Assembly: GCA_036788095.1 (NCBI GenBank) | Contig: DAIQOA010000001.1 | Location: forward strand, 3,948-67,947 | From: a bacterium | GTDB taxonomy: Bacteria; Zhuqueibacterota; Zhuqueibacteria; Residuimicrobiales; Residuimicrobiaceae | DNA: 64,000 bases | Direction: 5' to 3' | Shown here: positions 1 to 64,000 of the stretch, in pieces | How positions within the stretch are numbered: position 1 is the stretch's first letter | How the letters are laid out: each line of letters starts with the position of its first letter | Made by a program: the position numbers and the translations under genes | Notes under the pieces: model-generated | The model's database searches: none | What the model was told of the DNA's origin: nothing | The model's input: only the letters and a program-made list of their open reading frames with translations

Positions 1-539
1 TGGCGTTACGGCTGCTGGTGGACGGGAAAACATCACGTCCGGGAGTGTGCAATGCGCTGGAAACTCTGCTGGTGCACGCACAAGCCGCCGCCGCGTTTTT
101 GCCCAGGGCGCATGAGGTGCTGAAAAGTAAAAACGTCGAGCTGCGCGGATGCCCCAGGACCTGCGAGCTGATCCCCGCCGCCCTTCCGGCGCAGGAAAAG
201 GATTACGATACAGAACACCTGGACTTGATCCTCTCGGTGCGCGTGGTGGAGGATTTCAACGCCGCTGTAGCTCATATCGAACAGCACGGCTCCGATCACA
301 CCGAGGTGATCGTTACGGAAAATTTGACCACCGCCCGTCGGTTTGTTCAGCAGGTGCATTCTTCTTCCGTGATGGTAAACGCTTCCTCCCGTTTTGCCGA
401 CGGCGGTGAATTGGGATTGGGCGCAGAGATCGGCATCTCCACGACGCGGCTGCACGCCTACGGCCCCATGGGTTTGGAGGCACTGACGACGAAAAAATTC
501 GTCGTCCTGGGCGCCGGACAAACAAGACATCCGCTATGA
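1..539 (+). CDS. proA: gamma-glutamyl phosphate reductase, C-terminal part (5' end lies outside the window)
   Basis: Frame is open from nt 3. Translation ...[24 protein letters not shown]...[43 protein letters not shown] matches the conserved ProA C-terminus. Stop at 537-539. Confidence 0.85.
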
Positions 540-560
540 ACAGGAACGAGGAGAAATGAG

Positions 561-968
561 ATGAAGCCTTTTATCGATCATATCGCTTTGCGGGTGAGCA
601 ATCTGGATCAGGCGATTGCGTTTTATACCGATGTGTTAAAATTCGATTTTGATTTTCGCACCCTGGATGAGGAGCATCACGAGGCGTTCGCCTATCTGCG
701 GATGGAGGGAGGCAGGTTAGAGTTGCTGCAAAAGCTGGATATGGATAATCGACCGCTGGTCTACGAGAAGCCGCCGGTCGCGCCGCCCTTTTGTCCGCAT
801 CTGGCGTTGGGCTGCGCTGATTTGGATGAGATGGCAGTGGACCTGCAAAGAAGAGCGGCGCCGTTGATCGAAGGCCCTCTGGTCATTCCGGGCGAGGTGA
901 AATGGCTGTACATCGCCGACCCGGACCATAATATCATTGAATTCGTGCAGTGGTTGAAAAAGTCCTGA
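561..968 (+). CDS. VOC-family (glyoxalase/bleomycin-resistance-like) protein
   Basis: 135 aa. 'FIDHIALRVSNLDQAIAFYTDVL' is a typical glyoxalase-fold N-terminus. A GAGG RBS lies 7 nt upstream of the ATG. Confidence 0.6.
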   Translation: MKPFIDHIALRVSNLDQAIAFYTDVLKFDFDFRTLDEEHHEAFAYLRMEGGRLELLQKLDMDNRPLVYEKPPVAPPFCPHLALGCADLDEMAVDLQRRAAPLIEGPLVIPGEVKWLYIADPDHNIIEFVQWLKKS

Positions 969-1016
969 GCGTAGAGCGTCCGCTGAGCGCTGGAGGCGCG
1001 CAGGCGGTCACATGTT

Positions 1017-2120
1017 TTAGCCTTCATGCAAAGCCTGTTCAATAATTCCGCCGCCCACCAGCGTATCTCCCTGATAGCAGACCACGGATTGCCCCGGTGT
1101 CACCGCCGGCCGCGGCTGTTCAAAGCGAAGGATGACTCCATCCCCTTCCGCCTGCTCGAGGGTCGCTGTAAACCCTGGATCCTTGTAACGAATGCGTGCT
1201 TCTACCGTGGTTCCGGCAGTCGGCTGCGGCCAGACCAGCCAATTGGTCTGACTTGCTCTCAATCCGGAGGCCAGCAGTTCGTGCTTGTCTCCTAGCCGGA
1301 TGCGGTTGTTGGCGGGATCGATCTCGCAGACGAACACCGGCCGCCCCAATGCGACCCCCAGCCCTTTGCGCTGACCGATGGTGTAAAAAGGAAATCCGCG
1401 ATGCCGGCCGATCACAGCGCCCGTGCGGTCGACAAAATCGCCTGGAGGGATAGGGCAGCCGGCCTGCGCCAACCGGTCGATGAGGAAACGGCGAAAGTCG
1501 TCATCCAGAACGAAACAGATTTCCTGACTTTCGTTTTTATCAGCAACAGCCAGGTTCCATTCCCGCGCTTTGGCTCTGACCTCCTCTTTGCCCCATTCAC
1601 CCAAAGGAAACAGCGTGCAGCGCAGCTGTTCCTGCGACAACCGCCACAGCGCGTAAGACTGATCTTTAGCCTGGTGCGCAGCCTTCCGGAGTGCATAGCG
1701 GCCGGTCCGCGGATCTGCTTGCACTCGGCAGTAATGGCCGGTGGCGAATAATTCGGCCCCGCTGCGGCGGGCGAATTCCCACAGCGCTCCCCATTTGATG
1801 TGCACATTGCAGTGTACGCAGGGGTTGGGCGTGCGGCCGGCCGAATATTCACTGACAAAATAATCGATGACCGTTTTTTCGAACAGCGTATGCAGGTCCA
1901 GCACATGATGCTCGATGCCCAATTGCCGGCAGACGACGGCGGCATCGCGGCTTGGCTGGGAAGGATGCCGGAGTGCACCCTGCACAGGCAGCAGCGAAGC
2001 ATGCAGATGTTCCATGGTGACCCCGATGACCTCGTAGCCCTGCTTCTGCAGCCAGGCGGCGGCCACCGAGCTGTCCACGCCGCCGCTCATGGCCACGGCC
2101 ACTTTGGATTTCATAACCAC
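1017..2120 (-). CDS. mnmA: tRNA-specific 2-thiouridylase MnmA
   Basis: 367 aa. The PP-loop 'VAVAMSGGVDSSVAA', the catalytic Cys region 'NPCVHCN' and overall MnmA architecture are present. Confidence 0.9.
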   Translation of the reverse strand: MVMKSKVAVAMSGGVDSSVAAAWLQKQGYEVIGVTMEHLHASLLPVQGALRHPSQPSRDAAVVCRQLGIEHHVLDLHTLFEKTVIDYFVSEYSAGRTPNPCVHCNVHIKWGALWEFARRSGAELFATGHYCRVQADPRTGRYALRKAAHQAKDQSYALWRLSQEQLRCTLFPLGEWGKEEVRAKAREWNLAVADKNESQEICFVLDDDFRRFLIDRLAQAGCPIPPGDFVDRTGAVIGRHRGFPFYTIGQRKGLGVALGRPVFVCEIDPANNRIRLGDKHELLASGLRASQTNWLVWPQPTAGTTVEARIRYKDPGFTATLEQAEGDGVILRFEQPRPAVTPGQSVVCYQGDTLVGGGIIEQALHEG

Positions 2121-2124
2121 CCGC

Positions 2125-4641
2125 TCACTCTGTCAGTTCCAATCCCCAGGTTTTGTTTTTCATCGTTGCCGGAACGCCGGTCTTCATCCATACGGGCATG
2201 GGAGCGTCCAATAAATAGTGATCGAAAAACTGCTGCAGACGGATGGAGAGATCCTTGCGATTTTTGCGTTCCTTGAGATTGTGTTCTTCGCTGTTGTAAA
2301 CCAGCAGCCAGGCCGGTTTGCCCAACCGGCGCAGAGCGGTGAACAGCTCGATCCCCTGCTGATAGGGGACTGCGCCGTCGTTATCGTTATGCATGATCAG
2401 AAGCGGAGTGGTGACATCCGGCACTTTGAACAGCGGCGAGTTATCGATGTAATGCCACGGTTTTTCCCACAGCGTGGCGCCGATGCGGCTTTGTTCCCGC
2501 TCATACTGAAACTGGCGCACCCGGCCCGACTCTAGGCGGATGCCTCCGTAGGCGCTGGTCATGTTGCTCACCGGAGCGCCGGCGCCGGCGCAACGAAACA
2601 GATGCGAGTGCGCAACCAGATAGGCCACCTGATATCCGCCCCAGCTCTGCCCCTGAATGCCGATGCGGCTTCGGTCGACAAAACCGCGATCGATCAGAGC
2701 ATGAACGCCAGGAAGGATGCACGACAGAGCGCTTTTCCCCGGATAGCCGGCTTCATAGACGATGTCCGGAATAAAAAAGAGATAGCCGCGGCTGGCGTAG
2801 AACACCGGCGAGACTGTGGAAGCGCTGGGTCGTGGTTCAAAGTACCGATGCAGCAGATCGGCGTTGCGCTCATAAAAATAGACGATCATGGGGTATTTCC
2901 TGGTCGAATCGAAATGCTCTGGCTTGTACAGCAGCCCCTGCAACGGTTTGCCGTCGTTGGAGAGCCAGCGGACCAATTCCACTGATCCCCATAAATAGTC
3001 GGCCTGCTGCGGATTGGCGTCGCTCCTTCTCAGCGGCTGAGTGAAACGTGTATCCGTGGTCCACAGATCGGGAAACTCGCGAAAGGTGGAGCGGGTAAAG
3101 GCCAGAGTTTCCGCCTCTTTTGCTTTGATTGGATTGCCCAGAGATTGTGCGGCGTGAAAATGCACGGCCGGCGCCGCGTCGTCGCTCAGGCGTTTGCTGC
3201 AAAAGCCTTCGGATTTGTCGCGATAATCAAAGGTTTTCAGCAGCTGCGGCTTGTCGCTATCGATAAATTTGGCCTCCGGATCCAGCGTCAGGTAACGGTA
3301 GCTGGTTTGCTCCTGCCGCCCCAGTCCTTTGGTGATGATACGGGCTGCGGCTTTATTCGCCGGATCCAGCTCCCAGATGTCATAACGGTCATAGAGCAGA
3401 ACACGACGATCCTGAGCGGTCCAGCCCATCAACCCATAAGCGGATGGGTAATCCGGCCGGTCATTCAGTTCATCGGCAAAAGAGACGCCGAGGCCGGCGG
3501 TAAGGTTGCTGGTTTTTCCGGAAGCGATCTCATAAGAGAACCAGTGGCCCTGCGCTTCATCGAACCACAGCACGTATTTGCCATGGGGGGAGGCGCTGAC
3601 CGGGCCGGCGATTTTTTGGGCGATGAGGGTGCGCGCGCCGTCTGCAAGGCGTACACTGTAGAGATCCTGAAAGGTGGCGCCATCCCAGGATAGCTGCAGC
3701 TGATAGGGCAGGCCACTCAGTCCCAGGGCCCAGCCGGCATCGCCCTCCTGGACGATTTTTAACTCGGGCAGATCGACGCCGGCCAGTTGGGAAAAATTCC
3801 CGGCTTTTAGACGAACCACCGCGGTGTAACTGCGCTTGAGTTCTTTATCCAGATCATGAACTTGCTGCGATTGCAGGAGCGGGTCCTGGTAATGCCAGAT
3901 GTCCAGTTTGGCGGTTTCAAACTCGACCAGCGTGGTGTCCTCAGCCACGGGGATGGGCGCTGTGCCCAAAAACAGGTTTTCGCCGTTGCGGCTGAACTGG
4001 AGCGTCTGGTTTTCGCTGATCAGCCAGTGTCGCGGGAAACCGGTTTTCAACGTGTCGAGGAGCTGCCGCGCCGAATCGTTCTCCGCGCGCCAGTTAAAGA
4101 GGGAATAAAACCGTTGTTTGTTTTTGCTAGTGTCGCTGTCGGCGAGAAAGGCGGCCTGTTGACCCTGTTCATCCCAGAGCAATTTTTTATACACCGCCTT
4201 GCCGCTGTGAATCATGCGCCAGGAGGGGGAGGAGGTGTCAAAGACATAGACGCCTGGCTGTTGCGCGCTGTCAGCGGCGGTACAGGAGAACAGAATGCGC
4301 TGCCCGGGCTTGGCGAACTGATAGTCCGTCACGCCATGAAATGTCCACTCACGGCCATCCGCCAGCCTTCGTATCACCAGGTCACTGCCCGCCTCATCCG
4401 CTTTCTTTTTATCTTTGCCCGCCTCCTGTTTCGCGAGCGAGGGGTCTTTCTCTCGCTGGTACGCCAGCCAACCGTTGCCCTTTTCCGGCAGCTGATAGGA
4501 TTTGACCAATCCTACTTTGCTCACTGAACCGTTATCCAGTTGCAGGATGGCCAGAGAATCCTTGGGCATCTCCTCGTCTTTTTTCTTGGCGATCTTGGCC
4601 TTGCGGGTCTGTTGAAAAAAGGGTTGAACATGCGCTACCAC
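2125..4641 (-). CDS. S9-family serine peptidase (prolyl oligopeptidase / dipeptidyl-aminopeptidase-like) with N-terminal β-propeller; the ORF as called starts at an internal GTG
   Basis: 838 aa. The C-terminal α/β-hydrolase region carries the 'GQSWGGYQVAYL' nucleophile elbow (GxSxGG) and 'HNDNDGAVPYQQGIELFTAL'. The same frame stays open upstream to an in-frame TGA and a signal-peptide ORF (see the 4642..4902 feature). Confidence 0.8.
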   Translation of the reverse strand: MVAHVQPFFQQTRKAKIAKKKDEEMPKDSLAILQLDNGSVSKVGLVKSYQLPEKGNGWLAYQREKDPSLAKQEAGKDKKKADEAGSDLVIRRLADGREWTFHGVTDYQFAKPGQRILFSCTAADSAQQPGVYVFDTSSPSWRMIHSGKAVYKKLLWDEQGQQAAFLADSDTSKNKQRFYSLFNWRAENDSARQLLDTLKTGFPRHWLISENQTLQFSRNGENLFLGTAPIPVAEDTTLVEFETAKLDIWHYQDPLLQSQQVHDLDKELKRSYTAVVRLKAGNFSQLAGVDLPELKIVQEGDAGWALGLSGLPYQLQLSWDGATFQDLYSVRLADGARTLIAQKIAGPVSASPHGKYVLWFDEAQGHWFSYEIASGKTSNLTAGLGVSFADELNDRPDYPSAYGLMGWTAQDRRVLLYDRYDIWELDPANKAAARIITKGLGRQEQTSYRYLTLDPEAKFIDSDKPQLLKTFDYRDKSEGFCSKRLSDDAAPAVHFHAAQSLGNPIKAKEAETLAFTRSTFREFPDLWTTDTRFTQPLRRSDANPQQADYLWGSVELVRWLSNDGKPLQGLLYKPEHFDSTRKYPMIVYFYERNADLLHRYFEPRPSASTVSPVFYASRGYLFFIPDIVYEAGYPGKSALSCILPGVHALIDRGFVDRSRIGIQGQSWGGYQVAYLVAHSHLFRCAGAGAPVSNMTSAYGGIRLESGRVRQFQYEREQSRIGATLWEKPWHYIDNSPLFKVPDVTTPLLIMHNDNDGAVPYQQGIELFTALRRLGKPAWLLVYNSEEHNLKERKNRKDLSIRLQQFFDHYLLDAPMPVWMKTGVPATMKNKTWGLELTE

Positions 4642-4902
4642 GAAACGCGAGTCCTGAGTGAAACGCGCTTTGTGGCCGCGGGGGATCAGGAAGGTTTGTT
4701 CTCGATCGAGCGCGATAACCCGCAGCTCACCGTCCCCTTCCTGGGGTACGAGGCTGTAAAGTAAAAAAACGCCGTTCTCCGATAGCGCGGTCCCGGCGAT
4801 CGAGTTCCATCGGTCATAGACCGAGTGGTCGAGCGGTTTTTTTTCAGCTAATCAGCCTGTGGCGATTACCAAAAGGTAAAGTGAAAGACCGATCCGTTTC
4901 AT
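4642..4902 (-). other. Apparent 5' portion of the S9 peptidase gene: ATG + signal peptide (MKRIGLSLYLLVIATG), in-frame TGA, then 71 start-less sense codons that run into the peptidase ORF
   Basis: Minus-strand translation from ATG 4902..4900 gives a 16-aa hydrophobic leader and then TGA (4854..4852). The next 71 codons (LAEKKPLDHSVYDRWNSIAGTALSENGVFLLYSLVPQEGDGELRVIALDREQTFLIPRGHKARFTQDSRF) contain no ATG/GTG/TTG and are in the same frame as the GTG at 4641. Confidence 0.55.
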
Positions 4903-5092
4903 TGTGAGGCCCTGACTGGTTGTGAGCGAAAAAGGATTTAGCAAATGTAGGAATATTTGCGGGAAAAATAAACAACTATGTACAGCGGGCGCCCGGGGAT
5001 GGAGCGAATAGCGTTCTGTTGGTCAACAGCCATGATGTTGTCGGCGAAAAGCGTCTGGTTGAATCATGGGAGTAATGCCCGCGCCGTCTGGT

Positions 5093-5749
5093 TTAGCCCT
5101 GGTCGTGCGCCACGATGCGCGCCTCGGTTAAAAAAAACACCTCTTCAGCGATGTTGGTGGCATGGTCAGCCAATCGCTCGAGCTGTCTGGTCAGCACGAT
5201 CAGGTGCGCACACGGCTCAATGTCGTCGGTGCCGGCTTTCATCCGCTCGACGAGAAATTTAAAAATACTTTTGTTCAAACCGTCCACCGCATCGTCCTGA
5301 CGCCGCACTTGCAGCGCTTTTTGTTTGTCCAGCTCGGTGAACGACGCGATGGCTGTCTTTAGCATCACCTGCGCTTGTTTGGCCATGTCGATCACCTGCG
5401 ATTCTTGGACCAGATCGTGGCGGTCCGCGGTCTTGCGTGTACGGTTGACGATGTTGACGGCGATGTCGCCGCATCGTTCCAACTGGGCGCTGATCTTGAG
5501 CGCCGTGATGATGGTGCGCAAGTCGATGGCCACGGGTTGAAACAGAGCGAACAGGTTTTCACACTGAGCCAGAATCAGGTTTTCATAGGCGTCCGTCTGT
5601 TTGTCGCGCTCCTTGACCACGCGGCACAGCTCCACATCGGCTTTTTCCAGCGCTTCAATGGCCATGCCCACCTGACCGTCCACCAGCTCCACCATCTGCT
5701 GCAAGGACGTTTTCAGGCTGTCCATTTCCTGAGTAAAATGATTCTGCAT
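5093..5749 (-). CDS. phoU: phosphate-transport system regulatory protein PhoU
   Basis: 218 aa. Two PhoU repeats ('DVELCRVVKERDKQTDAYENLI', 'IVLTRQLERLADHATNIAEEVFF'). Transcribed divergently from pstS. Confidence 0.9.
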   Translation of the reverse strand: MQNHFTQEMDSLKTSLQQMVELVDGQVGMAIEALEKADVELCRVVKERDKQTDAYENLILAQCENLFALFQPVAIDLRTIITALKISAQLERCGDIAVNIVNRTRKTADRHDLVQESQVIDMAKQAQVMLKTAIASFTELDKQKALQVRRQDDAVDGLNKSIFKFLVERMKAGTDDIEPCAHLIVLTRQLERLADHATNIAEEVFFLTEARIVAHDQG

Positions 5750-5778
5750 ATTCGATGAACCTCAGAGTTGTATATAGT

Positions 5779-5807
5779 AATATACTCATGTTTTTCCGTG
5801 AAATCAA
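5779..5807 (-). promoter_or_regulatory. putative sigma70-type promoter of phoU (-35 TTGATT, 17-nt spacer, -10 TATATT on the minus strand)
   Basis: Plus strand shows aatcaa (5802-5807) and aatata (5779-5784), which on the minus strand read TTGATT-N17-TATATT. The -10 element ends ~30 nt upstream of the phoU ATG at 5749. Confidence 0.4.
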
Positions 5808-5950
5808 CGAAAACGAGGGGGCGATGCCGCAACCGCCGTCGCCACGCCTGGTTTCGGTCGTTGGTTGGTCCAGCCGGGTTAGCTAACGGTTCTAACTCTA
5901 TTTATTTTATGCTGATTACGCCGGCGGCCAATGCGACCGCGCGCGAGTTC

Positions 5951-5979
5951 TTGACTTTGAGGCTAAATATGTGTAATTT
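5951..5979 (+). promoter_or_regulatory. putative sigma70-type promoter of pstSCAB (-35 TTGACT, 17-nt spacer, -10 TAATTT)
   Basis: TTGACT at 5951-5956, a 17-nt spacer, and TAATTT at 5974-5979. It lies 26 nt upstream of the lipoprotein-type start of pstS at 6005. Confidence 0.35.
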
Positions 5980-6004
5980 GCTGCGGCGAATAATGAGGGA
6001 ACCT

Positions 6005-6796
6005 ATGCGCAGAGCCTTTGCAGTATTTGTCTTTGTGATGTCCTTTGCTCTTACATCCGCTTGCGGCAACCGGCGCAGTTCGATCACCGTGGCCGGTTCC
6101 ACTGCTTTTCAGCCCTTTGCGGAAAAGCTGGCTGATCAGTTTATGACCAACCGGCCCACGGCGAACATCATTGTGCAGGGCGGCGGCTCCGCAGTGGGCA
6201 TCCAGTCCACGCTGTCAGGAACAGCCCAGATCGGCATGGCTGATCTGGTCACTCTGCCTGAGGAGGCAAAGGGACTACAGGCCACGGAGGTAGCCCGGGA
6301 CGGCATCGCGGTGGTGGTGCATCCGTCCAACCGCATCAACGACCTGACGATGGACCAGCTGCGCCGAATCTTTAACGGATCGATCCGCAACTGGCGCGAT
6401 CTCGGCGGCGGCTACGGCGTCATCACCGTCGTTTCCCGCGAGGCTGGATCGGGCACGCGCATTTCCTATGAACAGATCGTCGGCGATCTCTTGTTGACCA
6501 AAGAGGCCATTGTTCAGGATTCCAACGGCACAATCAGAGAGACCGTGGCCAATGATCCCAACGCCGTTGGTTATCTGTCGCACGGGTTGCTTAACGAAAA
6601 AATCAAAGCGGTGACCATCGATGGCGTGGCGTGTACCAACGAAGCCATTCAAAGCAATCAGTACGCGCTGGCGCGGCCGATCTTTTTGCTCACCCGTGTC
6701 GAGCCGATGCCCGACACTCAGGCGTTTATCGATTACATTCTCTCCGCAGAAGGTCAGCAAACCATTCAATCCAGCGGTCTCATTCCGGTTAAGTAG
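6005..6796 (+). CDS. pstS: phosphate ABC transporter substrate-binding lipoprotein PstS
   Basis: The ORF is open from 5768. The likely start is MRRAFAVFVFVMSFALTSAC (signal peptide + Cys, 6005). PBP fold motifs 'ITVAGSTAFQPF', 'SREAGSGTR'. An upstream in-frame alternative start is at 5993. Confidence 0.85.
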   Translation: MRRAFAVFVFVMSFALTSACGNRRSSITVAGSTAFQPFAEKLADQFMTNRPTANIIVQGGGSAVGIQSTLSGTAQIGMADLVTLPEEAKGLQATEVARDGIAVVVHPSNRINDLTMDQLRRIFNGSIRNWRDLGGGYGVITVVSREAGSGTRISYEQIVGDLLLTKEAIVQDSNGTIRETVANDPNAVGYLSHGLLNEKIKAVTIDGVACTNEAIQSNQYALARPIFLLTRVEPMPDTQAFIDYILSAEGQQTIQSSGLIPVK

Positions 6797-6804
6797 CGAG
6801 CGCC

Positions 6805-7668
6805 ATGAAACCATATAGCCTGGGAGAAAAAGGCGTTCAGTACATTTTGACCGCCATCGCTTTTTCCGCGTTGTTCGGGCTGTTGCTGATTGCGCTGTTT
6901 ATCCTCAAAGAGGGCCTGCCGTTTCTGACGCAGGTGGGCTTGAAGGATTTCATTTTCGCCCACGACTGGGAACCGCAGGGCGGCAAATTCGGCATCTATC
7001 CCATGATCATCGCCTCTCTGTGGGTGACCTTTGGCGCCATGTTGATCGGCGCGCCGCTGGGCATCGCCTGTGCGGTCTTTCTCACCGAATTCGTTCCCCG
7101 GCCGGTGATGCACACCATCAAGCCCATGATCGAACTCTTGGCCGGCATCCCCTCGGTCATTTACGGTTTTATCGGCGTCATTGTTCTGGCGCCGCTGATC
7201 CGCACGCATCTGGGCGGCCCGGGACTTTCGCTGCTGGCCGCCTCCATCATTCTCGGCATTATGATCCTGCCCACCATCATCAGTATCTCTACGGATGCGA
7301 TCAGCGCAGTGCCCACTTCTTTTCGCGAAGGCTCCCGGGCCTTGGGCGCCACCCGCTGGCAGACGGTTTATATGGTGGTGTTAAAGGCCGCGCGATCCGG
7401 CATCATTTCCGGCGTCATCCTCGGCATGGGAAGGGCCATCGGCGAAACCATGGCGGTCATCATGGTGGCGGGCAACGCGGTCAAGCTGCCGGGCACAGCC
7501 CTGGATTCCGTGCGCACGTTGACGGCCAACATCGCCCTGGAGATGGGTTATGCTGTCGGGATGCACCGCAGTGCACTGTTCGCCACCGGTGTGGTGCTTT
7601 TTATCTTTATCATGGTGTTGAACACCCTGGCCGGCGCTTTTGTCAAACGGGAGATACGCCGGCGATGA
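6805..7668 (+). CDS. pstC: phosphate ABC transporter permease PstC
   Basis: 287 aa, polytopic, with the ABC-permease EAA-like region 'AVPTSFREGSRALGATRWQT'. Confidence 0.9.
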   Translation: MKPYSLGEKGVQYILTAIAFSALFGLLLIALFILKEGLPFLTQVGLKDFIFAHDWEPQGGKFGIYPMIIASLWVTFGAMLIGAPLGIACAVFLTEFVPRPVMHTIKPMIELLAGIPSVIYGFIGVIVLAPLIRTHLGGPGLSLLAASIILGIMILPTIISISTDAISAVPTSFREGSRALGATRWQTVYMVVLKAARSGIISGVILGMGRAIGETMAVIMVAGNAVKLPGTALDSVRTLTANIALEMGYAVGMHRSALFATGVVLFIFIMVLNTLAGAFVKREIRRR

Positions 7669-8504
7669 TGCGGATTCCTGCAAAAGTCAGCCAGGTTGTG
7701 GCGGCGGCCGTGATGGCGCTGGCGACCTTGCTCACCCTGGCGGTGCTGGTCTTTATCGTGGTCTTTATTCTGGAAAAAGGGTTGCCGATTCTGAACCGTA
7801 CTTTTCTTTTCAGCGCCCCCCGTGATATGGGCAAGGCCGGCGGCATTTTCCCCACCATTCTGGCGACCATCATCCTGCCGCTGCTGGCCATTGCGCTAGC
7901 CCTGCCGTTGGGCGTCGGCACAGCCATCTATCTCACCGAATACACCCGGGAGAGCCGTATGACGCGCATTATCCGTTTTGGCAACGATTGTCTGGCCGGC
8001 ATCCCTTCCATTATTTTCGGCCTGTTCGGGTTTCTCTTTTTCGTCACTTTGCTGGAGATGGGCTGGTCGCTGCTGTCCGGCGGGCTGACCCTGGCGTTGA
8101 TGATTTTGCCCACCATCATCCGCACCTCTGAGGAGGCGATCAAATCAGTGCCGACCTCCTATCGCGAGGTCAGTTTTTCGCTGGGCGCCACCCGCTGGCG
8201 CACCATTCAGCGGGTGGTGTTGCCCAACGCTCTACCCGGCATTTTGACCGGCGTGATGTTGGGCATCGGCCGATCCATCGGCGAGACCGCGGCGTTGATC
8301 TTTACCGCCGGCTCTTCGCTGCGTCTGCCGCAATCGCTGTTCGATTCCTCGCGCACCATGTCCGTCCACTTTTACATTCTGGCGCGCGAAGGGCTGTCCA
8401 CGGAAAACGCCTATGGCACAGCGGCGGTTTTGATCCTGTCGGTGCTGTCGGTCAATGCCGTGGCCTACTATCTTATGCACCGTTATATGAAAAAAAATGC
8501 GTAG
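7665..8504 (+). CDS. pstA: phosphate ABC transporter permease PstA
   Basis: ATG at 7665 overlaps the pstC stop (ATGA). Product MMRIPAKVSQ...'SVPTSYREVSFSLGATRWRT'. The upstream part of the long ORF called at 7020..8504 is an alternative frame across pstC, not real coding. Confidence 0.85.
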   Translation: MMRIPAKVSQVVAAAVMALATLLTLAVLVFIVVFILEKGLPILNRTFLFSAPRDMGKAGGIFPTILATIILPLLAIALALPLGVGTAIYLTEYTRESRMTRIIRFGNDCLAGIPSIIFGLFGFLFFVTLLEMGWSLLSGGLTLALMILPTIIRTSEEAIKSVPTSYREVSFSLGATRWRTIQRVVLPNALPGILTGVMLGIGRSIGETAALIFTAGSSLRLPQSLFDSSRTMSVHFYILAREGLSTENAYGTAAVLILSVLSVNAVAYYLMHRYMKKNA

Positions 8505-8549
8505 CCTTTGCTCACAGTCGCAACCGGCGACGGGCCCTTCGACCGCGGG

Positions 8550-9311
8550 ATGATCATGAACGCCAAATTCACTTTATCGCAATTCAGCGCCTATTATGGT
8601 TCGCATCGCGCGCTGCAGCAGATCGATCTGCTTATTCCGCCACGGCGAATCCTTGGCATCATCGGACCTGCCGGCTCGGGCAAGACCACTTTTTTGCGCT
8701 CGCTCAATCGCCTGAACGATCTGACCACCGGCTTTCGCAGGCAGGGCGAGGTGAGGCTGGACGGTGAGGACATCTATGGCGCGGATTTTGATCCCATCGT
8801 TCTGCGCCGGCGCGTGGGCATGCTGTTCGCCCTGCCCATTGCCCTGCCCATGAGCATCTATGAAAACGTGGTCTACGGTCCGCGCATGCAGGGGATCAGC
8901 GGACGACCGCAGCTGGATCAGCTGGTGGAAAGCAGTCTGCGCGCCGCTTTTTTGTGGGAGGAGGTCAAAGACCGTCTAAAGAGTTCCGGTCTACGGCTGT
9001 CCGGCGGCCAGCAGCAGCGCCTCTGTCTCGCGCGCGTGCTGGCTCTCAATCCCGAAGTGATCCTGCTGGATGAGCCGACCTCAGGACTGGATCCCATCTC
9101 TACCGCCAAGATAGAAGACGCCCTGACCTTGCTAAAGGAACAGTATACCATTGTGCTGGTGACCAACAACACCATGCAGGCGGGTCGCGTCGCCGACACC
9201 ACCGCCTTTTTTTTCATGGGCGAACTGATCGAGCAGGATGAGACCAAAAAAATATTCACCAATCCCGCGCAGCAGCGCACCTTGGATTATGTGACCGGCC
9301 GGTTTGGATGA
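8550..9311 (+). CDS. pstB: phosphate import ATP-binding protein PstB (copy 1)
   Basis: Walker A 'GPAGSGKTT', signature 'LSGGQQQRL', Walker B 'ILLDEPTS'. The start is chosen at MIMNAKF (8550); an upstream in-frame TTG at 8508 is less likely. Confidence 0.85.
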
Positions 9312-10078
9312 GGCTCATGGCAACGAAGAACAAAATAGAGATTCAGCGTTTGAACCTTTATTACGGTGCTTTTCACGCCCTGCACGACATCTCGATGGAC
9401 ATTCGCGATCGTCATATCACCGCGCTGATCGGACCCTCCGGCTGCGGCAAATCAACCTTGGTGCGCAGCCTCAACCGGATGAACGATCTGATCAGCGGCG
9501 CCCGGGTGACCGGCTCTGTGCGCGTGGACGGCGAAGACATCTATGCGGCCAAGGCGGATGTCGAAAAGGTGCGCAAAAAAGTGGGCATGGTTTTTCAACG
9601 GCCCAACCCTTTTCCGCTGTCCATTTTCGACAACGTGGCCTACGGCCTGCGCGTGGCAGGCGTGAAAAATAAAGCCGCGCTCCAGGATAAAGTGGAGCAG
9701 AGCTTGAGGGCTGCGTGGCTATGGGACAGCCTGAAGGACCAGCTGCATTCATCGGCAGTGACCTTGCCCCTGGATCAGCAACAGCGTCTGTGCATCGCGC
9801 GGCTGTTGATCATCGAGCCCGAAGTGATCCTGATGGACGAGCCCTGCTCCGCGCTGGATCCCATCGCCACCGCCAAGATCGAGGAACTGATTCTGGAGTT
9901 GAAGAAAAATTACTGCATCGTCATCGTCACCCACAACATGCAGCAGGCGGCGCGGGTTTCGGATTTTTCCGGGTACATGCTCCTCGGCGACTTGATCGAG
10001 TATGACGATACGAAAAAAATATTTACCCATCCCGCCGATAAACGCACCGAAGAGTACATCACCGGCCGCTACGGCTGA
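9308..10078 (+). CDS. pstB: phosphate import ATP-binding protein PstB (copy 2, tandem paralog)
   Basis: Walker A 'GPSGCGKST', '[11 protein letters not shown]', 'ILMDEPCS'. Overlaps the stop of copy 1 by 4 nt, in the B. subtilis pstBA/pstBB style. Confidence 0.85.
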
Positions 10079-10129
10079 GGCCGTGGATCCGGCACGAGTT
10101 ATTTGTACCGCTTCTCGGCCGGGAGCCGC

Positions 10130-10990
10130 TCACTCGAGAGGGGTGAGCAGGACGTTGTCTTTTATTTCGACCAGCCCCCATTTGCGGTAATCCCCGTTGT
10201 TCATCACCGGAATCGCCCTGCCGATTTGATAGATCTCTTGTCGATGATAATGGCCATGCAGCACCAGATCCGGATGAAAGCGGTCGAGGAGGGCGACCAG
10301 CTCTCGGCGGTTGATCAATCTGGTTGCGGCGGCGAACAGCCGGCCTTCCCGACGGCTCACCACCGAAGCGGGCAGCAGATGGTGGTGCAGCACAACGATT
10401 TTAAACCGGCTGGCCAACGCTTCGTGCGCCAGGATGCGTTCGGCGCTGCCGGGATCCACATAGCCGTTGGAGCAGAAAACATTGCGGCTGATGCGCGGCA
10501 GGCAGCGATTGGAATCCAACACAATCAGAGCAACCCGTTCGTCTAAAAGTTTGATAAAGGGATAGGGATCAGTTTCCCGGCCGTTCAGCGTCAGGATGGA
10601 GCGAAAGGCATTGCGAAAGCTGTGGATGAAGAAGGAGACATCCTTCTCATAATGCGGCTGATCATAGGCGTGTATTTTCATGGCCGTGCGCGGGACCTGG
10701 CGCCATTTGCGGTAAAAGTCGCCGCCGGCGTGAAAATCTTTAAAGAAAAAATAATAGAGATCGTGATTGCCGGGCAGAACGGTCAAACGGTCGGAGGTGG
10801 AAAAACCGCTGCGGCGCAGCAACGCGGCCAGGGCGCGGAATTCTTCCGCGCGGCCGCTCTGACTCAGATCCCCGCTGAGGATCAGATGATCCGGATCGGC
10901 GCGCTGGATCTGGATCAGTCGGCGTTCCACCCAAGCGTCCCGTTCGGCGGAAAAGCCGTAATGCAGGTCAGACAGATGGGCGATCTTCAT
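10130..10990 (-). CDS. calcineurin-like metallophosphoesterase
   Basis: 286 aa. 'HLSDLHYG', 'ILSGDLS', 'GNHD', 'VVLHHHL' and 'LHGHYH' are the metal-ligand motifs of the MPP superfamily. Convergent with pstB2. Confidence 0.75.
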   Translation of the reverse strand: MKIAHLSDLHYGFSAERDAWVERRLIQIQRADPDHLILSGDLSQSGRAEEFRALAALLRRSGFSTSDRLTVLPGNHDLYYFFFKDFHAGGDFYRKWRQVPRTAMKIHAYDQPHYEKDVSFFIHSFRNAFRSILTLNGRETDPYPFIKLLDERVALIVLDSNRCLPRISRNVFCSNGYVDPGSAERILAHEALASRFKIVVLHHHLLPASVVSRREGRLFAAATRLINRRELVALLDRFHPDLVLHGHYHRQEIYQIGRAIPVMNNGDYRKWGLVEIKDNVLLTPLE

Positions 10991-11009
10991 CGGGCTGGAT
11001 TCGACCAGG

Positions 11010-11426
11010 TTAACCGAAACAGAGGATTTTGATCACATAGATGAGAATCCCGGCCATTGTGAAAAAAAGCACATCCTGCAGACGATCCCAGAACATGAGG
11101 ATCTTTAAATCCACTTCCTTCCATTGCTCCCACTCCCGGATGACGCCGAGGAGAAAGCCGCTCAATCCGGCGGTAATCAATGAAGGCCAGAGAAAAACCG
11201 GCAGCAAAATCACCGCGCTGTGCACCATATGCAGCGCCTGATCCAGCACGTTGATCCAACCGCTGTGTTTGGGACGCCATGGATGCCGGTAGGCCAAGAT
11301 GTTGAGCACTTTATGGTATTCGGGATCCGGCAGCTTTTTCAGCTGTTTTTCGACCCGGTCCGCCACTTTTTCCAAATCCGGCGGCGCCGCGCCATAGAAA
11401 ATGCGATAGTGCTCGGGTTTCTGCAT
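11010..11426 (-). CDS. hypothetical small membrane protein (2 predicted TM helices), probably co-transcribed with the metallophosphoesterase
   Basis: Start chosen at MQKPEHY (11426) with an AGGTGA RBS 5 nt upstream. Hydrophobic stretches 'AVILLPVFLWPSLITAGLSGFLLGVI' and 'VLFFTMAGILIYVIKILCF'. Its stop is 20 nt before the MPE start. Confidence 0.5.
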   Translation of the reverse strand: MQKPEHYRIFYGAAPPDLEKVADRVEKQLKKLPDPEYHKVLNILAYRHPWRPKHSGWINVLDQALHMVHSAVILLPVFLWPSLITAGLSGFLLGVIREWEQWKEVDLKILMFWDRLQDVLFFTMAGILIYVIKILCFG

Positions 11427-11585
11427 GGTCTCACCTCTTCGGACTATATGAGCAGACTCAAAGCAGGGCGCCAGGATGCCGTTCAGCCACCCTGTACAAT
11501 TTAAAAACCGCGGCATGATTTCAAAGCATTTTCTTTCACGACCCTTTGGCCTGTCCCCGCGGGCTCAGAGTTTTGGACTTTTCTC

Positions 11586-11614
11586 TTGATTTTTGCCGGC
11601 CGAATACCTAATTT
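11586..11614 (+). promoter_or_regulatory. putative promoter (-35 TTGATT, 17 nt, -10 TAATTT)
   Basis: TTGATT at 11586-11591, a 17-nt spacer, and TAATTT at 11609-11614. It lies ~120 nt upstream of the 11734 ORF. Confidence 0.4.
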
Positions 11615-11733
11615 GATTTGCATTTTTTTACCCCGCAGAGCCGGGACCATGAGACGCATGGCAGCGGACCAGGGTACTTACGGCCGTTACCTTTTAGGCT
11701 CTGCCCGGGGCGAGCGAGGGAGAAGGCAAGGTC

Positions 11734-12135
11734 ATGAAAGCGAAGAAATTTTTCTGGATCGGCACGGTGCTGTTTCTCTTGGCCCTGGCCGTTTTTGTTT
11801 GGTGGCGATATTATTTCGTGTTCGGCGAAGGGGTTAAGGCCGGCAATTTAAATTTTCTGGTGAAAAAAGGCTATGTGTTCAAGACCTGGGAAGGCCGTCT
11901 CATTCAAACCGGCTTTAAAACCCCCAAACCGGGTTCTATGCAGAGCAATGAATTTGAATTCAGCGTGGTGAACGACAGCCTGGCGCACGAGCTGGAAAGA
12001 GCCAACGGCAAATTCGTCGAAGTGCGCTATAAAGAATACCTGCACGCGTTGCCTTGGCGGGGCATGAGCAATTACACCGTCACCGCCATCCTGCGCATCG
12101 AGGATGAGCCGGGCAACTCGGTCTTGCCGTTCTAG
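11734..12135 (+). CDS. hypothetical protein with N-terminal membrane anchor
   Basis: 133 aa. 'FFWIGTVLFLLALAVFVWW' is a TM/signal anchor. GAGGGAGAAGG RBS. Bracketed by its own promoter and terminator. Confidence 0.5.
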   Translation: MKAKKFFWIGTVLFLLALAVFVWWRYYFVFGEGVKAGNLNFLVKKGYVFKTWEGRLIQTGFKTPKPGSMQSNEFEFSVVNDSLAHELERANGKFVEVRYKEYLHALPWRGMSNYTVTAILRIEDEPGNSVLPF

Positions 12136-12299
12136 CGGCAGAGCGGGCTGCTTTTGCTGCAGCCACAGGCGCCCAGAGGGGCGCTTTGTAATTGTAAATC
12201 AAAAACATAACAGCGGGTCTTAACTGCGGACAGCATTCTGATGCACCCGGCAGCGGGCTATTTGCAAGCGAGACCGGTCTGCATCCACCCCACTTAACA

Positions 12300-12330
12300 A
12301 CCGGCACGATGAAAAGGCGCCGGTTTTTTT
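12300..12330 (+). terminator. rho-independent terminator downstream of the 11734 gene
   Basis: CCGGCacgatgaaaaggcGCCGG hairpin followed by TTTTTTT. Confidence 0.5.
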
Positions 12331-12413
12331 ATCGCGATGTCCCCGCTGGCGGTAACCGCGAAAAATCCCACTGCCGCCTTTCTCCTCATGCGGTCGTTTT
12401 CTGTTTTCGAGAG

Positions 12414-12442
12414 TTGACATTTAGAAAAAAATGTGGTAATTT
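12414..12442 (+). promoter_or_regulatory. putative promoter (-35 TTGACA, 17 nt, -10 TAATTT)
   Basis: TTGACA at 12414-12419, a 17-nt spacer, and TAATTT at 12437-12442, upstream of the 12507 gene. Confidence 0.4.
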
Positions 12443-12506
12443 AATCTTCATTTTTCAGGCGGCATAAAAGGACTCTGCCTTGTTACGGTGCATCCGACCA
12501 CGCTTC

Positions 12507-14753
12507 ATGTTGCTCCTCCTTTTGGGTTTGATCAGTTCCCTCATGGCCCAGCCCATTCGCGACAGCCGGCCGCGCACATCCGCGCGTCTGCACAAAACCG
12601 CCATCGATGATTATTGGCATTTTCATAACGCCGGAAATCTCGGATTGACCGTCACCAACTATGGCGTGATCGGCGAAGGCTATAATAATCCGGATCAGCC
12701 CTCCTGCATGTACAAGCTGCATGCCGATAACATGCGTTATCAGATCGAACATATGTCCTTCGGCGGTCTCTGGGTCGGCGGCCGCAGCGAGGCGGACGGC
12801 GCGGTACACGTCTCCACCGCCATTGTGGACGGCGTGTTTGAAGCCGGCGAAGAGGGCTTTGAGTTTACCAACAGCGAAGCGGCCGGCGATACGATACAGA
12901 TTCGCTCGACCATCGTCACCTCTCCTTATTTTTCTCCGCAAGCGGTATCGCATCAGGACTTTGTCGCCACCTTTACGGATCTGAACACCCGCGTGCCCGG
13001 AAGCGACTTTGAAATACCCAACCACACTCCGCTCGGCCTCAGCATACGCCTCGAGTCCTATGCCTGGAATTACAGTTACACCGATGCGTTTGTCATCCTC
13101 AACTATACCATCACCAACGTTTCACGGTATACCATTGAGGACGTCTTTGCCGGCCTCTGGGCGGATGCCGCGGTCGGCAATATGAATTACACCAGCATCT
13201 ATACGCCCGGCGGCGGCTGGTCGTGGTACGACAACATGAACGGATTTGATCAGGGCTACAAACTGGCTTATCAATTTGATGCCGATGGCGACGACGGATT
13301 CGCGCAGAGCTATTTCGGTCTGCGTTATCTGGGCTCCTCCCGCCGCCGTGATTCCGTTCAAGTCCATTATGACCAGTGGCGCTGGTCCGCCAGCGCGGCC
13401 ATGGATTTTCCAGAGTATGTTATGCCGATCAACGATGAGGGCCGGTACGAGGTTCTACGCGGCCGGCATACAGGAAGGTATTACAACGAAGTCACAGACG
13501 GCGGCATTCCAACCGATCCGGCCAGCCGGGGCAGCTGGATGCTGGTGCTCAGCGCCGGCCCGCTGGCTACGCTGGCGCCGGGAGGTTCCACCACCGTGAC
13601 CTTTGCGATTGTCTGCGGCCTGTGGGCTACGCAGGAGTCGAACGACACCCCCGGCCGCCGCGCCAACCTTCGACTCAATTCCGATTGGGCGCAGATCGCC
13701 TATAACGGCGAAGACGTGGACGGCGACGGTAAACTCGATCCCAATGAGGACCAGAACAACAACGGAATCCTCGACGGCCAGGAGGATGTTTACCGTTCTG
13801 ATTTTGATCTGAACAGAAACAGCCGCTGGGATGCCGGCGAGCCGGTTTTCGGTGACGGCGATGGCCATCTCGATATTGAAGAAGACGTGCACCACAATGC
13901 CATCAAGGGCATTCAACCGGGCAACGGAGTGATCGACCGCTTTATTCTTCCCAGCCCGCCGCCTTCTCCGAACCTTCTCGCTGTTCCCGGCGAAGGCCGG
14001 GTAACGCTCTATTGGGATAAGGTGTCGGAGGAGTACGAAGACCCCATCACGCGCGAAAAAGACTTTGAGGGATACCGCATCTACAGCTCTCCCAAAACCG
14101 CTTCCTCCGCAGAGGAACGCACGCTGCTGGCGGAATTTGACCGGATCAACGACCTGGGATATGACACCGGCTTTGCCGCGGTTGCGGTCGATACGGTCAT
14201 CGACGGCCGGCGCTATTTTTACCGCTTCACCAACACCGAGCTGCTCTCCGGCTGGCCGGGTCAGTACTGGTTCAGCGTCACCGCTTTTGACCGCGGCAAT
14301 CCGACCAACAATCTGCCCAGCCTGGAAAGCTCTGTGCTGGAGAACAAGATTTATGCGGTCATCGGATCTCCCGCCAGACCGGCCGGCAGCGCGCTTCGGG
14401 TCGGCGTCTTTCCCAATCCCTACCGCGGTCAGGCCCTGTGGGACGGCGACAGCGACCGCGACCAGATGCTCTGGTTTTTCAATTTGCCGGCCGAAGCCGA
14501 GGTGCGCATCTACACCCTGGCCGGCGATCTGATCGATGAGTTCCGCCATCATGGCAGCAGTTATCGCGGTGAAGACGTCAACCTGATGCAACAAAAGATC
14601 GGCGGCAGCAACACCGTACTGCCGGGCGGACTGCACGCCTGGGATTTAATCTCCTCCTATGATCAGGCGATCGCCACCGGATTGTATTTTTTCAGCGTCA
14701 AGGACGTGGAAACCGGGGAAATTCAGACGGGAAAATTCGTCATCATCAAATAA
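12507..14753 (+). CDS. secreted T9SS cargo protein with thrombospondin-type-3-like Ca-binding Asp repeats, an Fn3-like module and a type-A T9SS C-terminal sorting domain
   Basis: Signal peptide MLLLLLGLISSLMAQP (open from 12480). D-rich repeats 'DVDGDGKLDPNEDQNNNGILDGQED...GDGDGHLDIEED'. The C-terminus 'VFPNPYRG...EVRIYTLAGDLI...GLYFFSVKDVETGEIQTGKFVIIK' resembles the Por secretion tail. Confidence 0.7.
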   Translation: MLLLLLGLISSLMAQPIRDSRPRTSARLHKTAIDDYWHFHNAGNLGLTVTNYGVIGEGYNNPDQPSCMYKLHADNMRYQIEHMSFGGLWVGGRSEADGAVHVSTAIVDGVFEAGEEGFEFTNSEAAGDTIQIRSTIVTSPYFSPQAVSHQDFVATFTDLNTRVPGSDFEIPNHTPLGLSIRLESYAWNYSYTDAFVILNYTITNVSRYTIEDVFAGLWADAAVGNMNYTSIYTPGGGWSWYDNMNGFDQGYKLAYQFDADGDDGFAQSYFGLRYLGSSRRRDSVQVHYDQWRWSASAAMDFPEYVMPINDEGRYEVLRGRHTGRYYNEVTDGGIPTDPASRGSWMLVLSAGPLATLAPGGSTTVTFAIVCGLWATQESNDTPGRRANLRLNSDWAQIAYNGEDVDGDGKLDPNEDQNNNGILDGQEDVYRSDFDLNRNSRWDAGEPVFGDGDGHLDIEEDVHHNAIKGIQPGNGVIDRFILPSPPPSPNLLAVPGEGRVTLYWDKVSEEYEDPITREKDFEGYRIYSSPKTASSAEERTLLAEFDRINDLGYDTGFAAVAVDTVIDGRRYFYRFTNTELLSGWPGQYWFSVTAFDRGNPTNNLPSLESSVLENKIYAVIGSPARPAGSALRVGVFPNPYRGQALWDGDSDRDQMLWFFNLPAEAEVRIYTLAGDLIDEFRHHGSSYRGEDVNLMQQKIGGSNTVLPGGLHAWDLISSYDQAIATGLYFFSVKDVETGEIQTGKFVIIK

Positions 14754-14807
14754 ACGCATCACTGGTCGAGGCCGAGGGGTAAAAGACCTTCAGAAAGGAG
14801 CTGCACT

Positions 14808-17441
14808 TTGAAAAAAGCGATACTGGTTTTGTTGGTACTGGCTGTATGGAGTTCCGCAGGGGCTCAGGTCACTTTAATCCGCGACATTCAATACACCACC
14901 GCCCCCACCGGGGATTCGCCGCTTAAGGATCAGATTGTGACCATCAGCGGTGTGGTCACCGGCGAAATCTATGCTTTTAAAAACAGCTACTATTATGTGC
15001 AGGACGCCAACGCCCCCTGGTCCGGCATCAAGGTGTACGACAAAACCCATTTCGCCGCCCAGGGCGATCGCGTCACCCTGACGGGAAAGGTGGCCGAGTA
15101 CAAGGGCGTCACCGAGATCACCACGGTAACCGCTTTTACCGTAGATTCCACCGGCAGCAACTGGATTCAGCCCATGGCCGTCACCACCGGCGAGATCGCC
15201 ACCACCGGCGCCAATGCGGAGGCCTATGAGGGCTGCCTCGTTCGCGTAGGTCCCGCCACCATCACCAATCCGAACCTCGGCTATGGCGAGTGGCAGATCG
15301 ATGACGGCTCCGGGCCCTGCCGCGTCGATGACGAGACCAAGTATTATTTCCTTCAGGCCCAGTATGGCTCTGTGCAGTCGATCACCGGCATCCTCGACTT
15401 TGCCAACAACGACACCAAGATCGAGCCGCGCCTGGCCAACGACGTGATCGAAGAAGGACCGTACACCCGCATCCAGCGCATTCAACAGGTGCGTTACAGC
15501 GATCTGCTGAAAACGCCGACGCAGAACGCCGCGGATAAGAGCTATATGGACGGCGACACCATGACCGTCAGAGGCATCGTTACCATGCCGACCGGATTGT
15601 GCTACGCCGGCGCAGGCATTAAATTCACCTTTGCCGCCCCTGAAGGTGGCCCGTGGTCCGGTCTGCTCTCCTATCATGCCGATTCAACGGCCTATGGATC
15701 CCTGTATGAAGGCGATGAAATTGTCATGACCGGTTATATCTCAGAGTACACCACCGCCCCCTCCAACATGACCGAATTTTTCATCACCAGTCCCATCGAT
15801 ATTATCAATTTCGGCCAACCCCTGCCCAAAGTCGACTCGATCAAAACAGGCGATCTGCGCTGGCCCACCACTGCTGAGCAGTGGGGCACCTGTATGGTCA
15901 AAGTAGGCAACGCCAAAGTCACCTATCTGACTCCGCAGTACGAATTGTTCGAGATCGATGACGGCAGCGGCGGGGTTCTGGTCGACGATGAATCCGACAG
16001 CATCCGCAATTATCCGGATCCGCCTCTGAAATCGACTTTTGAATCGATGCAGGGTTGGGTCTATCATCATTACGGGTATTACACCGATTCCACCGCTTAC
16101 AAACTGGAGCCGCTCTATCGCACGCAGATGGTGCTGGGCGCCGCTCCGTTGACGGTTAAAAACACCAAGCGCAATCTCGCTGGCGCCATGCCGACGCAAG
16201 CCGTCAGCGTTACCACCACCTTGGATCCAGCGGCCAATGTCGGCTCCGCTAAACTGTTTTACAAAGTCAACGAAGGCGCTTATGCTGAATTGCCCATGAC
16301 GATGAACAACGGCGTCTATGGAGCCGAGATCCCGGCTCAAGCGCTTGGCAGCGTTGTTAACTATTATATCGAGGCCGTGGATAAGGGTGGGCAAAAAACC
16401 TATGATCCGCCTGATCAGACGGTGGCGAATTACACCTATCTGGTGCTGGACGGCAATCCCACGCTGGCGCAGGTGCAAAAAACCTACTGGCCTTCGGGAG
16501 ATAGCCCGTTCCAGAATTTCACCGTGACGGTGGAAGGCGTAGTGACGGCGGACTCGCTGTTCTATGCCAAATACGGCGCGTATCCCATTCAAGACGCGGC
16601 CGGCGCGTGGAACGGCCTGTTCATTCTGGGCAAAGTGCCCAACTCGCTGCATCGCGGCGACCGAGTCCGCGTGACCGGCAGAGTGGAGGACCACAACGCC
16701 GCCTACCTGTATAAATGGGAGGGCAACACCCAGATCCTCGCCGACACCACCATCGTCCTGGCCAGAGCGCAGGAACTGCCCGCGGTGGTGACGGTGACCA
16801 CCAATGATCTGAAAAGCAAGAGCGCTTTGGCCGAGCAGTACGAGGGCGTGCTGGTGCAGGTGAGAAACGCCACCCTGACGGCGGTCAATTCCTATGATGT
16901 GACGATCAACGACGGCAGCGGCGAATGCCTGCTGGACGGGGATGCGTTCATCGGCCGTGATCAGGATGCCAATCCCAATTTCTACATCAATCGAACCGCC
17001 AAAGTGCTGATCGTCGCCGGCGATACGGTCAAGATCGGCGAACAGATCAAAATGGCCCAGGGTGTTTTTCTCTACAGCTTTGGCAGCCATAAAATAGAAA
17101 TCCGCGACCTCAGCGATATCGGCACCACCACCGGCGTGCTCAACGCGGTCGTTGCGCAACCGCTCCGCTTTAGCCTGGAGCAGAATTATCCCAATCCGTT
17201 CAATCCGGAGACGCGGCTGTACTTTCAGATTCCTGAAACGCAAAACGTGCAGTTGGTTGTTTATAATATCCGCGGCCAGATCGTGCGCAATCTGGTGGAC
17301 AACCGCCTCGATGCCGGCGATCATATCGTCAATTGGGACGGCCGTGACAACCGCGGCAATCCGGCGCCCACCGGCGTCTACATCTATCGCATCAAAGCCG
17401 GCGATTACATGGCTGCGCGCAAGATGACGCTGGTGAAATAA
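14808..17441 (+). CDS. secreted T9SS cargo protein made of three tandem OB-fold-like modules (of the kind found at the N-termini of ExeM/NucH/Xds-type extracellular nucleases) plus an Ig-like domain and T9SS CTD; no catalytic domain recognised
   Basis: Signal peptide MKKAILVLLVLAVWSSAGAQ. Three modules begin with I(R/Q)DIQ/Y...GD(S)P...VT(V/I)(S/R)G(V/I)VT... and contain 'EGCLVRV'/'EGVLVQV' and '(W/F)EIDDGSG' strands. The canonical CTD is 'YPNPFNPETRLYF...VVYNIRGQIVRNL...GVYIYRIKAGDYMAARKMTLVK'. Confidence 0.7.
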   Translation: MKKAILVLLVLAVWSSAGAQVTLIRDIQYTTAPTGDSPLKDQIVTISGVVTGEIYAFKNSYYYVQDANAPWSGIKVYDKTHFAAQGDRVTLTGKVAEYKGVTEITTVTAFTVDSTGSNWIQPMAVTTGEIATTGANAEAYEGCLVRVGPATITNPNLGYGEWQIDDGSGPCRVDDETKYYFLQAQYGSVQSITGILDFANNDTKIEPRLANDVIEEGPYTRIQRIQQVRYSDLLKTPTQNAADKSYMDGDTMTVRGIVTMPTGLCYAGAGIKFTFAAPEGGPWSGLLSYHADSTAYGSLYEGDEIVMTGYISEYTTAPSNMTEFFITSPIDIINFGQPLPKVDSIKTGDLRWPTTAEQWGTCMVKVGNAKVTYLTPQYELFEIDDGSGGVLVDDESDSIRNYPDPPLKSTFESMQGWVYHHYGYYTDSTAYKLEPLYRTQMVLGAAPLTVKNTKRNLAGAMPTQAVSVTTTLDPAANVGSAKLFYKVNEGAYAELPMTMNNGVYGAEIPAQALGSVVNYYIEAVDKGGQKTYDPPDQTVANYTYLVLDGNPTLAQVQKTYWPSGDSPFQNFTVTVEGVVTADSLFYAKYGAYPIQDAAGAWNGLFILGKVPNSLHRGDRVRVTGRVEDHNAAYLYKWEGNTQILADTTIVLARAQELPAVVTVTTNDLKSKSALAEQYEGVLVQVRNATLTAVNSYDVTINDGSGECLLDGDAFIGRDQDANPNFYINRTAKVLIVAGDTVKIGEQIKMAQGVFLYSFGSHKIEIRDLSDIGTTTGVLNAVVAQPLRFSLEQNYPNPFNPETRLYFQIPETQNVQLVVYNIRGQIVRNLVDNRLDAGDHIVNWDGRDNRGNPAPTGVYIYRIKAGDYMAARKMTLVK

Positions 17442-17477
17442 GGCTGTTTTTTTTCGCCGAGGTTTTGTAAACGGCGC

Positions 17478-17522
17478 AGGCGGGCTGAGGCGCGTTGGCT
17501 CAGGTTCAACGCCCTCAGCCCG
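17478..17522. other. strong imperfect hairpin (GGGCTGAGGCGCGTTG...CAACGCCCTCAGCCC) 37 nt downstream of the 14808 gene; possible terminator or processing site
   Basis: 15/16-bp inverted repeat with no clear U-tract on either strand. A T8 run lies immediately 5' of it (17446-17453). Confidence 0.35.
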
Positions 17523-17650
17523 CACAGGCGCTCACGCAGCAAAAAATGGCCGCTCGCGACGATTCACTCGTTCGGTTGAACGGTGGAACGCGGCGACCCT
17601 GAGGAAGGTTGGATCAAAGCAACGCTGTTTCATTTTTTATTTGCGTGTAA

Positions 17651-19156
17651 ATGAATTCTAAAAACCCATACATCGTCGTTTTATTCAGCCTGCTGCTGAT
17701 CATGGGATGCGGTCTCAAGGATCCGTTCGGCGATCGCCGTGATTCGAATCCCGTGGGCAATCAGCCGCCGCAAACCCATCTGTTTCTTCAGGTGTCGCAA
17801 ACGCAGATCAGCGTGCACGACACCCTGACGGATGGAACCATTGTGACCAAGACCTACACCGCGGGATTGGATACAACGCCGAGCCGGCAGATCGTACACT
17901 GGTGGGGCGATGATCCGGACGGCACGGTGGCCGGGTATTACTATCAATGGGATTATCAAGCGTCGCCCGTATACACCACTCTGGAGTATGATACTTTTTA
18001 TGTGCCCATCCGCAGCCACTACGACGAGTTCACCTTCAAGGTCTGGGCGGTGGACGATCAGGGATTGCAGGATCCGACGCCGGCGGAGCTGCGCTTCCCG
18101 GTCTACAACACGCCGCCGGAGATCTCCTTTCGTCTGAACACCAATCCGAGCATCACCGGAAATCCGAATGTAACCGCCTACACCTTTCCCACACGGACTT
18201 TTATCTGGGACGCCTCGGACGACGATGGCCGGCAGACCATCACCCATATTTTGTATGCGCTGGACGACACCAGCTCCTGGCGCTCTTTGCCGGGGGATGT
18301 GGATCAGATCACTCTGCGAGATATCCAGCCGGGCGAGCACCGTTTCTTTGTCAAAGCGCAGGATATCTCCGGCGCCACCAGCCGTACGATTTCATTCCCC
18401 GATCCCGCGGACGCTTCGGTGCCGTTGCACTGGGTGGTCAAACCGGTGCAGGGCGGAGTGCTGCTGGTCAACGATTTTGCCCAGGATCAGCGGCTGTATC
18501 AGGTGCAGAGTTTCTACACGGAGATTTTAAGCGAATTGTTGGGACCGGAAGGCTATTCGGTCTGGGAGATCGGTTCAGAGACGACGCCGCTGATTAATTC
18601 CCAGAACGCTTTGCCCTATTCATCCCTCGACATCGAGGCCAATCTGGCGTATTTTGAAAAGGTCATCTGGTTCGCGCATCTTGGTCGGCCGCATTTGAGC
18701 GCCGCCGGACTGAGCATCACCCGCTTTGCCGGCCGCGGCGGCAAGATTTTCATCAGCAACGGCAATGAAGAGACGCCGGACACCACCTGGATGTTCACCA
18801 GCCTGGACTCGGTATACCGGTTGAATCCCGGCGGCCGTCTGCTGGCCGGCGTCAATGTGCTCGCCAGCTTTGGCAGCGCCGATGACCGTCAGTTGGATCT
18901 GAAACTGGAAAAAATGATCGGCAACCGTGTGTCCGCCCTGGTGCCCGGTCCCGGCGCCGAGGTGGTATGGCGAATGGAGCCGGACAGTTCCGCCACCATC
19001 ACAGTGCCCTATAAAGGATCGCCCGCGGTGGCGTTGCGCTATCCCATCGGTTCGGGCAAGTGCATCTATTTCTCCCTGCCGTTGCATCTGTGCGATGGCC
19101 ATAAAAATATGACCGGCTTTTTCCGCTACCTTCTTTTTGAAGAATTTAATCGTTAA
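17651..19156 (+). CDS. hypothetical lipoprotein (Ig-like N-terminal repeats + α/β C-terminal domain), first gene of the TBDR cluster
   Basis: Lipobox 'LLLIMGCG'. Two similar β-sandwich segments ('WAVDDQGLQDPTPAELRFP', 'FVKAQDISGATSRTISFP'). C-terminal 'GGVLLVNDFAQD...KIFISNGNE' looks GATase1/ThuA-like. Confidence 0.55.
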   Translation: MNSKNPYIVVLFSLLLIMGCGLKDPFGDRRDSNPVGNQPPQTHLFLQVSQTQISVHDTLTDGTIVTKTYTAGLDTTPSRQIVHWWGDDPDGTVAGYYYQWDYQASPVYTTLEYDTFYVPIRSHYDEFTFKVWAVDDQGLQDPTPAELRFPVYNTPPEISFRLNTNPSITGNPNVTAYTFPTRTFIWDASDDDGRQTITHILYALDDTSSWRSLPGDVDQITLRDIQPGEHRFFVKAQDISGATSRTISFPDPADASVPLHWVVKPVQGGVLLVNDFAQDQRLYQVQSFYTEILSELLGPEGYSVWEIGSETTPLINSQNALPYSSLDIEANLAYFEKVIWFAHLGRPHLSAAGLSITRFAGRGGKIFISNGNEETPDTTWMFTSLDSVYRLNPGGRLLAGVNVLASFGSADDRQLDLKLEKMIGNRVSALVPGPGAEVVWRMEPDSSATITVPYKGSPAVALRYPIGSGKCIYFSLPLHLCDGHKNMTGFFRYLLFEEFNR

Positions 19157-19160
19157 GCGA

Positions 19161-21884
19161 ATGAAGATTTTTAACAAATTTATCTTGTTACTTTTGTGTG
19201 CGACCGCTGCCTGGGCCCAATCGTCGCTCATTCGAGGCCGGATTACCGACAAGCGCACCAAGGAGACGTTGCCCGGCGTCAACGTCTCGGTCCCTGGAAC
19301 CTACAAAGGCGCGGTGACCGATATCGAAGGCGTCTACGAGATCCGCGACCTGGCGCCCGGCGACTATGATCTCAAGGCGTCCCTTATCGGCTACACCGTC
19401 CAGGTGCGCACCGGCGTTCATGTGGAGCAGGGAAAAACCACGCAGATTGATTTCAGTCTCGAGGCCACGGTCCTGGCCCTGGGCCAATCCGTCGAGGTCA
19501 TCGGTAAAAAACCGCTGTTCGAGACCGACATCACCGCCTCGCAACAGCACATCTCCTCCGAAGAGATCGAACAAAAGGTGGTGGAGAGCGTCACCGATCT
19601 GGTGGGCGAACAGCTCGGCGTGGTGGTTCAGGACAACAAGATCCATATCCGCGGCGGCCGCGCCGATGAGAGCCTGTACATCATCGACGGTCAGTCCATC
19701 AAGGACCCGCTGTCCGGCTATTCCAACACCCTGTACGTCAACGCTGCCGCAGTCAAGGATCTCAAGGTCATCACCGGTGGCTTTGACGCCGAGTACGGCC
19801 AGGCCATGTCCGGCGTGGTGGACATCGAGACCAAAGAGGGCGACGACCATTATTCCGGCGGTGTGAGCGTCAAATCGGACAACCTCGCCCACGGCCTGTT
19901 CCCCTCGTTCAACACCGACATCGTGCAGCTCACCCTCGGTGGTCCTGAGCCCCTCACCCACCGTCTGCTGCCCGCCATCGGGCTGCGTTTCCCCGGCAAA
20001 CTTAATTTTTTTCTCAGCGGGTACGGCAACATCAGCGACACCTATCTGCCGCATGCGGACCGGCTCTCTCCGGCCAAAGCCTCGTATGAAAAATTCGCTT
20101 CGCGCCAGGAGAATGATTGGCATCTCATGGGCAAACTCTCCTGGGAGATCAAGCCGGGCCGCAAAGTATCGCTCTCCCATGATCGCTCTTTGAACATCAA
20201 CCAGGGGTATTTTACCTCTCTGGCGACCGACATCGGCGGCTTTCCCTATGACTATTCCAAAATGCTGGATCACTATAACACCCTGACCAAAGAAGCCAAC
20301 CTGACCACGTTGCAGTGGATCCACACGCTCAACAGCCGCACTTTTTACCGCATGACCCTGTCCCGCTTTTTCACCAGCATCCACTCCGCGGTGCAGAACA
20401 AGCACTGGAGCGCCTATCAGGAAGGGCTGGACCTGCTGCCCATTCTCTACATTCCCGATTCAGAGGGCAACGTGAAAACCCGGTACGGCGACGGCTTTTT
20501 TGACACCGGCGATGCCGAAGGGTGGTACGACTATTTCAGCGACAATTGGACGATCAAAACCGATCTCACCACACAGCCGAACGACAAACACTCGATCAAA
20601 GCGGGCGTTGAGGCGCGCTATACGGACATGCAAGTGGTGGATATCAACGCGCCCTGGTACGGCGAGAGCGGCCTGGGGCGCAACCATGATTATTTTCGCG
20701 TCTACCCCAACGATGGCGCTCTTTATCTGCAGGATCGCATCACCTACGACGGCATGATCGTCAACATCGGCCTGCGCTACGACTATTGGTTTCCCGGCAA
20801 ATTTGTCGACGACGCCATCAAGGATTCCAACACTGTGACCATCACCGATGCGGCGCGTGTGAAGTATCAGGACGAAACCTTCGAGCTCTGGGGCTTGCGC
20901 GGCAAAAGTCATCTCAGCCCGCGATTGGGCATCAGCCATCCGGTCACCGACAACGACGTGCTCTATCTCCATTATGGCCATTTTTCCCAACAGCCCAAAG
21001 GCCAGTATGTGTATGCCAAGCTGCGCTCCACCTCGGAAGCGACATATCAGCTTTTCGGCAATCCCAACCTCAAGCCCACGACCACCGTGGCCTACGAGTT
21101 GGGACTCAAACACCGGTTCAACGCCAACCAGACTCTGGAGATCAAGGCCTACTACAAGGATATGTTTGATTATCCTACCGCGGCCACGGTGCGCAAATTC
21201 AGCCCCCGTTACGGCAACATCAGCTTTCTCATGTATGTGAATATGGATTACGCGCGGGCCCGCGGGATCGAGATGCGCTTTCGCCGGCGTTACAGCCAGT
21301 TCCTCAGCGGCAATGTCGATTTCACCTATGCCCTGGCCACGGGCAAGAGCTCAACGCCCAACACCAATCTGCTGGTCGCCGCGGGCAAGGTGTCGGAAAA
21401 GCCGTTGGGAGAGAGCCGGCTCAGTTGGGATCGCCCCTACCGCCTGTCGACGGATCTCTATTTCGATATGCCGGAGAAAGCCAACATTCGTTTGGCCGGG
21501 GTGCGGTTGCCGGAAAAATGGGGATTGACCCTGCGCTGGGAATACGAGTCAGGCAAACGCTACCGCCGCATCATCGATGTGGCCGATAACGTCTATGAAA
21601 AGGATGAATACGGCTCCCTGTCCGACCCCTGGATGCGCCTGGATCTCAAATGGTACAAAGAGTTCGAGTTGTTCAAGACGCATCTGGCCCTGCTGGTCGA
21701 AGCGGAGAACGTGTTCAACGCCAAGGTGCCGCGCATCATCAATCCAGTGACCGGCCGGCCGTATCAGCCGGGCGATGTGATCCCGGTCAGCTGGTATGAT
21801 GATCCTGATGATTTGCCGGCCACCAATCCGGCGCGCTACGACTGGCCGCGCCGGGTGATGACCGGATTGGAGATAAGGTTCTGA
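19161..21884 (+). CDS. TonB-dependent outer-membrane receptor with N-terminal carboxypeptidase-D-regulatory-like domain (SusC/RagA-type architecture)
   Basis: Signal peptide MKIFNKFILLLLCATAAWAQ (alternative start 19137). CarbopepD_reg 'IRGRITDKRTKETLPGVNVSV...TDIEGVYEI'. Plug 'LYIIDGQSI', followed by a long β-barrel ending in aromatic 'GLEIRF'. Confidence 0.8.
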   Translation: MKIFNKFILLLLCATAAWAQSSLIRGRITDKRTKETLPGVNVSVPGTYKGAVTDIEGVYEIRDLAPGDYDLKASLIGYTVQVRTGVHVEQGKTTQIDFSLEATVLALGQSVEVIGKKPLFETDITASQQHISSEEIEQKVVESVTDLVGEQLGVVVQDNKIHIRGGRADESLYIIDGQSIKDPLSGYSNTLYVNAAAVKDLKVITGGFDAEYGQAMSGVVDIETKEGDDHYSGGVSVKSDNLAHGLFPSFNTDIVQLTLGGPEPLTHRLLPAIGLRFPGKLNFFLSGYGNISDTYLPHADRLSPAKASYEKFASRQENDWHLMGKLSWEIKPGRKVSLSHDRSLNINQGYFTSLATDIGGFPYDYSKMLDHYNTLTKEANLTTLQWIHTLNSRTFYRMTLSRFFTSIHSAVQNKHWSAYQEGLDLLPILYIPDSEGNVKTRYGDGFFDTGDAEGWYDYFSDNWTIKTDLTTQPNDKHSIKAGVEARYTDMQVVDINAPWYGESGLGRNHDYFRVYPNDGALYLQDRITYDGMIVNIGLRYDYWFPGKFVDDAIKDSNTVTITDAARVKYQDETFELWGLRGKSHLSPRLGISHPVTDNDVLYLHYGHFSQQPKGQYVYAKLRSTSEATYQLFGNPNLKPTTTVAYELGLKHRFNANQTLEIKAYYKDMFDYPTAATVRKFSPRYGNISFLMYVNMDYARARGIEMRFRRRYSQFLSGNVDFTYALATGKSSTPNTNLLVAAGKVSEKPLGESRLSWDRPYRLSTDLYFDMPEKANIRLAGVRLPEKWGLTLRWEYESGKRYRRIIDVADNVYEKDEYGSLSDPWMRLDLKWYKEFELFKTHLALLVEAENVFNAKVPRIINPVTGRPYQPGDVIPVSWYDDPDDLPATNPARYDWPRRVMTGLEIRF

Positions 21885-21889
21885 TCACG

Positions 21890-22912
21890 ATGGCAGGAAG
21901 GAATCGATATAGCCTGAACACGGCGCTGCGTTACGTATTTTTGTTGACCGCCGTGCTGTTTTTAAGCCGGCCGGCGGACGGGCAAGGGCTTTTACCCCGG
22001 CTGGGTGAGCAACGCGCCGGCACCGCCTCCCTGACGTTTCTCAAGATCGGCGTGGGCGCTCGAGCGGTCTCCATGGCCGGCGCCTATGTGGCCATGGCCA
22101 ACGACGCCTCCGCAACCTATTGGAATCCCGCCGGCCTGGTGCAGATCGGCCGTAACGAACTGGTCGTTTCGCACTCCGACTGGCTGGTGGATGTTGATTA
22201 CGAATATCTGGGCTATGTGCATCAAGTGACGCGGAATTTAAGCCTGGGCGCTTTTGCAGGCTATCTCCATTTTGCCGATATGCCGGTGACCACCGAGTAT
22301 CATCCTTACGGCAACGGCGATTATTTTTCTTATCACGACTGGGTGGCCGGGCTGAGCGCTTCGCTCAAAATGACAGACCGGTTTTCCTTCGGCGTGACCG
22401 CTAAATACGCGGCCGAGGAACTGGCCGGTCTGCGCATGGGCGGCCTGCTGCTGGACATGGGCACCTATTACTGGACCGGCTACAAAACCCTGCGCCTGGC
22501 CGCTGCCCTGCGCAATTTCGGCAACGACATGCGGCCGGCTGGAACCTATCTGCGCACAAAAACCAGCGGCGCTACGGTCACCTCCTATCAGGCGTTCTCG
22601 CCGCCGACGCTCTTTACTCTGGGCGCGGCTATGGACGTGTATCAGTCGGACGCCCATCGGGTCACCGCGACGGTGCAGATGAATCATCCCATGGACGATC
22701 AGGAAAATTTTCTCATGGGCGGCGAGTACCGGTTCCGCTCGCTCTTTGCCTTTCGCGGCGGCTATCGCGCCAGCTCGGGCGAGAATCACTGGACCTTTGG
22801 CGCCGGCGCCAAGTTCATCCTCAAGGGAGCGCATCTCAAGATCGATTATGCCTATGCGGATTACACCCATTTGACCATGACACAGCAATTCACCTTTGGA
22901 TTTGAATTTTAA
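21890..22912 (+). CDS. PorV/PorQ-family (T9SS-associated, FadL-like) outer-membrane β-barrel protein, co-transcribed with the TBDR
   Basis: Signal peptide, then the family hallmark 'GARAVSMAGAYVAMANDASATYWNPAGL'. 340 aa with alternating amphipathic β-strands and a terminal 'FTFGFEF'. Starts 6 nt after the TBDR stop. Confidence 0.6.
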   Translation: MAGRNRYSLNTALRYVFLLTAVLFLSRPADGQGLLPRLGEQRAGTASLTFLKIGVGARAVSMAGAYVAMANDASATYWNPAGLVQIGRNELVVSHSDWLVDVDYEYLGYVHQVTRNLSLGAFAGYLHFADMPVTTEYHPYGNGDYFSYHDWVAGLSASLKMTDRFSFGVTAKYAAEELAGLRMGGLLLDMGTYYWTGYKTLRLAAALRNFGNDMRPAGTYLRTKTSGATVTSYQAFSPPTLFTLGAAMDVYQSDAHRVTATVQMNHPMDDQENFLMGGEYRFRSLFAFRGGYRASSGENHWTFGAGAKFILKGAHLKIDYAYADYTHLTMTQQFTFGFEF

Positions 22913-24150
22913 TGAAGCGCACTGATTACATGGTCGTCGTCGCGCTGTTGACCACCCTGGGATGCAGCGAGTACAAGATGCCGCTGCCGAGTCCGGCCAC
23001 CGGCAGCCTGTCCTTCGGCGCCAATGACACCAGCTATGTGGAGCTCCAGCCGCAATGGGACGCCGCGTATCTGGGCGTGCCGCTGCAGGCGCCGGGGGAT
23101 TTGACCATCAGCGCCGACGGCACGCTCTATCTGGCGGATGAAGGGGCAGACCGGATTTACGCCCTGAGCAAAGCGGGCCGCATTCTTGGTGATTTCGGCC
23201 AGAATGCGCTGGACGCGGTAGCCAAGCCACGCGCGCTGGCCATGGACAGCAAGCTGAATCTGCTCATCGTCGACGGCACCCACACGCTGTATATCTGGAA
23301 TCAATTCTTGAATCGCATTCCCATCGATTCGGTGGCGGACTCCGCCATCTTTTTCGACCGGGAGAAAAACGAAACCGTTCAGTTGACCCTCGAGGAGTGG
23401 TCGCAGCGCGTCAGCGCAGGAGCCTCTTCGTTGATGCTGCGCCGTTATCTCTTTCGCAGCGATCCGGAACGCATCGCCGCCGCCCGCGGGATCTATCCGG
23501 CGTATCAGGACGAGGACGCGGCTGCGCAGTATAACGGCGTTGCCGCGGGCAAATACAGCGAAGAGACGGTCTACCTGACGGAATCCCACACCGATCGGAT
23601 TCTGCAACTGCTGCTGATGCCGAATCTGGCGTTTAAAGGAAAAGACCGGAGCGTGCTGTTCGGGTACAGGGCGGTGCTGCAAAAGACCGTGGCGGTTTTC
23701 GGCTCCGGATCAGGCACTGTGGATGATCCCTGGGCCATCACCACCGACAGCGATGAAAATCTATATTTCACCCAATTGGGCGGCAATTTTCGCGTGCAGA
23801 AATTGAGCGCCGCCACTTTTACGCCGCGCTATGTGCTCTATCAGCATGCGATCATGGATCTCGAGCGGTTCGTCGCGCCCTATGATATGGCGCTGGACGG
23901 ATCGAACCAAATTTTTGTCCTTGACGGCGCTACCGGCGCGGTGACCAAGTTCGCCAACTCGGGGAGCAAAGCCGGACAGATGCTCAGTCTGGGAAAAAAG
24001 GGGCTGGCTCTGGCTCGTTTTCAAGAGGGAAAAGGGCTGCTGGTCAGCGATCAGGTCGTCTATGTGGTCGAACGCGGCGCCCGGTGCATCCGCCGGTTTC
24101 AGTATTCCGTCTCGGAATCTGATCTTCCCTATGACGACAAAAAACCTTGA
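22912..24150 (+). CDS. NHL-repeat / six-bladed β-propeller lipoprotein
   Basis: Lipobox 'ALLTTLGCS'. NHL-like blades 'LYLADEGADRIYAL', 'LLIVDGTHTLYIW', 'IFVLDGATGAVTKF', 'VYVVERGARCIRRF'. Start overlaps the upstream stop. Confidence 0.6.
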   Translation: MKRTDYMVVVALLTTLGCSEYKMPLPSPATGSLSFGANDTSYVELQPQWDAAYLGVPLQAPGDLTISADGTLYLADEGADRIYALSKAGRILGDFGQNALDAVAKPRALAMDSKLNLLIVDGTHTLYIWNQFLNRIPIDSVADSAIFFDREKNETVQLTLEEWSQRVSAGASSLMLRRYLFRSDPERIAAARGIYPAYQDEDAAAQYNGVAAGKYSEETVYLTESHTDRILQLLLMPNLAFKGKDRSVLFGYRAVLQKTVAVFGSGSGTVDDPWAITTDSDENLYFTQLGGNFRVQKLSAATFTPRYVLYQHAIMDLERFVAPYDMALDGSNQIFVLDGATGAVTKFANSGSKAGQMLSLGKKGLALARFQEGKGLLVSDQVVYVVERGARCIRRFQYSVSESDLPYDDKKP

Positions 24151-24267
24151 TGGTCAAGGCAGGAAAGGAGGCCTGGAGATCACATAAAAGAGTACGCACA
24201 AAGAAGAAAGGGGCGGTTGGGCAGCCGTTCGTTTTTCGGATAACCTTATTTTTGGAGGAGTGGAGTT

Positions 24268-26982
24268 ATGAAAAAAATTTTCAAGGTGGCGGGAGCGCTG
24301 TGCCTGTTGTTTATATTCGCCGCCGGCTCGTACGCACAGACAGGCAAAATCGTCGGTCGCGTGATCGACGCCACTATGAAGCAGGAGATGATCGGGGCTA
24401 ACGTGCAGGTAACCGGTACCATGCTGGGTGCGGTGACGGATGTGCGCGGGAATTACACGATCACAGGCGTGCCGGCCGGCACTCATTCATTAAAAGTTTC
24501 CTTTGTCGGTTACCAGACGGCTGAAGGTTCAGCCGCGGTCACCGCGGGAAAAACGACGGTCCTAGATTTTGCGTTGACGCCGACGATGATCATCACCAAG
24601 GGCATCAGCGTTTTTGCCGACCGCGCCAAGGAGCGCGAGACCCCGGTGGCGTTCACCAACATTCAAAAACAGGAGATGGTGCAAAGACTGGGTTCCCGCG
24701 ACATTCCGCTGGTGCTCACCACGGCGCCGAGCGTGTACGCCACCCCTTCGGGCGGCGGCGCGGGAGATGCCCGCATGAACATCCGCGGTTTTGATCAGCG
24801 TAACGTAGCCATCATGATCAACGGCGTGCCGATCAATGACATGGAGAACGGCTGGGTGTACTGGTCCAACTGGGACGGCGTTTCCGACGCCACCTCCTCG
24901 ATCCAGCTGCAGCGTGGCCTCAGTGCCGTCAATCTGGCCACCCCCTCCATCGGCGGTACGATGAACATCATCACTGATCCCAGCGCACAGTCCGCCGGCA
25001 TCATCGCACGGCAGGAGATCGGCAGCGGCGGTTTTCTCAAGACCACGGTCAGCGCCGCCAGCGGGCTGCTGAACGGCAAGTTCTCCGTCAATGGAACAGT
25101 GGTGCGTAAAACCGGCGACGGCATTGTCGACGCGACCTATACCGACGCCTGGGCGTATTATTTGGGAGCGGCCTACAACCTCAACACCAACAACCGCATC
25201 GAGCTGTATGCCATGGGCGCTCCGCAGATGCACGGCCAGAATATCAACAAGCAGAACATCGGCGTTTTCAACAAAGAATTCGCTCTGGGCCTCGAGGGGT
25301 ACGATCCGGCGGCGGCCGACAAATATGTCGAGTCCTCCTCGGGCGTCAAGTACAATCAGAACTGGAACACCGTCAGCTCGTCCTACGCCGGCAAACAGTA
25401 CTGGAATGGAAAAACGCACGATCGCCAGACCTCGGACGTCCTCTACGAACGGGAAAACTATTATCACAAGCCGGTCGTGAACCTGAACTGGTACTCCAAG
25501 CTCAGTGAAAAAGCGGGCCTCTATTCGGTGGCCTATTACGCCGGCGGCCGCGGTGGCGGCTCGGGCACTTACGGATCAGTGACCAGCGATAAGAGCCAAT
25601 TCCCCAATCCCAGAGATTGGAACGCGACCATCGCCAAGAACCAGGCCAGCACCACCGGCGCTTTGGGAGTGCTGCGCAACAGCACCAACAATCAGGATGC
25701 TTTCGGCGCCATCTCCAAACTCAACTATGCGTTCAGCAAAAATCTCAAGAGCGCGATCGGCGTCGATTGGCGTACCGCATCCATCGATCATTACCGTGAA
25801 ATCCGCGATATGCTCGGCGGCGCCTATTATGTCGACCTCAAGGCCGACAAGGTCAGTCCGCGCAGCGACTTTTGGACTGCTGAACAGACTCAGCGCAAGC
25901 TGGGCGACCGGATCGATTACGATTTCACCAACAGCGTCAACTGGATGGGCTGCTTTGGTCAAGTAGAGTATACGCTGAACAAAATCAGCACCTACGCCAT
26001 GGCCGGCTGGTCGACCATCAAGTACGACCACACCAACCATTTCAAAAAAGACGAGGCCGGCAAAGAGCTCTATTTGGAGAGCGACTGGATCGGCGGCGCG
26101 CAGGTTAAAGGCGGCGCCAGCTATCGCGCCACGGAGAGCATGGATATCTACGCCAACATCGGTCATGTTTCCAAGGTGCCGATTTTTGACAACGTCATCA
26201 GCGACGTCACCTCATCTCTGGCCGCGGCGCCGGTGAATGAAAAATTCTTTTCCATGGAAGCGGGCGTCAATATGCGCCTGCTGACCAATCAACTGGTCGG
26301 CAAGGTGAACATCTATCGCACCACCTGGATGGACCGCGCAAAATCCTATTCCATCATCGATGCCAACGGCGACGAGTCCATCGTTTTTGTCACCGGCATG
26401 GATCAGTTACATCAGGGCGTTGAGGTGGAGCTCGCTTACCAGCCGGTCAAACAGGCCCGGCTGGATGGAACGGTCAGCGTCGGCGACTGGACCAACACCA
26501 GCGACGTCAGCGGCTATTATAAGGATTACTCCGGCGGCGTAGAGACCGACAAGAGCTACAATTTCTACGTGGACGGCCTCAAAGTCGGCGATCAGCCGCA
26601 AAAGATGCTAGCCCTCAGCGCCAGCCTCTTTCCGCTGAACGGCATGACCCTGGAAATTTCGGCCCGTCACTATCGCGATCACTTTTCCTCCTGGGATCCC
26701 TTTGGCCGCTCCAACGCGGCCGATCGCACTCAGAGCTGGAGAGCCCCGAACTATACGCTCCTTGACCTGCATGCCGCCTACACGCTGCCGGTTCAGGTCG
26801 GCAGGGCCAAAATGCAGGTGTTCGCCCACTGTTTCAACCTGCTGGATGAGCTTTACATCCAGGACGCGGTGGACAACAGCAGCTACAGCTCTTTTGGTCC
26901 CAAGACGCATGCGGCGGATGACGCCGAGGTCTGGATGGGCCTGCCGCGCAATTTCAATCTGGGCCTTCAGGTCAGCTACTAG
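24268..26982 (+). CDS. TonB-dependent outer-membrane receptor with CarbopepD_reg N-domain (second copy)
   Basis: Strong GGAGG RBS. Signal peptide 'MKKIFKVAGALCLLFIFAAGSYAQ'. 'GKIVGRVIDATMKQEMIGANVQVTG...TDVRGNYTITGV', plug 'IMINGVPIND', C-terminal 'NLGLQVSY'. Confidence 0.8.
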   Translation: MKKIFKVAGALCLLFIFAAGSYAQTGKIVGRVIDATMKQEMIGANVQVTGTMLGAVTDVRGNYTITGVPAGTHSLKVSFVGYQTAEGSAAVTAGKTTVLDFALTPTMIITKGISVFADRAKERETPVAFTNIQKQEMVQRLGSRDIPLVLTTAPSVYATPSGGGAGDARMNIRGFDQRNVAIMINGVPINDMENGWVYWSNWDGVSDATSSIQLQRGLSAVNLATPSIGGTMNIITDPSAQSAGIIARQEIGSGGFLKTTVSAASGLLNGKFSVNGTVVRKTGDGIVDATYTDAWAYYLGAAYNLNTNNRIELYAMGAPQMHGQNINKQNIGVFNKEFALGLEGYDPAAADKYVESSSGVKYNQNWNTVSSSYAGKQYWNGKTHDRQTSDVLYERENYYHKPVVNLNWYSKLSEKAGLYSVAYYAGGRGGGSGTYGSVTSDKSQFPNPRDWNATIAKNQASTTGALGVLRNSTNNQDAFGAISKLNYAFSKNLKSAIGVDWRTASIDHYREIRDMLGGAYYVDLKADKVSPRSDFWTAEQTQRKLGDRIDYDFTNSVNWMGCFGQVEYTLNKISTYAMAGWSTIKYDHTNHFKKDEAGKELYLESDWIGGAQVKGGASYRATESMDIYANIGHVSKVPIFDNVISDVTSSLAAAPVNEKFFSMEAGVNMRLLTNQLVGKVNIYRTTWMDRAKSYSIIDANGDESIVFVTGMDQLHQGVEVELAYQPVKQARLDGTVSVGDWTNTSDVSGYYKDYSGGVETDKSYNFYVDGLKVGDQPQKMLALSASLFPLNGMTLEISARHYRDHFSSWDPFGRSNAADRTQSWRAPNYTLLDLHAAYTLPVQVGRAKMQVFAHCFNLLDELYIQDAVDNSSYSSFGPKTHAADDAEVWMGLPRNFNLGLQVSY

Positions 26983-26996
26983 GTTTTTGTTTCTGC

Positions 26997-27027
26997 AAGC
27001 CCCCAGCCACGGGGGCTTTTTTTTTCT
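26997..27027 (+). terminator. rho-independent terminator after the second TBDR
   Basis: AAGCCCCCagccacGGGGGCTT followed by TTTTTTTTT. Confidence 0.6.
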
Positions 27028-27100
27028 TGGACGCGCGCTGTTTGCCGGTTTTTTTCTCTGATTCTGCATTTATCGCCGCCGGCCAGCCGCGATTTAGTCC

Positions 27101-27129
27101 TTGACATTCACCGCAAATCGTGATAACTT
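27101..27129 (+). promoter_or_regulatory. putative promoter of the ogt-nudix-ssb-like operon (-35 TTGACA, 17 nt, -10 TAACTT)
   Basis: TTGACA at 27101-27106, a 17-nt spacer, and TAACTT at 27124-27129, ~30 nt upstream of the ogt ATG. Confidence 0.35.
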
Positions 27130-27161
27130 TTTATAATTTATGCGGGGAAAAGGAGAGAGGA

Positions 27162-27668
27162 ATGGCGAAACAGTTATCCTACTGCCTTTATGCCTGGGAC
27201 CCGGCCAATCTGATGTTGGTCGCCTCTGAGCAGGGTTTGTTCCGGATCGAATTCGTCCGCCCGGGCGAAGAGGACCGGTTCCTCACCGCTTTGCCGCCGG
27301 CGGTTCATTTGGTCAAGGACGAGCGTGCTTTCGACAAGGTGCGGACGCAGCTGGATATCTATTTTTCCGGCAAGCCGGTAAAATGGCAAATGGCGCTGGA
27401 TGTATCGTCCGGCACGGATTTTCAGCAAGTGGTGTGGTCGGCCCTGCGCCGGATTCCCTATGGGAAGACCATCACCTATGGACAACTGGCCCAGAGCATC
27501 GGCAAGCCCGGCGCCAGCCGTGCGGTCGGTACGGCCAACGCCGCCAATCCTCTCCCGGTCATTATCCCCTGTCATCGCGTGGTGGCCGGCAGCGGCCGCT
27601 TGGGCGGATTCAGCGGCGGCCTGCACATCAAACAGGCGCTGTTGCGGTTGGAGGGGGTTCTGCTGTAA
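27162..27668 (+). CDS. ogt: methylated-DNA--protein-cysteine S-methyltransferase (O6-alkylguanine-DNA alkyltransferase)
   Basis: Start MAKQLSY with AAGGAGAGAGG RBS. Active site 'PCHRVV'. 'TYGQLAQSIGKPGASRAVGTANAANP' is the HTH/asparagine-hinge region. Confidence 0.85.
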   Translation: MAKQLSYCLYAWDPANLMLVASEQGLFRIEFVRPGEEDRFLTALPPAVHLVKDERAFDKVRTQLDIYFSGKPVKWQMALDVSSGTDFQQVVWSALRRIPYGKTITYGQLAQSIGKPGASRAVGTANAANPLPVIIPCHRVVAGSGRLGGFSGGLHIKQALLRLEGVLL

Positions 27669-28429
27669 TGGCGGTGTATCGCACTCTGGCCAGAGGAAGT
27701 TGGCGCAGCGACCAAGTACGCATGGAGTGGCGTGCGGAATTTCATGCCCTGCCGGAGGTTCTGCAGCCTGAAGTCGAACGCCTGTGGCGGGAGAAGGAAA
27801 AGCAGGGTCACTTTAACGGCCATATGGCCCGGCTGGATGGGTACGAGATGCAAAACAGCTGTCTGTGCTTGCGTCTGTCCACCGGCGATTATCGAACATT
27901 GATGTATTCAAACGCCTTTACGGAACAGCTGTTGCGCGATTGGTCCGCTCAGGCCCTGTCCTGCGCTCTGGGCATCAGCGCTCTGGTGCGCAGCCGCGAC
28001 GGCCGGGTGGCGCTGATCCGGCGCAGCGACACGGTCGGCGAATATCCGGGGCACCTCGATGTGTTCGGCGGCCACATCGATGAGACGCTGCGGGGGAATG
28101 AACACGCCGCTTTTTTAGCCATGCGGCAAGAGCTGGAGGAAGAAGCGGCGCTGAAAAGCGAAGAATACGATTTGCAGTGCTTTGGCCTGATCGAGGCGCT
28201 GGACCATCGCAAGCCGGAATTGCTATTTCTCGCCGACTGTCGGCTGACGGCGGATGAGATCGCGGCGCGAGTGCGTGAGGCGGTCGATCGCCACGAGTTG
28301 CAGCAGCTGCTGTTTTTTCCCGATCAGGGCAAGGCCCTCGAGCGGGTGCTGGCGGTTGAAAGGATGATCAGTCCGTCCGCGGTGGGATGTGTGGAGGAAT
28401 ATATCAAAGCAGAGCGAGGACAAAGATGA
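27668..28429 (+). CDS. NUDIX hydrolase, translationally coupled to ogt (TAATG overlap)
   Basis: Nudix box 'GGHIDETLRGNEHAAFLAMRQELEEEAAL' (GX5EX7REUXEEXGU-like). Start at 27668 overlaps the ogt stop. The upstream part of ORF 27383.. is an alternative frame of ogt. Confidence 0.7.
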   Translation: MAVYRTLARGSWRSDQVRMEWRAEFHALPEVLQPEVERLWREKEKQGHFNGHMARLDGYEMQNSCLCLRLSTGDYRTLMYSNAFTEQLLRDWSAQALSCALGISALVRSRDGRVALIRRSDTVGEYPGHLDVFGGHIDETLRGNEHAAFLAMRQELEEEAALKSEEYDLQCFGLIEALDHRKPELLFLADCRLTADEIAARVREAVDRHELQQLLFFPDQGKALERVLAVERMISPSAVGCVEEYIKAERGQR

Positions 28430-28510
28430 TGGGCGGAGAAAAGTTTCCTCATTCGAGAAAGATAAGCCAAAAAACAGACCTCATCAATATTAATAAAACG
28501 TGATCAGGCC

Positions 28511-29011
28511 ATGAAAGAAAAACACAAACATCATCACAGAAAGCAGCATCGGCCGGCGGTGGAGCCCCTGCAGGTCGATCCCAACAAATCCTATGATTTC
28601 CCCAATGTCAACCGGGTGGTGGTGGCGGGAATGCTGATGCAGGACCCGCCGCTGCGCTGGACCTCGCGCGGCGTGCCGGTGACCAACTTTGTCATCTGCA
28701 CCGAGCCCGAAGCGGAAGCCGGCGCACTGGAGGGCATGGAGCGGGAACATTGCTACATCAGCGTTGTCGTCTGGGCTCAGCAGGCGGTGCAATGCAACAA
28801 ATATTTGAAAAGAGGCAACAGCGTGCTGATCATCGGCGAACTGCAGTCCATGCCCAACAGCGCGCCGGAGAAAGTCTATTATCCCATTCAGATCAACGCC
28901 CAGTGGATTCAGTATCTGGAAAAGGGCCTGGTGACCGCCATCGATCCGAGCTATGAGAACCAGGGCAACGGGATTCTGGAAACCTCGGAGAACACCACCA
29001 CCGGCGCCTAG
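28511..29011 (+). CDS. SSB-family OB-fold protein (single-stranded DNA-binding-like) with His-rich N-terminus and no acidic C-terminal tip
   Basis: 'NRVVVAGMLMQDPPLRWTSRGVPVTNFVICTE' and 'YISVVVWAQQAVQCNKYLKRGNSVLIIGELQS' align with the SSB β1-β3 and L45 regions (E. coli '[31 protein letters not shown]', '[31 protein letters not shown]'). The N-terminus is MKEKHKHHHRKQHR and there is no DDDIPF tail. Confidence 0.65.
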   Translation: MKEKHKHHHRKQHRPAVEPLQVDPNKSYDFPNVNRVVVAGMLMQDPPLRWTSRGVPVTNFVICTEPEAEAGALEGMEREHCYISVVVWAQQAVQCNKYLKRGNSVLIIGELQSMPNSAPEKVYYPIQINAQWIQYLEKGLVTAIDPSYENQGNGILETSENTTTGA

Positions 29012-29024
29012 TGCGAATCCCCAC

Positions 29025-29071
29025 GAGCTGTCCTTCGTAATCGCTGCAACAGGGCAGGCTCTTTTTTTTCA
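29025..29071 (+). terminator. possible rho-independent terminator after the ssb-like gene
   Basis: GAGCTGTCC...GGGCAGGCTC imperfect 9-bp stem (one bulge, G·U pairs) followed by TTTTTTTT (29064-29071). Confidence 0.35.
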
Positions 29072-29115
29072 CTCGCAAGGTCGGACTGATCCAGGGTTTT
29101 TCAGTCAGGTGTTGC

Positions 29116-31728
29116 TCAATACCCCAGCACGCTGCCGGCGCCGCCGCGTTTTTCCAGCTTGATATCCCGCAGAGTGGGCGACTTGACGCTGAGGCGAAAA
29201 TAGATCCGCTTGCTTATTCCTGACGGCACCCAATCCACCTGCGCCTCCCAGCAATGCAAATCCCGATAAAACGCGAACCGATGATAGGCGATCTGCTGTT
29301 TTTCCAGATCATAATGCGCGCTGTAGTTGATGCGCCAGTTCTTGGTCAGACTTATTTCCGCGCCCGAGATATCCAGATAGTATCGTTTCACGGCACTCGC
29401 CGGATTTGATTTGTCCAGAAAAAAATTAAACGTCATGTTCAAGCGCCAGGGGATGTTCAGCCCTTGATACACCCCTTCATCATAAAACCGGTTATTGCCG
29501 CGCCGGGAGCTCTCTTCCAGAACCGACAGATCCTTCGGACGCAGAGGCTCCTCCGGGTTTTCATAGTTTTCGTCGTATCCCTGCAGGGTTTCGGGCCGCT
29601 CGGCGCCGGCAGAGCCCTTGCCCTCCAATCGCAGGGAGAAATTCAGGTTCAGGGAGGTGAAGCGCAGATAATTCCACGGCTGCCAGGGTGAATCCTCCAA
29701 TAGATAACGGTTGACGCGTTGCCGGGCTTGGTGATCCCAGCCGTAGAAAGAGTGGCCGGTGCCGGCGGAGAGGCTGAAATTGCGCGCCGGATTCGCCTGC
29801 CAGGTGGTGCGCAGATCGGACAAGCGGTATTGCGTGGCTTTGAAATTGTATCCGGTGCTGAAATCCATGGTGAACAGATCGATTTTTTTCTCTTTTTCCG
29901 CCACCCCTTTTTTCATCTGAAACAGGTTGCGCACGCTGAGGCTGACCATCTGCGAGCCGTAGGCAGAGGTGCCGCGGAAGCGGTCGCGCTTGACCGTCTC
30001 ACCCTTTGCGTCGGTCACTGTCTGAAAATAGCCCCAGCCTGAAGTGGAGAAATCCGGTACATAGTTGAACGAGAGCGATGGGGTGACCACATGGCGGATC
30101 ATCTGGATATCGCCGATGCCCGGAGCCAGCACGCCGTAGATCTTGGTGGAGGCCGAGGCGCCGTAGCTGAAAGTGTGGCGGGCGGCAAACCCGGACTTTT
30201 CTCTGCTTTCAATCTGACCGGTCTCCTGGTTCAGTTCGTACTCGTTGGTGCGATCGAACCAGTCCTCCGACAGGCTCAACGATTGGTTGAGCGACAGCAT
30301 GCCGAAATATTTTTTCGGACTGGTCAGCGACAGATCCAGGTCGTGGTTGAGCTGGCGATCGGTTTCGCTCTGTTTTGAAAAAAGCTCGCCGCCGGTCTGC
30401 AGATATTCCCGGGTGGTGCTGTAGAAATTGGAGCCGTAGGAATAATAAAAAGAGTGGTACCATTTTTCACTGCGGCGACGGCCCTTGCCCGCTCTGGGAT
30501 TAAAAAGCTGGCTTTGACTCTTGCGGAAGGTCAGCTGCGGCAGCGTGGTGGTGGTGACATCGTCCTCGAGATCGCGGACTTGTGAGGCGTTGACGCTCAG
30601 ACTGAGCTTGTGCTGCGGCCAGGATTTAGAAAAGGTGGCGTTGGAGCGCAACTCGCGCGTCAACCGCGTCGACAGGTTGGTGGACAGATCCTGGTAAAAA
30701 CTTTTATCGCTGACAAAATAGCCGTTGGCGCTGAAACGGGTGTTGGGGTCGAACTCTTGGCTGTGGCGTACGGTCAAATCCCAGCGCCGTTCTTTTTCCG
30801 CATCGCCAAAGTTTTTTCTGGTGAGAGAGCCGTTGATGCTGCCGTTCAACAGGTAACGAACCGCATAGTTGAGGCCTCCGTCGACCAGCCAGCCGGATTT
30901 CTCGAAAAAATCGACGGTGGCGCGGGCATCCCAGTAATGGCTGGCCGCCCAATAGTAGCCCAGGCCGCGCAGATAGCGACCTTCACGGGTGCTTTCGCCG
31001 TAGCGGGGTATGATCAGCCCCGAGTGCCGGCCGGATTGGGTGGGAAAAAAAGCGAACGGCAGCGCGGCGACCGGAATGTGGCCGAGAAACAGGACAATGG
31101 GTTTGGCGATCACCCGGTCGTTGACGAGCATTTTCAACCGCCGGGCGCTAAAGTGGAAATGGGGGTTGGAATCCAGATCGCAGGTGGTAAAGGAGGCGTT
31201 GGACACGTTAAAGGTTTTTTTCGCCACCATCTTGATCTGCTCGCCCACATATTGGCCGTCTTCCATCCGGGTGCGGCCGCGGACCACCACGCCCTTGTCG
31301 GTTTTATAGTTAAAGATCATTTTGACGCCGGTCATCTGCGTACCGCCCTGGATCAAAACCGGATCGCCCTGGCTGCGGATGACCTGCGTCGAATCCGGGG
31401 AGCCGGCGGTTTTTTCCCATACCGTGTCCGGCACTCCTTCCGCGGTCACCAGATTGTCGTTGAAATCGATGCGAATCTGCGCCGCCCGCAGGGTCATATC
31501 CTTGTAGCTGACCACGGCGTTGCCGCGGAAATAGCTGGTGCGTTCCCTGACGTAATTGTCGATTTCTATCGCATCGTATTTGATCGAGGTGTCGATCTCG
31601 GAGGTCTTGAGCTTGGGCGATACCGCTGCGCGGCTGCTGTCGACACGGCTGGTGTCCGCAGCAGAGGCGTAGACCGCACTGCAGCCCACCAGGATCCACT
31701 GGAATGATTTTAAAAGATGGCTTCTCAC
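29116..31728 (-). CDS. lptD: LptD/OstA-family outer-membrane protein (LPS-assembly-protein-like, large FCB-type)
   Basis: OstA-like N-domain 'YDAIEIDNYVRERTSYFRGNAVVSYKDMTLRAAQIRIDFNDNLVTAEG'. Long β-rich C-terminal region. The start is assigned to GTG 31728 (V/MRSHLLKSFQWILVGCSAVYASA signal peptide); the ORF caller extends to 31917 through a basic, non-signal-like segment. Confidence 0.65.
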   Translation of the reverse strand: MRSHLLKSFQWILVGCSAVYASAADTSRVDSSRAAVSPKLKTSEIDTSIKYDAIEIDNYVRERTSYFRGNAVVSYKDMTLRAAQIRIDFNDNLVTAEGVPDTVWEKTAGSPDSTQVIRSQGDPVLIQGGTQMTGVKMIFNYKTDKGVVVRGRTRMEDGQYVGEQIKMVAKKTFNVSNASFTTCDLDSNPHFHFSARRLKMLVNDRVIAKPIVLFLGHIPVAALPFAFFPTQSGRHSGLIIPRYGESTREGRYLRGLGYYWAASHYWDARATVDFFEKSGWLVDGGLNYAVRYLLNGSINGSLTRKNFGDAEKERRWDLTVRHSQEFDPNTRFSANGYFVSDKSFYQDLSTNLSTRLTRELRSNATFSKSWPQHKLSLSVNASQVRDLEDDVTTTTLPQLTFRKSQSQLFNPRAGKGRRRSEKWYHSFYYSYGSNFYSTTREYLQTGGELFSKQSETDRQLNHDLDLSLTSPKKYFGMLSLNQSLSLSEDWFDRTNEYELNQETGQIESREKSGFAARHTFSYGASASTKIYGVLAPGIGDIQMIRHVVTPSLSFNYVPDFSTSGWGYFQTVTDAKGETVKRDRFRGTSAYGSQMVSLSVRNLFQMKKGVAEKEKKIDLFTMDFSTGYNFKATQYRLSDLRTTWQANPARNFSLSAGTGHSFYGWDHQARQRVNRYLLEDSPWQPWNYLRFTSLNLNFSLRLEGKGSAGAERPETLQGYDENYENPEEPLRPKDLSVLEESSRRGNNRFYDEGVYQGLNIPWRLNMTFNFFLDKSNPASAVKRYYLDISGAEISLTKNWRINYSAHYDLEKQQIAYHRFAFYRDLHCWEAQVDWVPSGISKRIYFRLSVKSPTLRDIKLEKRGGAGSVLGY

Positions 31729-31753
31729 GGGAATGATAGCGGCGCCTTGACGT

Positions 31754-33073
31754 TCATCGTTTTTTCTTCGGCCACAGCATCTGCAGACGTTCTTTGATTT
31801 TTTTTTCGATGCCGTTTTCCGTGGGATGGTAAAAAATCTGTTCTTGGGCCTCTTTCGGCAGATACGCCTGGTCGACGAATCCGCCGAAATCGTGCGGATA
31901 CCGGTAACCGTCGGCATATCCCATGTTCTTCATCAGGGTTGTCGGCGCATTGCGCAGATGCAACGGCACCTGTTCCGGCGTGTGGGCCCGTACCTGGTTC
32001 AGCGCCGCTTCCACCGCCAGATAAGAGGCGTTGCTTTTAGGCGCGCAGGCCAGATAAACCGTGGCCTGGGCCAGGGTGATGCGCGCCTCGGGCATGCCCA
32101 GATAATGGACCGCGGTGAACGCGCTCGTCGCCACCATCAACGCATGCGGGTCCGCGTTGCCCACATCCTCCGAAGCGAGGATCAGCAGACGGCGGGCGAT
32201 GAACAGCGGATCTTCGCCGCCGTCCAGCATCACCGCCAGCCAGTAGACCGCAGCATCCGGATCAGAGCCGCGAACGCTCTTGATGAAAGCGGAGATGGTG
32301 TCGTAATGGTACTCGCCCTTTTTATCGTACAGCCGGCTGCGCCGCTGCAGCGCTTCTTCGATCGACCCGCGGTCGATGGTGCGCACGCCCTGTTCGTCCG
32401 GCTGCACCAATTGTGCGGCCAACTCCAGACCGTTGAGCATCACCCGCGCATCCCCGCCGGCAAGCTTTAACAGAATCTGCCGCGCTTCCTCCTCGATCCG
32501 CACGTTCCAATCCTGCAGCCGGCTGTCGCCGGCCAGGGCACGATCGAAGATCAGCCCCAAATCCTCTACGGACAACGGCTCCAGCTTGTAGACGCGGCAG
32601 CGGGAGAGCAACGCAGAGATCACCTCAAAGCTGGGATTTTCGGTGGTGGCACCGATGAGGACAATGGTACCGTCTTCGACCGAATGCAACAGGGCGTCCT
32701 GTTGCGACTTGTTGAAGCGATGAATCTCGTCGATGAACAGAATGGTGCGCGAGCCGGCCTGGCGGCCCTGCTGCGCTTCGGCGATCACCTTACGAAGGTC
32801 AGCCACGCCGGAAGTGACGGCGCTCAGGCTGAAATAGTGTGAACGCGTTTCATGGGCGATCAGTCTGGCCAGAGTGGTTTTGCCGGTGCCGGGCGGCCCC
32901 CAGAGGATCATTGAAACCAGTTGATCGTCCTCGATGGCGCGGCGCAGCGCTTTGCCCGAACCCAAAAGATGCCCCTGACCCACCAGCTCATCCAGCCGCT
33001 GCGGTCTGACGCGATCGGCAAGCGGACGATAGGACTCGACCGGTTTGCCGGATTCTGTATGTGTGTTGGCCAT
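31754..33073 (-). CDS. rarA: replication-associated recombination protein A (MgsA/RarA AAA+ ATPase)
   Basis: Walker A 'GPPGTGKTT', Walker B '[10 protein letters not shown]', sensor/arginine-finger region, and the C-terminal MgsA helical domain '[15 protein letters not shown]'. Confidence 0.9.
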
Positions 33074-33114
33074 GGCGCCGCCGCTCGGTTTCGATTTAAA
33101 TATCCATCAGGTAA

Positions 33115-33143
33115 AATTTAGCAAAATTTGCACCTATTTGCAA
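33115..33143 (-). promoter_or_regulatory. putative rarA promoter (-35 TTGCAA, 17 nt, -10 TAAATT on the minus strand)
   Basis: Plus strand shows aattta (33115-33120) and ttgcaa (33138-33143), which read TTGCAA-N17-TAAATT on the minus strand, 42 nt upstream of the rarA ATG. Confidence 0.35.
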
Positions 33144-33165
33144 GGCGATAAAAGCGGGCGGCTAT

Positions 33166-33203
33166 GGCAAAAGCCCGCGGGGGAGGTACCGCGGGCTTTT
33201 GCC
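33166..33203. repeat. perfect 15-bp inverted repeat GGCAAAAGCCCGCGG-(gggaggta)-CCGCGGGCTTTTGCC
   Basis: Exact reverse complement arms with an 8-nt loop. Located between the rarA promoter and the AT-rich islet. No flanking U-tract. Confidence 0.6.
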
Positions 33204-33356
33204 AGGAATGGGGGAGCGGTTTTCCGCAGGAGACGCGGCCGTTAAGCCGACGATGAAAAACAACCGCCGGCCCTGCCTCTGGTCGCTACCACTTGAGAGC
33301 AGGGCGACGCCAGGGCGCCTCGGATCATGATGGAAAAAGTTTCAGTCGGAGCTGTT

Positions 33357-33614
33357 TTACGGCTTGCGAAACAGTCTCAGCTGCCTGCTTATTCCGAAAA
33401 GGGGTATCACGGAGAACAGTAACTCCTTAAGAGAAATTTTCAGATAGCGGCTGCGTAAAATCAGTATGATTGGAATATAGACACAGATTGCCAAAAATTT
33501 GTACTCAATTGAATCGAACCACTGCACCCGAAACCAGCGGTCGATCAGCAGCAGGGCCAGACCGGTAATAAAGGGGGCGCCGAACACCATGAACAAAAAC
33601 AGATTACGGTTCAT
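33357..33614 (-). CDS. hypothetical small membrane protein (85 aa, 2-3 TM helices) at the edge of the AT-rich islet
   Basis: MNRNLFLFMVFGAPFITGLALLLI... has strongly hydrophobic segments. Weak support beyond ORF integrity. Confidence 0.35.
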   Translation of the reverse strand: MNRNLFLFMVFGAPFITGLALLLIDRWFRVQWFDSIEYKFLAICVYIPIILILRSRYLKISLKELLFSVIPLFGISRQLRLFRKP

Positions 33615-33847
33615 AAGGCAAGGCTCTTTTTCAAGTTCGGGGTTAAAAGGTTGTCATTTTATACTCTTGCTGATTAAAAAGGTAGTGTCACGTTTTTTAA
33701 ACTACTTTCAGCAAAGTACTTGCACCGACAATATATCACTTGTATTATTTTCTAACTCCCCTCATTAATTTATAGGATCCAGCCAACAAATGGGCAGCCG
33801 ATCAACCGCCAAGTTCGCCAAGAGCGCCGAGAAGAATTCAAATGATT

Positions 33848-34237
33848 TTAATCGTTCTCGCCATAATTATTGACATATCTTTTCAAACCCTCTTTTAAAC
33901 GAGAAACATTAAAATTAATCAGCAAGCCGACACGCTTATCTGAAAGTTTTAAATAGTTAATAATCTGTGCTTGATCAATCTCTGTTGTTTTTTTCACAGA
34001 TTTACATTCTACTATTATCTGATCATCCACCAAAAAATCACATCTATATCCAATATCTAGTAGAATATTTCCATAATGAATCGGTAGTCCTTTCTCTTTT
34101 TCAAAAGGAATCTTGGCATTCTGCAATTCATACGCCAAAGCAGCTTGGTAGACTGATTCTAATAAGCCGGGACCGAGTCGGCGATGAATTTTTATGGCCA
34201 AACCGATTATGATATTTGATAATTCATCGAGCTTCAT
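33848..34237 (-). CDS. GxxExxY-family protein (PD-(D/E)XK nuclease superfamily)
   Basis: 129 aa. 'IIGLAIKIHRRLGPGLLESVYQAALAYEL' (G-x-x-E-x-x-Y), then 'RCDFLVDDQIIVECK' (D...E-x-K catalytic-like motif). The gene is AT-rich (~35% GC) in a ~60% GC background. Confidence 0.7.
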   Translation of the reverse strand: MKLDELSNIIIGLAIKIHRRLGPGLLESVYQAALAYELQNAKIPFEKEKGLPIHYGNILLDIGYRCDFLVDDQIIVECKSVKKTTEIDQAQIINYLKLSDKRVGLLINFNVSRLKEGLKRYVNNYGEND

Positions 34238-34548
34238 TTTTCATCAAGTTTATCATTCCCTCTGCGTTGCTTTGCGTTTTCTCTGCGGTTAAATAAGGCA
34301 CGCATGATGCGAAAAATCTTTATTTAGCATAAAGTCTTCCAAGGGCACAGTCCTTTTCCTTGAAAAACTGAATTAATAAAAAAGGTAAACGCAGAGCGGC
34401 GACCGAATACATTGGAGAATAACGCCGGGAACCCTGTTCACTTTTTCTTCAGAATGGCGTTTGCCCATATTTATACAAACCCCGTGATCCTGTCAAGGGA
34501 CAAAATCGCCACAGCGGGCCAACGCTCTTGGTCGGATGGATTTTTTTC

Positions 34549-34577
34549 TTGAATATGTCCGCTAATTATCCTATTAT
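34549..34577 (+). promoter_or_regulatory. putative promoter (-35 TTGAAT, 17 nt, -10 TATTAT) for the DAACS symporter gene
   Basis: TTGAAT at 34549-34554, a 17-nt spacer, and TATTAT at 34572-34577. The GTG start at 34603 gives a short leader. Confidence 0.4.
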
Positions 34578-34602
34578 CTATGAATTAACATAAAGAAAAG
34601 CC

Positions 34603-35922
34603 GTGGCGCATCAACCCAAATTACACGAAAAAATATTCCTTGGCCTGATCATCGGCAGCCTGGCCGGCCTGATCGTTCAATACTCCGGTCTTTCCCAGGA
34701 AACGATACAAACGCTCACCGTTTTTATCAAACCGGTGGGCGATATCTTTTTGCGCATGATCTTTATGATGGTCATCCCGCTTATTCTCAGCGCGCTGTCC
34801 CTGGGAGTGGCGGATCTGGGCGATGTGAGCCGCATCGGCAAGATCGGATTGCGCACCCTTGGCTACACCTTGATCGTCTCGGCGATCTCGGTGATCATCG
34901 GCATTGCGCTGGTGACGCTGTTCAAACCCGGCGAGGCCCTGTCCACCGACGATCGCACCATGCTGATCGAGCGTTTTGCCGGCAGCACGCAGATGCTGAA
35001 TCAGGCGGTGGCTGAGGTCAAGAGCCGGTCCGTCTCTGAAGTGATCACCTCTCTGGTGCCGAAAAACCCGATTGAGGACATGGCCCGTGCCTTTGATCCA
35101 TCGTACCGCGGCGGTGGGATTCTGGCGATCATGTTTTTCAGCCTGATGATCGGAATCGCCCTGTCCTCCTGCCATCAACGCAAGACCGCGGTTCTAAAAC
35201 AGTCGCTGGAAGGGTTGTATGAGATCACCATGAAAGTGATCTCCATCGCCATGCGCCTGGCGCCCTACGGCGTGGCGGCGATGTTGTTCAACCTGACCGC
35301 CACCATGGGCTTTTCCATCCTGCTGGTGCTGTTGCGTTTTGTGTTGGTGGTCCTGGCCGGTCTGCTGATCCATCAGTTCATCACCTACTCGTTGCTGCTG
35401 AAATATCTCGGCAAAATGAGCCCGGGATTTTTTTTCCGCAACATCCGTGAGGTGATGCTGATGGCTTTTTCCACCAGCTCCAGCAACGCCACGCTGCCCA
35501 CCACCATCCGCGTCACGGTTGAAAACCTGAAAATACCTCCTGACATCGCCCGGTTTGTGCTCACCTTGGGCAGCACGGCAAACCAGAATGGCACCGCGCT
35601 CTACGAAGGCGTTACGGTGCTGTTCCTGGCCCAGTGTTTCGGCGTACACCTGGCGTGGTCGCAACAGATCTTTGTGGTGGTGTTGGCGATTCTGGCCGGC
35701 GTCGGCACAGCCGGCGTACCCAGCGGATCGCTGCCGATCATCATGATCATCCTCATCACCATCGGTGTGCCCGCCGAGGCCATCGGTATTATCTACGGCG
35801 TGGATCGTATTCTGGACATGTGCCGTACGGTGTTGAATGTGACCGGCGATGTTACTGCCGCCGTGTATGTCAGCCGGTATGAAGAAACGCTGTCGGCCGC
35901 CGGGGAAGATGGGTGCGGATGA
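34603..35922 (+). CDS. dicarboxylate/amino acid:cation (Na+/H+) symporter, DAACS family (GltP/GltT-like)
   Basis: 439 aa from a GTG start. Conserved DAACS segments 'STSSSNATLPTT' and 'GVPSGSLPIIMIIL...NVTGDVT'. Confidence 0.8.
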   Translation: MAHQPKLHEKIFLGLIIGSLAGLIVQYSGLSQETIQTLTVFIKPVGDIFLRMIFMMVIPLILSALSLGVADLGDVSRIGKIGLRTLGYTLIVSAISVIIGIALVTLFKPGEALSTDDRTMLIERFAGSTQMLNQAVAEVKSRSVSEVITSLVPKNPIEDMARAFDPSYRGGGILAIMFFSLMIGIALSSCHQRKTAVLKQSLEGLYEITMKVISIAMRLAPYGVAAMLFNLTATMGFSILLVLLRFVLVVLAGLLIHQFITYSLLLKYLGKMSPGFFFRNIREVMLMAFSTSSSNATLPTTIRVTVENLKIPPDIARFVLTLGSTANQNGTALYEGVTVLFLAQCFGVHLAWSQQIFVVVLAILAGVGTAGVPSGSLPIIMIILITIGVPAEAIGIIYGVDRILDMCRTVLNVTGDVTAAVYVSRYEETLSAAGEDGCG

Positions 35923-36341
35923 AGGGCGGAAGCCTGAAAAGAGGAGTGAGTTTGGCCGTCGGCGCGATGTGCGTGCTGCTCGGGGGTGCGGGGATTTTTA
36001 TCCCGCTGCTGCCGACCACCCCCTTCCTTTTGCTCGCTGCCTGGCTCTTTATGCACAACTCGCCCACCTGGCACACCTGGCTGATGAATCAGCGCTGGTT
36101 GAGCGTTTACATCGTCGATTATCAGCAGGGTTTCGGTCTCCCTCTGCGCGTCAAGATCCGCATGTTGATTCTACTCTGGGCGGCGATGACGCTCAGCGCG
36201 TTCGCCTTTGTCTCTTCCTGGTGGATCAGAGGGGGGCTGTATGGGATCGCCGTCGCGGTGACGGTCCATATCCTTCGCTTAAAAACTCGAGACAATAGAC
36301 CACGGAACACACGAAATGACCAGGCCAGACGACAGCATTGA
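35919..36341 (+). CDS. YbaN/DUF454-family inner-membrane protein
   Basis: 'GGAGIFIPLLPTTPFLLLAAWLFMHNSP...W' matches the YbaN signature. Overlaps the upstream stop by 4 nt. Confidence 0.6.
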   Translation: MKGGSLKRGVSLAVGAMCVLLGGAGIFIPLLPTTPFLLLAAWLFMHNSPTWHTWLMNQRWLSVYIVDYQQGFGLPLRVKIRMLILLWAAMTLSAFAFVSSWWIRGGLYGIAVAVTVHILRLKTRDNRPRNTRNDQARRQH

Positions 36342-36418
36342 AATCTTTTCGTGCGTTCCGCTCATCTCGTTGTTGGTTTTAGTTATTAACAAGATCTTTA
36401 TGAAACGGAGTGGAGTGC

Positions 36419-37921
36419 ATGAAGGATCAGCTGTTTACCCGTAAACCGCTTTGGCTTTTGCTGGAGGAATTAAAAGGAGAGAACCGGCTGCGCCGGGTGC
36501 TGGGACCGGTGCACCTGACCAGTCTGGGCGTCGGCGCGATTATCGGCACCGGCATCTTTGTGCTCACCGGCGTCGCCGCGCACGACAAAGCCGGCCCGGC
36601 TCTGGTGCTCTCGTTCGTCATCGCGGGCATCGCCTGCATCTTTGCCGCGCTCTGTTATGCCGAGTTCGCCTCCATGGTGCCGGTAGCCGGTTCGGCTTAC
36701 ACCTACGCCTACGCCACTCTCGGCGAGTTGTTCGCCTGGATCATCGGCTGGGATCTGGTGTTGGAATACACGGTCGCTTCGGCCGCGGTGGCGCACGGCT
36801 GGTCGGCTCATTTCCAGGATTTTATCGGCAGCTTTGGTTTGAAACTACCACACCGATGGACTACGCCGCCGTTTGATTTTGATCCGGCGACGGGACAATT
36901 TCTCGCCACCGGCGCCCATCTGGATCTCATCGCCGTGGCTATCACCGCCATCATCACCATCATTCTGGTTAAAGGCATTCGCGAGAGCGCTAATTTCAAC
37001 TCGGGCATGGTCGTCGTCAAACTGGCGATCGTTCTGTTTGTCATTGCCGCCGGGGCGTTTTATTTTGATGCGCAGAACCTCAAACCTTTCGCCCCCTATG
37101 GGTATTCCGGCTTGAGCTTCTTCGGCCATACCATCCTGGGACAGAGCGGACCGGGCGGTGAACCGCTGGGCGTTCTCGCCGGCGCGGCCATTATCTTTTT
37201 CGCCTACATCGGATTTGACTCGGTTTCCACCCACGCGGAAGAGGCCCGCCGACCCAATCGCGATGTGCCCATCGGCATCATCGCCTCGTTGATCATCTGC
37301 ACCGTGTTGTACATCGCCGTAGCGCTGGTGCTCTCCGGCATGGTGCCCTACGATCAGATCGACATCCACGCACCGGTGGCCAATGCCTTCAAGCAGAGGG
37401 GGCTCTACTACTCGCAACGCGTCATCGATATCGGTGCGCTCACCGGCATCACCTCGGTGCTGCTGGTGATGATGTTGAGCCAGCCGCGCGTGCTTTTGGC
37501 CATGGCCCGTGACGGCCTGTTGTCGCAAAAATTTTTCGGCGCCATTCACGACCGGTTTCGCACGCCGTGGAAATCCACCCTGATGACCGGCGTGGTGGTG
37601 GCGGCGCTCTCCTCGCTGATTCCCCTGCGCATTCTGGCCGATCTCACCAACATCGGCACGCTGCTGGCCTTTGTGATCGTTTGTTCGGCGGTGCTGATCA
37701 TGCGCAAAACACATCCGGAGGCGGACCGGCCGTTTCGCGTGCCCTATGCTCCGCTCACCCCGATCCTGGGCATTCTGTTTTGCCTGGTGCTGATGTTCTC
37801 ACTGCCGTCGGAAAACTGGTTCCGTCTGCTGGTGTGGCTGCTCATCGGTTTCGCGATTTATTTCGGATATGGCCGGCGGCACAGCGTATTGGAAAAGATG
37901 CGGCGGCAGGGCAAACTGTGA
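36419..37921 (+). CDS. APC-superfamily amino acid permease (cationic amino acid transporter-like)
   Basis: Start MKDQLFT with GGAGTGGAG RBS. 'LTSLGVGAIIGTGIFVLTG' is the APC consensus region; 12 TM architecture. Confidence 0.8.
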   Translation: MKDQLFTRKPLWLLLEELKGENRLRRVLGPVHLTSLGVGAIIGTGIFVLTGVAAHDKAGPALVLSFVIAGIACIFAALCYAEFASMVPVAGSAYTYAYATLGELFAWIIGWDLVLEYTVASAAVAHGWSAHFQDFIGSFGLKLPHRWTTPPFDFDPATGQFLATGAHLDLIAVAITAIITIILVKGIRESANFNSGMVVVKLAIVLFVIAAGAFYFDAQNLKPFAPYGYSGLSFFGHTILGQSGPGGEPLGVLAGAAIIFFAYIGFDSVSTHAEEARRPNRDVPIGIIASLIICTVLYIAVALVLSGMVPYDQIDIHAPVANAFKQRGLYYSQRVIDIGALTGITSVLLVMMLSQPRVLLAMARDGLLSQKFFGAIHDRFRTPWKSTLMTGVVVAALSSLIPLRILADLTNIGTLLAFVIVCSAVLIMRKTHPEADRPFRVPYAPLTPILGILFCLVLMFSLPSENWFRLLVWLLIGFAIYFGYGRRHSVLEKMRRQGKL

Positions 37922-37926
37922 TATGA

Positions 37927-37957
37927 AAAGAGGGTGGGCTGAATGCCCACCCTCTTT
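37927..37957. terminator. bidirectional rho-independent terminator (between the APC permease and the convergent isomerase gene)
   Basis: AAAGAGGGTGGGC tgaat GCCCACCCTCTTT gives a 13-bp perfect stem with A-run before and T-run after. Confidence 0.6.
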
Positions 37958-38035
37958 ATAACAACACCAACCTTTCACGGATTCATCGGGATCGGCCGCT
38001 GGAATCCAATCCAGCGGCCGCACAAAAGCACGGTC

Positions 38036-38887
38036 TCAGCCCGCCAGTTGATGCAGATGCTGATAGCTGCTCGCCACGGCATCCAGCACCGACCCCTCAC
38101 AGCGATCCTGCTCCACCACCAGCCACTGAGCGCCGGCTTGGCGGCCCGCCTCGATAATCCCCTTGATGTTCATCACGCCTTGACCCACCGGTGCAAAGGT
38201 ATGCGGTTCGCCGGCGGTCATGTCCTTCATGTGCAGCAGAGGACAACGGTTTTGCAGTTTTTTGATCAGCACGATGGGATCCAGCCCGGCATGCTGCACC
38301 CAGTAGGTGTCGATCTCCATCTTGACCAGTTCGGCATCGGTCCCTTGCAGCAGCTGATCAAAGATGGAAGGCCCGTCCGCGGTTTGAAATTCAAAGTCAT
38401 GGTTATGGTAGCACAGCTGCATTCCAGCTTGCTTGATTTTTTCTCCCGCCTGGTTCATGGCATCGGCAAACGCCGCAACGCCATCCACTCCTTTTTCGCG
38501 GAACTCGCTCGGCATCGAGGGGCAGATGATGTAGGGACTGGCGATGGCGGCGTTGAATGCGATGGTCGTGTCCACTGTCTCCGGCATCAAAGCGCCAAAG
38601 CCCTCATGAGTGCCGCAGCAGCGCAGATTCAACCGTTTCATCAGATCGCGCACCTGTAGCGCCGAAAGACCGCCATAGCCGGCAAACTCGACGGCGGGAT
38701 ATCCCAGGCCCGCGACTTTTTCCAAAGTGCCGGTAAAATCGTTCTGCATCAGATCGCGCAGGGTGTATAACTGGATGCCAATGCCAAGCTTTTTCTTTGT
38801 GCTGCATCCTGCGGCCAGGGTTGCCAAGGCGGTTGCCGCCAGCGTCCATCTGCCGAATTGTCGGCGGGAAACGGGTTCGTCAAACAT
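38036..38887 (-). CDS. Tat-exported sugar-phosphate isomerase/epimerase (xylose-isomerase-like TIM barrel) lipoprotein
   Basis: Start MFDEPVSRRQFGRWTLAATALATLAAGCS (twin-arginine + lipobox). TIM-barrel 'AP endonuclease 2/xylose isomerase-like' fold with 'CYHNHDFEF' metal-binding region. The ORF caller's start at 38941 is less likely. Confidence 0.65.
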   Translation of the reverse strand: MFDEPVSRRQFGRWTLAATALATLAAGCSTKKKLGIGIQLYTLRDLMQNDFTGTLEKVAGLGYPAVEFAGYGGLSALQVRDLMKRLNLRCCGTHEGFGALMPETVDTTIAFNAAIASPYIICPSMPSEFREKGVDGVAAFADAMNQAGEKIKQAGMQLCYHNHDFEFQTADGPSIFDQLLQGTDAELVKMEIDTYWVQHAGLDPIVLIKKLQNRCPLLHMKDMTAGEPHTFAPVGQGVMNIKGIIEAGRQAGAQWLVVEQDRCEGSVLDAVASSYQHLHQLAG

Positions 38888-38993
38888 AGTCTTTCTCCCT
38901 TGTATACATGGAATGTGAATCGTTTTCCAGTGTACAAACATTTCCTGATAAATGAAACAGTTTTCTTGTTCAGGGCCGAGGTGTCTTTTTTTC

Positions 38994-39022
38994 TTGGATA
39001 TTCGGACGCTTTTTAATATTAT
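38994..39022 (+). promoter_or_regulatory. putative promoter (-35 TTGGAT, 17 nt, -10 TATTAT) of the citDE-citF operon
   Basis: TTGGAT at 38994-38999, a 17-nt spacer, and TATTAT at 39017-39022. This implies a ~150-nt leader to the 39177 start. Confidence 0.35.
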
Positions 39023-39176
39023 ACCGGTGCTGCGGCGGATGGGTTTTAACCCAGCCAGCCGCCACGACCGGTCGCTCTGCCTGCACGCGAACGCCCAGTG
39101 AAACCGTTTTCAGAAACAGGCCGGTTTGAACGATCTTCTCGAAATCCATCCACCATCCATGGAAAAGCATAACGAT

Positions 39177-40352
39177 ATGTCCGAGACCAACGAACGTTAT
39201 TGCGCCGGACGCGATCAAAAGGGCGACGTGTGGATCGAATGGACGCCGGCGCCGTCCCGGGAGATTCATCTGCAGAGTTCGGTAAAGGCTTTGTTCGGCC
39301 CGCACCTGCTGGAGGTGATCGACCGCACGTTGACCGAGCTGGGCCTTGCAGAGGCCCGCGTGGTGGTTCAGGACCAGGGGGCGCTGGATTTTGTCATCGC
39401 CGCGCGGCTGGAGGCCGCGGTGGGCCCGGTGACCGGGAAAAAGCTGGCGCTGAACGCGCGTGCCACTGCCGTCCCGCAGGGAAAACGGCTGCGCCGCACC
39501 AGGCTCTATTTGCCGGGCAATAATCCGGACTTGATGATCAACGCCGGACTCTATGGCGCGGATTGCCTGATCCTGGACCTGGAAGATTCTGTAGCGCCTG
39601 CCGAAAAGGCGGCGGCGCGGGTTCTGGTTCGTCATGCCCTGGCGCAGGTGGATTTCGGCCTTTCGGAAAGGATCGTGCGCGTCAATCCCCTGGCCTCGCC
39701 CTACGGCGGTGAGGATCTGGATGCGATCGTTCCCATGGCGCCGGACGCGCTGCTCATCCCGAAATGTGAGGGCCGCAACGATATTCTCAAGGTGGAGGAG
39801 CGGGTCTCGAGCCTGGAAAAGCGGTTCGAACTGATTCATCCGATCCCTCTCATCGGCCTGATCGAATCGGCGAAAGGGGTCGTCAATGCCGCCGAGATCG
39901 CCCTGGCTGGCGATCGTTTGGTGGCGCTCTGCTTCGGCGCGGAAGATTTCACCGCCGACATCGGTGTGGATCGCACGGCCGACGGCCGGGAAAGTTTTGT
40001 GGCACGCAGTCAGGTGCTGCTGGCCGCCAAAGCGGCCGGACTGCAGGCGCTGGATACGGTCTATGCCAATGTGCTGGATGAAGCCGGCCTGACGGACAGT
40101 GCCCGGGAGGCGGTGGCTCTGGGCTTTGACGGCAAGGGGGTCATTCATCCCAGCCAGATCAGGCCGGTCCATCAGGCTTTTTGTCCGACAGCGGAACAGA
40201 TCGACAAGGCGCAGCGGATCGTCGCCGCCATGCACGAGGCCCTGGAAACCGGATCAGGCGTTACGGCGCTGAACGGCAAGATGATCGATGCGCCTGTACT
40301 GATGCGGGCGGAACGGACCTTGGCCTTGGCCAAAGAGTACGGCCTGCTTTAA
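39177..40352 (+). CDS. citE: fusion protein: citrate-lyase acyl-carrier (CitD-like) N-domain + citrate lyase β / citryl-CoA lyase (CitE, HpcH/HpaI family)
   Basis: The N-terminal ~90 aa align with CitD ('AGRDQKGDVWIEW...SSVKALFG...QDQGALDFVIAARLEAA' vs E. coli 'AGTLESGDVMIRI...SSVEKQFG...DDKGALDCILRARLEAL'). The remainder is clearly CitE ('LYLPGNNPDLM...DLEDSVAPAEK', 'GFDGKGVIHPSQI', 'LNGKMIDAPV'). Start chosen at MSETNERY; the ORF caller's start is 39126. Confidence 0.75.
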   Translation: MSETNERYCAGRDQKGDVWIEWTPAPSREIHLQSSVKALFGPHLLEVIDRTLTELGLAEARVVVQDQGALDFVIAARLEAAVGPVTGKKLALNARATAVPQGKRLRRTRLYLPGNNPDLMINAGLYGADCLILDLEDSVAPAEKAAARVLVRHALAQVDFGLSERIVRVNPLASPYGGEDLDAIVPMAPDALLIPKCEGRNDILKVEERVSSLEKRFELIHPIPLIGLIESAKGVVNAAEIALAGDRLVALCFGAEDFTADIGVDRTADGRESFVARSQVLLAAKAAGLQALDTVYANVLDEAGLTDSAREAVALGFDGKGVIHPSQIRPVHQAFCPTAEQIDKAQRIVAAMHEALETGSGVTALNGKMIDAPVLMRAERTLALAKEYGLL

Positions 40353-40391
40353 CCCATGGGCGGTGTGTCTTTTCTCACGTGAGGACCGGTA

Positions 40392-41942
40392 ATGGATTTT
40401 ATTGCCAATGCGATCGGCCGCCTGGTGCCGACCGAACTGGAGGGACGCCGGCTGAGACCCTTTGCCGGCGCGCATGCCGATCAGGCCGGTGGAACCGGCT
40501 ATGGCGGCCGCATTCGTGCAGCCGCTCAATATACCAACAAGCTGCTCCCTGATCTGGACGCCGCTATCGAGGCGTGCGCTATTCGCGATGGCATGACCAT
40601 CTCTTTTCATCATCACCTGCGCAACGGCGACATGCTCATCAATCTGGTGATGGAAAAGCTGGCGCAGCGCGGCTTGAAGGATCTGGTGCTGGCGCCGTCC
40701 GCGCTGTTCCCCACCCATGAAAAATTGGTGGCGTTGATCGAGTCCGGCGTGATCTCTCATGTTGAAGGATCCATGAACGGCCCCATCGGCCGCGCCTGCT
40801 CGTTGGGCAGAATGAAAAAAGCCGCGGTGCTGCGGTCCCATGGCGGCCGCTTTCGCGCCATTCAAGATGGGGACCTGCATATTGATGTGGCGTTTATCGC
40901 CGCCCCCTGCAGCGACGCGCACGGCAACGCCAATGGGCTGAACGGCCCATCCGCCTGTGGACCGCTGGGCTTTGCCCTGGCTGATTCGTTGTGGGCAGAC
41001 CGGGTCGTGGTGGTCACCGATCATCTGGCGCCGTTTCCCTGCCATCCCTGGACCATCGAGGGCGGCCATGTGGATTACGTAGTGCAGGTGGAGCGCATCG
41101 GCGATCCCGCACAGATCGTCTCCGGCACCACCGAGATCACCCGCAGTCCCACCCGGCTGCTCATCGCAGAATACGCCGCGCGTTTTGTCCGCGATTCAGG
41201 CTTGATGACCGAACCCGGCTTTTCTTTCCAGGCCGGCGCCGGCGGCGTGTCGTTGGCGTTTGTCAAATTTATGGCCGACTATATGGCCGCGGCCGGCGTC
41301 ACCGCTGACTTTGTCCGCGGCGGCAGCACGCGGTTCATGGTCGACTTGCTCAACCGCGGGCTAACGCGTTATCTTTTGGACGGCCAGAGTTTCGACCGGG
41401 ATACGGTCGCATCGCTTCGGGACAATCCGCGGCACGTGGAGACCAACCCGTTCGTCTCCTACAATTATCACAGCAAAGGCTGCTTTGCGCAATGGCTGCA
41501 GGTTTCTGTTCTCGGCGCCACGGAGATCGATTTGGATTTCAATGTCAACGTCAACACCCACTCGGACGGCTGGCTGCTGCACGGCATCGGCGGTTTTACC
41601 GATGCGGCCGACGCCCGTGTGACCATGATCACCGCGCCGCTGGTGCGCAACCGCGTGCCCATCATTCTGGATCGCGTCACCACCGTAACCGCGCCGGGTG
41701 AAATGATCGATGTGATCGTCACCGAGCGCGGCATCGCCATCAATCCACGACGCGAGGATCTGCGGGACCGCCTCAGGCACAGTTCGTTGCCGATCGTGCC
41801 GATAGAAAAACTTGCCGCCATGGCCATCGCCATGACCGGCGTACCGGAAAAACCGCAATTCAGCGACCGGGTGGTGGCGCTCATCGAATTCCGCGACGGC
41901 ACCATCATCGACATAGTCAGGCAGTTGATCCCACGCGAATAA
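40392..41942 (+). CDS. citF: citrate lyase α subunit / citrate CoA-transferase (CitF)
   Basis: 516 aa. 'GMTISFHHHLRNGDMLINLVM' vs E. coli CitF 'GMTVSFHHAFRGGDLTVNMVM'. Colinear similarity through to the C-terminal 'DRVVALIEFRDGTIIDIV'. Confidence 0.85.
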   Translation: MDFIANAIGRLVPTELEGRRLRPFAGAHADQAGGTGYGGRIRAAAQYTNKLLPDLDAAIEACAIRDGMTISFHHHLRNGDMLINLVMEKLAQRGLKDLVLAPSALFPTHEKLVALIESGVISHVEGSMNGPIGRACSLGRMKKAAVLRSHGGRFRAIQDGDLHIDVAFIAAPCSDAHGNANGLNGPSACGPLGFALADSLWADRVVVVTDHLAPFPCHPWTIEGGHVDYVVQVERIGDPAQIVSGTTEITRSPTRLLIAEYAARFVRDSGLMTEPGFSFQAGAGGVSLAFVKFMADYMAAAGVTADFVRGGSTRFMVDLLNRGLTRYLLDGQSFDRDTVASLRDNPRHVETNPFVSYNYHSKGCFAQWLQVSVLGATEIDLDFNVNVNTHSDGWLLHGIGGFTDAADARVTMITAPLVRNRVPIILDRVTTVTAPGEMIDVIVTERGIAINPRREDLRDRLRHSSLPIVPIEKLAAMAIAMTGVPEKPQFSDRVVALIEFRDGTIIDIVRQLIPRE

Positions 41943-42091
41943 ACTCAGGGCGATGCCGCCTTGCCGGTTCCATTACATCAAGTCGGCGAAAGGCGGTACC
42001 ACGCGGCCAAACACGATGGGCCCGCGGAACATACGAACTGCTGCTATGGCGGGCGCGGAGCGGCATAGGCGAAGACGAAAAGGATTTTCAT

Positions 42092-42120
42092 TTGACTTTT
42101 ATGCATTAAAACGGTATATT
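42092..42120 (+). promoter_or_regulatory. putative promoter of secDF (-35 TTGACT, 17 nt, -10 TATATT)
   Basis: TTGACT at 42092-42097, a 17-nt spacer, and TATATT at 42115-42120, ~45 nt upstream of the secD ATG with an AGGAGG RBS. Confidence 0.45.
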
Positions 42121-42167
42121 TATAAGCTTTTTTTGAAATTATCACATTCCCAGGAGGTCTCACTTCG

Positions 42168-44216
42168 ATGCAGCGCAAAATCCTATTTAAAATTGTTCTG
42201 GTCGTATTGCTTGTCGCAGCTGCTCTGTATTCTCTATACCCCACCTTTCAGTTGAGTGGGCTGCAAAAGCAGGAAACACAATTGGTTGGACAAATCAATC
42301 ATGTGTCCGGGTTGTCTGCTGCGGATATTGAAGGCGCAATGGCAAGCGGCGACCTTGAGAATCAGCTCCGTGCCATCGTGAAAAGCGGCGATCAGGATAA
42401 GGCTCTGGCGCTGGCCGATCAATTGATCAAATTGAACGCCCGCATTGCCAAGGTGGAAGGCAAGGCGATTCATCGCGGATTGGATCTGCAGGGCGGCACC
42501 TACATGATCTATGAGGTGGACCTGCGACGGTTCTTGGATGAGTTGGCCAAGAACAAGGATGCCCGGCTGGACGATATTTTAAAAGCCACGCAAAAAGAGT
42601 ATGAAGACGGCGGTGATTTTTTCAGCGCCCTGCAGGCCAATTTTGGAAACCGCGATATCAAACTCAACCGCTATTTCGGCCGTCGCGGTCAATCGGACGA
42701 TGAGATTCTCAAAGAGCTCACGGCCCAGTCTGAAGACGCGGTCAACCGCACGCTGGAAGTGTTGCGCAACCGCGTGGACCAGTTCGGCGTTTCCGAACCC
42801 ACCATTCAGAAAGAGGGCAGCCAGCGCATTATCATCGAGCTGCCGGGCATTCAAAACATTCAACGCGCTAAAAAAGTTATCGGCACCACGGCGTTGCTCG
42901 AGTTCAAGCTGGTTAAAGAGGCGGACGTCGTCGGTTCGGTGCTCAACGATATCGATAAAGTGCTGCGCAGCAAACGTCAGGGGCTGGCGGCCGAGATGAG
43001 CGCGCCCGCGGATACCGCCAAGCCCGCGGATGGAAAAGAAGCCAGCGACAAGCAGGTCAGCCTGAACGAGCTGTTCGGCGACCAGTCGGCGGAACCCAGT
43101 GCGGCGTCCTCGGACACGTCGGTGCTCGTTGATCAAAAGACCTTTGAAGAAAAACCCTTCACTTCGCTGTTGCGCGGCATGGGCGGCCGGTATTCGGATG
43201 CCATCGCGGTTCCGGCGCAGAACGTCCGGGCGGTACAACGCATTCTGCAGATGCCCGAGGTTGTCGGCGTGATCCCCAGCGATGTGCAGTTTTTATTTTC
43301 CAACAAAAGCTATGATTCAGGCGACATGTCCTTTCAGCAGCTCTATCTGGTGAAAAAAGAGGCAGAGCTGCAAGGCTCCATGCTTACCAATGCCGACGTG
43401 CAGATCAGCGGCGGGGACGCCAATCTATCGGCCGGCGGCGCTGAAGTGCATATGACGCTCAACAGCGAGGGCACCAAGCTGTTCGCCAAAACCACGGGCA
43501 TGAACGTCGGCAAGCAGCTGGCGATCGTGTTGGACGGCAAGGTCGGTTCGGCGCCCAACATCAAGGAGAAAATTCCCTCCGGCAGCGCCCGCATCGATGG
43601 CATCGGCAACATGGATGAGGCCAAGGACCTGGCATTGATGTTGCGGGCAGGCGCGCTGCCCGCCCCGGTTCATGTGCTGACCGAAAACACCGTGGGTCCT
43701 TCGCTGGGCCAGGATTCGATCAATTCAGGCGCCCGATCCGCCGTCATCGGACTTTTGCTGGTCATGGTGTTCGTGGTGGTCTACTATAACGCCGTGGGAT
43801 TGATCGCCAACTTTGCGCTGATCCTCAACGGTCTGTTTGTCATGGCGATCATGGCCGGTTTTCATTTCACCCTGACGCTTCCGGGCATCGCCGGCTTTAT
43901 CCTGTCCGTGGCCATGGCGATCGACTCCAACGTTCTCATCAACGAGCGCATTCGTGAGGAGCTGCGCGGCGGCAAGACGATCCGCGCCGCCATCGAGACC
44001 GGCTATGAACGGGCGTTCGTTACCATCCTTGATTCCAACGTCACCACCCTGATCACCGGTCTGGTGCTTTACACCTTTGGGACCAGTTCGGTGCGCGGCT
44101 TTGCGGTCACCTTGTGCATCGGCATTCTGGTGTCCATGTTCACCGCCATTTTCATCACCCGGCTGGTGCTGGATTACTTTACCACCCATTATGCGATTAA
44201 AAAGCTTTCCATTTAA
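42168..44216 (+). CDS. secD: protein translocase subunit SecD
   Basis: N-terminal TM, large periplasmic domain, then the C-terminal 6-TM region 'GLDLQGGTYMIYEV' and '...AIDSNVLINERIREE...' as in SecD. Confidence 0.9.
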   Translation: MQRKILFKIVLVVLLVAAALYSLYPTFQLSGLQKQETQLVGQINHVSGLSAADIEGAMASGDLENQLRAIVKSGDQDKALALADQLIKLNARIAKVEGKAIHRGLDLQGGTYMIYEVDLRRFLDELAKNKDARLDDILKATQKEYEDGGDFFSALQANFGNRDIKLNRYFGRRGQSDDEILKELTAQSEDAVNRTLEVLRNRVDQFGVSEPTIQKEGSQRIIIELPGIQNIQRAKKVIGTTALLEFKLVKEADVVGSVLNDIDKVLRSKRQGLAAEMSAPADTAKPADGKEASDKQVSLNELFGDQSAEPSAASSDTSVLVDQKTFEEKPFTSLLRGMGGRYSDAIAVPAQNVRAVQRILQMPEVVGVIPSDVQFLFSNKSYDSGDMSFQQLYLVKKEAELQGSMLTNADVQISGGDANLSAGGAEVHMTLNSEGTKLFAKTTGMNVGKQLAIVLDGKVGSAPNIKEKIPSGSARIDGIGNMDEAKDLALMLRAGALPAPVHVLTENTVGPSLGQDSINSGARSAVIGLLLVMVFVVVYYNAVGLIANFALILNGLFVMAIMAGFHFTLTLPGIAGFILSVAMAIDSNVLINERIREELRGGKTIRAAIETGYERAFVTILDSNVTTLITGLVLYTFGTSSVRGFAVTLCIGILVSMFTAIFITRLVLDYFTTHYAIKKLSI

Positions 44217-44257
44217 CCCGTGCTTCGGAGCGCTATCTATTCAAGAAGGAATTGACC

Positions 44258-45184
44258 ATGGAATTTTTTCGACAAACCAACTATGATTTCATCGGTATTC
44301 GCAAATACACCTATATCTTTTCGGCCGTCGTCACGGTCATCAGCCTGATCCTGATTTTGTTTGTCGGTTTTCACTACGGCATCGATTTCACCGGCGGCAC
44401 GTCGATGGAGCTCAAGTTCGCCAATCGCATCTCCATCGGCGACATCCGCGGCGCCGTCGGCAACGCCGGTTTCAGCGACACCGAGATCAAGCAGATCGGC
44501 CCCAAAGAGCGGAATGCCTATCTCATCCGCGTCGGCATGATGCAAGAGGGCATTCCGGTGGCGGACGCCATCCAGAGCCATTTCAGCCAGGTGTTCCCGG
44601 ACAATCCCTATGAAGTCCTCAGCGTCACCCAGATCGGGCCCAAGATCGGCGGCGAATTGCGCCGTGCCGGACTCATGTCCATCCTGGTGGCCCTGGTCGG
44701 CATGCTCATCTATATCGGCTGGCGGTTTGACAGCAAGTTCGCCGTCGGCGCCGTCATCGCCACCTTTCACGACGTGATTTTTGTCATGGGCCTCTTTGTC
44801 GTGCTGGGCCTGGAAATGACGTTGACGGTGTTGGCCGCCATTCTCACCATTGTCGGCTACTCGATCAACGACACCATTGTGGTGTATGATCGCATTCGCG
44901 AAAACCTCAAGATCCATCGTCGCGACAACCTGGCCACCATCATGAACCTGAGCATGAACCAGACGCTCAGCCGTACGCTGCTGACCGGCGTGTCCACCCT
45001 GGTTGTTTTGATCATCCTCTTTTTCATGGGCGGCGAGGTGATTCACGATTTTTCCCTCGTGTTGTTCATGGGCACGGTCATCGGCACCTATTCCTCCATC
45101 TGGGTCGCCTCCGCGCTGGTGCTGGATTGGAACACCCGGCTGGAAGCGAAAAAGCATAAAAAGCCGGCTACGCGCACGGCGTAA
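44258..45184 (+). CDS. secF: protein translocase subunit SecF
   Basis: Start MEFFRQ. 'GIDFTGGTSMELKF' and 'SINDTIVVYDRIREN' are SecF hallmarks. Confidence 0.9.
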   Translation: MEFFRQTNYDFIGIRKYTYIFSAVVTVISLILILFVGFHYGIDFTGGTSMELKFANRISIGDIRGAVGNAGFSDTEIKQIGPKERNAYLIRVGMMQEGIPVADAIQSHFSQVFPDNPYEVLSVTQIGPKIGGELRRAGLMSILVALVGMLIYIGWRFDSKFAVGAVIATFHDVIFVMGLFVVLGLEMTLTVLAAILTIVGYSINDTIVVYDRIRENLKIHRRDNLATIMNLSMNQTLSRTLLTGVSTLVVLIILFFMGGEVIHDFSLVLFMGTVIGTYSSIWVASALVLDWNTRLEAKKHKKPATRTA

Positions 45185-45201
45185 CGATCAGGGATCGTAT
45201 T

Positions 45202-45537
45202 ATGAAAATCGAACAACACCCGCTGGGCGACGTGGTGGTGCTCAGCCTCAGCGATAATATCATCGGCGCCTCCGACTCGGCGATGCTGAACGACAAAATA
45301 CACGAGCTGGCCGACGCCGGCAGCAAAAAAGTGGTTTTGGATTTCAGCCGGGTGCAATGGCTCAACAGCTCGGGCATCGGCACGGTCATCAGCGCCATGA
45401 CGACGCTGCGCAACGCCGGCGGTCATCTCAAAATGGCGGCGGTGCCGGATAAAATCATGACGATTTTAACCGTGACCAAACTGACGACGGTATTGGAAAT
45501 CTACCCCACGGTCCAGGCGGCTGTAGAGAGTTTTTAA
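45202..45537 (+). CDS. STAS-domain protein (anti-sigma-factor antagonist, SpoIIAA-like)
   Basis: 111 aa. 'VVLDFSRVQWLNSSGIGTVI' contains the conserved phosphorylatable Ser of SpoIIAA-type antagonists. Confidence 0.7.
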   Translation: MKIEQHPLGDVVVLSLSDNIIGASDSAMLNDKIHELADAGSKKVVLDFSRVQWLNSSGIGTVISAMTTLRNAGGHLKMAAVPDKIMTILTVTKLTTVLEIYPTVQAAVESF

Positions 45538-45570
45538 AGACTTGACACGCTCCGTCGATTTCATCACGCA

Positions 45571-45603
45571 AGACTCCGAACCTTCGCGGAACGGAGTCTT
45601 TTA
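45571..45603 (+). terminator. rho-independent terminator after the STAS gene
   Basis: AGACTCCG aaccttcgcggaa CGGAGTCT followed by TTTT. Confidence 0.5.
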
Positions 45604-45619
45604 CATTTAAGGGAAGATT

Positions 45620-46894
45620 ATGGCTGTTACGATTATCGTCGGCGCCCAATGGGGCGATGAAGGCAAAGGCAAAATCGTTGATCTGCTCAGCGCAGAAGTC
45701 GATGTCGTAGCCCGGTATCAGGGCGGACCCAACGCCGGCCATACGGTGGTGGTGGAGGAGGAAGAGATCGTTCTGCACCAAGTGCCCTCCGGCATCCTTC
45801 ATCCGCACACCCAGTGCATGATCGGCAACGGCGTGGTCATCGATCCGGTGGTGTTGATGGATGAAATCGGCTTTCTGGAGAAAAAAGGCATCACGGTACA
45901 GGGCAGGCTGTTCATCAGCCAGCGCGCCCATCTGATCATGCCCTATCACAAGCTGCTGGACGCCACGCGCGAGCGCCACTATGGATCGCGCAAAATCGGC
46001 ACCACCGGCCGCGGCATCGGGCCGGCGTATGTGGACAAATACGACCGCTGCGGCATACGGATCGTGGATTTGCTGGACCGGACCACCCTGAAGGAAAAGT
46101 TGCTCACTATCATCGAGAGCAAGAACAAGGTGCTGCAGCGCATCTATGACAGCGAGGCTATGGACGCGGAAAAAATCGCCAACGATTATGTCGAGTTCGA
46201 CCGCCGTATCGATTCGTATGTCAAGGATGTGTCGGTGCTCATCAACCGCGCCGTGGATGCCGGCAAGCGGGTGTTGATCGAGGGCGCCCAGGGCACCATG
46301 CTCGACATCGATTTCGGCACCTATCCCTATGTCACCTCCTCTAATCCCATCGCCGGCGGCGCCTGCACCGGGCTCGGAGTCGGTCCGACCAAGATCAACC
46401 GCGTGCTCGGCATCGCCAAAGCCTACACCACCCGCGTGGGCATGGGACCGTTTCCGACCGAGTTCGACGCGGCGTTCAGCGAACACATCCGCAAACTGGG
46501 CGGCGAATACGGCGCCACCACCGGCCGCCCCCGCCGCTGCGGCTGGCTCGATATGGTGGTGCTGCGCATGGCGGTCATGGTCAACGGTCTCACCGATCTG
46601 GCCATCACCAAACTGGATGTGCTGGATTCTCTGGATGAAATAAAAATCTGCACCGGCTACCGGACCGGCGGCCGGGAGCTGGAACATTATCCGGCGGAGC
46701 TGGATCTGCAGGAACAGGTGCAGCCGGTCTACGAAACCCATCCGGGGTGGAACCGCTCGACGCAGAACGCGCGCACCTTTGCCGAGCTGCCGGCCAATGC
46801 GCAAAGCTATCTCAAACGCATCGAAGAGCTGGCCGGCGTGCCGCTGTCCATCATCTCCGTCGGCTCCAGACGGAATCAGACGATCATCTTGTAG
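45620..46894 (+). CDS. purA: adenylosuccinate synthetase
   Basis: 'GAQWGDEGKGKIVD' P-loop, 'GTTGRGIGP', 'TTGRPRRCGW' are all PurA signatures. 424 aa. Confidence 0.95.
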   Translation: MAVTIIVGAQWGDEGKGKIVDLLSAEVDVVARYQGGPNAGHTVVVEEEEIVLHQVPSGILHPHTQCMIGNGVVIDPVVLMDEIGFLEKKGITVQGRLFISQRAHLIMPYHKLLDATRERHYGSRKIGTTGRGIGPAYVDKYDRCGIRIVDLLDRTTLKEKLLTIIESKNKVLQRIYDSEAMDAEKIANDYVEFDRRIDSYVKDVSVLINRAVDAGKRVLIEGAQGTMLDIDFGTYPYVTSSNPIAGGACTGLGVGPTKINRVLGIAKAYTTRVGMGPFPTEFDAAFSEHIRKLGGEYGATTGRPRRCGWLDMVVLRMAVMVNGLTDLAITKLDVLDSLDEIKICTGYRTGGRELEHYPAELDLQEQVQPVYETHPGWNRSTQNARTFAELPANAQSYLKRIEELAGVPLSIISVGSRRNQTIIL

Positions 46895-46938
46895 CGCCGT
46901 CCAAATGAGGCGCTGCCCCATCCATCAGCGAGGACATT

Positions 46939-47811
46939 ATGAACCATCGCTTCTTTGGACGGGCGGGGGTGCTGTGGTGGCTGTTTACGGCGGCAGGCGT
47001 GTTCGCGCAAACGCCTCCCGCGGATCGATTGATCATCAACGAGGTGTTCTACAACACCGATAAAAAAAGCCAGGAGTGGGTCGAACTGGTTAATCCCCAC
47101 ACGCAGGCCATTGACCTGGCTCACTGGGCGCTCCGCGATAGCCGCAAAAAACAAGAACTCTCCTCTTCTTCCTGTATCATCCCGGGAAAATCTTTTATCC
47201 TCGTCAGTAACTCGAGTCTGGCGGATTCGTTGCAGAGCCGCACCCTCCTCGTCGCCGGTTTGCCCGAATGGAACAACAGCGGCGATGAGATGGTCCTCTA
47301 TGACGCGAACGGTGCGGTGAGCGACAGCCTGGTCTACAGCGCGGAGTGGGGCGGCGGCCGTTTTATCTCGTTGGAGCGCTTGGCCTGGGACAACGACAGC
47401 TGTGATCCGAACAACTGGGCTTCCTGTATCGATCCGGCCGGCCACACCGCCGGCCGCGGCAACAGCGTCCATGCGCCGGAACGCCATAGTGCAGTGTCGT
47501 TGTCGGTTTCGCCGTCGCCCTTTTCACCTGACCGGGACGGCATAGACGACCAAACGGAGATCGGCTATACTCTGCCCATGGCGCGGGCGGTGGTGCACAT
47601 CAAGATTTTCGACACGGTCGGCCGCCAGGTGCGCTATCTGCGCTGCAACGGATCGTCCAGCCCACAGGGCGCCGTGGTCTGGGACGGCGCCGATGAACAG
47701 GGGCGGCGATGCCCGATAGGGGTCTATATCGTTTATCTGCAAGCCATCGATGAATCCGCGGGAAGGGTGGAACAGGCGAAAGCGGTGTGCGTGCTGGCGG
47801 AAAGATTCTGA
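46939..47811 (+). CDS. secreted lamin-tail-domain (LTD) protein with C-terminal FlgD-Ig-like β-sandwich
   Basis: Signal peptide 'VLWWLFTAAGVFAQ'. LTD core 'LIINEVFYNTDKKSQEWVELVNPHTQAIDLAHWAL'. C-terminal 'SLSVSPSPFSPDRDGIDDQTEIGYTL...VVWDGADEQGRRCPIGVYIVYLQAID'. Confidence 0.65.
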   Translation: MNHRFFGRAGVLWWLFTAAGVFAQTPPADRLIINEVFYNTDKKSQEWVELVNPHTQAIDLAHWALRDSRKKQELSSSSCIIPGKSFILVSNSSLADSLQSRTLLVAGLPEWNNSGDEMVLYDANGAVSDSLVYSAEWGGGRFISLERLAWDNDSCDPNNWASCIDPAGHTAGRGNSVHAPERHSAVSLSVSPSPFSPDRDGIDDQTEIGYTLPMARAVVHIKIFDTVGRQVRYLRCNGSSSPQGAVVWDGADEQGRRCPIGVYIVYLQAIDESAGRVEQAKAVCVLAERF

Positions 47812-48367
47812 GAAGGTTTTCAAACAGGCTGTGGAGCTTGGCAACGAGAACATTCTGCGGTTGGTCGATATGCCGCACCCCGTCGCAGGGGATTGCAGCA
47901 CTCCATTCGAGACTGTACCGATTCACGGGTGACTCTGCTCCGTTCGCAATGACAGGGGGGGTGAGGTACTGCACCCCGAATTGTAATAAAAACGCGGCAA
48001 CCTTCAGGGGTCAAAGGGTTTTCACTCAGCCTCTAAAGCTCGTGGCCATTATGCTTTTTTCCGTTACCTGGATTTCATTTTAAATCCCGCCTTTGGCCGT
48101 CCTTGCTCAAATCCACATACCGCGCATTTTCTTCTGACAATCCTTTTGAAAATTGCACTTGGTTTTCATATCCTGATTAGCTAATTTCATCGAGGTGGGA
48201 GCGGAAAGAGAGTCCGGTATGGCCCAAAGGCTCGATCTGTGTTTTTGGGGTGTTCCACCGCCCGTCATCGTTTTGATTCATCGCTTCCCACAGCGCCAAG
48301 AGAAAGAATTCCTGTCAAATAATCCAGGCTTGGGACTACCACGCCACATCATGCGGATACGTGTCCT

Positions 48368-50107
48368 ATGAGCATAATCGATATCGTCATCATCCTGGCG
48401 TATTTCCTCGTCATGATCGTCATGGGATTCTGGTATCAGAAAAAGGCGTCGCAGAGTCTCGAATCCTACTTTCTCAGCGGCCGGAGCATGCATTGGCTCG
48501 CCCTGGCCATGTCCGGCTCGGTCGGCACCTTTGATATTTCCGGCACCATGTGGATTGTCTCGGTCCTGTTTATCCTCGGCATGAAATCGCTGTGGATTCA
48601 CTGGATGTGGGGGGTTATGATGGGCGCGTTTTTCATGGCCTACATGGGCAAGTGGGTGCGGCGCTCCAATGTGATCACCGCTGCCGAGTGGATGGTGACG
48701 CGTTTCGGCTCGGACCGAGGCGGAGTCGTTGCCCGCACCTCCTACGCGTTTATGGCGGTGCTCACGTTGTCGAGCTTTATCGGCTACGCCTATCAGGGGA
48801 TCGGCAAGTTCGCCGCCATCTATGTCCCCTTTTCTCCCACCGTGTGCGGTGTGGTGATTATCGCCTCGACCACCATCTATGTCCTTCTCGGCGGCCTCTA
48901 CAGCGTGGTGATCACCCAGGTGGTACAGACCGTTATACTCACCATCGCCGCCATCATCATCACGGTGATCGCCTATGTCAAACTCACGCCGGAGATCATC
49001 GCCGCCAGCGTCCCCGTCGATTACACCTCGCTGCTCCCTCATTGGCGCCTTGCCGAGCTGGCGGGAACCGCAAACGCGGCTTATGAGCTGTTCGGAGCTC
49101 TGGTCATCGTCTGGGTGCTGAAAGGGCTGCTGCTGAACTTGGGCGGTCCTGCGCAGATGTGCGATTTCCAGCTTTTCCTCGCCGCCCGCAATCCCCGTGA
49201 TGCGGCAAAAACAGGCGCCGCATGGAGCTTTTTCCTCATTGTTCGCTGGGGAATGTGCGCCGGCATCACCCTGTTAGCCCTGACCGGCATCGCCTCGACG
49301 GCTGATCCCGAACAGGTGATGCCCGTAGTGCTCCGCGAATACCTTCCGGTGGGATTCCGCGGGCTGGTACTGGCAGGGCTCCTCGCGGCGTTCATGTCCA
49401 CCTTTAGCGCCACGGTCAACAGCGCGGCGTCATTTATCGTCCGCGATATTCTCCAGCCCTTTTTCATGCCGCAGGTGACTGAACGCCGGCTGGTCGCCTC
49501 CAGCCGCATCGCAACGGTTGCCGTTGTTCTCATCGGCGTCGCCATCGGCTTTCAAGCCGATTCCATCACTCAGATATGGAACTGGACGATGATGGCGCTC
49601 GGCGCCGGGGTGATCATGCCCAATGTGCTCCGGTGGTACTGGTGGCGCATGAACGGATGGGGGTATGCCGCGGGTATCCTCGGCGGCATTGCGCTTTCGC
49701 TCATCGCTCTGTTCAGGCCCGACGCCCCTATGTATGTGGTGTTTCCGCCGATCTGCGTCGCTTCACTGATCATGAGTCTTCTGGTGTCGCTGGTCACGGC
49801 TCCGGTGCAAATGCCCATTCTCATTTCTTTCTACAGAACCGTAAGACCGTTTGGTCTGTGGGGGCCTGTCCGCGATGGAGCACAGCTTGGTCTTTCCGGT
49901 CGGGAGAAGGCCTCTGAGAGCGCCATTCGCTCGCTCGGCAACACGCTCCTTGGCATGATCGCGATTACCGGATACTATCTGTTCCCCATGTATTTGGTCG
50001 GACACTGGCACGGCATGGCCGCGCTCTGTCTGCTTGTCGCTCTGGCGGCCACGGCCGCGCTGGCAAAAACCTGGTATCCCTATCTTTTGGGTGAAAACGA
50101 AGGGTGA
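48368..50107 (+). CDS. sodium:solute symporter (SSF family)
   Basis: 579 aa, ~13 TM. 'YFLSGRSMHWLALAMSGSVGTFDISGTMW' matches the SSF N-terminal consensus region. Confidence 0.8.
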   Translation: MSIIDIVIILAYFLVMIVMGFWYQKKASQSLESYFLSGRSMHWLALAMSGSVGTFDISGTMWIVSVLFILGMKSLWIHWMWGVMMGAFFMAYMGKWVRRSNVITAAEWMVTRFGSDRGGVVARTSYAFMAVLTLSSFIGYAYQGIGKFAAIYVPFSPTVCGVVIIASTTIYVLLGGLYSVVITQVVQTVILTIAAIIITVIAYVKLTPEIIAASVPVDYTSLLPHWRLAELAGTANAAYELFGALVIVWVLKGLLLNLGGPAQMCDFQLFLAARNPRDAAKTGAAWSFFLIVRWGMCAGITLLALTGIASTADPEQVMPVVLREYLPVGFRGLVLAGLLAAFMSTFSATVNSAASFIVRDILQPFFMPQVTERRLVASSRIATVAVVLIGVAIGFQADSITQIWNWTMMALGAGVIMPNVLRWYWWRMNGWGYAAGILGGIALSLIALFRPDAPMYVVFPPICVASLIMSLLVSLVTAPVQMPILISFYRTVRPFGLWGPVRDGAQLGLSGREKASESAIRSLGNTLLGMIAITGYYLFPMYLVGHWHGMAALCLLVALAATAALAKTWYPYLLGENEG

Positions 50108-50121
50108 GAACGGCCGTTCAT

Positions 50122-51420
50122 TTAACGCAGTGATTTCTGATACGCCAACAGCGCGCGCAGTCGCGCCTGCTTGTGTTCCACAATCGGTTTGGGATATTCC
50201 GGCGTATCCACTTCAGCGACCCACTTCTTGATGTAGGCGCGTTTCGGATCAAATCGTTTCTGCTGCAACTCCGGACTAAAGATGCGGAAATAGGGCGCGG
50301 CATCGCAGCCGCAGCCCGCGGCCCATTGCCAGTTGCCATTGTTGGACGACAGTTCGAAATCCAGCAGCTTGTCCGCGAAATATTTTTCCCCCCATTGCCA
50401 GTTGATCAACAGATGTTTGGCGAGAAAACTGGCACAGAGCATGCGCACCCGGTTGTGCTGAAATCCCGTAGCGTTTAATTCGCGCATGCCGGCGTCCACC
50501 AGCGGATAGCCGGTCCTGCCTTCGCACCATTTTGCGAACAGCGCCTCATCGTTCTGCCAGCGGATGCCGGCATAAGCGGGTTTGAAAGGGCCGTGGACCA
50601 CGTGGGGGAAATGATGCAAGATTTGCATAAAGAACTCCCGCCAGATGAGTTCGTTGACCCAGGTTTCGTTCAGCAGCATGCCCCGGCGCACCAGCTCGCG
50701 CAGGCTGACCGTGCCGAAACGCAGATGCAGGCCCAACCGCGTGGTCCCGGCCAGGGCGGGAAAATTTCTCGTCTGGTCGTAATGTAAAACGATCTCCTCC
50801 GGCAGGTCCGCGGCCGGGAAGGTCAGATTTGAGGGTTGAAAGCCCAACTGTTTCAGCTCGGGCAGGTTGCTCTCAATAGCAAACCAGGAAGCGCGGTTTT
50901 TTATTGTCCAGGATTTCAACGATTCCGGCCGCAACAGCGAACGCCATTTTTTCATGTAGGGCGTAAAGACGGTGTAGGGCTCACCGTTCTCTTTGCACAC
51001 CTCTCCTTTTTCAAAAATGACCTGATCCTTATAACTGTGCCATACGATCCCTTGCTCCTGCAGCAGGCTGGCGACCTGTTCATCTCTTTTCACCGCATAG
51101 GGCTCATAGTCGCGGTTGACGTACACGGAATGAATCGGGTACTCCCGAATCAGACTCTTCCATACCTGCATGGGATCGCCGACGCGCACCAGCAGGCCGT
51201 CACCGTGTTTTTGCAGCGACCGCTGCAGCGCGGCGAGCGTACGCAAAATAAATTCCACTCGGCCGTCCCGGCGATCCGGCAGCGCATCCAGAATGTTTTT
51301 ATCAAAGATGAAAAGCGGCAGCACGGGCAGATTACTTTGCTGGGCTTGAAAGAGCGCGGTGTTGTCGGTCAACCGCAGATCACGGCGGAACCAAAAGAGA
51401 GCGATGGGTTGTTTGGGCAT
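50122..51420 (-). CDS. phr: deoxyribodipyrimidine photolyase / cryptochrome-family flavoprotein
   Basis: N-terminal photolyase α/β domain 'ALFWFRRDLRLTDNTAL'. FAD-binding domain 'NNGNWQWAAGCGCDAAPYFRIFSP' (W triad region). Confidence 0.85.
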   Translation of the reverse strand: MPKQPIALFWFRRDLRLTDNTALFQAQQSNLPVLPLFIFDKNILDALPDRRDGRVEFILRTLAALQRSLQKHGDGLLVRVGDPMQVWKSLIREYPIHSVYVNRDYEPYAVKRDEQVASLLQEQGIVWHSYKDQVIFEKGEVCKENGEPYTVFTPYMKKWRSLLRPESLKSWTIKNRASWFAIESNLPELKQLGFQPSNLTFPAADLPEEIVLHYDQTRNFPALAGTTRLGLHLRFGTVSLRELVRRGMLLNETWVNELIWREFFMQILHHFPHVVHGPFKPAYAGIRWQNDEALFAKWCEGRTGYPLVDAGMRELNATGFQHNRVRMLCASFLAKHLLINWQWGEKYFADKLLDFELSSNNGNWQWAAGCGCDAAPYFRIFSPELQQKRFDPKRAYIKKWVAEVDTPEYPKPIVEHKQARLRALLAYQKSLR

Positions 51421-51477
51421 AGGTGTATCATTGTTGAGGCCGCACAGGGTTGCTCCCCCTGTGCGGCGGATTAGGAG

Positions 51478-54351
<2,874 letters not shown>

Positions 54352-54598
54352 GGCAGCTCCTTGTGTCGTCTTTGACTATAATCATATCAGCAATTTAGTT
54401 ATGGCCATCTATGCGGCGGTCTGTTTTTCTGAGTCTGTTAACAGAGCGGCCATACGGCAATAAAATACTTAACCGCCACATGAATAACTTACATAAAAAA
54501 AGAGAAAGATTCATCTAAAATTTGAGCCCTCGCACCAGTGCGGCGTTTTGGCGCACGATAGGGAAAGCGACCGGCGGCGGTTTGAACAGGAACGGGGA

Positions 54599-54637
54599 TG
54601 AAAATAAAAAAAGCCCCGATGGAATTCCACCGGGGCT
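54599..54637 (-). terminator. rho-independent terminator of the cold-shock gene (minus strand)
   Basis: On the minus strand AGCCCCGgtggaattccatCGGGGCT is followed by TTTTTTTATTTT. Confidence 0.6.
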
Positions 54638-54658
54638 GAAATGTTTCGTAGGCCAGGT

Positions 54659-54859
54659 TTATATTTTCGCTACTTTAACCGCTTGCGGGCCTTTCTGAGT
54701 TTCCTCAACCTCAAACTCGACTGCGTCGCCGTTGTTCAGAGATTTGAAGCCATCGCCAACAATGCCGGAAAAGTGGACAAAGATGTCGCCGCCAGATTCT
54801 CTGGTGACAAAACCATAACCCTTTGACGTGTTGAACCACTTTACAGTGCCTTTTTCCAT
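54659..54859 (-). CDS. cold-shock protein (CspA family)
   Basis: Start [13 protein letters not shown]1 'KGYGFV' and RNP2-like 'VFVHFS'. 66 aa. The longer ORF to 54916 is an upstream in-frame extension without a conserved N-terminus. Confidence 0.85.
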
Positions 54860-55099
54860 AGTGTTGAAACCCTTTCTTAAAATTGTGTACAAGTTACGTA
54901 CACCTCTTCCGGCCAACTTGTAAATGAACCGTAAACCCGGGTGCGTTACGAGAACCGTCGTTCACAAGCGTGCATTGCTGGTGCGGGCAAAACGTCCGTG
55001 CAGCAAAGGTTACAAGGGCACTACACGGTGTACATGTGCTCGAATAATGTAAATGAATTATTTTCAAAAAGCAAGTATTTTTGCCTGGAAAAGCTTTGC

Positions 55100-55127
55100 T
55101 TGACTCTGAACATTTTTTTTGTAATTT
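55100..55127 (+). promoter_or_regulatory. putative promoter (-35 TTGACT, 16 nt, -10 TAATTT) for the 55157 gene
   Basis: TTGACT at 55100-55105, a 16-nt spacer, and TAATTT at 55122-55127. GGAG RBS before the ATG at 55157. Confidence 0.4.
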
Positions 55128-55156
55128 ATGAATTGAACAAAAAAATGGAGAATATC

Positions 55157-56152
55157 ATGCCACGACCCATCACGCTATGCACCGGCCAGTGGGCTGATCT
55201 GCCGCTGGAGATCACGGCGAAAAAAGCCAAGGCCTTCGGCTATGAAGGATTGGAACTCGCCTGCTGGGGCGACCATTTCGATGTGTTTCAGGGGGCGAAG
55301 GATAAGAGATATTGCGAAGAGAAAATCAATCTGCTGGCCAAACACGGGCTAAAGACATGGGCCATCAGCAACCATCTCGCGGGTCAGCTGATCTGCGATC
55401 CGAACAACGACAGCCGCTCCGACGGTTTTGCCCCGGCCTCCTGTGCCGGCGACGCGGACAAGAAACGCCAGTTCGGCGTCGATTCCATGAAAGCCGCAGC
55501 CCGTGCCGCCAAAAATCTAGGCGTCTCCGTGGTCAACGGATTTACCGGCTCTTCCATCTGGCATTTGCTTTACTCTTTTCCGCCCACGGATTTCAAGGTG
55601 GTAGAAGAGGGCTATGCCTATTTTGCCGGCATGTTCAATCCGATCCTGGATGTGTTTGAAGAATGCGGTGTGCGTTTTGCTCTGGAGGTGCATCCCACCG
55701 AGATCGCTTACGACATCGTCACCACCAAGCGCGTTCTCGAGGCGCTCAACTATCGCAAATCCTTTGGTTTCAATTTTGATCCCAGCCATCTGCAGTGGCA
55801 GGGCATCGATCCGGTCAAATTCATCGAGGCGTTTCCCGACCGCATCTACCATTGTCACATGAAAGATTGTGCGGTGACGCTGGACGGGACCACCGGCATT
55901 CTCGGTTCCCACCTGCAGTTCGGCGCTGCCGGCCGCGGCTGGGATTTCCGTTCCCTGGGCCGCGGCGATGTGGATTTTGAAGCCATTATCCGCGCTCTGA
56001 ACGCCATCGGCTATCAGGGTCCGCTCTCGGTCGAGTGGGAAGATCCGGGCATGGATCGCGAGTTCGGCGCTGAAGACGCGTGCCGCTTCCTTCAAGACCT
56101 GAACTATCCCATACCAGCGGGTATGTTCGATGAAGCCTTTACCAAAAAATAG
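55157..56152 (+). CDS. sugar-phosphate isomerase/epimerase (xylose-isomerase-like TIM barrel; inosose-dehydratase/hydroxypyruvate-isomerase-like)
   Basis: Start MPRPITL (alternative MENIMPR at 55145). 'YEGLELACWGDHF', 'EVHPTEIAYD', 'HCHMKDC', 'PLSVEWED' are metal-ligand motifs of this fold. Confidence 0.7.
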   Translation: MPRPITLCTGQWADLPLEITAKKAKAFGYEGLELACWGDHFDVFQGAKDKRYCEEKINLLAKHGLKTWAISNHLAGQLICDPNNDSRSDGFAPASCAGDADKKRQFGVDSMKAAARAAKNLGVSVVNGFTGSSIWHLLYSFPPTDFKVVEEGYAYFAGMFNPILDVFEECGVRFALEVHPTEIAYDIVTTKRVLEALNYRKSFGFNFDPSHLQWQGIDPVKFIEAFPDRIYHCHMKDCAVTLDGTTGILGSHLQFGAAGRGWDFRSLGRGDVDFEAIIRALNAIGYQGPLSVEWEDPGMDREFGAEDACRFLQDLNYPIPAGMFDEAFTKK

Positions 56153-56158
56153 TCTCAA

Positions 56159-56181
56159 GGCCCGGCTCGACCGGGCTTTTT
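56159..56181 (+). terminator. rho-independent terminator after the isomerase gene
   Basis: GGCCCGG ctcga CCGGGC followed by TTTTT. Confidence 0.5.
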
Positions 56182-56232
56182 ACTTTGTGCGGAATTTACT
56201 GCACTGGTTTTCTACACAATCCTGAAAGAAGC

Positions 56233-58824
56233 ATGCCCAGATCTGCCTTGTTAACAATGTGCGTTTGCCTGCTATGTCCTGCCGGCCTGTCCTACGGGGC
56301 AGGAACGATTGCGGCGCCGGTTGCTGAAAAAGGGTTCTCTCATCTTTCGCTTTCGCCGTCAGGCGATCGTCTGCTCTTTGATCTGCAGGAGCAGCCCGGC
56401 CTTTATGTGGCTGACTTGTCCACCGGCACGACGGAGACCATCGCCTTGGGCTGCGGCGTCGCTTATCGCGCCGGCTGGTCCGCGGACAGCCGCCATGTGG
56501 GCTTTAAGCGATTTGTCGGCCGCCGGCAGGTGGCCTCGGTGTATGATATGAAAAACAGAACGTTGCGGGATCTGTGCGAACCGAGTGCGCAGGTCGGGAT
56601 TCCGGCTTTTTCCGCCGACGGCCTAATCTGTTTTACCATCGGCCGGACCCTGTACTTTGTGGATCTGCAGGGCCGGTTGCTGAACACCTTTCCATTGCCG
56701 GCTTATTGCAATCAGACTCCGCTCTCCCCGGACGGATCCATGGCAGCGTATACCGATCAGGACGACCAATTGCATGTGCTGACTATGGCGGACGGCCGCA
56801 TTCGGCGCTTGAGCGCTGATGCCGTCGGCTGTTTCGCGCCGCAATGGTCTCCTGACAACCGCATGCTGCTGGCGCAGTCCATCGACGGCCGGGTGTTGAT
56901 ATTTGATTCGAGCACCGGGCGTATGAACGATCTCGGTCCCGGTCTGCATGCCATCTGGGACAAGCAGGGTGAACGGGTCATCTTTACCCGCATCACTCTG
57001 TCCAGCGAAGGCAGGGTGTTCCGCCAGGGCCTCTATTCCATGCGGTGTGATGGATCCGAGGGGTTTTATCTCACTCGGGGCGACCATGATTATGCCGCCT
57101 GTTCAGCGGACGGATGGATTTTCAAGGATGGCGTGGATGGACAATTGCGCAAGACCACGGCATCGCCGGCTTTGACCACGCAGGCCGACCTGTACGATCT
57201 GCCGGCCGTATTCAAACCCGCTGCACCGCTGCACTCCGAGATACCGGCCGCCAACCCCAGCGCCGTTTCGTTCGCCATCCCCTATGTGCATCAGGCCTAT
57301 GATTCGCCTGATTGGTTTAACGGCAATTCGGCCTGCGGCGCAGCCTCCGCGGTCATGTGCCTGGCGTATTACGGCGTGTTGCCCAAGTGGACAGTGACCT
57401 GTTCCCGTCCCTATCTGCACACCAGCGATTATGGCCGTTACCTCTGCGAAAAATATACGATCAATGGATTTACCTTTGATATCGGCGGTCAGGATCCTGA
57501 CGGGACTATCGGCTATGGCGGCTATGGTTACATCATCCGTAATAATTGGCAGAACACCAAGGAGTATATGGCAGAGTACGCCCGCCTGCACGGGGTGAAC
57601 TCGAACGTGGACTGGTATCCTTCGCGGGCAAAATTGCAGATCGAGATCAGGGCGAAGATGCCCCTCGTTGTTCTCACCAGTTTAACCTCGGCCGGCCATT
57701 ATGTCACCGCGAAGGGCTATGATCAGGAAGCGACGTCGGTGATCTTCAATGATCCCTGGGGCAATAAAAATTATGCCTATCCCAGCTTTCTCGGCGCCGA
57801 TGCCATCTATGACTGGCCCGGCTTTAACAACGGCCACGCCGGCCTGGAGATCGTGCACTGCTTTATCTATTTCCGCAGTCAACGGTCCGATCTCAGCGTG
57901 CAGGGGCTGGCCAAAGCCGATACGCTGAGGGCGAATGAGAACAGCGAGGTCTCGGTCACGATTCGCAACACCGGCATGATCACCAGCGCCGAATGTCCGC
58001 TGCGCCTGGTGCTCTCCACCAATGCTTATTACGACTCCACGGACCTGCGCATGGCGGAGTGCACGGTGCCGGCGCTGGCCGTGGCAGACACCTATCGCGT
58101 GCAGTTGTCCTTTGCCCTGCCGGATACGCTGCTGAGCGCGGTGTATGCGCTGGGCGTGCAGGTCGATGCCGACGGCGACAACCTGGAGCTGAGCGAGACC
58201 AACAATTTCCAATACACCCGTCTCACGGTCATCGGCCGTCCCAAGCTCTACGGCATGACCCCGGCGGATGATGCAGTCATCGTTGAAGAGCGGCCGATCA
58301 TATCCTGTTTTCATCTTGATAAAATCAGCCCGGTTGATCCGCAGCGAGTGAGCATAGCGCTGGACGGCCGGGATGTCTCCGGGCAGGCGGAGAAGCAGGC
58401 GGCGTTTTTCACCTATCAACCGGCGGAACCGCTGCAAACCGGGGAGCACACGGTGTCGGTATGTGCGGTCAACCAAGCGGGCTTTGCCGGCGAGAGGACC
58501 TGGCGGTTTACCGTTACACCGCAATCCGGCGTGCAGGTGGAGCAGACGCCGCTCTCGTCGTTTCTTTTCGCCGCTTATCCGAATCCGTTTAATCTGCAAG
58601 CGACGATTCGGGTGCAGCTGCCTCTTCCCGAGACCGCGGCGGTGGAGATCTATTCCCTGACCGGCGCCCGGGTAAAGAAGCTCTACCGCGGCGTACTCGC
58701 TCAAGGTCAATTCTATTGGAACGGCACGGATGAAACCGGTGGAACGGTGGCCAGCGGAATATACCTCTGCCGGCTGCTGGCGCCGGGCCGGCGCCACACC
58801 ATCCGGCTGATGCTGCTTAAATAA
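56233..58824 (+). CDS. secreted multidomain T9SS cargo: TolB-like β-propeller + C39-like (papain-fold) cysteine peptidase domain + CARDB + Ig-like + T9SS CTD
   Basis: Signal peptide MPRSALLTMCVCLLCPAGLSYGAG (the ORF is open from 56185). PD40-like 'LSPDGSMAAYT', 'WSPDNRMLLAQ'. Peptidase_C39_2-like 'VHQAYDSPDWFNGNSACGAASAVMCLAYYG'. CARDB-like 'ENSEVSVTIRNTGMITS'. CTD 'AYPNPFNLQATIRVQL...VEIYSLTGARVKKL...GIYLCRLLAPGRRHTIRLMLLK'. Confidence 0.7.
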   Translation: MPRSALLTMCVCLLCPAGLSYGAGTIAAPVAEKGFSHLSLSPSGDRLLFDLQEQPGLYVADLSTGTTETIALGCGVAYRAGWSADSRHVGFKRFVGRRQVASVYDMKNRTLRDLCEPSAQVGIPAFSADGLICFTIGRTLYFVDLQGRLLNTFPLPAYCNQTPLSPDGSMAAYTDQDDQLHVLTMADGRIRRLSADAVGCFAPQWSPDNRMLLAQSIDGRVLIFDSSTGRMNDLGPGLHAIWDKQGERVIFTRITLSSEGRVFRQGLYSMRCDGSEGFYLTRGDHDYAACSADGWIFKDGVDGQLRKTTASPALTTQADLYDLPAVFKPAAPLHSEIPAANPSAVSFAIPYVHQAYDSPDWFNGNSACGAASAVMCLAYYGVLPKWTVTCSRPYLHTSDYGRYLCEKYTINGFTFDIGGQDPDGTIGYGGYGYIIRNNWQNTKEYMAEYARLHGVNSNVDWYPSRAKLQIEIRAKMPLVVLTSLTSAGHYVTAKGYDQEATSVIFNDPWGNKNYAYPSFLGADAIYDWPGFNNGHAGLEIVHCFIYFRSQRSDLSVQGLAKADTLRANENSEVSVTIRNTGMITSAECPLRLVLSTNAYYDSTDLRMAECTVPALAVADTYRVQLSFALPDTLLSAVYALGVQVDADGDNLELSETNNFQYTRLTVIGRPKLYGMTPADDAVIVEERPIISCFHLDKISPVDPQRVSIALDGRDVSGQAEKQAAFFTYQPAEPLQTGEHTVSVCAVNQAGFAGERTWRFTVTPQSGVQVEQTPLSSFLFAAYPNPFNLQATIRVQLPLPETAAVEIYSLTGARVKKLYRGVLAQGQFYWNGTDETGGTVASGIYLCRLLAPGRRHTIRLMLLK

Positions 58825-58838
58825 GGAACGATCCGTTC

Positions 58839-60785
<1,947 letters not shown>

Positions 60786-60801
60786 AAGGGGACCGGCGGC
60801 G

Positions 60802-61200
60802 ATGGCAACGATCTTTACCACCCGGTTGAACGTGCGCAGCTATGAGCTGGATTCGTTCGGACACGTCAACAATGCGACCTATCTCAATTATCTCGAGTAC
60901 GCCCGCGGCGACTATCTGCGTCAGCGGGGTTTGTCCTTTGCCGATTTTCACCAATGGGATGCCATGCCCTATGTGGTCCATGTGGAGATCAGCTATCGGG
61001 CGTCCTGCCGGGTGCATGACGATTTGGAGATACGCGGATGGATCTCGGCGTGGTCGCGGACGGGATTTGTGATGTCCTACGAGCTGTTCAATCACAGTAG
61101 CGGCCGCCTGGCGGCGGAGGCGCAGATGAAATTCGCTTTTGTCAATCAGCTGGAAAAGGTGGTTCGCATTCCGGCGCCGTTCAGGGAAAAAATGCAGTGA
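60802..61200 (+). CDS. acyl-CoA thioesterase, hotdog fold (YbgC/4HBT family)
   Basis: 'YELDSFGHVNNATYLNYLEYAR' contains the catalytic Asp/His region of 4HBT-type thioesterases. Confidence 0.7.
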   Translation: MATIFTTRLNVRSYELDSFGHVNNATYLNYLEYARGDYLRQRGLSFADFHQWDAMPYVVHVEISYRASCRVHDDLEIRGWISAWSRTGFVMSYELFNHSSGRLAAEAQMKFAFVNQLEKVVRIPAPFREKMQ

Positions 61201-61221
61201 CGCCGGTGATCCGGCGGCGGC

Positions 61222-62919
61222 TCAATCGATGCGAAAGGGTGAGTTCCAGTAAAAGCGCGTCAGACCCGCGGCCGTGCCGAACCAGATATAGTCGCCGTCC
61301 GGATAAAGCGCGCGCACGCGGTTGTCCGGCAGACCGTCCTCAATGGTAAAGCGCACCCACCGCTGTCGCTCGCGGTCAAATTTCAAAACGCCCTGGTCTG
61401 TGCCCGCCCACACCGCTGAGGGCGTCGCTTCGATGCGATACACATTCAGCTCCTGGTCATACAGCCGTCCGGCGCCTTTGATCCATTCATCGGCCGCCAG
61501 GTCCAACCCGGCAATGCCATCCTCACCGCCGAACCACACCTCGTCTTCACACACCGAAACCGCATGAATCCTTTGACTGCCGGGATCGTCGAGCCCCTGA
61601 TAAAAACCGCCCGAGTCCGTCGCGCTGTCGAAGAGATAGACGCCGTACTCTGTGCCCATCCAGATGGAAGAGCCCTGTTGGTCCAGATCATAGACCGCCA
61701 GGCCGCTGAGATCGCGGTGGGCGATCGTCTGGATGCGCATTGAATCTGTGTTCACTGTTCTTTTCACCACCCGGGAGACGCCGGCTTCGGTGGCCACCCA
61801 GAGATAGCGGTCGTCCACCAGCAGGTCGTTGATGCGTTCATCCACCAGGTGATGGACCTGATAAAAGGAGCGCCACTGGTCTTTGTCGCGGTGATAGAGC
61901 ACCAGCCCGTTGCGGGTGCCGAACCATACGTACGGATCGTCTACGGCGATGCAGGTGACGCGGTCGTCGCTGAAACCTGTATGCAGATAGGCCTCGTAAT
62001 AATACGGCGCATGCCGGTCAATCGCCCATTCGGTCACGCCGGCGCGGCCCGGCTCTTCCTTCTGAACGCCTCCCAGCCAAAAGGCATCCTGATCCGGTTC
62101 GATGGCGTCCACCGCAGGATTCCACAGACCATAGGGGTAGAGCTCGAGGCGAAACGTGGCCAGGTTCGCCTCGCCGGCACCCAACCCCCAGGTGCCGACA
62201 TAAAGGTTGTGAAAACGGTCGCGCAGCCAACAGGTAAGCGGAAATTTGCGCAATTCGAAATCGGTGATGGTCCGGTCCAGTTCGCTGTACAGGTAGCCGT
62301 CGGACATGAACAGAAAAGGGGGATCCGGCTCCTGCGGCGCTAGGGCGCCGTGCCATTGAATAATCGCGCTGGAGGAGGCACTGGCGCGGAAATCCGCCGA
62401 GGTGTTGTCGGACTCGAACCATTGCCGTTGCGAGGTGGCCAGGTAGACCCGACGGTCATCGCCAAAGCCGATGGAGGTGATCCGCCGGTTGCCGATCTCC
62501 GTCTCATCAAAGTAGCGGTTGTTCCAGATCTGCGTCGCCGGTTCCTGAAAGCTGATGCCCACGTCGCTCACGCACCAGAGCAGACCGGTGTTGAAATCAT
62601 ACGCCACCAGATACAGGTTGTTGCTTGCCAAGCCGTTGCTGACGGTCCAGGGAGGATCATAGCGGTTGGTGTAGAAATCAAGTCGGCTGAGGCCGCCGGT
62701 CGTGGCGAAATAGACATAGCGATCCCCCAGGCAGAGGTGGCGGACAAAGCGGGTGGTGGTGTAGGTGAGCCAATCGCCCTGTTCATAGTGCGTGTTGCTG
62801 CGGTGAATGCGCTCCTGCGGCTGAACCCCGCTTGCCCATAGCAGGCCGGAGAGCCAGACCAGCAGGGCCAGGCGTCTGTTCAGAGTGCCGCAGCGTCGGT
62901 GTTTACCGTCACAGGTCAT
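61222..62919 (-). CDS. secreted β-propeller protein of the two-component-regulator-propeller (Reg_prop) type, with no kinase/output domain
   Basis: Start [31 protein letters not shown]. Recurring '...W(F/M/L)GT..G(L/V)..(F/L)D...' blades ('[12 protein letters not shown]', '[12 protein letters not shown]', '[12 protein letters not shown]', '[12 protein letters not shown]'). Confidence 0.6.
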
Positions 62920-64000
62920 GACGGGTTTCCTGCGGAGTAGAGGGTTTCCTCGGCATTCCCTGCCCAGCCTTTTTCCCGCCACCGCTCCAATTTGACTCTG
63001 ATTGGATGACTCACCCGGCATTGGATCAGAATCCGGTCGTGTTCATAGACGACCTGCTTGACCGTGGTCAGGTCGTACAGTCTGGCCACCACCGATGCCC
63101 GGTCCATGGGCAGCTCGAGCTCCATGTCGCTGAAGGATTTTTCCACCTGCTCGGCCAGCACGGCCAACAGGTGAGAAAGATGAATGCCGCGTTCCGCGGA
63201 GATGAACACGCAGGGTTGCGAGTGCGTGGCGTGATATTGCAGAAGCGACTGGTCCGGCAGCCGGTCGATTTTATTGAACACGCGAATGATGGGACGATCG
63301 TTTAATTTCAGCTCCGCCAAAACGCCGTCGACCACGCGGATCTGTTCTTCGCAGGCTGGATGTGAGATATCGATCAGATGCAACAGCAGATCGGCGGTTG
63401 CGGCCTCTTCCAGCGTGCTCTTAAACGACGCCACCAGATGATGCGGCAGTTTGCGGATAAAGCCGACGGTGTCGATGAGCAGCACCTGAGAATGATCTGA
63501 AAGGTCGAGGGAGCGCACGGTCGCATCCAGGGTGGCGAAAAGCCGGTCCTGCACCAGTACGCCGGCCTCTGTCAACGCGTTGAGCAGCGTGGATTTGCCG
63601 ACGTTGGTATATCCCACCAGGGCGACTTTGAACGATTCCCGGCGGTTTTTCCGGCGGATGAAGCGCTGGCTGGAGATTTTTTCCAGTTCTGATTCCAGCA
63701 CGGCGATGCGTTTACGGATCAACCGGCGGTCGGTTTCCAGCTGGGTTTCACCAGGACCGCGGACGCCGATACCGCCCACCTGGCGCGAGAGATGGCGCCA
63801 TTGCCGGGTCAGCCGCGGCAACTGATACTTGAGCTGCGCCAGTTCCACCTGTGTGCGCGCCTCGCGGGTGCGCGCATGTTTGGCAAAGATGTCCAGAATG
63901 AGGCCGCTGCGATCGATGATTTTTATGCCGCAGAGCTCTTCGATGTTTTTCGCCTGGGCCGGCGTCAGGTCGTCGTCAAAGATGATCAGATCCGCGTCCA
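62916..64000 (-). CDS. hflX: GTPase HflX (N-terminal part lies beyond the window end)
   Basis: G-domain '[19 protein letters not shown]', 'DTVGFI', 'NKID'. The frame stays open to the window edge through the HflX N-domain (...[41 protein letters not shown]...). Confidence 0.85.

Follow-up and report, generated by a model that had tools for sequence, protein, structure and literature searches.

A conserved six-gene block of T9SS cargo and TonB-dependent transporter genes beside a pst/phoU locus, with a possible role in nucleic acid capture

The locus raises the question of what a secreted protein built of nuclease-type OB folds, but carrying no nuclease domain, does beside a set of phosphate-uptake genes. 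In a sequence-only reading, the whole of 5093-17441 had been suggested to be a Pho-regulon island, co-induced under Pi limitation and scavenging extracellular DNA or organic phosphate. Positions refer to the window, i.e., the whole stretch of 64,000 nucleotides that was analysed.

Genes of the region

The features were as follows:
5093-5749, minus strand: phoU (TIGR02135, 185 bits, cutoff 130)
5750-6004: phoU/pstS intergenic region with a CTAAC repeat and two promoter-like sites
5807-5779, minus strand: promoter-like TTGATT-17-TATATT of phoU
5883-5896: CTAAC-N4-CTAAC repeat in the phoU/pstS spacer
5951-5979: promoter-like TTGACT-17-TAATTT of pstS
6005-6796, plus strand: pstS, lipoprotein (TIGR02136, 205 bits; PF12849, 1.5e-33)
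6805-7668, plus strand: pstC (TIGR02138, 289 bits)
7665-8504, plus strand: pstA (TIGR00974, 289 bits)
8508-9311, plus strand: pstB1, likely start ATG 8550 (TIGR00972, 339 bits, slightly below the cutoff of 343)
9308-10078, plus strand: pstB2 (TIGR00972, 379 bits)
10130-10990, minus strand: calcineurin-like metallophosphoesterase (PF00149, 1e-16)
11010-11426, minus strand: 138-aa membrane protein, 5' of the phosphoesterase
11734-12135, plus strand: 133-aa N-terminally anchored protein
12414-12442, plus strand: promoter-like TTGACA-17-TAATTT 5' of gene A
12480-14753, plus strand: gene A, T9SS cargo of 757 aa (unannotated family)
14808-17441, plus strand: gene B, 877-aa OB-repeat T9SS cargo, starting with a signal peptide
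17480-17523, plus strand: strong GC-rich hairpin in the 209-bp B/C spacer
17651-19156, plus strand: gene C, 501-aa lipoprotein, lipobox LIMGC
19161-21884, plus strand: gene D, TonB-dependent transporter (CarboxypepD_reg, Plug and OMP_b-brl_3 barrel)
21890-22912, plus strand: gene E, PorV/PorQ-family outer-membrane barrel (NF033709, 188 bits, cutoff 90)
22912-24150, plus strand: gene F, 412-aa NHL-repeat lipoprotein, lipobox LTTLGC
24268-26982, plus strand: second CarboxypepD_reg and Plug transporter
46939-47811, plus strand: stand-alone LTD protein with a T9SS CTD (PF00932, 2e-17), 23 kb from the block

The divergence of phoU from pstS and the tandem pstB genes, both described before, were borne out by profile matches. 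All five functions of the canonical pstSCAB-phoU operon were present with equivalog-level scores, but in that operon phoU is not divergent from pstS and pstB is not duplicated in tandem. The true start of pstS was placed at ATG 6005, giving the lipoprotein signal MRRAFAVFVFVMSFALTSAC with the lipobox LTSAC (read from the sequence), and pstC and pstA overlap in an ATGA. The small membrane protein preceding the phosphoesterase was also found (no family match in profile searches), as was the stand-alone anchored protein with a promoter and terminator of its own: the 133-aa gene has a promoter-like TTGATT-17-TAATTT at 11586 and a terminator-like hairpin with a T-run at 12127-12146. The phosphoesterase begins with MKIAHLSDLHYG, the catalytic motif standing right at the start; its lack of a signal peptide argues against an extracellular scavenger, and the enzyme is probably cytoplasmic.

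Conservation and neighbours of the six-gene block

Genes A-F form a colinear, operon-like block of six genes (12480-24150). The unit end previously set at 17441 splits this block, and the downstream partners of the OB-repeat protein, namely a lipoprotein, a TonB-dependent transporter, a PorV-family barrel and an NHL lipoprotein, had been missed. The block was colinear in 20 fetched loci and in further annotated contexts, and whole wherever the flanks of a related locus were long enough, at B identities from 95% to ~30%. Its carriers were KSB1, Calditrichia, Fidelibacterota, Ignavibacteria and Rhodothermales, and it thereby occurs across several poorly studied bacterial phyla. The second transporter is often, not always, near the block (L087-L093, L092, L101, L112, L161).

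The B-C gap was short in most loci (42-160 bp). In the window, the hairpin-bearing part of the spacer (17442-17560) had an MFE of -55.8 kcal/mol (z = -3.5), and the hairpin may serve as an intra-operon attenuator or stabiliser. It also sets A-B apart from C-F, as would be expected if A and B were a surface adhesin or matrix protein for extracellular DNA, mineral or cell surfaces and the transporter genes were functionally unrelated neighbours; A and B, as large acidic T9SS cargo rich in repeats, Ca-type ones included, also have features typical of adhesins. Against such a role stand the strict A-B/C-D-E-F colinearity, kept down to about 30% identity in several phyla, and the mostly short B-C gaps, and we regard it as very unlikely.

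Several neighbours are related to nucleic acids or phosphate. A separate EEP nuclease with a T9SS CTD lies directly upstream of A in three independent lineages (L084, L085 and L086, in L085 with an LTD), which agrees with the earlier proposal that DNA binding and hydrolysis are split across secreted proteins. An RNase_T-like gene is upstream of the block in L084 (exported lipoprotein) and L164, L096 has NPP upstream and GDPD downstream, L092 has SSB, uridine kinase and thymidine kinase genes downstream, and in L162 a purple-acid-phosphatase-like protein secreted by the T9SS is encoded 7 kb upstream. The phyla that carry the block also have OB modules joined to EEP in one protein (L107), and in L085 and L112 LTDs are fused to EEP nucleases or OB-repeat proteins beside it. 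The lamin-tail-domain protein noted elsewhere in the window was confirmed by its profile match and additionally bears a CTD; no nuclease is encoded anywhere in the window. About half of the sampled lineages (L003, L097, L118, L005, L161, L163) had no nucleic-acid or phosphate neighbour.

Genes of pst/phoU lay within 10 kb of the block only in the two closest clades (B identity 95% and about 76%), arranged differently in each, and in no lineage with B at 61% identity or less; the adjacency is lineage-specific. In the 76% clade, pstSCAB-phoU has the usual order, with phoU 3' of a single pstB. Between pst and A, this clade has a phosphate-selective-type porin (faint match) and an OlsF-like acyltransferase gene of the phosphorus-free lipid synthesis type; in other bacteria OlsF is under Pho control (PMC12971839). 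The Pho-regulon proposal can draw on the pst/phoU adjacency in both clades, on these intervening genes, on the CTTAAC-N5-CTTAAC repeats (11-bp periodicity) in the porin-pst promoter of that clade, on the L096 and L162 neighbours, and on the exact TTGACW-N17-TAATTT, which occurs only twice in the window, 5' of pstS and of A. The -35 and -10 of the A promoter are also kept 5' of A in the 76% clade. However, a full -35/-10 is unlike typical PhoB-dependent promoters, and when two mismatches were tolerated, unrelated genes too had this promoter type at their 5' side. The search suggested earlier for a shared PhoB/PhoP-type motif gave no repeat common to the other promoters: CTAAC-N4-CTAAC, whose real position is 5883-5896 and not ~5890-5912, occurs once in the window (0.05 expected) and is confined to the pst/phoU spacer, with no tandem repeat 5' of A, the phosphoesterase operon or the 133-aa gene. 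In the 95% relative (L087), the pentamers are kept with N5 spacing. Among related loci, that relative alone also has the phosphoesterase and the two small proteins, and the phosphoesterase, as noted, lacks a signal peptide. Of the proposed island, the pst adjacency stood in the two closest clades, while a conserved unit and a shared Pho-box did not, and co-induction of the whole region as one unit is considered quite unlikely.

Domains of the two cargo proteins

Both predicted T9SS cargo genes, one with Ca-binding repeats, were present, and each product ends in a CTD. The layout of B was as follows:
Residues 21-218 (14868-15461): module M1
Residues 219-448 (15462-16151): module M2
Residues 449-548 (16152-16451): Ig/CBM56-like insert
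Residues 549-778 (16452-17141): module M3
About 17175-17438: CTD, type A (TIGR04183, 36 bits, cutoff 23)

The description of B as three OB modules and a CTD was upheld, whereas the insert had been overlooked; its resemblance to CBM56 is a weak carbohydrate-type signal. The modules share 26-34% pairwise identity (hhalign probability 99.4-100%), and by sequence comparison each of the three, ~200 aa long and repeated in tandem, is made of two nucleic-acid-type OB folds. As had been proposed, the modules are of the ExeM/NucH kind and no nuclease domain accompanies them in the protein: profile searches found no EEP or other catalytic domain. B matched NF033681 (E=1.8e-20, covering only model positions 1-120 of 546) and the OB3/OB4 region of Streptococcus pyogenes SpnA (PDB 9sf8; E=2e-8). 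PF01336 matched 12 of the 22 family members and DUF5689 half of them (11/22; best 3.5e-10), with B itself under the DUF5689 gathering threshold (20.7 vs 28.6 bits). At the level of sequence profiles, homology links the modules both to DUF5689 and to the N-terminal, substrate-binding part of the ExeM/NucH/SpnA nucleases; the HMM check advised before returned nuclease-associated OB families. DNA binding by SpnA requires the OB domains (PMC13601614), and the OB region of ExeM is essential for activity (PMC6085458). All three modules of B are strongly acidic (pI 4.0-5.4 family-wide), which speaks against DNA binding by charge attraction alone; cations would have to bridge protein and DNA.

Gene A had no Pfam match and no PDB sequence match, and all 1163 members of its family are hypothetical proteins. 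Its sequence shows conserved acidic repeats of the DxDGDG Ca type and a domain resembling FN3, and it ends in a divergent T9SS CTD, which hhalign matched to the CTD of B with 90% probability. The AF2 model was poor (pLDDT 63), and in this low-confidence model the N-terminal domain resembled the beta-supersandwich domains found at the N-termini of GH116, GH94, GH63 and GH15 (E 2e-7).

This match, together with the acidic OB modules, would suit a Sus-like importer of a non-nucleic-acid ligand (a glycan or other anionic polymer), in which the OB, Ig/CBM56 and supersandwich domains were T9SS-displayed oligosaccharide binders. Glycan-degrading genes do occur near the block (GH115 in L003, sulfatases in L084, fucosidase/apiosidase in the P0028 context). 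Yet no glycoside hydrolase or lyase was found within the block, none is a regular neighbour of it, the domain matched by the poor A model is non-catalytic in glycosidases, and the OB modules matched nuclease-associated and nucleic-acid OB families but no carbohydrate-binding family, whether by sequence or fold. A Sus-like role is judged unlikely. SusC/SusD loci resemble the block in combining a TonB-dependent transporter, CarboxypepD_reg at its N-terminus, with surface binding proteins and lipoproteins. The block differs from them in having no SusD homologue and no glycoside hydrolases, and in that its binding proteins are T9SS cargo; the SusC/RagA model matched only the N-terminal part of D (60 bits vs the 368 cutoff).

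Possible function and known systems

The reading that we tentatively prefer, at somewhat less than an even chance, is that A-F encode a conserved, T9SS-dependent machinery of the outer membrane that captures extracellular nucleic acid and imports it, a counterpart of the DUF5689/TonB-transporter systems by which Bacteroidota take up DNA. The T9SS would export A and B to the surface, where they would be retained by A-LPS or, by analogy, by uncleaved CTDs docked to the dedicated barrel E. B would bind DNA or RNA polymers, which would be fragmented by nucleases encoded elsewhere (in other genomes, the EEP+CTD protein directly upstream of the block). D would import the oligonucleotides, assisted by lipoproteins C and F (a lid or accessory subunits), and periplasmic and cytoplasmic enzymes would release phosphate and nucleosides. 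The position beside pstSCAB1B2/phoU, although lineage-specific, is consistent with DNA serving as a source of phosphorus.

Among known systems, the block comes nearest to the DUF5689 module that serves DNA utilisation as DdbC/DdbD and transformation in Riemerella. DdbC/DdbD belong to the ddbABCDEF DNA-utilisation loci of Bacteroides thetaiotaomicron (10.1101/2025.03.18.642099), and natural transformation of Riemerella anatipestifer requires the homologous pair RA0C_RS04915/RA0C_RS04920 (PMC8459023). Like the block, both pairs place a DUF5689-type OB-fold surface protein beside a CarboxypepD_reg-type TonB-dependent transporter gene, the likeness of D to DdbC being one of shared domain architecture; secreted nucleases are often co-encoded, and the organisation is PUL-like. 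DdbD, however, is a single-module SPII lipoprotein, whereas B has the module in tandem triplicate and carries an Ig-like insert as well as a T9SS CTD. Here another lipoprotein (C, with FN3/Ig-like N-terminal domains and an unassigned alpha/beta C-terminal domain) abuts the transporter gene. Three further components are part of the block: the PorV/PorQ-family barrel, the NHL lipoprotein and the unannotated 750-aa cargo A. Nucleases lie outside the block and are missing from the window. The hosts differ as well, being Bacteroidales/Flavobacteriales for DdbC/DdbD and KSB1, Calditrichia, Fidelibacterota and Ignavibacteria for the block.

Given this module- and architecture-level homology to the Riemerella pair (PMC8459023), the block could instead import intact DNA for natural transformation, not nutrition, and SSB is directly downstream in L092 and L160. 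SSB next to LptD may be inherited background synteny, however, and ComEC, DprA or a ComEA-like HhH protein was not seen near any block. The recurrent partners (EEP nucleases, NPP, GDPD, phosphate uptake, nucleoside kinases) point to catabolism, and a role in transformation appears highly improbable.

For nucleic acid capture by B, the other relevant comparison is with the ExeM/NucH/Xds/SpnA EEP nucleases, whose N-terminal OB-fold pair is homologous to each B module; LTD accessory domains occur in B relatives and neighbouring nucleases. B differs in having neither EEP nor LTD, in its triplicated modules and in being anchored via a T9SS CTD, not a C-terminal transmembrane or LPXTG anchor. As to retention, the gene for barrel E stands in one block with those for the CTD-bearing A and B. 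This recalls the T9SS attachment pairs PorQ-PorZ and PorV-PorU, in which the second partner docks to the first (PMC10202324), and the analogy suggests stable CTD-barrel docking of A/B on E. Assignment of E to PorV, PorQ or PorV2 proper was rejected, all equivalog models scoring far under their cutoffs; by profile scores E is a distinct PorV/PorQ-family paralogue, separate from those pairs and embedded in a transporter operon.

Genes of the pst/phoU region and the adjoining block

Genes were assigned with family models and by inspection of the sequence, and the gene list of the sequence-only reading was confirmed throughout. The features are as follows (window positions; A–F are the six genes of the block).

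5093–5749, minus: phoU, divergent from pstS (TIGR02135, 185 bits)
From the true start ATG at 6005, plus: pstS, lipoprotein signal (TIGR02136, 205.5 bits; cutoff 206.6)
plus: pstC (TIGR02138, 289 bits)
7665–8504, plus: pstA, ATGA overlap onto pstC (TIGR00974, 289 bits)
plus: pstB1 (TIGR00972, 339 bits; cutoff 343)
plus: pstB2 (TIGR00972, 379 bits)
10130–10990, minus: calcineurin-like phosphoesterase (PF00149, 1e-16)
11010–11426, minus: 138-aa membrane protein, beyond pstB2 and paired with the phosphoesterase gene
11734–12135, plus: 133-aa N-terminally anchored protein, flanked by a promoter-like site and a terminator-like hairpin of its own
12480–14753, plus: A, cargo with Ca-type repeats, ~750 aa, no Pfam matches
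14808–17441, plus: B, OB-repeat T9SS cargo
C: lipoprotein, ~500 aa, no Pfam matches
D: TonB-dependent transporter (CarboxypepD_reg, Plug and barrel), ~915 aa
E: PorV/PorQ family, ~335 aa
F: lipoprotein with NHL repeats, ~410 aa

PstS, PstC, PstA, PstB and PhoU were each matched by their family model, with scores that reach or nearly reach the equivalog thresholds. The region had been proposed to end at 17441; this boundary cuts the block, and the unit is better set at 12480–24150. The N-terminus of the phosphoesterase is MKIAHLSDLHYG and a signal peptide is absent, so the protein is not an extracellular enzyme. A role in defence was also considered and rejected, as the PADLOC and NCBIfam anti-phage phosphoesterase matches were far below threshold.

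The genes of the block are closely packed, with gaps of 54 bp (A/B), 4 bp (C/D) and 5 bp (D/E) and an overlap of 1 bp (E/F). The exception is the 209-bp B–C spacer (17442–17650), which contains a strong hairpin rich in GC (GGGCTGAGGCG...CGCCCTCAGCCC; MFE −55.8 kcal/mol, z = −3.5, no T-run) and is much shorter in other loci (42–160 bp). The hairpin may attenuate or stabilise the transcript and so set the ratio of A and B to C–F.

The 1163 members of the A family are all annotated as hypothetical, and none carries a Pfam domain. In A, acidic repeats of the DxDGDG type are conserved, and the C-terminus is a divergent T9SS C-terminal sorting domain (CTD), which aligned with that of B at an hhalign probability of 90%. 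The invariant His/Asp positions (H91, H158-Q-D160, H182, D229, D267/D269/D271, H690 and H719) could form a metal site. The structure model of A was poor (AF2 pLDDT 63). Foldseek matched it to beta-supersandwich domains of glycosidases, which at this low confidence counts only as a hint; the model allowed no catalytic assignment, the invariant residues notwithstanding. An importer of glycans or another ligand, to which this hint would point, is an unlikely reading of the block, and the modules of B tie instead to nucleic-acid-binding OB folds (see below).

Neither A nor C matched a PDB sequence in profile searches, and Pfam scans of the C family returned FN3/Ig hints only. C (lipobox LIMGC) and F (lipobox LTTLGC) are lipoproteins. 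D was matched by Plug (PF07715, 2.8e-10), PF14905 (3.8e-13) and, partially, TIGR01785 (98 bits). E belongs to the PorV/PorQ family (NF033709, 188 bits; cutoff 90) and scored below the specific equivalogs PorQ (78 against 220), PorV2 (66 against 325) and PorV (63 against 250).

OB modules of protein B

Self-comparison resolved B into three homologous modules (residues 21–218, 219–448 and 549–778), 26–34% identical to one another (hhalign probabilities 99.4–100%), with an insert of ~100 residues (449–548) between the second and third. Each module is modelled as a pair of five-stranded barrels (AlphaFold, mean pLDDT 83). The protein carries an SPI-type signal and ends in a T9SS type A sorting domain (TIGR04183, 36 bits; cutoff 23).

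The NCBIfam ExeM/NucH nuclease model NF033681 matched B in two stretches (E=1.8e-20). The match is restricted to the first 120 of 546 model positions and thus covers the OB region, not the catalytic endonuclease/exonuclease/phosphatase (EEP) domain. There was no NF033681 match past position 120 and none to PF03372 or PF19580, so B lacks an EEP catalytic domain and falls outside the ExeM/NucH nuclease family. The profile of the B family also matched the OB3/OB4 region of Streptococcus pyogenes SpnA (PDB 9sf8/9sf9, E=2e-8). Among 22 family members, 12 were matched by PF01336 (nucleic-acid OB fold) and 11 by DUF5689 (PF18942) at E<1e-3, the best at 3.5e-10; B of the window itself scored 20.7 bits against PF18942 (gathering score 28.6; E=4e-4) over model positions 3–216 of 217. 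The description of B as nuclease-tethering-type OB modules lacking a catalytic domain was therefore correct, and the modules themselves did not prove to be carbohydrate-binding.

The SpnA OB domains have been reported as necessary for DNA binding and cleavage (PMC13601614), and the ExeM region corresponding to the OB modules is essential for activity (PMC6085458). DNA binding by B is predicted from fold-level similarity to nucleic-acid OB folds, and the strongly acidic character of the modules (pI 4.0–5.4 across the family) calls for caution in this respect.

The B family comprised 705 relatives of ~880 aa, assigned, where named, to KSB1, Calditrichaeota/Caldithrix, and Fidelibacterota or Neomarinimicrobiota. 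The OB module is a widely shuffled unit across these phyla. In L110 (9890–12526) and L132 (9944–12088), proteins combine OB modules of this kind with CARDB and a GATase1-like GIFT/ThuA/DUF4350 domain; in L107 they are fused to a dockerin and an EEP domain, and in L113 and L152 they lie inside longer DUF5689 proteins (L numbers denote the related loci that were fetched). A relationship between C and the GIFT/ThuA-like domain was rejected (hhalign probability 1%). One full-length homologue of B from Neomarinimicrobiota (P0097, 1285 aa) has an extra cytochrome c domain (PF13442), and multihaem cytochrome genes were found near the block in L003 and L086.

Conservation and neighbourhood of the block

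In an earlier scan of reference genomes with a full-length alignment, only ~5 of 80 loci were informative and the generic T9SS CTD motif QNYPNPFN dominated. Because this motif swamped the search, the scan was redone on metagenome contigs with a CTD-less alignment, and the tblastn hits of every window protein in all the fetched loci were then counted.

The block was intact in 20 loci, including one from Ignavibacteria (L005), with B identities from 95% down to ~30%. In every context examined, B lay within the same colinear A-B-C-D-E-F block; it is improbable that B is an adhesin with unrelated neighbour genes. Full-length B homologues without the block were all on truncated contigs, and a partial locus from Rhodothermales (L007) had A and B before the contig ended. 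In L086, a second B-like gene (19669–22688; 877 aa, faint DUF5689 match and FlgD_ig) and a C-like gene directly follow the first block, so this cluster may be partly tandem-duplicated.

Linkage of pst/phoU to the block, at a distance of 10 kb or less, was confined to the clade of the window and one sister clade. In L087, the 95% relative, their arrangement is the same as in the window. In the sister clade (L001, L004 and L090; ~76% B identity), a porin with a faint phosphate-porin match, pstS, pstC, pstA, a single pstB and phoU all lie on the opposite strand, and a 580-aa two-domain acyltransferase (PF19576 and PF13444), OlsF-like by domain architecture, directly precedes A, divergent from the porin-pst operon. 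OlsF produces ornithine lipids, which lack phosphorus, and in other bacteria it is under Pho control (PMC12971839). In lineages with B identities of 61% or lower, pst genes were absent within 10 kb of the block.

Three candidate shared regulatory signals were tried and rejected. CTAAC-N4-CTAAC (5883–5896) occurs once in the 64-kb window (0.05 expected by chance). With the spacing relaxed to N3–7 there was still a single occurrence in the 64 kb, in the pst/phoU spacer, and L087 keeps the repeat with altered spacing. Tandem repeats of the TTAAC type were absent between window positions 4600 and 25000. The exact pattern TTGACW-N17-TAATTT was found in the window upstream of pstS and of A only; with up to two mismatches it gave eight matches (2.4 expected) and preceded unrelated genes too. 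It thus looks like the organism's general promoter form, probably of the housekeeping type with TAATTT rather than TATAAT as the −10 element. The promoter-like TTGAC(A/T)-17-TAA(T/C)TT sites are:

5951–5979: upstream of pstS
11586–11614: upstream of the gene for the 133-aa protein
12414–12442: upstream of A
27101–27129: upstream of the gene at ~27120

The sister clade has conserved CTTAAC-N5-CTTAAC-type repeats with 11-bp periodicity in the porin-pstSCAB-phoU promoter region (~5200–5330 in L001, L004 and L090), which resemble cyanobacterial-type Pho boxes; nothing like them was seen upstream of A. No direct repeat of the Pho-box type shared by the promoters was found, which is a weak negative for this phylum.

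The sequence-only reading had interpreted the region as a co-regulated Pho-regulon island. The adjacency of pst in two clades speaks for it. No repeat shared by the promoters was found, and the phosphoesterase and both small proteins recurred, among related loci, only in L087; an island of this kind is quite unlikely. The underlying observation was confirmed and its interpretation partly supported.

Where pst is not linked to the block, enzymes that act on nucleic acids or phosphodiesters recur beside it. Immediately upstream of A lies an EEP nuclease that has a T9SS CTD (L084 and L086) or a protein combining EEP, lamin-tail domain (LTD) and CTD (L085). An RNase_T-like gene is located upstream of the block in L084 (with a lipoprotein signal) and L164. 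In L096 the block lies between a type I nucleotide pyrophosphatase/phosphodiesterase (upstream) and a GDPD (downstream), and in L092 the genes downstream of it include SSB, uridine kinase and thymidine kinase. L162 has a secreted purple-acid-phosphatase-like protein 7 kb upstream, and L112 a further LTD+DUF5689+OB cargo upstream. About half of the sampled lineages (L003, L097, L118, L005, L161 and L163) had no such neighbour. The proposed division of labour, in which binding and hydrolysis fall to separate secreted proteins, gains support from L084, L085 and L086, where separate nucleases with EEP and CTD are encoded. In the window, a tblastn search found no EEP homologue; its queries were the EEP proteins from L084 and L086 and the L085 protein with EEP and LTD. 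The LTD protein at 46939–47811 is real and has LTD and CTD.

Proposed function and comparison with known systems

We tentatively propose that A–F form a surface apparatus for the capture and import of extracellular nucleic acid. A and B would be secreted by the T9SS and kept at the surface, either on A-LPS or through uncleaved CTDs docked to barrel E; PorZ on PorQ and PorU on PorV offer precedents for such docking (PMC10202324). The six OB folds of B would bind extracellular nucleic acid, possibly with divalent cations taking part, since the modules are acidic and A has Ca-type repeats. Secreted nucleases would cut the nucleic acid into fragments, D would import these with lipoproteins C and F, and downstream hydrolysis would yield nucleosides and phosphate, the latter for PstSCAB. 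What the block is made of, how far it is conserved, its domains and its export signals are established here; the ligand, the docking of CTDs to E, the parts played by A, C and F and a tie to phosphorus nutrition are inferred.

The closest described system is the pair of a DUF5689 protein and a TonB-dependent transporter. DdbD and DdbC of B. thetaiotaomicron come from a six-gene locus with three nucleases, required for exogenous DNA depletion (bioRxiv 10.1101/2025.03.18.642099). The R. anatipestifer pair, RA0C_RS04920 (DUF5689+DUF5017) with RA0C_RS04915 (CarboxypepD_reg outer-membrane protein), is indispensable for natural transformation (PMC8459023); an importer dedicated to transformation is nevertheless an improbable reading of the block. 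The block and these pairs have in common an OB module, probably of the DUF5689 type in B, and a transporter with CarboxypepD_reg, and secreted nucleases are often associated with both; between D and DdbC or RA0C_RS04915, the likeness established is in the CarboxypepD_reg, Plug and barrel architecture only.

The block differs from Ddb in several respects. Its OB protein has the module in three copies and is a T9SS export, whereas DdbD is a lipid-anchored SPII lipoprotein adjoining its transporter; in the block the transporter lies one gene further on and is adjoined by a different lipoprotein (C). The block has three further constant members, the PorV/PorQ-family barrel, the lipoprotein with NHL repeats and the unannotated A, and nucleases lie outside it: secreted ones adjoin it in L084, L085 and L086 and none was found in the window. 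The hosts belong to other phyla of the FCB group. Nor is the block a SusC/SusD PUL, since SusD is absent and, of the SusC model (TIGR04056, 60 bits against 368), only the N-terminal part finds a match in D; C had no Pfam or PDB sequence match. A literature search found no paper describing the six-gene block.

The nucleic-acid capture proposed here might extend to a general outer-membrane receptor/importer of KSB1, Calditrichota, Fidelibacterota (Marinimicrobia), Ignavibacteria and relatives, in which the T9SS-secreted six-OB-fold binder and A, on a dedicated PorV-like barrel, would serve as capture subunits of a TonB-dependent transporter with two novel lipoprotein partners. This wider reading is rather doubtful. 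If true, the architecture would be new, the DUF5689/TonB principle of DNA uptake, itself a recent proposal, would reach across the FCB superphylum, and the T9SS would be tied directly to nutrient import, which would suggest that TonB-dependent import machines can incorporate T9SS cargo and PorV-like barrels. In sediments and anoxic waters, which are rich in the uncultivated KSB1, Calditrichia, Marinimicrobia and Ignavibacteria, extracellular DNA makes up a major pool of organic phosphorus and nitrogen. A conserved and easily recognised six-gene marker would let DNA capture and import be scored in metagenomes and would assign functions to two large unannotated families (A and C). For the window, a better-delimited unit and a testable ligand take the place of the island hypothesis.

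Several other genes were recorded around the block. LptD_2 lies downstream of it both in the window (29116–31917, minus) and in L160 (20443–22691, with SSB between), which points to an old synteny backbone. This weakens a functional reading of SSB beside the block, and SSB adjoining LptD may be background synteny. Directly after the block, the window encodes a second CarboxypepD_reg and Plug transporter (24268–26982), a homologue of which was found near the block in many, not all, loci, sometimes on the other side or strand (L092, L101, L112 and L161). Further on (56185–58824), the window encodes a large T9SS cargo with a Peptidase_C39_2-like cysteine protease domain, CARDB, Big_13 and an FlgD_ig-type CTD.

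Follow-up and report, generated by a model that had tools for sequence, protein, structure and literature searches.

A conserved six-gene module in KSB1 and related uncultured phyla suggests that substrate-catching proteins are mounted on a nutrient transporter

A module of six genes, conserved in KSB1 and in uncultured phyla related to it, suggests a hitherto undescribed means of attaching substrate-catching proteins to a nutrient transporter; no description of its arrangement was found in the literature searched. In the window, the 64,000-nt stretch of DNA analysed here, genes A to F would encode one outer-membrane module in which E, a PorV/PorQ-family barrel, serves specifically to keep the retained tails of the secreted protein A (and of B) anchored beside the transporter D, a task that falls to SusD in Bacteroidota. 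Judged from gene order and predicted protein features, we give this reading a probability of roughly one half.

The conserved unit extends from A to F (12480-24150), all on the + strand. A (12480..14753), a core member, encodes a secreted protein of 757 aa whose family is uncharacterised, and B (14808..17441) encodes an 877-aa secreted OB-fold protein, accessory to the class-1 module. They are followed by C (17651..19156), a 501-aa lipoprotein with the lipobox LIMGC; D (19161..21884), a TonB-dependent receptor; E (21890..22912), a 340-aa outer-membrane barrel; and F (22912..24150), a 412-aa NHL beta-propeller lipoprotein with the lipobox LLTTLGC. The first-pass annotation had described C, D, E and F as tightly packed on the + strand in this order, and this is borne out: the real ATG of D at 19161 lies 4 nt past the stop of C, 5 intergenic nt separate the end of D at 21884 from the ATG of E, and the start of F overlaps the stop of E by 1 nt (TAATG). 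However, the extent proposed there, 17651-26982, was wrong, since A and B upstream belong to the unit and the second TonB-dependent receptor G (24268..26982, +), a variable neighbour, does not. The 209-nt gap between B and C contains a GC-rich hairpin (17480..17523, +), read from the sequence, which lacks a following T-tract and was not called by the terminator scan; it may serve as an attenuator or as a processing site that separates the cargo genes from C-F. The 3′ end of the unit is likely a weak terminator-like hairpin downstream of F (24211..24230, +), supported by both the terminator scan and the sequence.

The order A-B-C-D-E-F is kept in at least 16 lineages of KSB1, Calditrichota, Marinimicrobia and Ignavibacteriales and persists down to 41% identity in E, so that conservation of C-D-E-F order among related genomes, raised earlier as a check on the operon, extends over several phyla. 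Among 70 class-1 loci, 54 are informative for the position of D, and 53 of these have a D-clade receptor immediately 5′ of the E orthologue, ending within 800 nt of it and with a median gap of 5 nt, an arrangement far beyond chance. Two loci depart from the pattern, L009, without D within 1.9 kb, and L030, where D is truncated. Moreover, a sister module of three genes, encoding a D-clade receptor, an A-like protein and a PorV-like barrel, occurs in 45 further loci. Its A-like gene ends a median of 7 nt before the barrel gene (35 of 36 loci), the D-clade receptor is upstream in 27 of 28 loci, and B is absent altogether. The invariant core therefore comprises the D-clade receptor, the A family and the PorV-like barrel, which have diversified together.

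Profile searches confirm the earlier assignment of E to the PorV/PorQ family: it matches NCBIfam PorV_fam over its full length with 188.3 bits (cut-off 90) and Pfam PorV with 37.3 (cut-off 27), its top PDB match is F. johnsoniae PorV (6h3i_F, E-value 4.6e-6), and it has 2218 relatives at E<=1e-5. The N-terminal motif quoted in the first pass is present, with MAG where MG had been given; it reads GARAVSMAGAYVAMANDASATYWNPAG. E was rejected as PorV, PorQ or PorV2 proper, as its scores against the equivalog models are all far under their cut-offs (PorQ, 78 against 220; PorV2, 66 against 325; PorV, 62.7 against 250). E is a genuine family member of a distinct subfamily, neither PorV nor PorQ nor PorV2. 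The PorV family lies within the FadL superfamily, and a conserved NPA sequence is a mark of the FadL hatch; E has an N-terminal NPAG motif, scores above threshold for UPF0164 and falls below it for Toluene_X (28.2 against 29.7). These features would fit a reading of E as a channel of the FadL type, passing some hydrophobic or amphipathic compound, that binds no cargo and shares an operon with D because both take up related nutrients. Such a role is quite improbable, because the full-length PorV_fam match (188 bits) is far stronger and because a lipid channel leaves unexplained why the sister barrel starts a few nt past the gene for a product with a type-IX-type tail in 35 of 36 loci.

In D, a CarboxypepD_reg domain and a TonB-box-like segment precede the plug and the barrel; the protein has matches in NCBIfam and three Pfam matches over cut-off (CarbopepD_reg_2, 65.7 bits; Plug, 41.1; OMP_b-brl_3, 49.7), and the motif G(Q/E)xV(E/Q/V)VIG between the N-domain and the plug is kept in 24 D orthologues. 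On this domain content, D is a complete TonB-dependent receptor, of a clade that co-occurs with PorV-like barrels. It had been called SusC-like, but a place in the SusC/RagA subfamily was rejected, as D reaches only 60 bits against TIGR04056 (cut-off 368). The reported absence of SusD stands, since no protein scanned in the window matches the SusD family. To our knowledge, however, SusD is essentially restricted to Bacteroidota and, as D is not of the SusC type either, the notion that the barrel occurs instead of SusD loses weight. As noted earlier, G is a TonB-dependent receptor with its own strong terminator (26997-27018, from the terminator scan), but it is not a close paralogue of D: their identity is 30%, restricted to the N-terminal 190 residues, and the D-family HMM gives G 69 bits, against 313-511 bits for class-2 receptors beside PorV-like barrels. 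Among 29 genome loci, G is present only in L001, L003, L007 and L029, the closest relatives.

A, left out of the first-pass annotation, is the partner most strongly tied to the PorV-like barrel. Its N-terminal beta-supersandwich resembles a glycosidase N-domain and is accompanied by an acidic repeat linker of Ca type and an FN3 domain; at the C-terminus is a beta-sandwich of a divergent type-IX type. The latter domain has only sub-threshold matches to curated type-IX models, and among curated models A matches only that of PorZ, at its C-terminal end (E 0.006). The C-terminal sandwiches of A resemble their counterparts in PorZ and PorU. This likeness could mean that A and E are a type-IX attachment or sorting pair like PorZ-PorQ, and that D serves the secretion machinery, for example in glycolipid supply or export, rather than nutrient import. 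PorZ binds anionic LPS, and A has a glycan-binding-like fold; according to reviews, PorZ provides A-LPS (PMC10202324 among them). In addition, E scores slightly better on PorQ (78 bits) than on PorV (62.7), and the module sits among housekeeping genes without a regulator. We nonetheless regard a role in secretion as unlikely, given equivalog scores of E far under the cut-offs, the absence of a C25 sortase domain and of PorZ-type propellers from A and B in the Pfam scan, and the importer-like ordinary plug and TonB-box-like motif of D. Furthermore, L034 has, besides its class-1 cluster, a second PorV-family paralogue (32% identity to E) near a second D-clade receptor, a pattern more readily reconciled with transporter families than with one machine.

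In B, three OB-fold modules of the ExeM/NucH and DUF5689 kinds are combined with a middle region that is CBM-like and with a type-IX C-terminal domain of type A; this tail scores 36.1 bits against TIGR04183 (cut-off 23), and B has a Pfam FlgD_ig match of 41.8 bits. Proteins with the same type of tail are also encoded in the window at 46939-47811 and 56185-58824, far from any such module. The proposed link of the barrel to type-IX cargo gains a genetic tie here, as the operon conserves both the A family and B, the OB-fold protein proposed in the first pass as possible cargo, whereas the peptidase-type cargo elsewhere in the window lacks any link to the module. The OB-fold/DUF5689 modules of B hint at a DNA substrate, as in DdbCD, with no nuclease alongside. 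The class-1 module, which includes B, might be an apparatus for the capture and uptake of extracellular DNA, as nutrient or for transformation, and a distant analogue of DdbC/DdbD and of RA0C_RS04915/RS04920 from Riemerella, with an OB-fold binder delivered by type IX and tethered by E rather than made as a lipoprotein. Favouring this are the homology of the three OB-fold modules to the N-terminal region of the ExeM/NucH extracellular nucleases (NCBIfam, 73 bits) and the matches among 16 orthologues and paralogues of B to the nucleic-acid-binding tRNA_anti-codon OB fold (11), DUF5689 (6; best 1e-15) and the ComEC-type OB domain DUF4131 (4). DUF5689 proteins partner a CarboxypepD_reg-type TonB transporter in DNA uptake by B. 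thetaiotaomicron, and the Riemerella pair is needed for natural transformation. Moreover, genes of the SSB family are found shortly downstream in KSB1 and in L009, L009 also has cdd, udk, tdk and a nucleoside permease, and in Marinimicrobia the cluster is flanked by LTD+OB paralogues and an HHH_3 protein. However, the window's own B covers the full length of the DUF5689 model yet stays under its cut-off (20.7 against 28.6 bits), 16 lineages show no nuclease within or near the module, the invariant partner A is predicted to bind glycans rather than DNA, B is missing from the sister module, and the pst/phoU genes that adjoin the module in the window are not conserved neighbours. DNA uptake is a tentative and somewhat doubtful proposal, which refines the best explanation and does not replace it.

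The lipoproteins complete the module. The AF2 model of C (pLDDT 84.5) has two Ig-like sandwiches and an alpha/beta domain, which is non-catalytic and class-I glutamine-amidotransferase-like (ThuA/GIFT-like). F, whose NHL repeats are matched in both Pfam and NCBIfam, lies 3′ of E in class-1 loci and is the least conserved member, and in L018 an NHL protein likewise occupies its position.

The tails of A and B favour the preferred reading, in which E would anchor ligand-capturing proteins beside D. In distant comparisons, the C-terminal domain of A is 50-51% conserved, against 37-44% for the remainder, and in L031 the values for B are 55% and 44%; this is unlike the behaviour expected of a disposable signal. 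Gene linkage, the PorU/PorZ-like fold and this unusually high conservation suggest that the C-terminal domains of A and B would escape cleavage and remain attached to E at its extracellular loops; PorZ and PorU are the two type-IX proteins for which such retention is known, on PorQ and PorV respectively (PMC10202324). Translational coupling and co-diversification further suggest that E may abut the barrel of D, and A and B, with the putative surface lipoproteins C and F, would form a capture platform over the transporter. D would then import the captured ligand with TonB energy, a function suggested by its plug, barrel and conserved TonB-box-like motif, and the platform, made of type-IX cargo together with a carrier barrel, would do for D what SusD and surface lipoproteins do for SusC in Bacteroidota. 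The glycosidase-N-domain-like supersandwich of A would suit a glycan ligand, and the ExeM/NucH- and DUF5689-type OB folds of B would suit a nucleic acid. Counting against this mechanism, the module comes without an enzyme, a regulator or a riboswitch, unlike polysaccharide- and DNA-utilisation loci; the sub-threshold type-IX matches of the tail of A and the deviating loci L009 and L030 also weigh against it. The strict co-inheritance of receptor, cargo and carrier could also mean that D and E are devoted to exporting or assembling A and B independently of the classical type IX system, with E recognising the tails and D as the conduit; a full type IX system, with SprA and GldKLMN, is presumed for these phyla. 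This is very improbable, since we know of no 22-strand plugged TonB-dependent barrel that exports protein, and the same-tailed proteins at 46939-47811 and 56185-58824, far from modules, imply a general type IX system.

Several known systems resemble the A-F module in part. The SusC/SusD “utilisomes” of Bacteroidota likewise have a CarboxypepD_reg TonB barrel in a tight operon with surface partners, including lipoproteins, that presumably capture the ligand; in contrast, the A-F module has no SusD-family protein, D falls outside SusC/RagA (60 bits against 368), the proposed partners are type-IX cargo and a second barrel, and the locus lacks enzymes and regulators. PorZ-PorQ and PorU-PorV of P. 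gingivalis also pair a PorV-family barrel with a secreted protein whose tail docks, and the sandwiches of A are similar; E, however, is under the PorV, PorQ and PorV2 thresholds, A and B lack sortase or PorZ-type propellers, and the A-E pair sits in a TonB-dependent receptor operon, a context for which no description was found for any Por protein. Cognate carrier barrels encoded beside their cargo are known from type-B cargo with PorP/SprF (SprB-SprF; PG1035-PorP), where the cargo gene adjoins that of its own PorV-like carrier or anchor and the tail is uncleaved (PMC10202324), but here the barrel is of the PorV/PorQ family and the tail of B is type A, and the known cases involve no receptor. 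DdbC/DdbD of B. thetaiotaomicron and RA0C_RS04915/RS04920 of Riemerella anatipestifer are alike by domain type, combining a CarboxypepD_reg TonB barrel with a DUF5689/OB-fold predicted DNA binder, yet their OB-fold partner is a lipoprotein encoded beside the barrel, their loci include nucleases, and they lack a PorV-like barrel, an A-family protein and an NHL lipoprotein. Finally, BamG in the Bacteroidota BAM complex is a FadL/PorV-like barrel that serves as a structural subunit, packing on another barrel and holding a surface lipoprotein with its loops (PMC12578637), although its partner barrel is BamA rather than a TonB-dependent receptor and the protein it holds is a lipoprotein rather than type-IX cargo.

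Seven consecutive plus-strand genes in the window, A to G, encode a secreted protein of 757 aa with a signal peptide (A, 12480-14753), a second secreted protein of 877 aa with a signal peptide (B, 14808-17441), a lipoprotein (C, 17651-19156), a TonB-dependent receptor (D, 19161-21884), a PorV/PorQ-family barrel (E, 21890-22912), a lipoprotein with NHL repeats (F, 22912-24150) and a second TonB-dependent receptor (G, 24268-26982). The start of D is placed at the ATG at 19161, which lies 4 nt past the stop of C and opens a normal signal peptide; the ORF tool had chosen the TTG at 19137. The junctions read in the first-pass annotation, a spacing of 5 nt between D and E and an overlap of 1 nt between E and F (TAATG), are confirmed in the sequence, as is a strong terminator 3' of G, which the terminator scan places at 26997-27018. 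The gap of 209 nt between B and C contains a GC-rich hairpin and that of 117 nt between F and G a weak one. A promoter scan upstream of A and of C, uninformative for this phylum, returned no convincing sigma-70 site, and a search for a riboswitch or leader RNA pointing to a ligand found none.

Within this set, E matches the NCBIfam model of the PorV/PorQ family (NF033709) at 188.3 bits against a cut-off of 90, over positions 2-326 of the 326 in the profile, and Pfam PF19572 at 37.3 bits against 27. Its orthologues in other phyla score 176-211 bits on NF033709. E reaches none of the narrower models, neither PorV proper (NF033710, 62.7 bits against 250) nor PorQ (NF033711, 78.1 against 220) nor PorV2 (NF052325, 66.2 against 325), and on these profile scores it is a separate subfamily within the PorV/PorQ family. 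Residues 55-81 of E, GARAVSMAGAYVAMANDASATYWNPAG, form the N-terminal hatch segment with the NPAG motif of the FadL superfamily, and neither of the two module classes described below shows any substitution of N, P or A in WNPAG. The best solved relative is Flavobacterium johnsoniae PorV (6h3i_F), to which residues 42-178 align; this partial match and the full-length family match together predict a 14-stranded FadL-like barrel. Because E matches the PorV/PorQ model over its full length and its closest structure is a PorV, the possibility that it belongs to an unrelated porin or FadL family, raised at first reading, did not hold.

The receptor D has CarbopepD_reg, Plug and barrel domains, all above their Pfam thresholds (Plug, 41.1 bits against 23.9; OMP_b-brl_3, 49.7 against 27), and a match of 98 bits to the TonB-hemin subfamily that lies below its cut-off. 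The motif G(Q/E)xV(E/Q/V)VIG is kept in 24 D orthologues at the position expected for a TonB box, N-terminal to the plug, and is consistent with a putative TonB box. D had been labelled SusC-like, but it lies outside the SusC/RagA subfamily, reaching 60.2 bits on TIGR04056 against a cut-off of 368 and over its N-terminal part only; the reported lack of a SusD partner agrees with our searches, in which none of the window proteins scanned matched the SusD family. The second receptor, G, had been taken for a paralogue of D within the unit. It resembles D over the N-terminal 190 residues only, scores 69 bits on the D-family HMM, and is found in just the four closest relatives in a tblastn search across 29 loci; we therefore reject it as a unit member or close paralogue of D, and G is a variable neighbour. 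Beyond G, at 27120-29011 (+), an Ogt methyltransferase gene shares about 285 nt with a long overlapping ORF, which has a weak NUDIX match and a true start probably near residue 100; an SSB-family protein lacking an acidic C-terminal tail of the usual kind comes next. The same three genes lie behind the module in many KSB1 relatives. Further on, about 1.9 kb (31918-33847) contain no ORF of at least 100 aa in the gene call and no Rfam match.

To define the module, relatives of E were collected by scanning one genome per species, which gave 29 loci that were searched by tblastn with all window proteins. The order A-B-C-D-E-F recurs in KSB1, Calditrichota, Marinimicrobia/Neomarinimicrobiota, Ignavibacteriales and some unclassified genomes, it persists down to 41% identity in E, and three further loci from exact-protein look-ups agree with it. 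C, D, E and F, the four genes grouped at first reading, thus keep their order across several phyla; the boundaries of the unit shift, as A and B join it at the left and G leaves it at the right. A phosphate-uptake cluster lies upstream in the window at 5093-10990, with phoU (-), pstS, a fused pstC/A, two pstB genes and a calcineurin-like phosphoesterase (-); a link of the module to the phosphate regulon was rejected, since the cluster is absent beside the module in other genomes.

A scan with an alignment of PorV-like proteins gave 80 loci from metagenome contigs, and HMM scoring of all genome and metagenome loci separates two classes. Class 1, to which the window belongs, has 70 loci; 53 of the 54 informative ones have a D-clade receptor that ends less than 800 nt before the start of the barrel gene (median gap, 5 nt). 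The 45 loci of class 2 each have three tightly packed genes, which encode a receptor, then an A-like protein (730-1570 aa) and then a PorV-like barrel. In 35 of 36 loci the A-like gene stops shortly before the barrel gene, at a median distance of 7 nt, and in 27 of 28 the gene upstream is a D-clade receptor. These A-like proteins have supersandwich, FN3 and C-terminal regions in common with A and otherwise only sub-threshold matches to type-IX tails. Since both classes keep a receptor, an A-type protein and a barrel, and the receptors adjoining PorV-like barrels score 313-511 bits on the D-family HMM over their full length, these are three families that have diversified together, with B, C and F as class-1 additions. 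The genes outside A and F vary between lineages: in a set of 60 neighbouring proteins drawn from 16 lineages (clusters at 62% E identity) no family is seen repeatedly, and the 25 most frequent of their 83 families include no nucleases, glycosidases or regulators. The idea of a PUL-like or Ddb-like locus with enzymes was rejected on these results.

Several loci depart from the two arrangements. L077 (4567-5598) has the only class-2-like barrel with ample upstream sequence yet no upstream A-like gene or D-clade receptor, and its HMM score of 340 lies between the two classes. In the complete genome CP070762.1 (L030, 7734-12323), D is reduced to its C-terminal 474 residues, a DUF2283 gene precedes E-F, and A, B and C are not nearby; the module here seems to have decayed or been rearranged. 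L034 (137-4411), from a genome that also has a class-1 cluster, contains a second PorV-family gene 32% identical to E, then a 257-aa ORF and another D-clade receptor; the contig begins close to the 5' side of the barrel gene and would have lost an A-like gene, had there been one. On the Calditrichota-like contig L009 (1-8200), E is preceded by a HigA-like HTH gene and small ORFs, no D is found within the 1.9 kb to the contig end, and E-F are followed by genes for a canonical SSB, cytidine deaminase, uridine kinase, thymidine kinase and a nucleoside permease. In the Marinimicrobia locus L031 (1-250 and 12932-21110), B paralogues with LTD, OB-fold and type-IX-tail domains flank the module; the locus also encodes a large protein containing an HHH_3 domain of the ComEA type, and has a 300-aa ORF with a weak PorV-like match (34 bits).

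Genetic linkage ties E to A, whose C-terminal domain is a putative type-IX tail, and to B. The AF2 model of A shows a supersandwich, an FN3 domain and a C-terminal sandwich, and in distant comparisons the C-terminal domain is its best-conserved part (50-51% against 37-44% overall). At E<=1e-30, a library clustered at 50% contains 447 representatives of the A family, and wherever the source gives a name it is "hypothetical protein". Residues 24-83 of A (window about 12549-12728) have many invariant residues over 62 homologues, yet an AF2 pLDDT of 27-49; judging by the model, they may need a partner in order to fold. The C-terminal domain of B, also conserved above the protein's own average in distant comparisons, is of the type-A kind (cargo models TIGR04183 and PF18962), with 36.1 bits against 23 on TIGR04183 and 41.8 against 27 on FlgD_ig. 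B also has three OB-fold modules, which are homologues of the N-terminal region found in extracellular nucleases of the ExeM/NucH type. Among 16 relatives of B, 11 match a nucleic-acid OB fold, 6 DUF5689 (best 1e-15) and 4 a ComEC-type OB domain; B itself scores 20.7 bits on DUF5689, below the cut-off of 28.6, in a match spanning the full model length. As for the lipoproteins, no sequence family was assigned to C, and its AF2 model (pLDDT 84.5) bears out the two kinds of domain first described for it, with two Ig-like domains and a glutamine-amidotransferase-like alpha/beta domain; C as an enzyme was rejected, since this GATase1-like fold has no conserved Cys/His triad. The NHL repeats of F were matched as annotated.

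Binding of type-IX C-terminal domains is established for PorV-family barrels. In PorZ/PorQ, PorU/PorV and type-B cargo with PorP/SprF, the gene for the carrier barrel adjoins that of a cognate cargo with a retained tail, PorZ and PorU being the type-IX proteins known for tails kept on PorQ and PorV (PMC10202324), and BamG offers the precedent of a FadL-like barrel mounted as a fixed subunit on another barrel and holding a surface protein (PMC12578637). For these three reasons, the simplest reading is that E would be a dedicated anchor that tethers A, and in this module B as well, to the cell surface next to the transporter D. Beyond the observed family memberships, gene coupling, synteny, co-diversification and conserved tails, we infer that E contacts D, A and B. 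A and, in class 1, B would be exported by a type IX system and their tails retained rather than shed, C and F would complete the capture platform, and D would import the ligand. Other FCB phyla have been proposed to possess type IX systems (PMC11285876). Two more window proteins have type-IX-type C-terminal domains (46939-47811 and 56185-58824, both +), one with a lamin-tail domain and the other with C39-like peptidase, CARDB and Big_13 domains, which implies that this organism probably has a general type IX system. A 599-aa protein encoded at 61222-63021 (-), with Reg_prop repeats and weak PorZ_N beta-propeller matches far below threshold, may be a PorZ-like component.

A and E could instead be an attachment-type pair of the type IX system; the peptidase C25 domain of PorU and the twin beta-propellers of PorZ are absent from A and B. 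E could also be a plain FadL-type channel, in keeping with its superfamily, or the module a dedicated exporter. We rate all three lower, since each accounts for less of the linkage pattern. Tentatively, with a probability of roughly 0.3, we propose that the modules are widespread, undescribed uptake machines of non-Bacteroidota FCB phyla, in which tails docked non-covalently on a dedicated PorV-like barrel would make type-IX-secreted proteins the ligand-capturing lid of a TonB-dependent transporter, and the six-gene version with a triple OB fold would be a DNA-capturing member, serving nutrition or transformation.

Our searches of the literature on PorV or T9SS together with TonB-dependent receptors and these phyla returned no paper describing a receptor operon that includes a PorV-family barrel of its own and type-IX-type partners; each part is of a known kind, but their combination appears to be new. 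Surface partners of TonB-dependent transporters have been well characterised in Bacteroidota (SusCD), and to our knowledge far less is known about the partners of such transporters in KSB1, Calditrichota, Marinimicrobia and Ignavibacteria, which are related and mostly uncultured. The module is a concrete candidate partner set for the transporters of these four groups, and D-clade receptors, the PorV-like subfamily and the A family are now defined. If the anchor reading is true, PorV-family barrels would do more than serve secretion, acting as permanent adaptors by which secreted proteins are mounted on a transporter.

That the class-1 module captures DNA is a doubtful reading, suggested by the OB folds of B, the SSB-family genes directly downstream and the nucleoside-salvage genes of L009; it is opposed by the sub-threshold DUF5689 score of B in the window, the lack of an accompanying nuclease, the glycan-binding look of A and the absence of B from class 2. 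If the OB-fold protein does bind DNA, receptor-based DNA uptake, so far seen in Riemerella and Bacteroides, would extend to several other phyla. In Bacteroides thetaiotaomicron, DdbCD, a DUF5689 lipoprotein and a CarboxypepD_reg-type transporter, mediate DNA utilisation, and a related pair in Riemerella is needed for natural transformation. The loci of these transporters include secreted nucleases, whereas no nuclease families are found within A-F or among the listed neighbour families. The Ddb receptor is partnered by a DUF5689 lipoprotein, whereas B has a signal-peptidase-I signal and a type-IX tail, is therefore not a lipoprotein, and is separated from D by gene C.

Follow-up and report, generated by a model that had tools for sequence, protein, structure and literature searches.

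Why should a gene for a DNA alkyltransferase be joined to genes for a Nudix-fold and an SSB-fold protein, and what might the three do together? The question is raised by a locus on the + strand of a 64,000-nucleotide stretch of bacterial DNA, the whole of which was analysed and is referred to here as the window. An earlier note had read the locus as an operon of ogt, a NUDIX hydrolase gene and an SSB paralog, bracketed by a promoter and a terminator, in which the hydrolase would clear alkylated dNTPs. Coordinates and Pfam matches bear out the three ORFs (27162-29011), and the triad points to a previously undescribed genome-maintenance unit, the chemistry of which probably differs from that proposal.

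The region upstream of ogt (27101..27137, + strand) is promoter-like, in agreement with the promoter that had been placed at 27101: TTGACA (27101-27106) is followed by a 17-nt spacer and TAACTTTT (27124-27131), with TATAAT (27132-27137) directly 3' of the latter and a Shine-Dalgarno-like AAGGAG (27150-27155, + strand) 6 nt 5' of the ogt ATG. This architecture recurs in relatives, where 9 of 23 loci had the pattern TTGnnn-N16-18-TAnnTTT upstream of ogt as compared with 1.9% of control windows; a stricter pattern occurred three times in the 64-kb window (0.59 expected). The -35 element is flanked by a 6-nt inverted repeat (CGATTT ... AAATCG), which was dismissed as chance; the homologous promoter of relative L006 has no such repeat. 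The terminator expected at ∼29050 corresponds to an intrinsic-terminator-like hairpin followed by T8 (29025..29069, + strand) in the convergent gap before LptD_2. RNA folding gave an imperfect stem of 10 bp (29025-29034 / 29051-29061) with arms GAGCTGTCCT ... AGGGCAGGCTC, ending in the T8 run at 29062-29069; the overall folding energy of the terminator-like 81-nt stretch was unexceptional (z = -0.5). Generic sigma-70 and terminator scans of the window called neither the 27101 promoter nor this hairpin, the latter being missed because its loop is long, and both elements were recovered via inspection, folding and comparison with relatives. Between the second and third genes lies an 81-nt spacer (28430..28510, + strand) within which the generic scan called no terminator. 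This spacer and a weak ribosome-binding site precede the window SSB-like gene, and in relative L015 a 1215-bp two-gene insertion is found at the same site.

The first gene, ogt (27162..27668, + strand), encodes an O6-alkylguanine-DNA alkyltransferase with matches to Pfam DNA_binding_1 (PF01035, the C-terminal DNA-binding/alkyl-acceptor domain; 9.3e-36, profile positions 1-81 of 81), Methyltransf_1N (PF02870; 4.1e-06) and TIGR00589 (3.2e-34). The motif PCHR with its acceptor cysteine separates Ogt/MGMT enzymes from the alkyltransferase-like ATL proteins; in the window protein it occupies residues 136-139 (acceptor Cys137), and it was kept in 29/29 syntenic copies. Judged from PCHR, the window Ogt is catalytically intact, and it is like E. 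coli Ogt and the C-terminal domain of Ada in having both Pfam domains, the PCHR cysteine and a typical length (168 aa). Unlike Ada, it has no Ada-type regulatory domain, and the Ada, AlkA and AlkB partners are absent nearby. A further difference from E. coli Ogt and Ada is the apparent translational coupling of ogt to the gene that follows, whose ATG has one base in common with the ogt TAA (TAATG), an overlap pointed out previously and confirmed in the sequence.

The second gene (27668..28429, + strand; 253 aa) could not be named from Pfam, where the NUDIX profile was matched at 21.6 bits against a cut-off of 21.1, or from NCBIfam, which gave no match, and a family profile search against the PDB and structure prediction were therefore needed. 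The profile matched human NUDT22 (5lor/5lf9) with an E-value of 1.1e-21 over profile positions 17-253. Using the AF2 model (pLDDT 96), every top Foldseek match was to NUDT22 (E 3e-19, TMq 0.83), followed by NUDT17 (TM 0.43), while the C-terminal domain matched many Nudix structures and has the Nudix alpha/beta/alpha fold. The NUDT22 subfamily architecture, consisting of a distinct N-terminal domain and then a partially conserved Nudix domain, is present at full length. The canonical Nudix box is GX5EX7REUXEEXGU; the modified box of the window protein (GGHIDETLRGNEHAAFLAMRQELEEEAAL, residues 134-162) departs from it in its G-to-E spacing and in the replacement of the final G by A, the R is not kept throughout the family, and E155 and E159 are the only invariant residues of the box. 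Human NUDT22 is identical at 18 of the 25 invariant and 12 of the 18 near-invariant positions of the bacterial family, and both modified Nudix-box glutamates are among the residues in common. On this profile and model evidence the product of gene 2 is homologous over its full length to human NUDT22, belongs to that branch as a bacterial representative, and is predicted to be a two-domain Nudix pyrophosphatase. The Nudix fold assigned earlier thus stands, whereas a generic MutT/MTH1-type identity is ruled out by the NUDT22 profile and fold matches.

Human NUDT22 is an outlier among Nudix enzymes, and that it is connected with DNA damage and replication stress has been recognised only recently. 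It hydrolyses UDP-glucose and UDP-galactose in a Mg2+-dependent manner to UMP and hexose-1-phosphate; DNA damage induces it, and replication stress follows when it is lost (PMC10101856). No activity of NUDT22 was detected on 52 substrates of a human NUDIX panel (PMC5688067), and in a panel of human NUDIX proteins with NUDT22 among them the ability to hydrolyse O6-methyl-dGTP was exclusive to MTH1 (PMC6237811). MTH1 cooperates with MGMT, while E. coli MutT is without O6-methyl-dGTP activity, so that no bacterial enzyme for this substrate is known in that report (PMC6237811). The eukaryotic pair of MTH1 (NUDT1) and MGMT likewise sets a Nudix enzyme and an alkyltransferase against alkylation (PMC6237811), but MTH1 is a single-domain MutT-type protein, whereas the window Nudix protein is NUDT22-type. 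It has also been suggested, as a proposal only, that NUDT22 decaps UDP-Glc-RNA, which carries a type of cap made by bacteria (PMC11253889). The bacterial protein is like human NUDT22 (PDB 5LF9, 5LOR, 5LOU) in its two-domain architecture and modified Nudix box, and both are tied to genome maintenance, the human protein by damage induction and the bacterial one by its ogt, uvrA and ssb neighbours. They differ in that the bacterial proteins (∼250 aa) are without the human loop insertions and lie in an operon context, with Ogt and an SSB paralog, that has no eukaryotic counterpart. Substrate assignment for the bacterial family draws on this one characterised homolog, which is eukaryotic and 21-23% identical.

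The third gene (28511..29011, + strand; 166 aa) encodes an SSB-fold paralog, with matches to Pfam SSB (PF00436; 2.2e-15) and TIGR00621 (55.5, cut-off 53.95) and, for the family profile against the PDB, to the S. aureus and B. subtilis SSBs (1e-15 to 5e-14). Its AF2 model has a core pLDDT >90 and disordered termini, and the top Foldseek match was the SSB of Salinibacter ruber; a PriB identity was rejected (TIGR04418 22.1 bits, cut-off 72). The protein consists of a basic, His-rich N-terminal extension of 32 aa (N-terminus MKEKHKHHHRKQHR), an OB core at ∼residues 33-137, and a short, weakly acidic tail ending in ...ILETSENTTTGA, without a DDDIPF-type tip. In SSBs the acidic-hydrophobic C-terminal tip recruits partner proteins; the canonical form, [DE][DE][DE][IL]PF, was found in 0/120 homologs, whose last residues are not conserved. 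The earlier description of an SSB without an acidic tail is therefore right for the tip and wrong for the tail itself, which is short and acidic (family median 24 aa, net charge -5; ∼30 aa and not Gly/Pro-rich in the window). No long Gly/Pro/Gln-rich disordered linker follows the OB fold in this family. Similarly, the His-rich N-terminus that had been remarked upon is present in the window protein, but as a trait of its closest relatives and not of the family, across which the extension has a median of 27 aa and is acidic in most members. The subfamily, which is labelled KSB1/Calditrichota, differs from canonical SSBs in this extension and in its distinctive invariant motifs (GELQSMPN, AQWIQYLEKG).

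The classical base-stacking aromatics of SSBs are W40, W54, F60 and W88 in E. coli. By inspection of the alignments, the F60 equivalent is an invariant Trp, W54 is variable (Y, F, other), and equivalents of W40 and W88 are absent; ssDNA binding is thus not assured, because two of the four classical positions are lost. That the protein is a paralog, as had been supposed, is established at the phylum level, since KSB1 MAGs have mostly 2-4 ssb (K03111) genes, with at least two in 33 of 44 MAGs (published KEGG gene-count table). GCA_014728085.1 has three K03111 genes, and the triad was confirmed there; the complete KSB1 chromosome OY843751.1 (6.5 Mb; locus L033) has the triad as well. A second SSB was also sought with approximate E. 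coli and B. subtilis SSB queries in the window and in all the loci compared, and within these sequences only the operon SSB was found. Among tip-less paralogs the protein is like B. subtilis SsbB and, loosely, PriB, in having a single OB fold, in being an extra ssb copy and in the absence of the tip. Unlike these, its gene lies outside a competence or primosome context, and its core is closer to the SsbA type than to SsbB.

Whether the three genes occur together elsewhere was addressed by a genome-collection scan using a 20-sequence alignment and the single peptide pattern DVFGGHI[DE], by which NUDT22-like genes without the motif are missed. The order ogt, NUDT22-like, SSB-like was found in ∼20 independent lineages (26 loci, some of them near-duplicates), and every member of the SSB subfamily with an examined context sits 3' of a NUDT22-like gene (∼23 independent lineages; 29 loci including near-duplicates). 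Divergent members of the SSB family, approached from the SSB side, led to the triad every time. The triad genomes span 39 to 60% GC, and the lowest identities across triads are 33% (NUDT22-like), 41% (Ogt) and 50% (SSB-like). While the triad is kept, the upstream flank varies between a TonB receptor, PduL or an NHL-repeat gene and the downstream flank between LptD_2, RtcB, PLD, heparinase or a restriction-modification cassette. Genes within the unit overlap by 1-4 nt (14-26 nt in two lineages) or have abutting ORFs, the NUDT22-like and SSB-like genes doing so in most lineages other than that of the window. In three lineages ogt is absent from the unit, and the other two genes still overlap there. 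The triad is vertically conserved, with a fixed chromosomal position and host-like GC content, and on this comparative evidence the arrangement of the three genes is judged to be more than chance. In the searchable literature, no description of this operon or of bacterial NUDT22 homologs was found.

The NUDT22-like family as a whole numbers 239 strong representatives. Beyond the triad, PNP, ogt and the NUDT22-like gene stand together, with no SSB, in a separate clade, and in a further clade uvrA overlaps the NUDT22-like gene. The recurrence of ogt in two separated clades and of uvrA in a third supports the link of the alkyltransferase and Nudix genes to DNA repair that had been suggested from the window. 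Elsewhere the NUDT22-like gene adjoins metabolic genes (enoyl-CoA hydratase; aldehyde dehydrogenase with PduL), and these unrelated neighbours, along with the loss of ogt in three lineages, mean that its function need not be tied to alkylation repair.

Taken together, we hold with moderate confidence that the triad is a conserved, co-transcribed three-gene genome-maintenance operon with a UDP-sugar-type pyrophosphatase, found in KSB1 (Zhuqueibacterota) and close allies. Transcription would start from the 27101 promoter, and translation of gene 2 would be coupled to that of gene 1 via the TAATG overlap. Gene 1 would supply an active suicide alkyltransferase that clears O6-alkylguanine and O4-alkylthymine adducts from DNA. 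Gene 2, with a putative N-terminal nucleotide-recognition domain and a Nudix domain bearing the human-type modified box, is predicted to be a Mg2+-dependent pyrophosphatase converting a UDP-sugar-type nucleoside-diphosphate-X to UMP and X-1-phosphate, and gene 3 would be a dedicated SSB paralog, probably a binder of single-stranded nucleic acid that works without the usual SSB partners. On DNA damage the operon may thus provide direct lesion reversal, ssDNA protection and a quick source of UMP for repair and replication; alternatively, gene 2 may remove a uridine-nucleotide derivative. UMP supply seems the most likely logic by analogy with damage-induced human NUDT22, which feeds pyrimidine salvage, although the biological logic of the operon is unproven.

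Sanitation of alkylated nucleotides (e.g. O6-methyl-dGTP) by the Nudix enzyme alongside Ogt, with the SSB paralog serving the module, is in our judgement unlikely. The recurring ogt and uvrA links are consistent with it, as is the eukaryotic precedent of MTH1 and MGMT (PMC6237811); the window protein, however, is NUDT22-type and not MutT/MTH1-type, human NUDT22 was inactive on all 52 screened substrates (PMC5688067), O6-methyl-dGTP activity belonged to MTH1 alone among the panel proteins (PMC6237811), and the 18/25 family-invariant residues, both Nudix-box glutamates included, are held in common with a UDP-glucose hydrolase. The sanitation chemistry of the earlier note is accordingly not upheld. 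We consider it equally improbable that the gene order is simply inherited by independent housekeeping or stress genes without shared function, the SSB-like protein being a general second SSB. Since the triad-bearing genomes all fall within a single phylum-level group, inheritance of gene order may account for part of the conservation; in many triad loci LptD_2 and RarA are likewise kept downstream without an obvious functional link, and the NUDT22-like gene is found in unrelated contexts elsewhere. Against this, both flanks change repeatedly around an intact triad with overlapping ORFs, no examined locus had a member of the SSB subfamily apart from a NUDT22-like gene, and linkage with ogt or uvrA turns up again in separate clades of the NUDT22-like gene.

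No other link is as persistent as that between the neighbouring NUDT22-like and SSB-like genes, which outlasts the loss of ogt and often involves overlapping ORFs. It could be read as joint action of the two proteins on nucleic-acid ends instead of free nucleotides, with ogt as a frequent but dispensable passenger. For example, UDP-glucose or UDP-GlcNAc caps might be taken off RNA 5' ends while the OB-fold protein binds the single strand. The decapping proposal and bacterial cap synthesis (PMC11253889), the loss of canonical stacking residues (by inspection) and of the partner-recruiting tip, and the presence of RtcB and archease (RNA repair) downstream in several triad loci agree with such a role. 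Nevertheless, we find it very unlikely: NUDT22 as a capped-RNA enzyme is a proposal only, the OB core is most like that of true ssDNA-binding SSBs, the ogt and uvrA links favour DNA over RNA, and the RtcB neighbour is convergently oriented and does not occur at every locus. A module for anti-phage defence or nucleotide signalling, with the NUDT22-like domain sensing or degrading a signal derived from a nucleotide, would fit the distant NUDT22-like domains that are fused to effector-type domains, SIR2 (P0284) and patatin (P0290), and the restriction-modification cassettes inserted in or beside the operon in two lineages. With no PADLOC match for the three window proteins (E <= 0.01), a vertically conserved unit of fixed position and host-like GC unlike mobile defence islands, and a classical repair enzyme in Ogt, this possibility is extremely remote and was rejected.

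A bolder reading, which we rate as decidedly unlikely, is that the bacterial NUDT22-like enzyme is not a UDP-sugar housekeeping protein but a genome-protection enzyme working physically with the dedicated SSB paralog, e.g. as a hydrolase for alkylated or damaged nucleotides or by stripping single-stranded nucleic acid of nucleotide-sugar adducts or caps. The SSB paralog would bring the enzyme to strands that lie exposed, and Ogt would meanwhile repair the duplex. If true, this would amount to a repair pathway not described before and suggest that the NUDT22 lineage had an ancestral part in DNA maintenance. More generally, a prokaryotic NUDT22 branch beside ogt, uvrA and a dedicated SSB paralog suggests an old connection to genome maintenance, here in what is to our knowledge a phylum without cultured members. 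The SSB subfamily, defined by an N-terminal extension and no partner-recruiting tip, and located only directly downstream of the NUDT22-like gene in the loci examined, clearly exemplifies a specialised SSB paralog. The small bacterial NUDT22 homologs would also be handy proteins for testing the genome-maintenance connection. Larger NUDT22-like fusion proteins (∼490 aa) were considered as Ogt fusions and rejected, their N-terminal part having no Pfam match; by inspection, this part resembles a zinc ribbon and membrane segments.

Three open reading frames on the forward strand make up the operon, exactly as the earlier note had described them between window positions 27101 and 29071: ogt (27162–27668; 168 aa), with AAGGAG at 27150–27155 before its ATG; a NUDT22-like gene (27668–28429; 253 aa), whose ATG has one base in common with the ogt TAA (TAATG); and an SSB-like gene (28511–29011; 166 aa), separated from the second by an 81-nt spacer. 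GC content was even throughout the operon region. Upstream of ogt, a TonB-dependent receptor gene (24268–26982) has its own hairpin terminator (26997–27018), and downstream the genes for LptD_2 (29116–31917) and a RarA/MgsA ATPase (31754–33073) lie on the reverse strand (29116–33073), convergent to the operon, a position kept in most loci from the phylum (KSB1). The longest LptD_2 and RarA/MgsA ORFs overlap by 164 nt, which probably places the true LptD_2 start further downstream. RarA of E. coli binds the SSB tip (the canonical C-terminal acidic-hydrophobic end that recruits partner proteins), which makes its place beside a tip-less SSB curious. A TonB-dependent receptor, a PorV-like protein, a 412-aa protein and a second TonB-dependent receptor are encoded in a row at 19137–26982, the last three being kept upstream of the operon in homologous loci L008 and L009; the 412-aa protein had no Pfam match in the window, and its L008 counterpart a faint NHL match.

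Generic promoter and terminator scans of the window called neither signal for the operon. A promoter-like site is present on the forward strand where the earlier note had placed one (TTGACA at 27101–27106, 17 nt, then TAACTTTT at 27124–27131), and its architecture (TTGnnn, 16–18 nt, TAnnTTT) recurred just 5' of ogt in several lineages (9 of 23 related loci), compared with 1.9% in control windows of the same loci. A stricter pattern (TTGA-N18-20-TAnnTTT) had three matches in the 64-kb window, where 0.59 would be expected; the two besides the ogt promoter-like site were at 42092–42121 (+), upstream of an ORF starting at 42168, and at 28458–28487 (−), antisense in the NUDT22-like/SSB-like spacer and directed into the NUDT22-like gene. 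The motif was missing from related loci in which ogt directly adjoins a PduL gene; transcription of ogt probably begins further upstream there. The terminator proposed at ∼29050 corresponds to an imperfect 10-bp stem (29025–29034/29051–29061) followed by T8, 3' of the SSB-like gene, which looks like a terminator, even though the stretch as a whole folds with unremarkable energy.

The predicted product of the first gene is a genuine Ogt, in agreement with its initial assignment as an O6-alkylguanine-DNA alkyltransferase: both Pfam domains were matched (9.3e-36 and 4.1e-06), and the acceptor motif PCHR (Cys137) was present and kept in all 29 syntenic copies, with an Ada-type regulatory domain absent from the window protein. 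The second gene barely reached the Pfam NUDIX cut-off (21.6 vs 21.1) and had no match in an NCBIfam search. When a family profile built from an alignment of 36 homologs was run against PDB, human NUDT22 was matched over positions 17–253 of 257 (E 1.1e-21), followed by NUDT17 (0.006; Nudix core only). The AlphaFold model was very confident (pLDDT 96), and its top structural matches were all NUDT22 (E 3e-19, TM 0.83), the next Nudix structure scoring a TM of 0.43. Among the bacterial family members 25 residues are invariant; human NUDT22 has 18 of them, both glutamates of the modified Nudix box included. The bacterial alignment departs from the canonical box: the arginine is unconserved, and a subclade has lost one glutamate. 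By profile, predicted structure and invariant residues, the protein is thus a NUDT22 homolog; it belongs to the Nudix family, and its start overlaps the ogt stop, as had been proposed, while the full-length profile and structure matches rule out a MutT-type identity. The family is modest in size (239 cluster representatives at E ≤ 1e-30 in an exhaustive profile search).

The third gene encodes a divergent SSB paralog. Its OB core matched Pfam SSB (2.2e-15), and the family profile matched S. aureus and B. subtilis SSBs (1e-15 to 5e-14). In the structure model the OB core was confident and the termini disordered, with Salinibacter ruber SSB as the best structural match. The 120 homologs listed, labelled KSB1 or Calditrichota wherever the source gives a name, have highly conserved motifs in common (e.g. 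GELQSMPN, AQWIQYLEKG), and none of the 120 carried the canonical [DE][DE][IL]PF tip. The SSB fold and missing tip reported earlier therefore stand; the tail itself is not absent but short and acidic (median 24 aa, median net charge −5, unconserved). Likewise, the His-rich basic N-terminus is real in the window protein but limited to its nearest relatives, the ∼27-aa extension being mostly acidic across the family. Of the four aromatic positions that classically stack with bases, two appear to be missing, as judged by inspection of alignments. A PriB model failed to match, excluding that identity. A published KEGG table lists 2–4 ssb genes in 33 of 44 KSB1 MAGs, including three in GCA_014728085.1, which carries a confirmed triad (L048); the operon gene is thus one of several SSB genes.

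Relatives of the operon were located by contig look-ups for the SSB family and by a scan for the NUDT22-like gene in one genome per species. The NUDT22-like and SSB-like genes were adjacent in ∼23 independent lineages (29 loci, some near-duplicates), in genomes of 39 to 60% GC, and the full triplet co-occurred widely, with ogt preceding the pair in all but three lineages, which still showed the NUDT22-like/SSB-like overlap. Lowest identities were 33% (NUDT22-like), 41% (Ogt) and 50% (SSB-like), and the ORFs mostly overlapped by 1–4 nt or abutted. In the loci examined, the SSB subfamily was never seen without a NUDT22-like gene directly upstream. Flanking genes varied, both upstream of ogt (TonB receptor, PduL or NHL-repeat protein) and downstream of the SSB-like gene (LptD_2, RtcB with archease, PLD-family, heparinase or a restriction-modification pair). 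A convergent RtcB RNA ligase gene replaces LptD_2 in L029, L034, L048 and L049, with archease alongside in the first three. The gene immediately before ogt, or before the NUDT22-like gene if ogt is absent, encodes a PduL-type phosphate propanoyltransferase in L010, L012, L016, L035–L037, L045, L046 and L048; this neighbourhood, with its aldehyde dehydrogenase, may link the unit to reactive-aldehyde handling.

In a neighbour-joining tree of NUDT22-like proteins, the ogt-linked genes fell in two separated clades: the KSB1 clade, with all three genes, and L040–L042 (58–64% GC), with ogt and the NUDT22-like gene but no SSB, and with a purine-nucleoside-phosphorylase-family gene before ogt in L041 and L042. 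In L038 (2072–5762) and L039 (57–2115), the NUDT22-like start is overlapped on the same strand by a full-length uvrA (by 29 and 50 nt, respectively), a second kind of DNA-repair linkage. Such recurrent DNA-repair neighbours support a genome-maintenance role for the enzyme. Metabolic neighbours, namely enoyl-CoA hydratase (L028, L030, L031) and a CoA-acylating aldehyde dehydrogenase followed by PduL (L035, L045 and probably L036), warn against tying it strictly to alkylation. Among distant NUDT22-like domains from the profile search (P0284, P0290, P0278, P0313), one is fused to SIR2 (893 aa; matched by PADLOC models for pAgo- and Thoeris-associated SIR2) and one to a patatin phospholipase (597 aa), fusions that resemble defence effectors; a group of ∼450–510 aa has an N-terminal part without Pfam match, resembling a zinc ribbon and membrane segments. 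L047 carries a DarT-Macro fusion ORF (2715–5477), with domains of the DarTG DNA ADP-ribosylation toxin-antitoxin type, two genes upstream of its short NUDT22-like protein (158 aa).

Together, these data support both the ogt/NUDT22-like/SSB-like operon and its link with DNA repair. Human NUDT22, an outlier of its family without a conventional Nudix box, had no activity across 52 screened substrates (PMC5688067) and converts UDP-glucose to UMP and glucose-1-phosphate; it is induced by DNA damage via p53, and its loss causes slower forks and replication stress (PMC10101856). By analogy, we lean slightly towards a co-transcribed genome-maintenance unit in which Ogt would reverse alkyl lesions, the SSB paralog would bind exposed single-stranded regions but not bring in the usual partners, and the NUDT22-like enzyme would supply UMP by cleaving a substrate of the UDP-sugar type, as happens in human cells during replication stress. 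The association is robust; the mechanism we infer.

The sanitation of alkylated dNTPs put forward in the earlier note would suit a Nudix enzyme beside Ogt, but draws no support from human NUDT22, the nearest characterised homolog, and appears unlikely. Decapping of UDP-Glc-RNA by NUDT22 has been suggested without test (PMC11253889), and a nucleic-acid-end function for the NUDT22-like/SSB-like pair seems quite improbable. That gene order was simply inherited, with no shared function, is likewise unlikely, and a defence role is barely credible, given that a PADLOC search of the operon proteins returned no match. Every part of the unit, which we take as a genome-maintenance operon, belongs to a known family, and the searchable literature yielded no account of the triad or of NUDT22 homologs in bacteria; new here are a DNA-repair operon of unusual make-up, an SSB subfamily that had gone unnoticed and a NUDT22 branch in prokaryotes, and the association is open to experimental testing.

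Insertions were found at and beside the operon. In L015, whose proteins are 83–95% identical, a 1215-bp insertion (4722–5936) lies precisely in the NUDT22-like/SSB-like spacer (window 28450/28451) and contains two ORFs, of 196 and 228 aa, that probably form a restriction-modification pair; the larger has a DPPW motif. The smaller ORF begins with the same ATGGGCGGAGAAAAGTTTCC found in the window's spacer, and that 81-nt spacer may thus mark an insertion site or the scar of a deletion. A second restriction-modification cassette adjoins the operon in L006 (6621–8176), where a BglII-type endonuclease and an N6/N4 methyltransferase lie between the SSB-like gene and LptD_2.

Follow-up and report, generated by a model that had tools for sequence, protein, structure and literature searches.

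Citrate lyase is the textbook example of an enzyme that depends on a CoA-like cofactor held by a covalent bond and on three helper enzymes of its own. The locus considered here raises the question of how a citrate-lyase-like gene pair might operate when the carrier domain lacks the serine that holds this cofactor and when genes for the helpers (CitC, CitX, and CitG) are not found around it.

A fused CitD-CitE gene and its CitF partner

An earlier note on this DNA, made from the sequence alone, read the locus as a fusion of a CitD-like domain to CitE, followed by CitF, and the family models agree (PF06857 and PF03328 for the fusion, PF04223 and TIGR01584 for CitF). The features are listed below in coordinates of the window, by which we mean the whole 64-kb stretch of DNA that was analyzed.

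34603-35922, plus strand: SDF-family symporter, upstream (Pfam)
36410-37921, plus strand: cationic-type amino-acid permease, upstream (Pfam)
38036-38941, minus strand: divergent xylose-isomerase-like TIM-barrel gene, upstream (Pfam)
39159-40352, plus strand: citDE fusion gene, 397 aa from the ATG at 39159, matching PF06857, PF03328, and PF15617
39198-39434, plus strand: CitD-like (gamma-subunit/ACP-fold) domain, approximately residues 14 to 92 of the 397-aa protein
39219-39221, plus strand: AAG codon for Lys21 (Lys32 of the TTG-started ORF), read directly and placed by alignment
39495-40349, plus strand: CitE-type acyl-CoA lyase (beta-subunit) domain
40392-41942, plus strand: citF, 516 aa, a family II CoA/ACP-transferase of the citrate-lyase alpha-subunit type, starting 39 nt 3' of citDE
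42168-46894, plus strand: secD, secF, a STAS-domain gene, and purA, downstream

Called mechanically, the citDE ORF spans 39126-40352 on the plus strand from a TTG at 39126. The ATG at 39159 is likely the true start because the resulting 397 aa is the length of the closest homologs and their called genes (391 to 397 aa). Within the longer ORF, PF06857 (CitD/MdcC ACP) covers aa 25-99 (E = 6e-17, 62 bits against a cutoff of 25) and PF03328 (HpcH/HpaI/CitE) covers aa 124-342 (E = 1.7e-60). Both halves score under the corresponding equivalog models, the CitD-like domain at 51.9 against the 63.5 cutoff of TIGR01608 (citD) and the CitE part at 308 bits against the 443 of TIGR01588 (citE), so that the latter passes only the superfamily model PF03328. 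The catalytic motifs of CitE are intact, with the TIM-barrel fold, the Mg-binding Glu/Asp, and the C-terminal lid Asp all present, and the domain is likewise below the equivalog levels for RipC_Ccl (NF038242; 189 against 375) and malyl-CoA lyase (NF041626; 71 against 500). CitF matches PF04223 (E = 2e-151) and the PDB entries 2hj0 (E = 1e-133) and 1xr4 (E = 1e-128), and its 553 bits exceed the 501-bit cutoff of TIGR01584 for the alpha subunit. Because it scores as an ordinary citF equivalog, CitF by itself shows no sign of a changed mechanism. Identity to the E. coli modules is 45% for CitF, 41% for CitE, and 34% for CitD.

Two other ORFs were set aside: a 100-aa ORF after citF (41953-42255), which has an implausible sequence and no family match, and an antisense 421-aa ORF (38970-40235), which is a shadow of citDE. 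A promoter and terminator scan of 38800-42400 gave nothing over shuffle expectation, and the window yielded no match in Rfam and tRNA scans.

A basic residue in the column of the cofactor-bearing serine

In E. coli CitD, Ser14 is the attachment site of 2'-(5''-phosphoribosyl)-3'-dephospho-CoA. MAFFT, hmmalign, and tblastn all align Lys21 with this residue, the loop being AGRDQKGDV in the window and AGTLESGDV in E. coli, and the window loop contains neither Ser nor Thr. The register is secure because the classical CitDs, which read AGTLES[GS]DV, share with the window a Gly or Ser at column 15 and an Asp at column 16. The replacement of the prosthetic-group serine by lysine, which the earlier note had claimed, is thus upheld, and the CitD-profile alignment that it had proposed as a check puts Lys in the Ser14 column, setting the domain apart from the classical Ser-carrying gamma subunit.

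The substitution extends well beyond this protein. Column 14 is Lys in 117 of the 120 closest homologs, and among the 188 fused relatives having a residue there it is Lys in 120, Arg in 64, and Ser in 2. Stand-alone CitD-like representatives divide into 53 with Ser, 33 with Lys, and 22 with Arg, and some 55 proteins of about 90 aa make up the stand-alone Lys/Arg type; since Lys-type CitD-like proteins also exist on their own, the variant does not depend on fusion. Judged from these alignments, the replacement of Ser is a family trait and not a single loss. Our working definition of the Lys/Arg-type CitD-like subfamily is a PF06857 domain with the loop G-x3-[K/R]-[S/G]-D, fused to or adjoining CitE, with no CitC, CitX, or CitG nearby, and the window shows every one of these features. 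Members were found in Ignavibacteria, Bacteroidales, Acidobacteriota, Gemmatimonadota, Planctomycetota, Cloacimonadota, Calditrichota, and KSB1, among others. The earlier note had also called for a phylogeny against characterized enzymes; in the CitF part of it, the Lys/Arg-type CitFs form one clade, separate from four classical CitFs.

Approximately two-thirds of the family carry a Ser one position after the basic residue ([K/R]-S-D). We considered this Ser as a shifted attachment site and rejected it, given that classical CitDs have either Gly or Ser in this column and the window has Gly. A Cys after the Asp (RSDC) was likewise rejected as a protein-thiol acyl carrier, as no more than 43 of 64 Arg-type domains have it and Val takes its place in the window. 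The two top matches of the representative search (P0121 and P0122) are giant repeat proteins and were discarded as spurious.

Accessory genes are absent from the Lys/Arg-type loci examined

Searches with E. coli seeds and with three-seed profile HMMs detected no CitC, CitX, or CitG in the 64-kb window, and the same HMMs recovered all six cit genes in Azospirillum as a positive control, so the earlier note was right that none lies nearby. The three proteins were also missing within 10 kb on either side of 80 related genome loci and at the further Lys-type loci L085 to L094, L098, and L099. Overall, CitC, CitX, or CitG was encoded in 0 of the 90-odd Lys/Arg-type locus neighborhoods examined, whereas all three adjoin citDEF in 5 of 5 Ser-type controls (E. 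coli, E. faecium, Gluconobacter, Azospirillum, and locus L097).

A large and phylogenetically wide subfamily therefore appears to do without both the anchor serine and the helpers and yet to maintain a fixed basic residue in its carrier domain. Automated annotation labels such genes as ordinary citD, citE, and citF. Given that the Lys variant occurs in many phyla, and always without cofactor-loading genes at the loci examined, these "ordinary citrate lyase" annotations probably denote enzymes of free CoA esters. Reconstructions of citrate fermentation or of the reverse tricarboxylic acid (TCA) cycle from such genes build on an assumed mechanism and an assumed product (acetate or acetyl-CoA).

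Proposed mechanism

The reading that we favor, and that we hold to be rather probable, is that of a citrate-lyase-type enzyme without a covalent CoA-like prosthetic group, which would use free acyl-CoA substrates and in which the CitD-like domain would be a working part. The earlier note had proposed an ACP-independent module acting on free CoA thioesters, with the CitD fold as a structural relic. The first part of that proposal (no covalent group, hence free CoA) has strong comparative support in the family-wide Lys or Arg and in the contrast between accessory genes at these loci and at the controls; the relic part fared less well, as discussed below.

In the proposed scheme, CitF would move CoA from a free acyl-CoA, in the simplest case acetyl-CoA, onto citrate or a close 2-hydroxy-tricarboxylate, and the CitE domain would then split the acyl-CoA so formed, giving acetyl-CoA and a 2-oxo-acid. 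If acetyl-CoA is the donor, the CoA ester would be catalytic, and CitC, CitX, and CitG would not be needed. The loop G-x3-[K/R]-[S/G]-D would place a basic side chain where the phosphodiester-linked Ser formerly stood, and the CitD-like domain may serve in a noncovalent capacity, binding the phosphates of free CoA or aiding CitF-CitE assembly or channeling, although the role of the Lys or Arg is conjecture. The parts of this mechanism that we infer are that free CoA esters are used, what the basic residue does, and which substrate is cleaved. The alpha and beta subunits of classical citrate lyase, once isolated, reportedly act on acetyl-CoA/citrate and on citryl-CoA, in work credited to Dimroth and Eggerer (1975) and Dimroth et al. 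(1977), and on that basis citrate lyase chemistry would not require the tether.

Gene neighborhoods and the identity of the substrate

The most serious alternative keeps the prosthetic-group-free mechanism and changes the substrate to homocitrate or to another alkyl-citrate or citramalate, which we consider possible but distinctly less probable. In its homocitrate version, cleavage to 2-oxoglutarate and an acetyl unit would end a reverse alpha-aminoadipate route of lysine or 2-oxoadipate catabolism. Much of what speaks for it comes from relatives. Of the 80 related loci, 47 have an aconitase-family gene, an isocitrate/homoisocitrate-dehydrogenase-family gene, or both next to citDE-citF; the aconitase-family neighbor scores 755 bits against the 530-bit cutoff of TIGR00139 ("homoaconitase"), and the best NCBIfam matches of the dehydrogenase are to homoisocitrate dehydrogenase, although under the cutoff. 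Genes for PrpD/MmgE-like and HD-domain proteins are also frequent there, and in Cloacimonadota and Bacteroidales loci the same gene string includes a saccharopine dehydrogenase (PF03435/PF16653), an AlaDH/LKR-like gene, and an aldehyde dehydrogenase. In the window itself, the amino-acid permease and the SDF symporter upstream and the CitE score under the citE equivalog level are consistent with such a substrate.

The window and its lineage, however, have none of the neighbors just listed for the relatives; citDE-citF sits instead with secDF and purA, an order (citDE-citF-secD-secF-STAS-purA) that is kept down to approximately 54% identity, and the upstream context (34603-38941) recurs in the same order in relatives of 91% and 64% identity. 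The window CitF, moreover, exceeds the citF equivalog cutoff, and neither homocitrate lyase nor homocitryl-CoA appears in the literature searched. Taken together, the contexts in relatives point to citrate or homocitrate-type tricarboxylates as the likelier substrates over the malyl-CoA or citramalyl-CoA that the earlier note had suggested, and they hint at a possible undescribed route of lysine or 2-oxoadipate degradation.

A bolder proposal, which we regard as rather unlikely, is that the Lys/Arg-type CitD-CitE/CitF enzymes form an unrecognized prosthetic-group-free class with an open cycle, open because the CoA ester would be free and not tethered, in which a succinyl-CoA-type donor would permit reversible, ATP-free cleavage of citrate or homocitrate. 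Were this true, the products would be acetyl-CoA plus oxaloacetate (from citrate) or 2-oxoglutarate (from homocitrate), reductive or reversible TCA-type metabolism would have an energy-neutral step for citrate cleavage or synthesis, and, in those operons that include genes for homoaconitase, homoisocitrate dehydrogenase, and saccharopine enzymes, the pair would provide the last step of a reverse alpha-aminoadipate breakdown of lysine.

The CitD-like domain as a working part or a relic

The favored reading, of a working CitD-like domain in an enzyme of free acyl-CoAs, also has to be weighed against the one in which the module is ACP independent and the CitD fold is an inert structural relic. 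Loss of the serine, absence of the accessory genes, and a CitD score under the citD equivalog cutoff speak for a relic. The evolutionary record of the domain speaks against it. Its dN/dS of 0.17 is close to that of the catalytic CitE domain (0.13; CitF, 0.07), and across more than 10 phyla the basic residue at column 14 is near-invariant and D16 is conserved, as are 11 further classical positions (S35, V37, F41, G42, D67, G69, A70, L71, A77, R78, and E80). In other lineages the domain persists as a separate gene adjoining CitE. An AlphaFold2 model of CitDE (pLDDT 91, pTM 0.88) renders the CitD-like domain confidently (pLDDT above 90) together with CitE; a PDB search with this domain alone returned no structure of CitD or MdcC and just a chance match to L7/L12 (E = 0.27). 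Purifying selection, the kept positions, the basic residue, and the model argue for a retained or changed function of the domain, and we consider an inert relic decidedly unlikely.

An ordinary holo-ACP citrate lyase, with citC, citX, and citG elsewhere in the genome and the cofactor on another residue or attached by other chemistry, is most improbable of all: our view of the genome spans 64 kb here (and 10 kb on either side of each related locus) and many relatives have a Ser beside the basic residue, but the window loop has no hydroxyl residue of either kind, the accessory genes track the Ser-type loci, and the column of that neighboring Ser is not the attachment site in classical CitDs.

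Comparison with known systems

Classical citrate lyase (CitDEF with CitC, CitX, and CitG; EC 4.1.3.6), as in Klebsiella pneumoniae, E. coli, and lactic acid bacteria, has homologous alpha, beta, and gamma modules and the same D-E-F gene order. Its chemistry proceeds in two steps, acyl exchange and then C-C cleavage (PMC10798043), and the same two steps would be expected here. The window differs in having Lys for Ser14, gamma fused to beta, no citC, citX, or citG within the 64 kb, CitD and CitE parts under the NCBIfam equivalog cutoffs, a CitF in a separate clade, and a position among housekeeping genes instead of in a citrate-fermentation locus.

The proposed scheme, in which a CoA-transferase is paired with a CitE-fold lyase acting on free CoA esters, has parallels in human CLYBL, in the Ict/RipA and Ccl/RipC itaconate route of Pseudomonas and Yersinia, and in the succinyl-CoA:malate CoA-transferase and malyl-CoA lyase of Chloroflexus; by structure as well as by sequence, the CitE domain matches CLYBL best. 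The transferases of those systems are unrelated, whereas the pair described here has CitF (family II) and retains a CitD-like domain. To our knowledge, CitF transferases have otherwise been described only together with a tethered cofactor. The Ccs/Ccl system of Hydrogenobacter and Aquifex and ATP-citrate lyase cleave citrate through free citryl-CoA with a CitE-related lyase, but they make citryl-CoA with ATP, whereas a CoA-transferase would here make it without ATP.

Our literature search on Ser-less CitD, ACP-independent CitF, homocitrate lyase, and homocitryl-CoA turned up nothing relevant beyond the genome paper of Ignavibacterium album (PMC3362086), the consulted passages of which name both citryl-CoA synthetase/citryl-CoA lyase and ATP-citrate lyase. 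In 2012 that paper reported IALB_1146/IALB_1147 as an "ATP-independent citrate lyase" with a CitE/CitD fusion; as described there, this is the same pair of CitD/CitE fusion and CitF as in the window. Those passages treat the enzyme as a standard citrate lyase and mention neither the missing Ser nor the accessory genes. Uncultured Ignavibacteria are among our related loci, and the members examined, from metagenome-assembled genomes, are of the Arg type and lie in operons with homoaconitase-like and PrpD-like genes, whereas the window pair is of the Lys type and stands in a different context.

A citrate lyase-like gene pair with Lys at the attachment site

The earlier note had described a CitD-like/CitE fusion gene followed by citF, and Pfam searches confirmed this pair.

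39126-40352, + strand: citDE ORF, N-terminal CitD/MdcC-type acyl carrier protein (ACP) domain (PF06857, E = 6e-17), then CitE-type HpcH/HpaI lyase domain (PF03328, E = 1.7e-60)
40392-41942, + strand: full-length citF (PF04223, E = 2e-151)

The two genes are separated by 39 nt. The real start of citDE is most likely the ATG at 39159, because the closest homologs and their called genes are 391 to 397 aa long. The CitD part, the CitE part, and CitF share 34%, 41%, and 45% identity, respectively, with their E. coli counterparts. Window CitF scores 553 bits against TIGR01584, above its cutoff of 501; the CitD and CitE parts score 51.9 and 308 against their NCBIfam equivalogs, below the cutoffs of 63.5 and 443. 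Two further ORFs in this GC-rich DNA do not look like genes: one of 100 aa after citF (41953-42255, + strand), with basic low-complexity sequence and no family match, and one of 421 aa antisense to citDE (38970-40235, − strand).

E. coli CitD carries its prosthetic group on Ser14, in the loop AGTLESGDV; annotated citCDEFXG operons of E. faecium and Gluconobacter encode AGTLESSDV. The window loop, AGRDQKGDV, has Lys in this column (column 14; codon AAG, 39219-39221) and lacks any hydroxyl residue. Because classical CitD has G or S in column 15 and D in column 16, the register is fixed and the claimed Lys at the Ser14 position is correct.

The 120 closest database homologs all share the PF06857+PF03328 architecture, and 117 of them have K in column 14. 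A second sample, a species-representative genome scan that gave 80 loci (from Calditrichota, KSB1, Ignavibacteria, Bacteroidales, Acidobacteriota, Gemmatimonadota, Planctomycetota, Cloacimonadota, Marinimicrobia, WOR-3, Anaerolineales, and others), has mostly Arg. Pooled fused domains with a residue at column 14 (n = 188) comprise K 120, R 64, S 2 (one an alignment artifact), H 1, and Q 1. The next column, 15, holds S or G, and D occupies column 16 in 190/197. The Lys/Arg type also occurs in stand-alone CitD-like proteins of ~90 aa (S 53, K 33, and R 22 among 50%-identity representatives retrieved with a domain-only query). Judged from these alignments, Lys or Arg at column 14 is a family trait. 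P0126 (414 aa), a protein from the representative search, has the reverse order, with CitE N-terminal and a Lys-type domain C-terminal (AGTDRKGDVVV), so the CitD-like/CitE pairing has arisen more than once. Three top-ranked proteins of that search, P0121 (2108 aa), P0122 (2758 aa), and P0124 (597 aa), were spurious, being tandem-repeat proteins matched repeatedly by short query pieces.

The sole fused protein with a genuine column-14 Ser (GKGVSSDC) is L038 830-2044, on a 3.5-kb contig of a metagenome-assembled genome labeled Desulfuromusa; this Ser is probably a secondary change from Arg, because L038 CitF nests within the Arg-type clade. The conserved Asp is followed by Cys (column 17; R-S-D-C) in 43/64 Arg-type domains and by L, I, or V in the Lys type.

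Accessory genes and the role of the CitD-like domain

CitC, CitX, and CitG, which load the cofactor in classical citrate lyase, were found neither in the 64-kb window, as the earlier note had claimed for this neighborhood, nor within ±10 kb in the 80 loci, whether E. coli query proteins or three-seed profile HMMs were used. In a control, an Azospirillum locus without annotation, the HMMs detected the full set of six cit genes. Precomputed Pfam annotation likewise placed no PF08218, PF03802, or PF01874 in the close relatives of the window (L085-L089), the more distant Lys-type fusions L098 and L099, or the stand-alone Lys-type loci L090-L094. All three genes adjoin citDEF in 5/5 Ser-type loci, namely E. 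coli, plasmids of E. faecium and Gluconobacter, Azospirillum, and the metagenomic L097, which has a CitX-CitG fusion.

The proposal had been an ACP-independent module in which the CitD fold is a structural relic. Its first part is supported, in that prosthetic-group independence is likely, with the serine replaced and no accessory genes at the Lys/Arg-type loci examined, but a relic is unlikely. Comparison of the window with a 91%-identical relative gave a dN/dS of 0.17 in the CitD-like domain (CitE, 0.13; CitF, 0.07). Eleven classical CitD positions are kept across the Lys/Arg family (S35, V37, F41, G42, D67, G69, A70, L71, A77, R78, and E80), and AlphaFold2 modeled the whole fusion with pLDDT 91 and pTM 0.88 (CitD-like part, pLDDT > 90). 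The near-invariant basic character of the former attachment position favors a new role over neutral loss.

Proposed mechanism and relation to classical citrate lyase

In the classical enzyme, CitF swaps acetyl for citryl on the thioester of a tethered cofactor and CitE then cleaves; the cofactor is built and attached by CitG and CitX and acetylated by CitC (PMC10798043). In the simplest reading, the Lys/Arg subfamily would carry out both of these steps with free CoA esters, using cellular acetyl-CoA as the catalytic carrier, so that CitC, CitX, and CitG would not be needed. Isolated Klebsiella alpha and beta subunits reportedly accept acetyl-CoA/citrate and citryl-CoA (work ascribed to Dimroth and Eggerer, 1975, and Dimroth et al., 1977). 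The Lys/Arg loop may bind CoA phosphate or dock CitF to CitE. We regard it as fairly probable that the enzyme works on free CoA esters and that its CitD-like domain is functional. More speculatively, since the carrier would be free, another acyl-CoA might be the donor, and acetyl-CoA might then be a net product.

Unlike classical citrate lyase, this system has no serine for attachment, no accessory genes at the loci examined, and no equivalog-level citD and citE scores, yet it has all three modules (CitD-like, CitE, and CitF) and is expected to share the chemistry; we would therefore class it as a variant of that enzyme. CitFs of Lys/Arg-type systems score 478 to 575 bits against TIGR01584 (Ser-type control, 570); pipelines therefore annotate them as plain citF. 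The I. album genome publication had already reported a CitF plus CitE/CitD-fusion pair; the portions consulted regard it as an ATP-independent citrate lyase of the standard kind that may close a reverse TCA cycle, and mention neither serine nor accessory genes (PMC3362086). The literature searched contained no paper on a Ser-less CitD subfamily.

Gene neighborhood and substrate

The order citDE-citF-secD-secF-STAS-purA is kept in the window's lineage down to ~54% identity. Of the relatives read, the two closest (91% and 64% identity) have an SDF symporter, a cationic-type amino acid permease, and a divergent TIM-barrel gene upstream; more distant relatives have different genes there. No citrate transporter lies near the window pair, and the locus looks like one of constitutive central-metabolic function rather than inducible citrate fermentation.

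In the wider family, citDE-citF belongs to a co-directional gene string in 47/80 loci, the number with the aconitase-like or dehydrogenase-like gene. The string recurs in L007, L009, L012, L021, L022, L034, L041, L048, L050, L070, L072, and others, in the ~10 kb preceding citDE, which lies near locus position ~10001. The members, in order before CitDE and CitF, are as follows.

Isocitrate/homoisocitrate dehydrogenase-family protein
HD-domain protein, ~180 aa, in 30 loci
Fused aconitase-family protein (TIGR00139 "homoaconitase," 755 bits; cutoff, 530)
PrpD/MmgE-family protein

Cloacimonadota and some Bacteroidales loci add saccharopine dehydrogenase, an AlaDH/LKR-like enzyme, and aldehyde dehydrogenase. 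Saccharopine dehydrogenase (PF03435/PF16653) and AlaDH/LKR-like genes lie directly upstream of CitDE-CitF in loci such as L006 (267-3299), L049, and L051, and L062 (18567-21149) has aldehyde dehydrogenase and LKR-like genes downstream of its homoaconitase genes. These neighbors suggest a connection with the metabolism of lysine and 2-aminoadipate.

We retain citrate as the default substrate, with only moderate confidence, because window CitF passes the citF equivalog cutoff and the window lacks the string neighbors. The operon contexts fit either the citrate-isocitrate-2-oxoglutarate segment or the homocitrate series, i.e., breakdown of lysine by the alpha-aminoadipate pathway in reverse, with a "homocitrate lyase" as its last enzyme; the literature searched contained no such enzyme. 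"Homoaconitase," homoisocitrate dehydrogenase-family, and saccharopine-type neighbors in relatives speak for the homocitrate series, but the window has none of the aconitase-, dehydrogenase-, PrpD-, or HD-type genes and no saccharopine-pathway neighbors.

Other contexts also occur. In L093/L094 (1-10562; human gut metagenomes), stand-alone Lys-type CitD, CitE, and CitF follow AcnX, a TRAP transporter, a GGGtGRT protein, and LeuC/LeuD-like aconitase subunits; the stretch adjoins integrase and MobL, is without citC, citX, and citG, and looks like a mobile tricarboxylate-catabolic island. L090 (7680-8824) has a stand-alone Lys-type CitD and CitE but lacks a neighboring CitF; rpoD/dnaG and a serine hydroxymethyltransferase gene flank the pair. 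Just 5' of CitDE-CitF, Bacteroidales L026, L028, L064, L067, and L077 carry genes for methylmalonyl-CoA epimerase, carboxyltransferase, and OAD gamma-/beta-type Na+-pumping decarboxylase subunits. Immediately 5' of citDE in the Lys-type L099 (8067-9966) are genes for an RnfC-like Fe-S flavoprotein and a BMC (bacterial microcompartment shell) domain.
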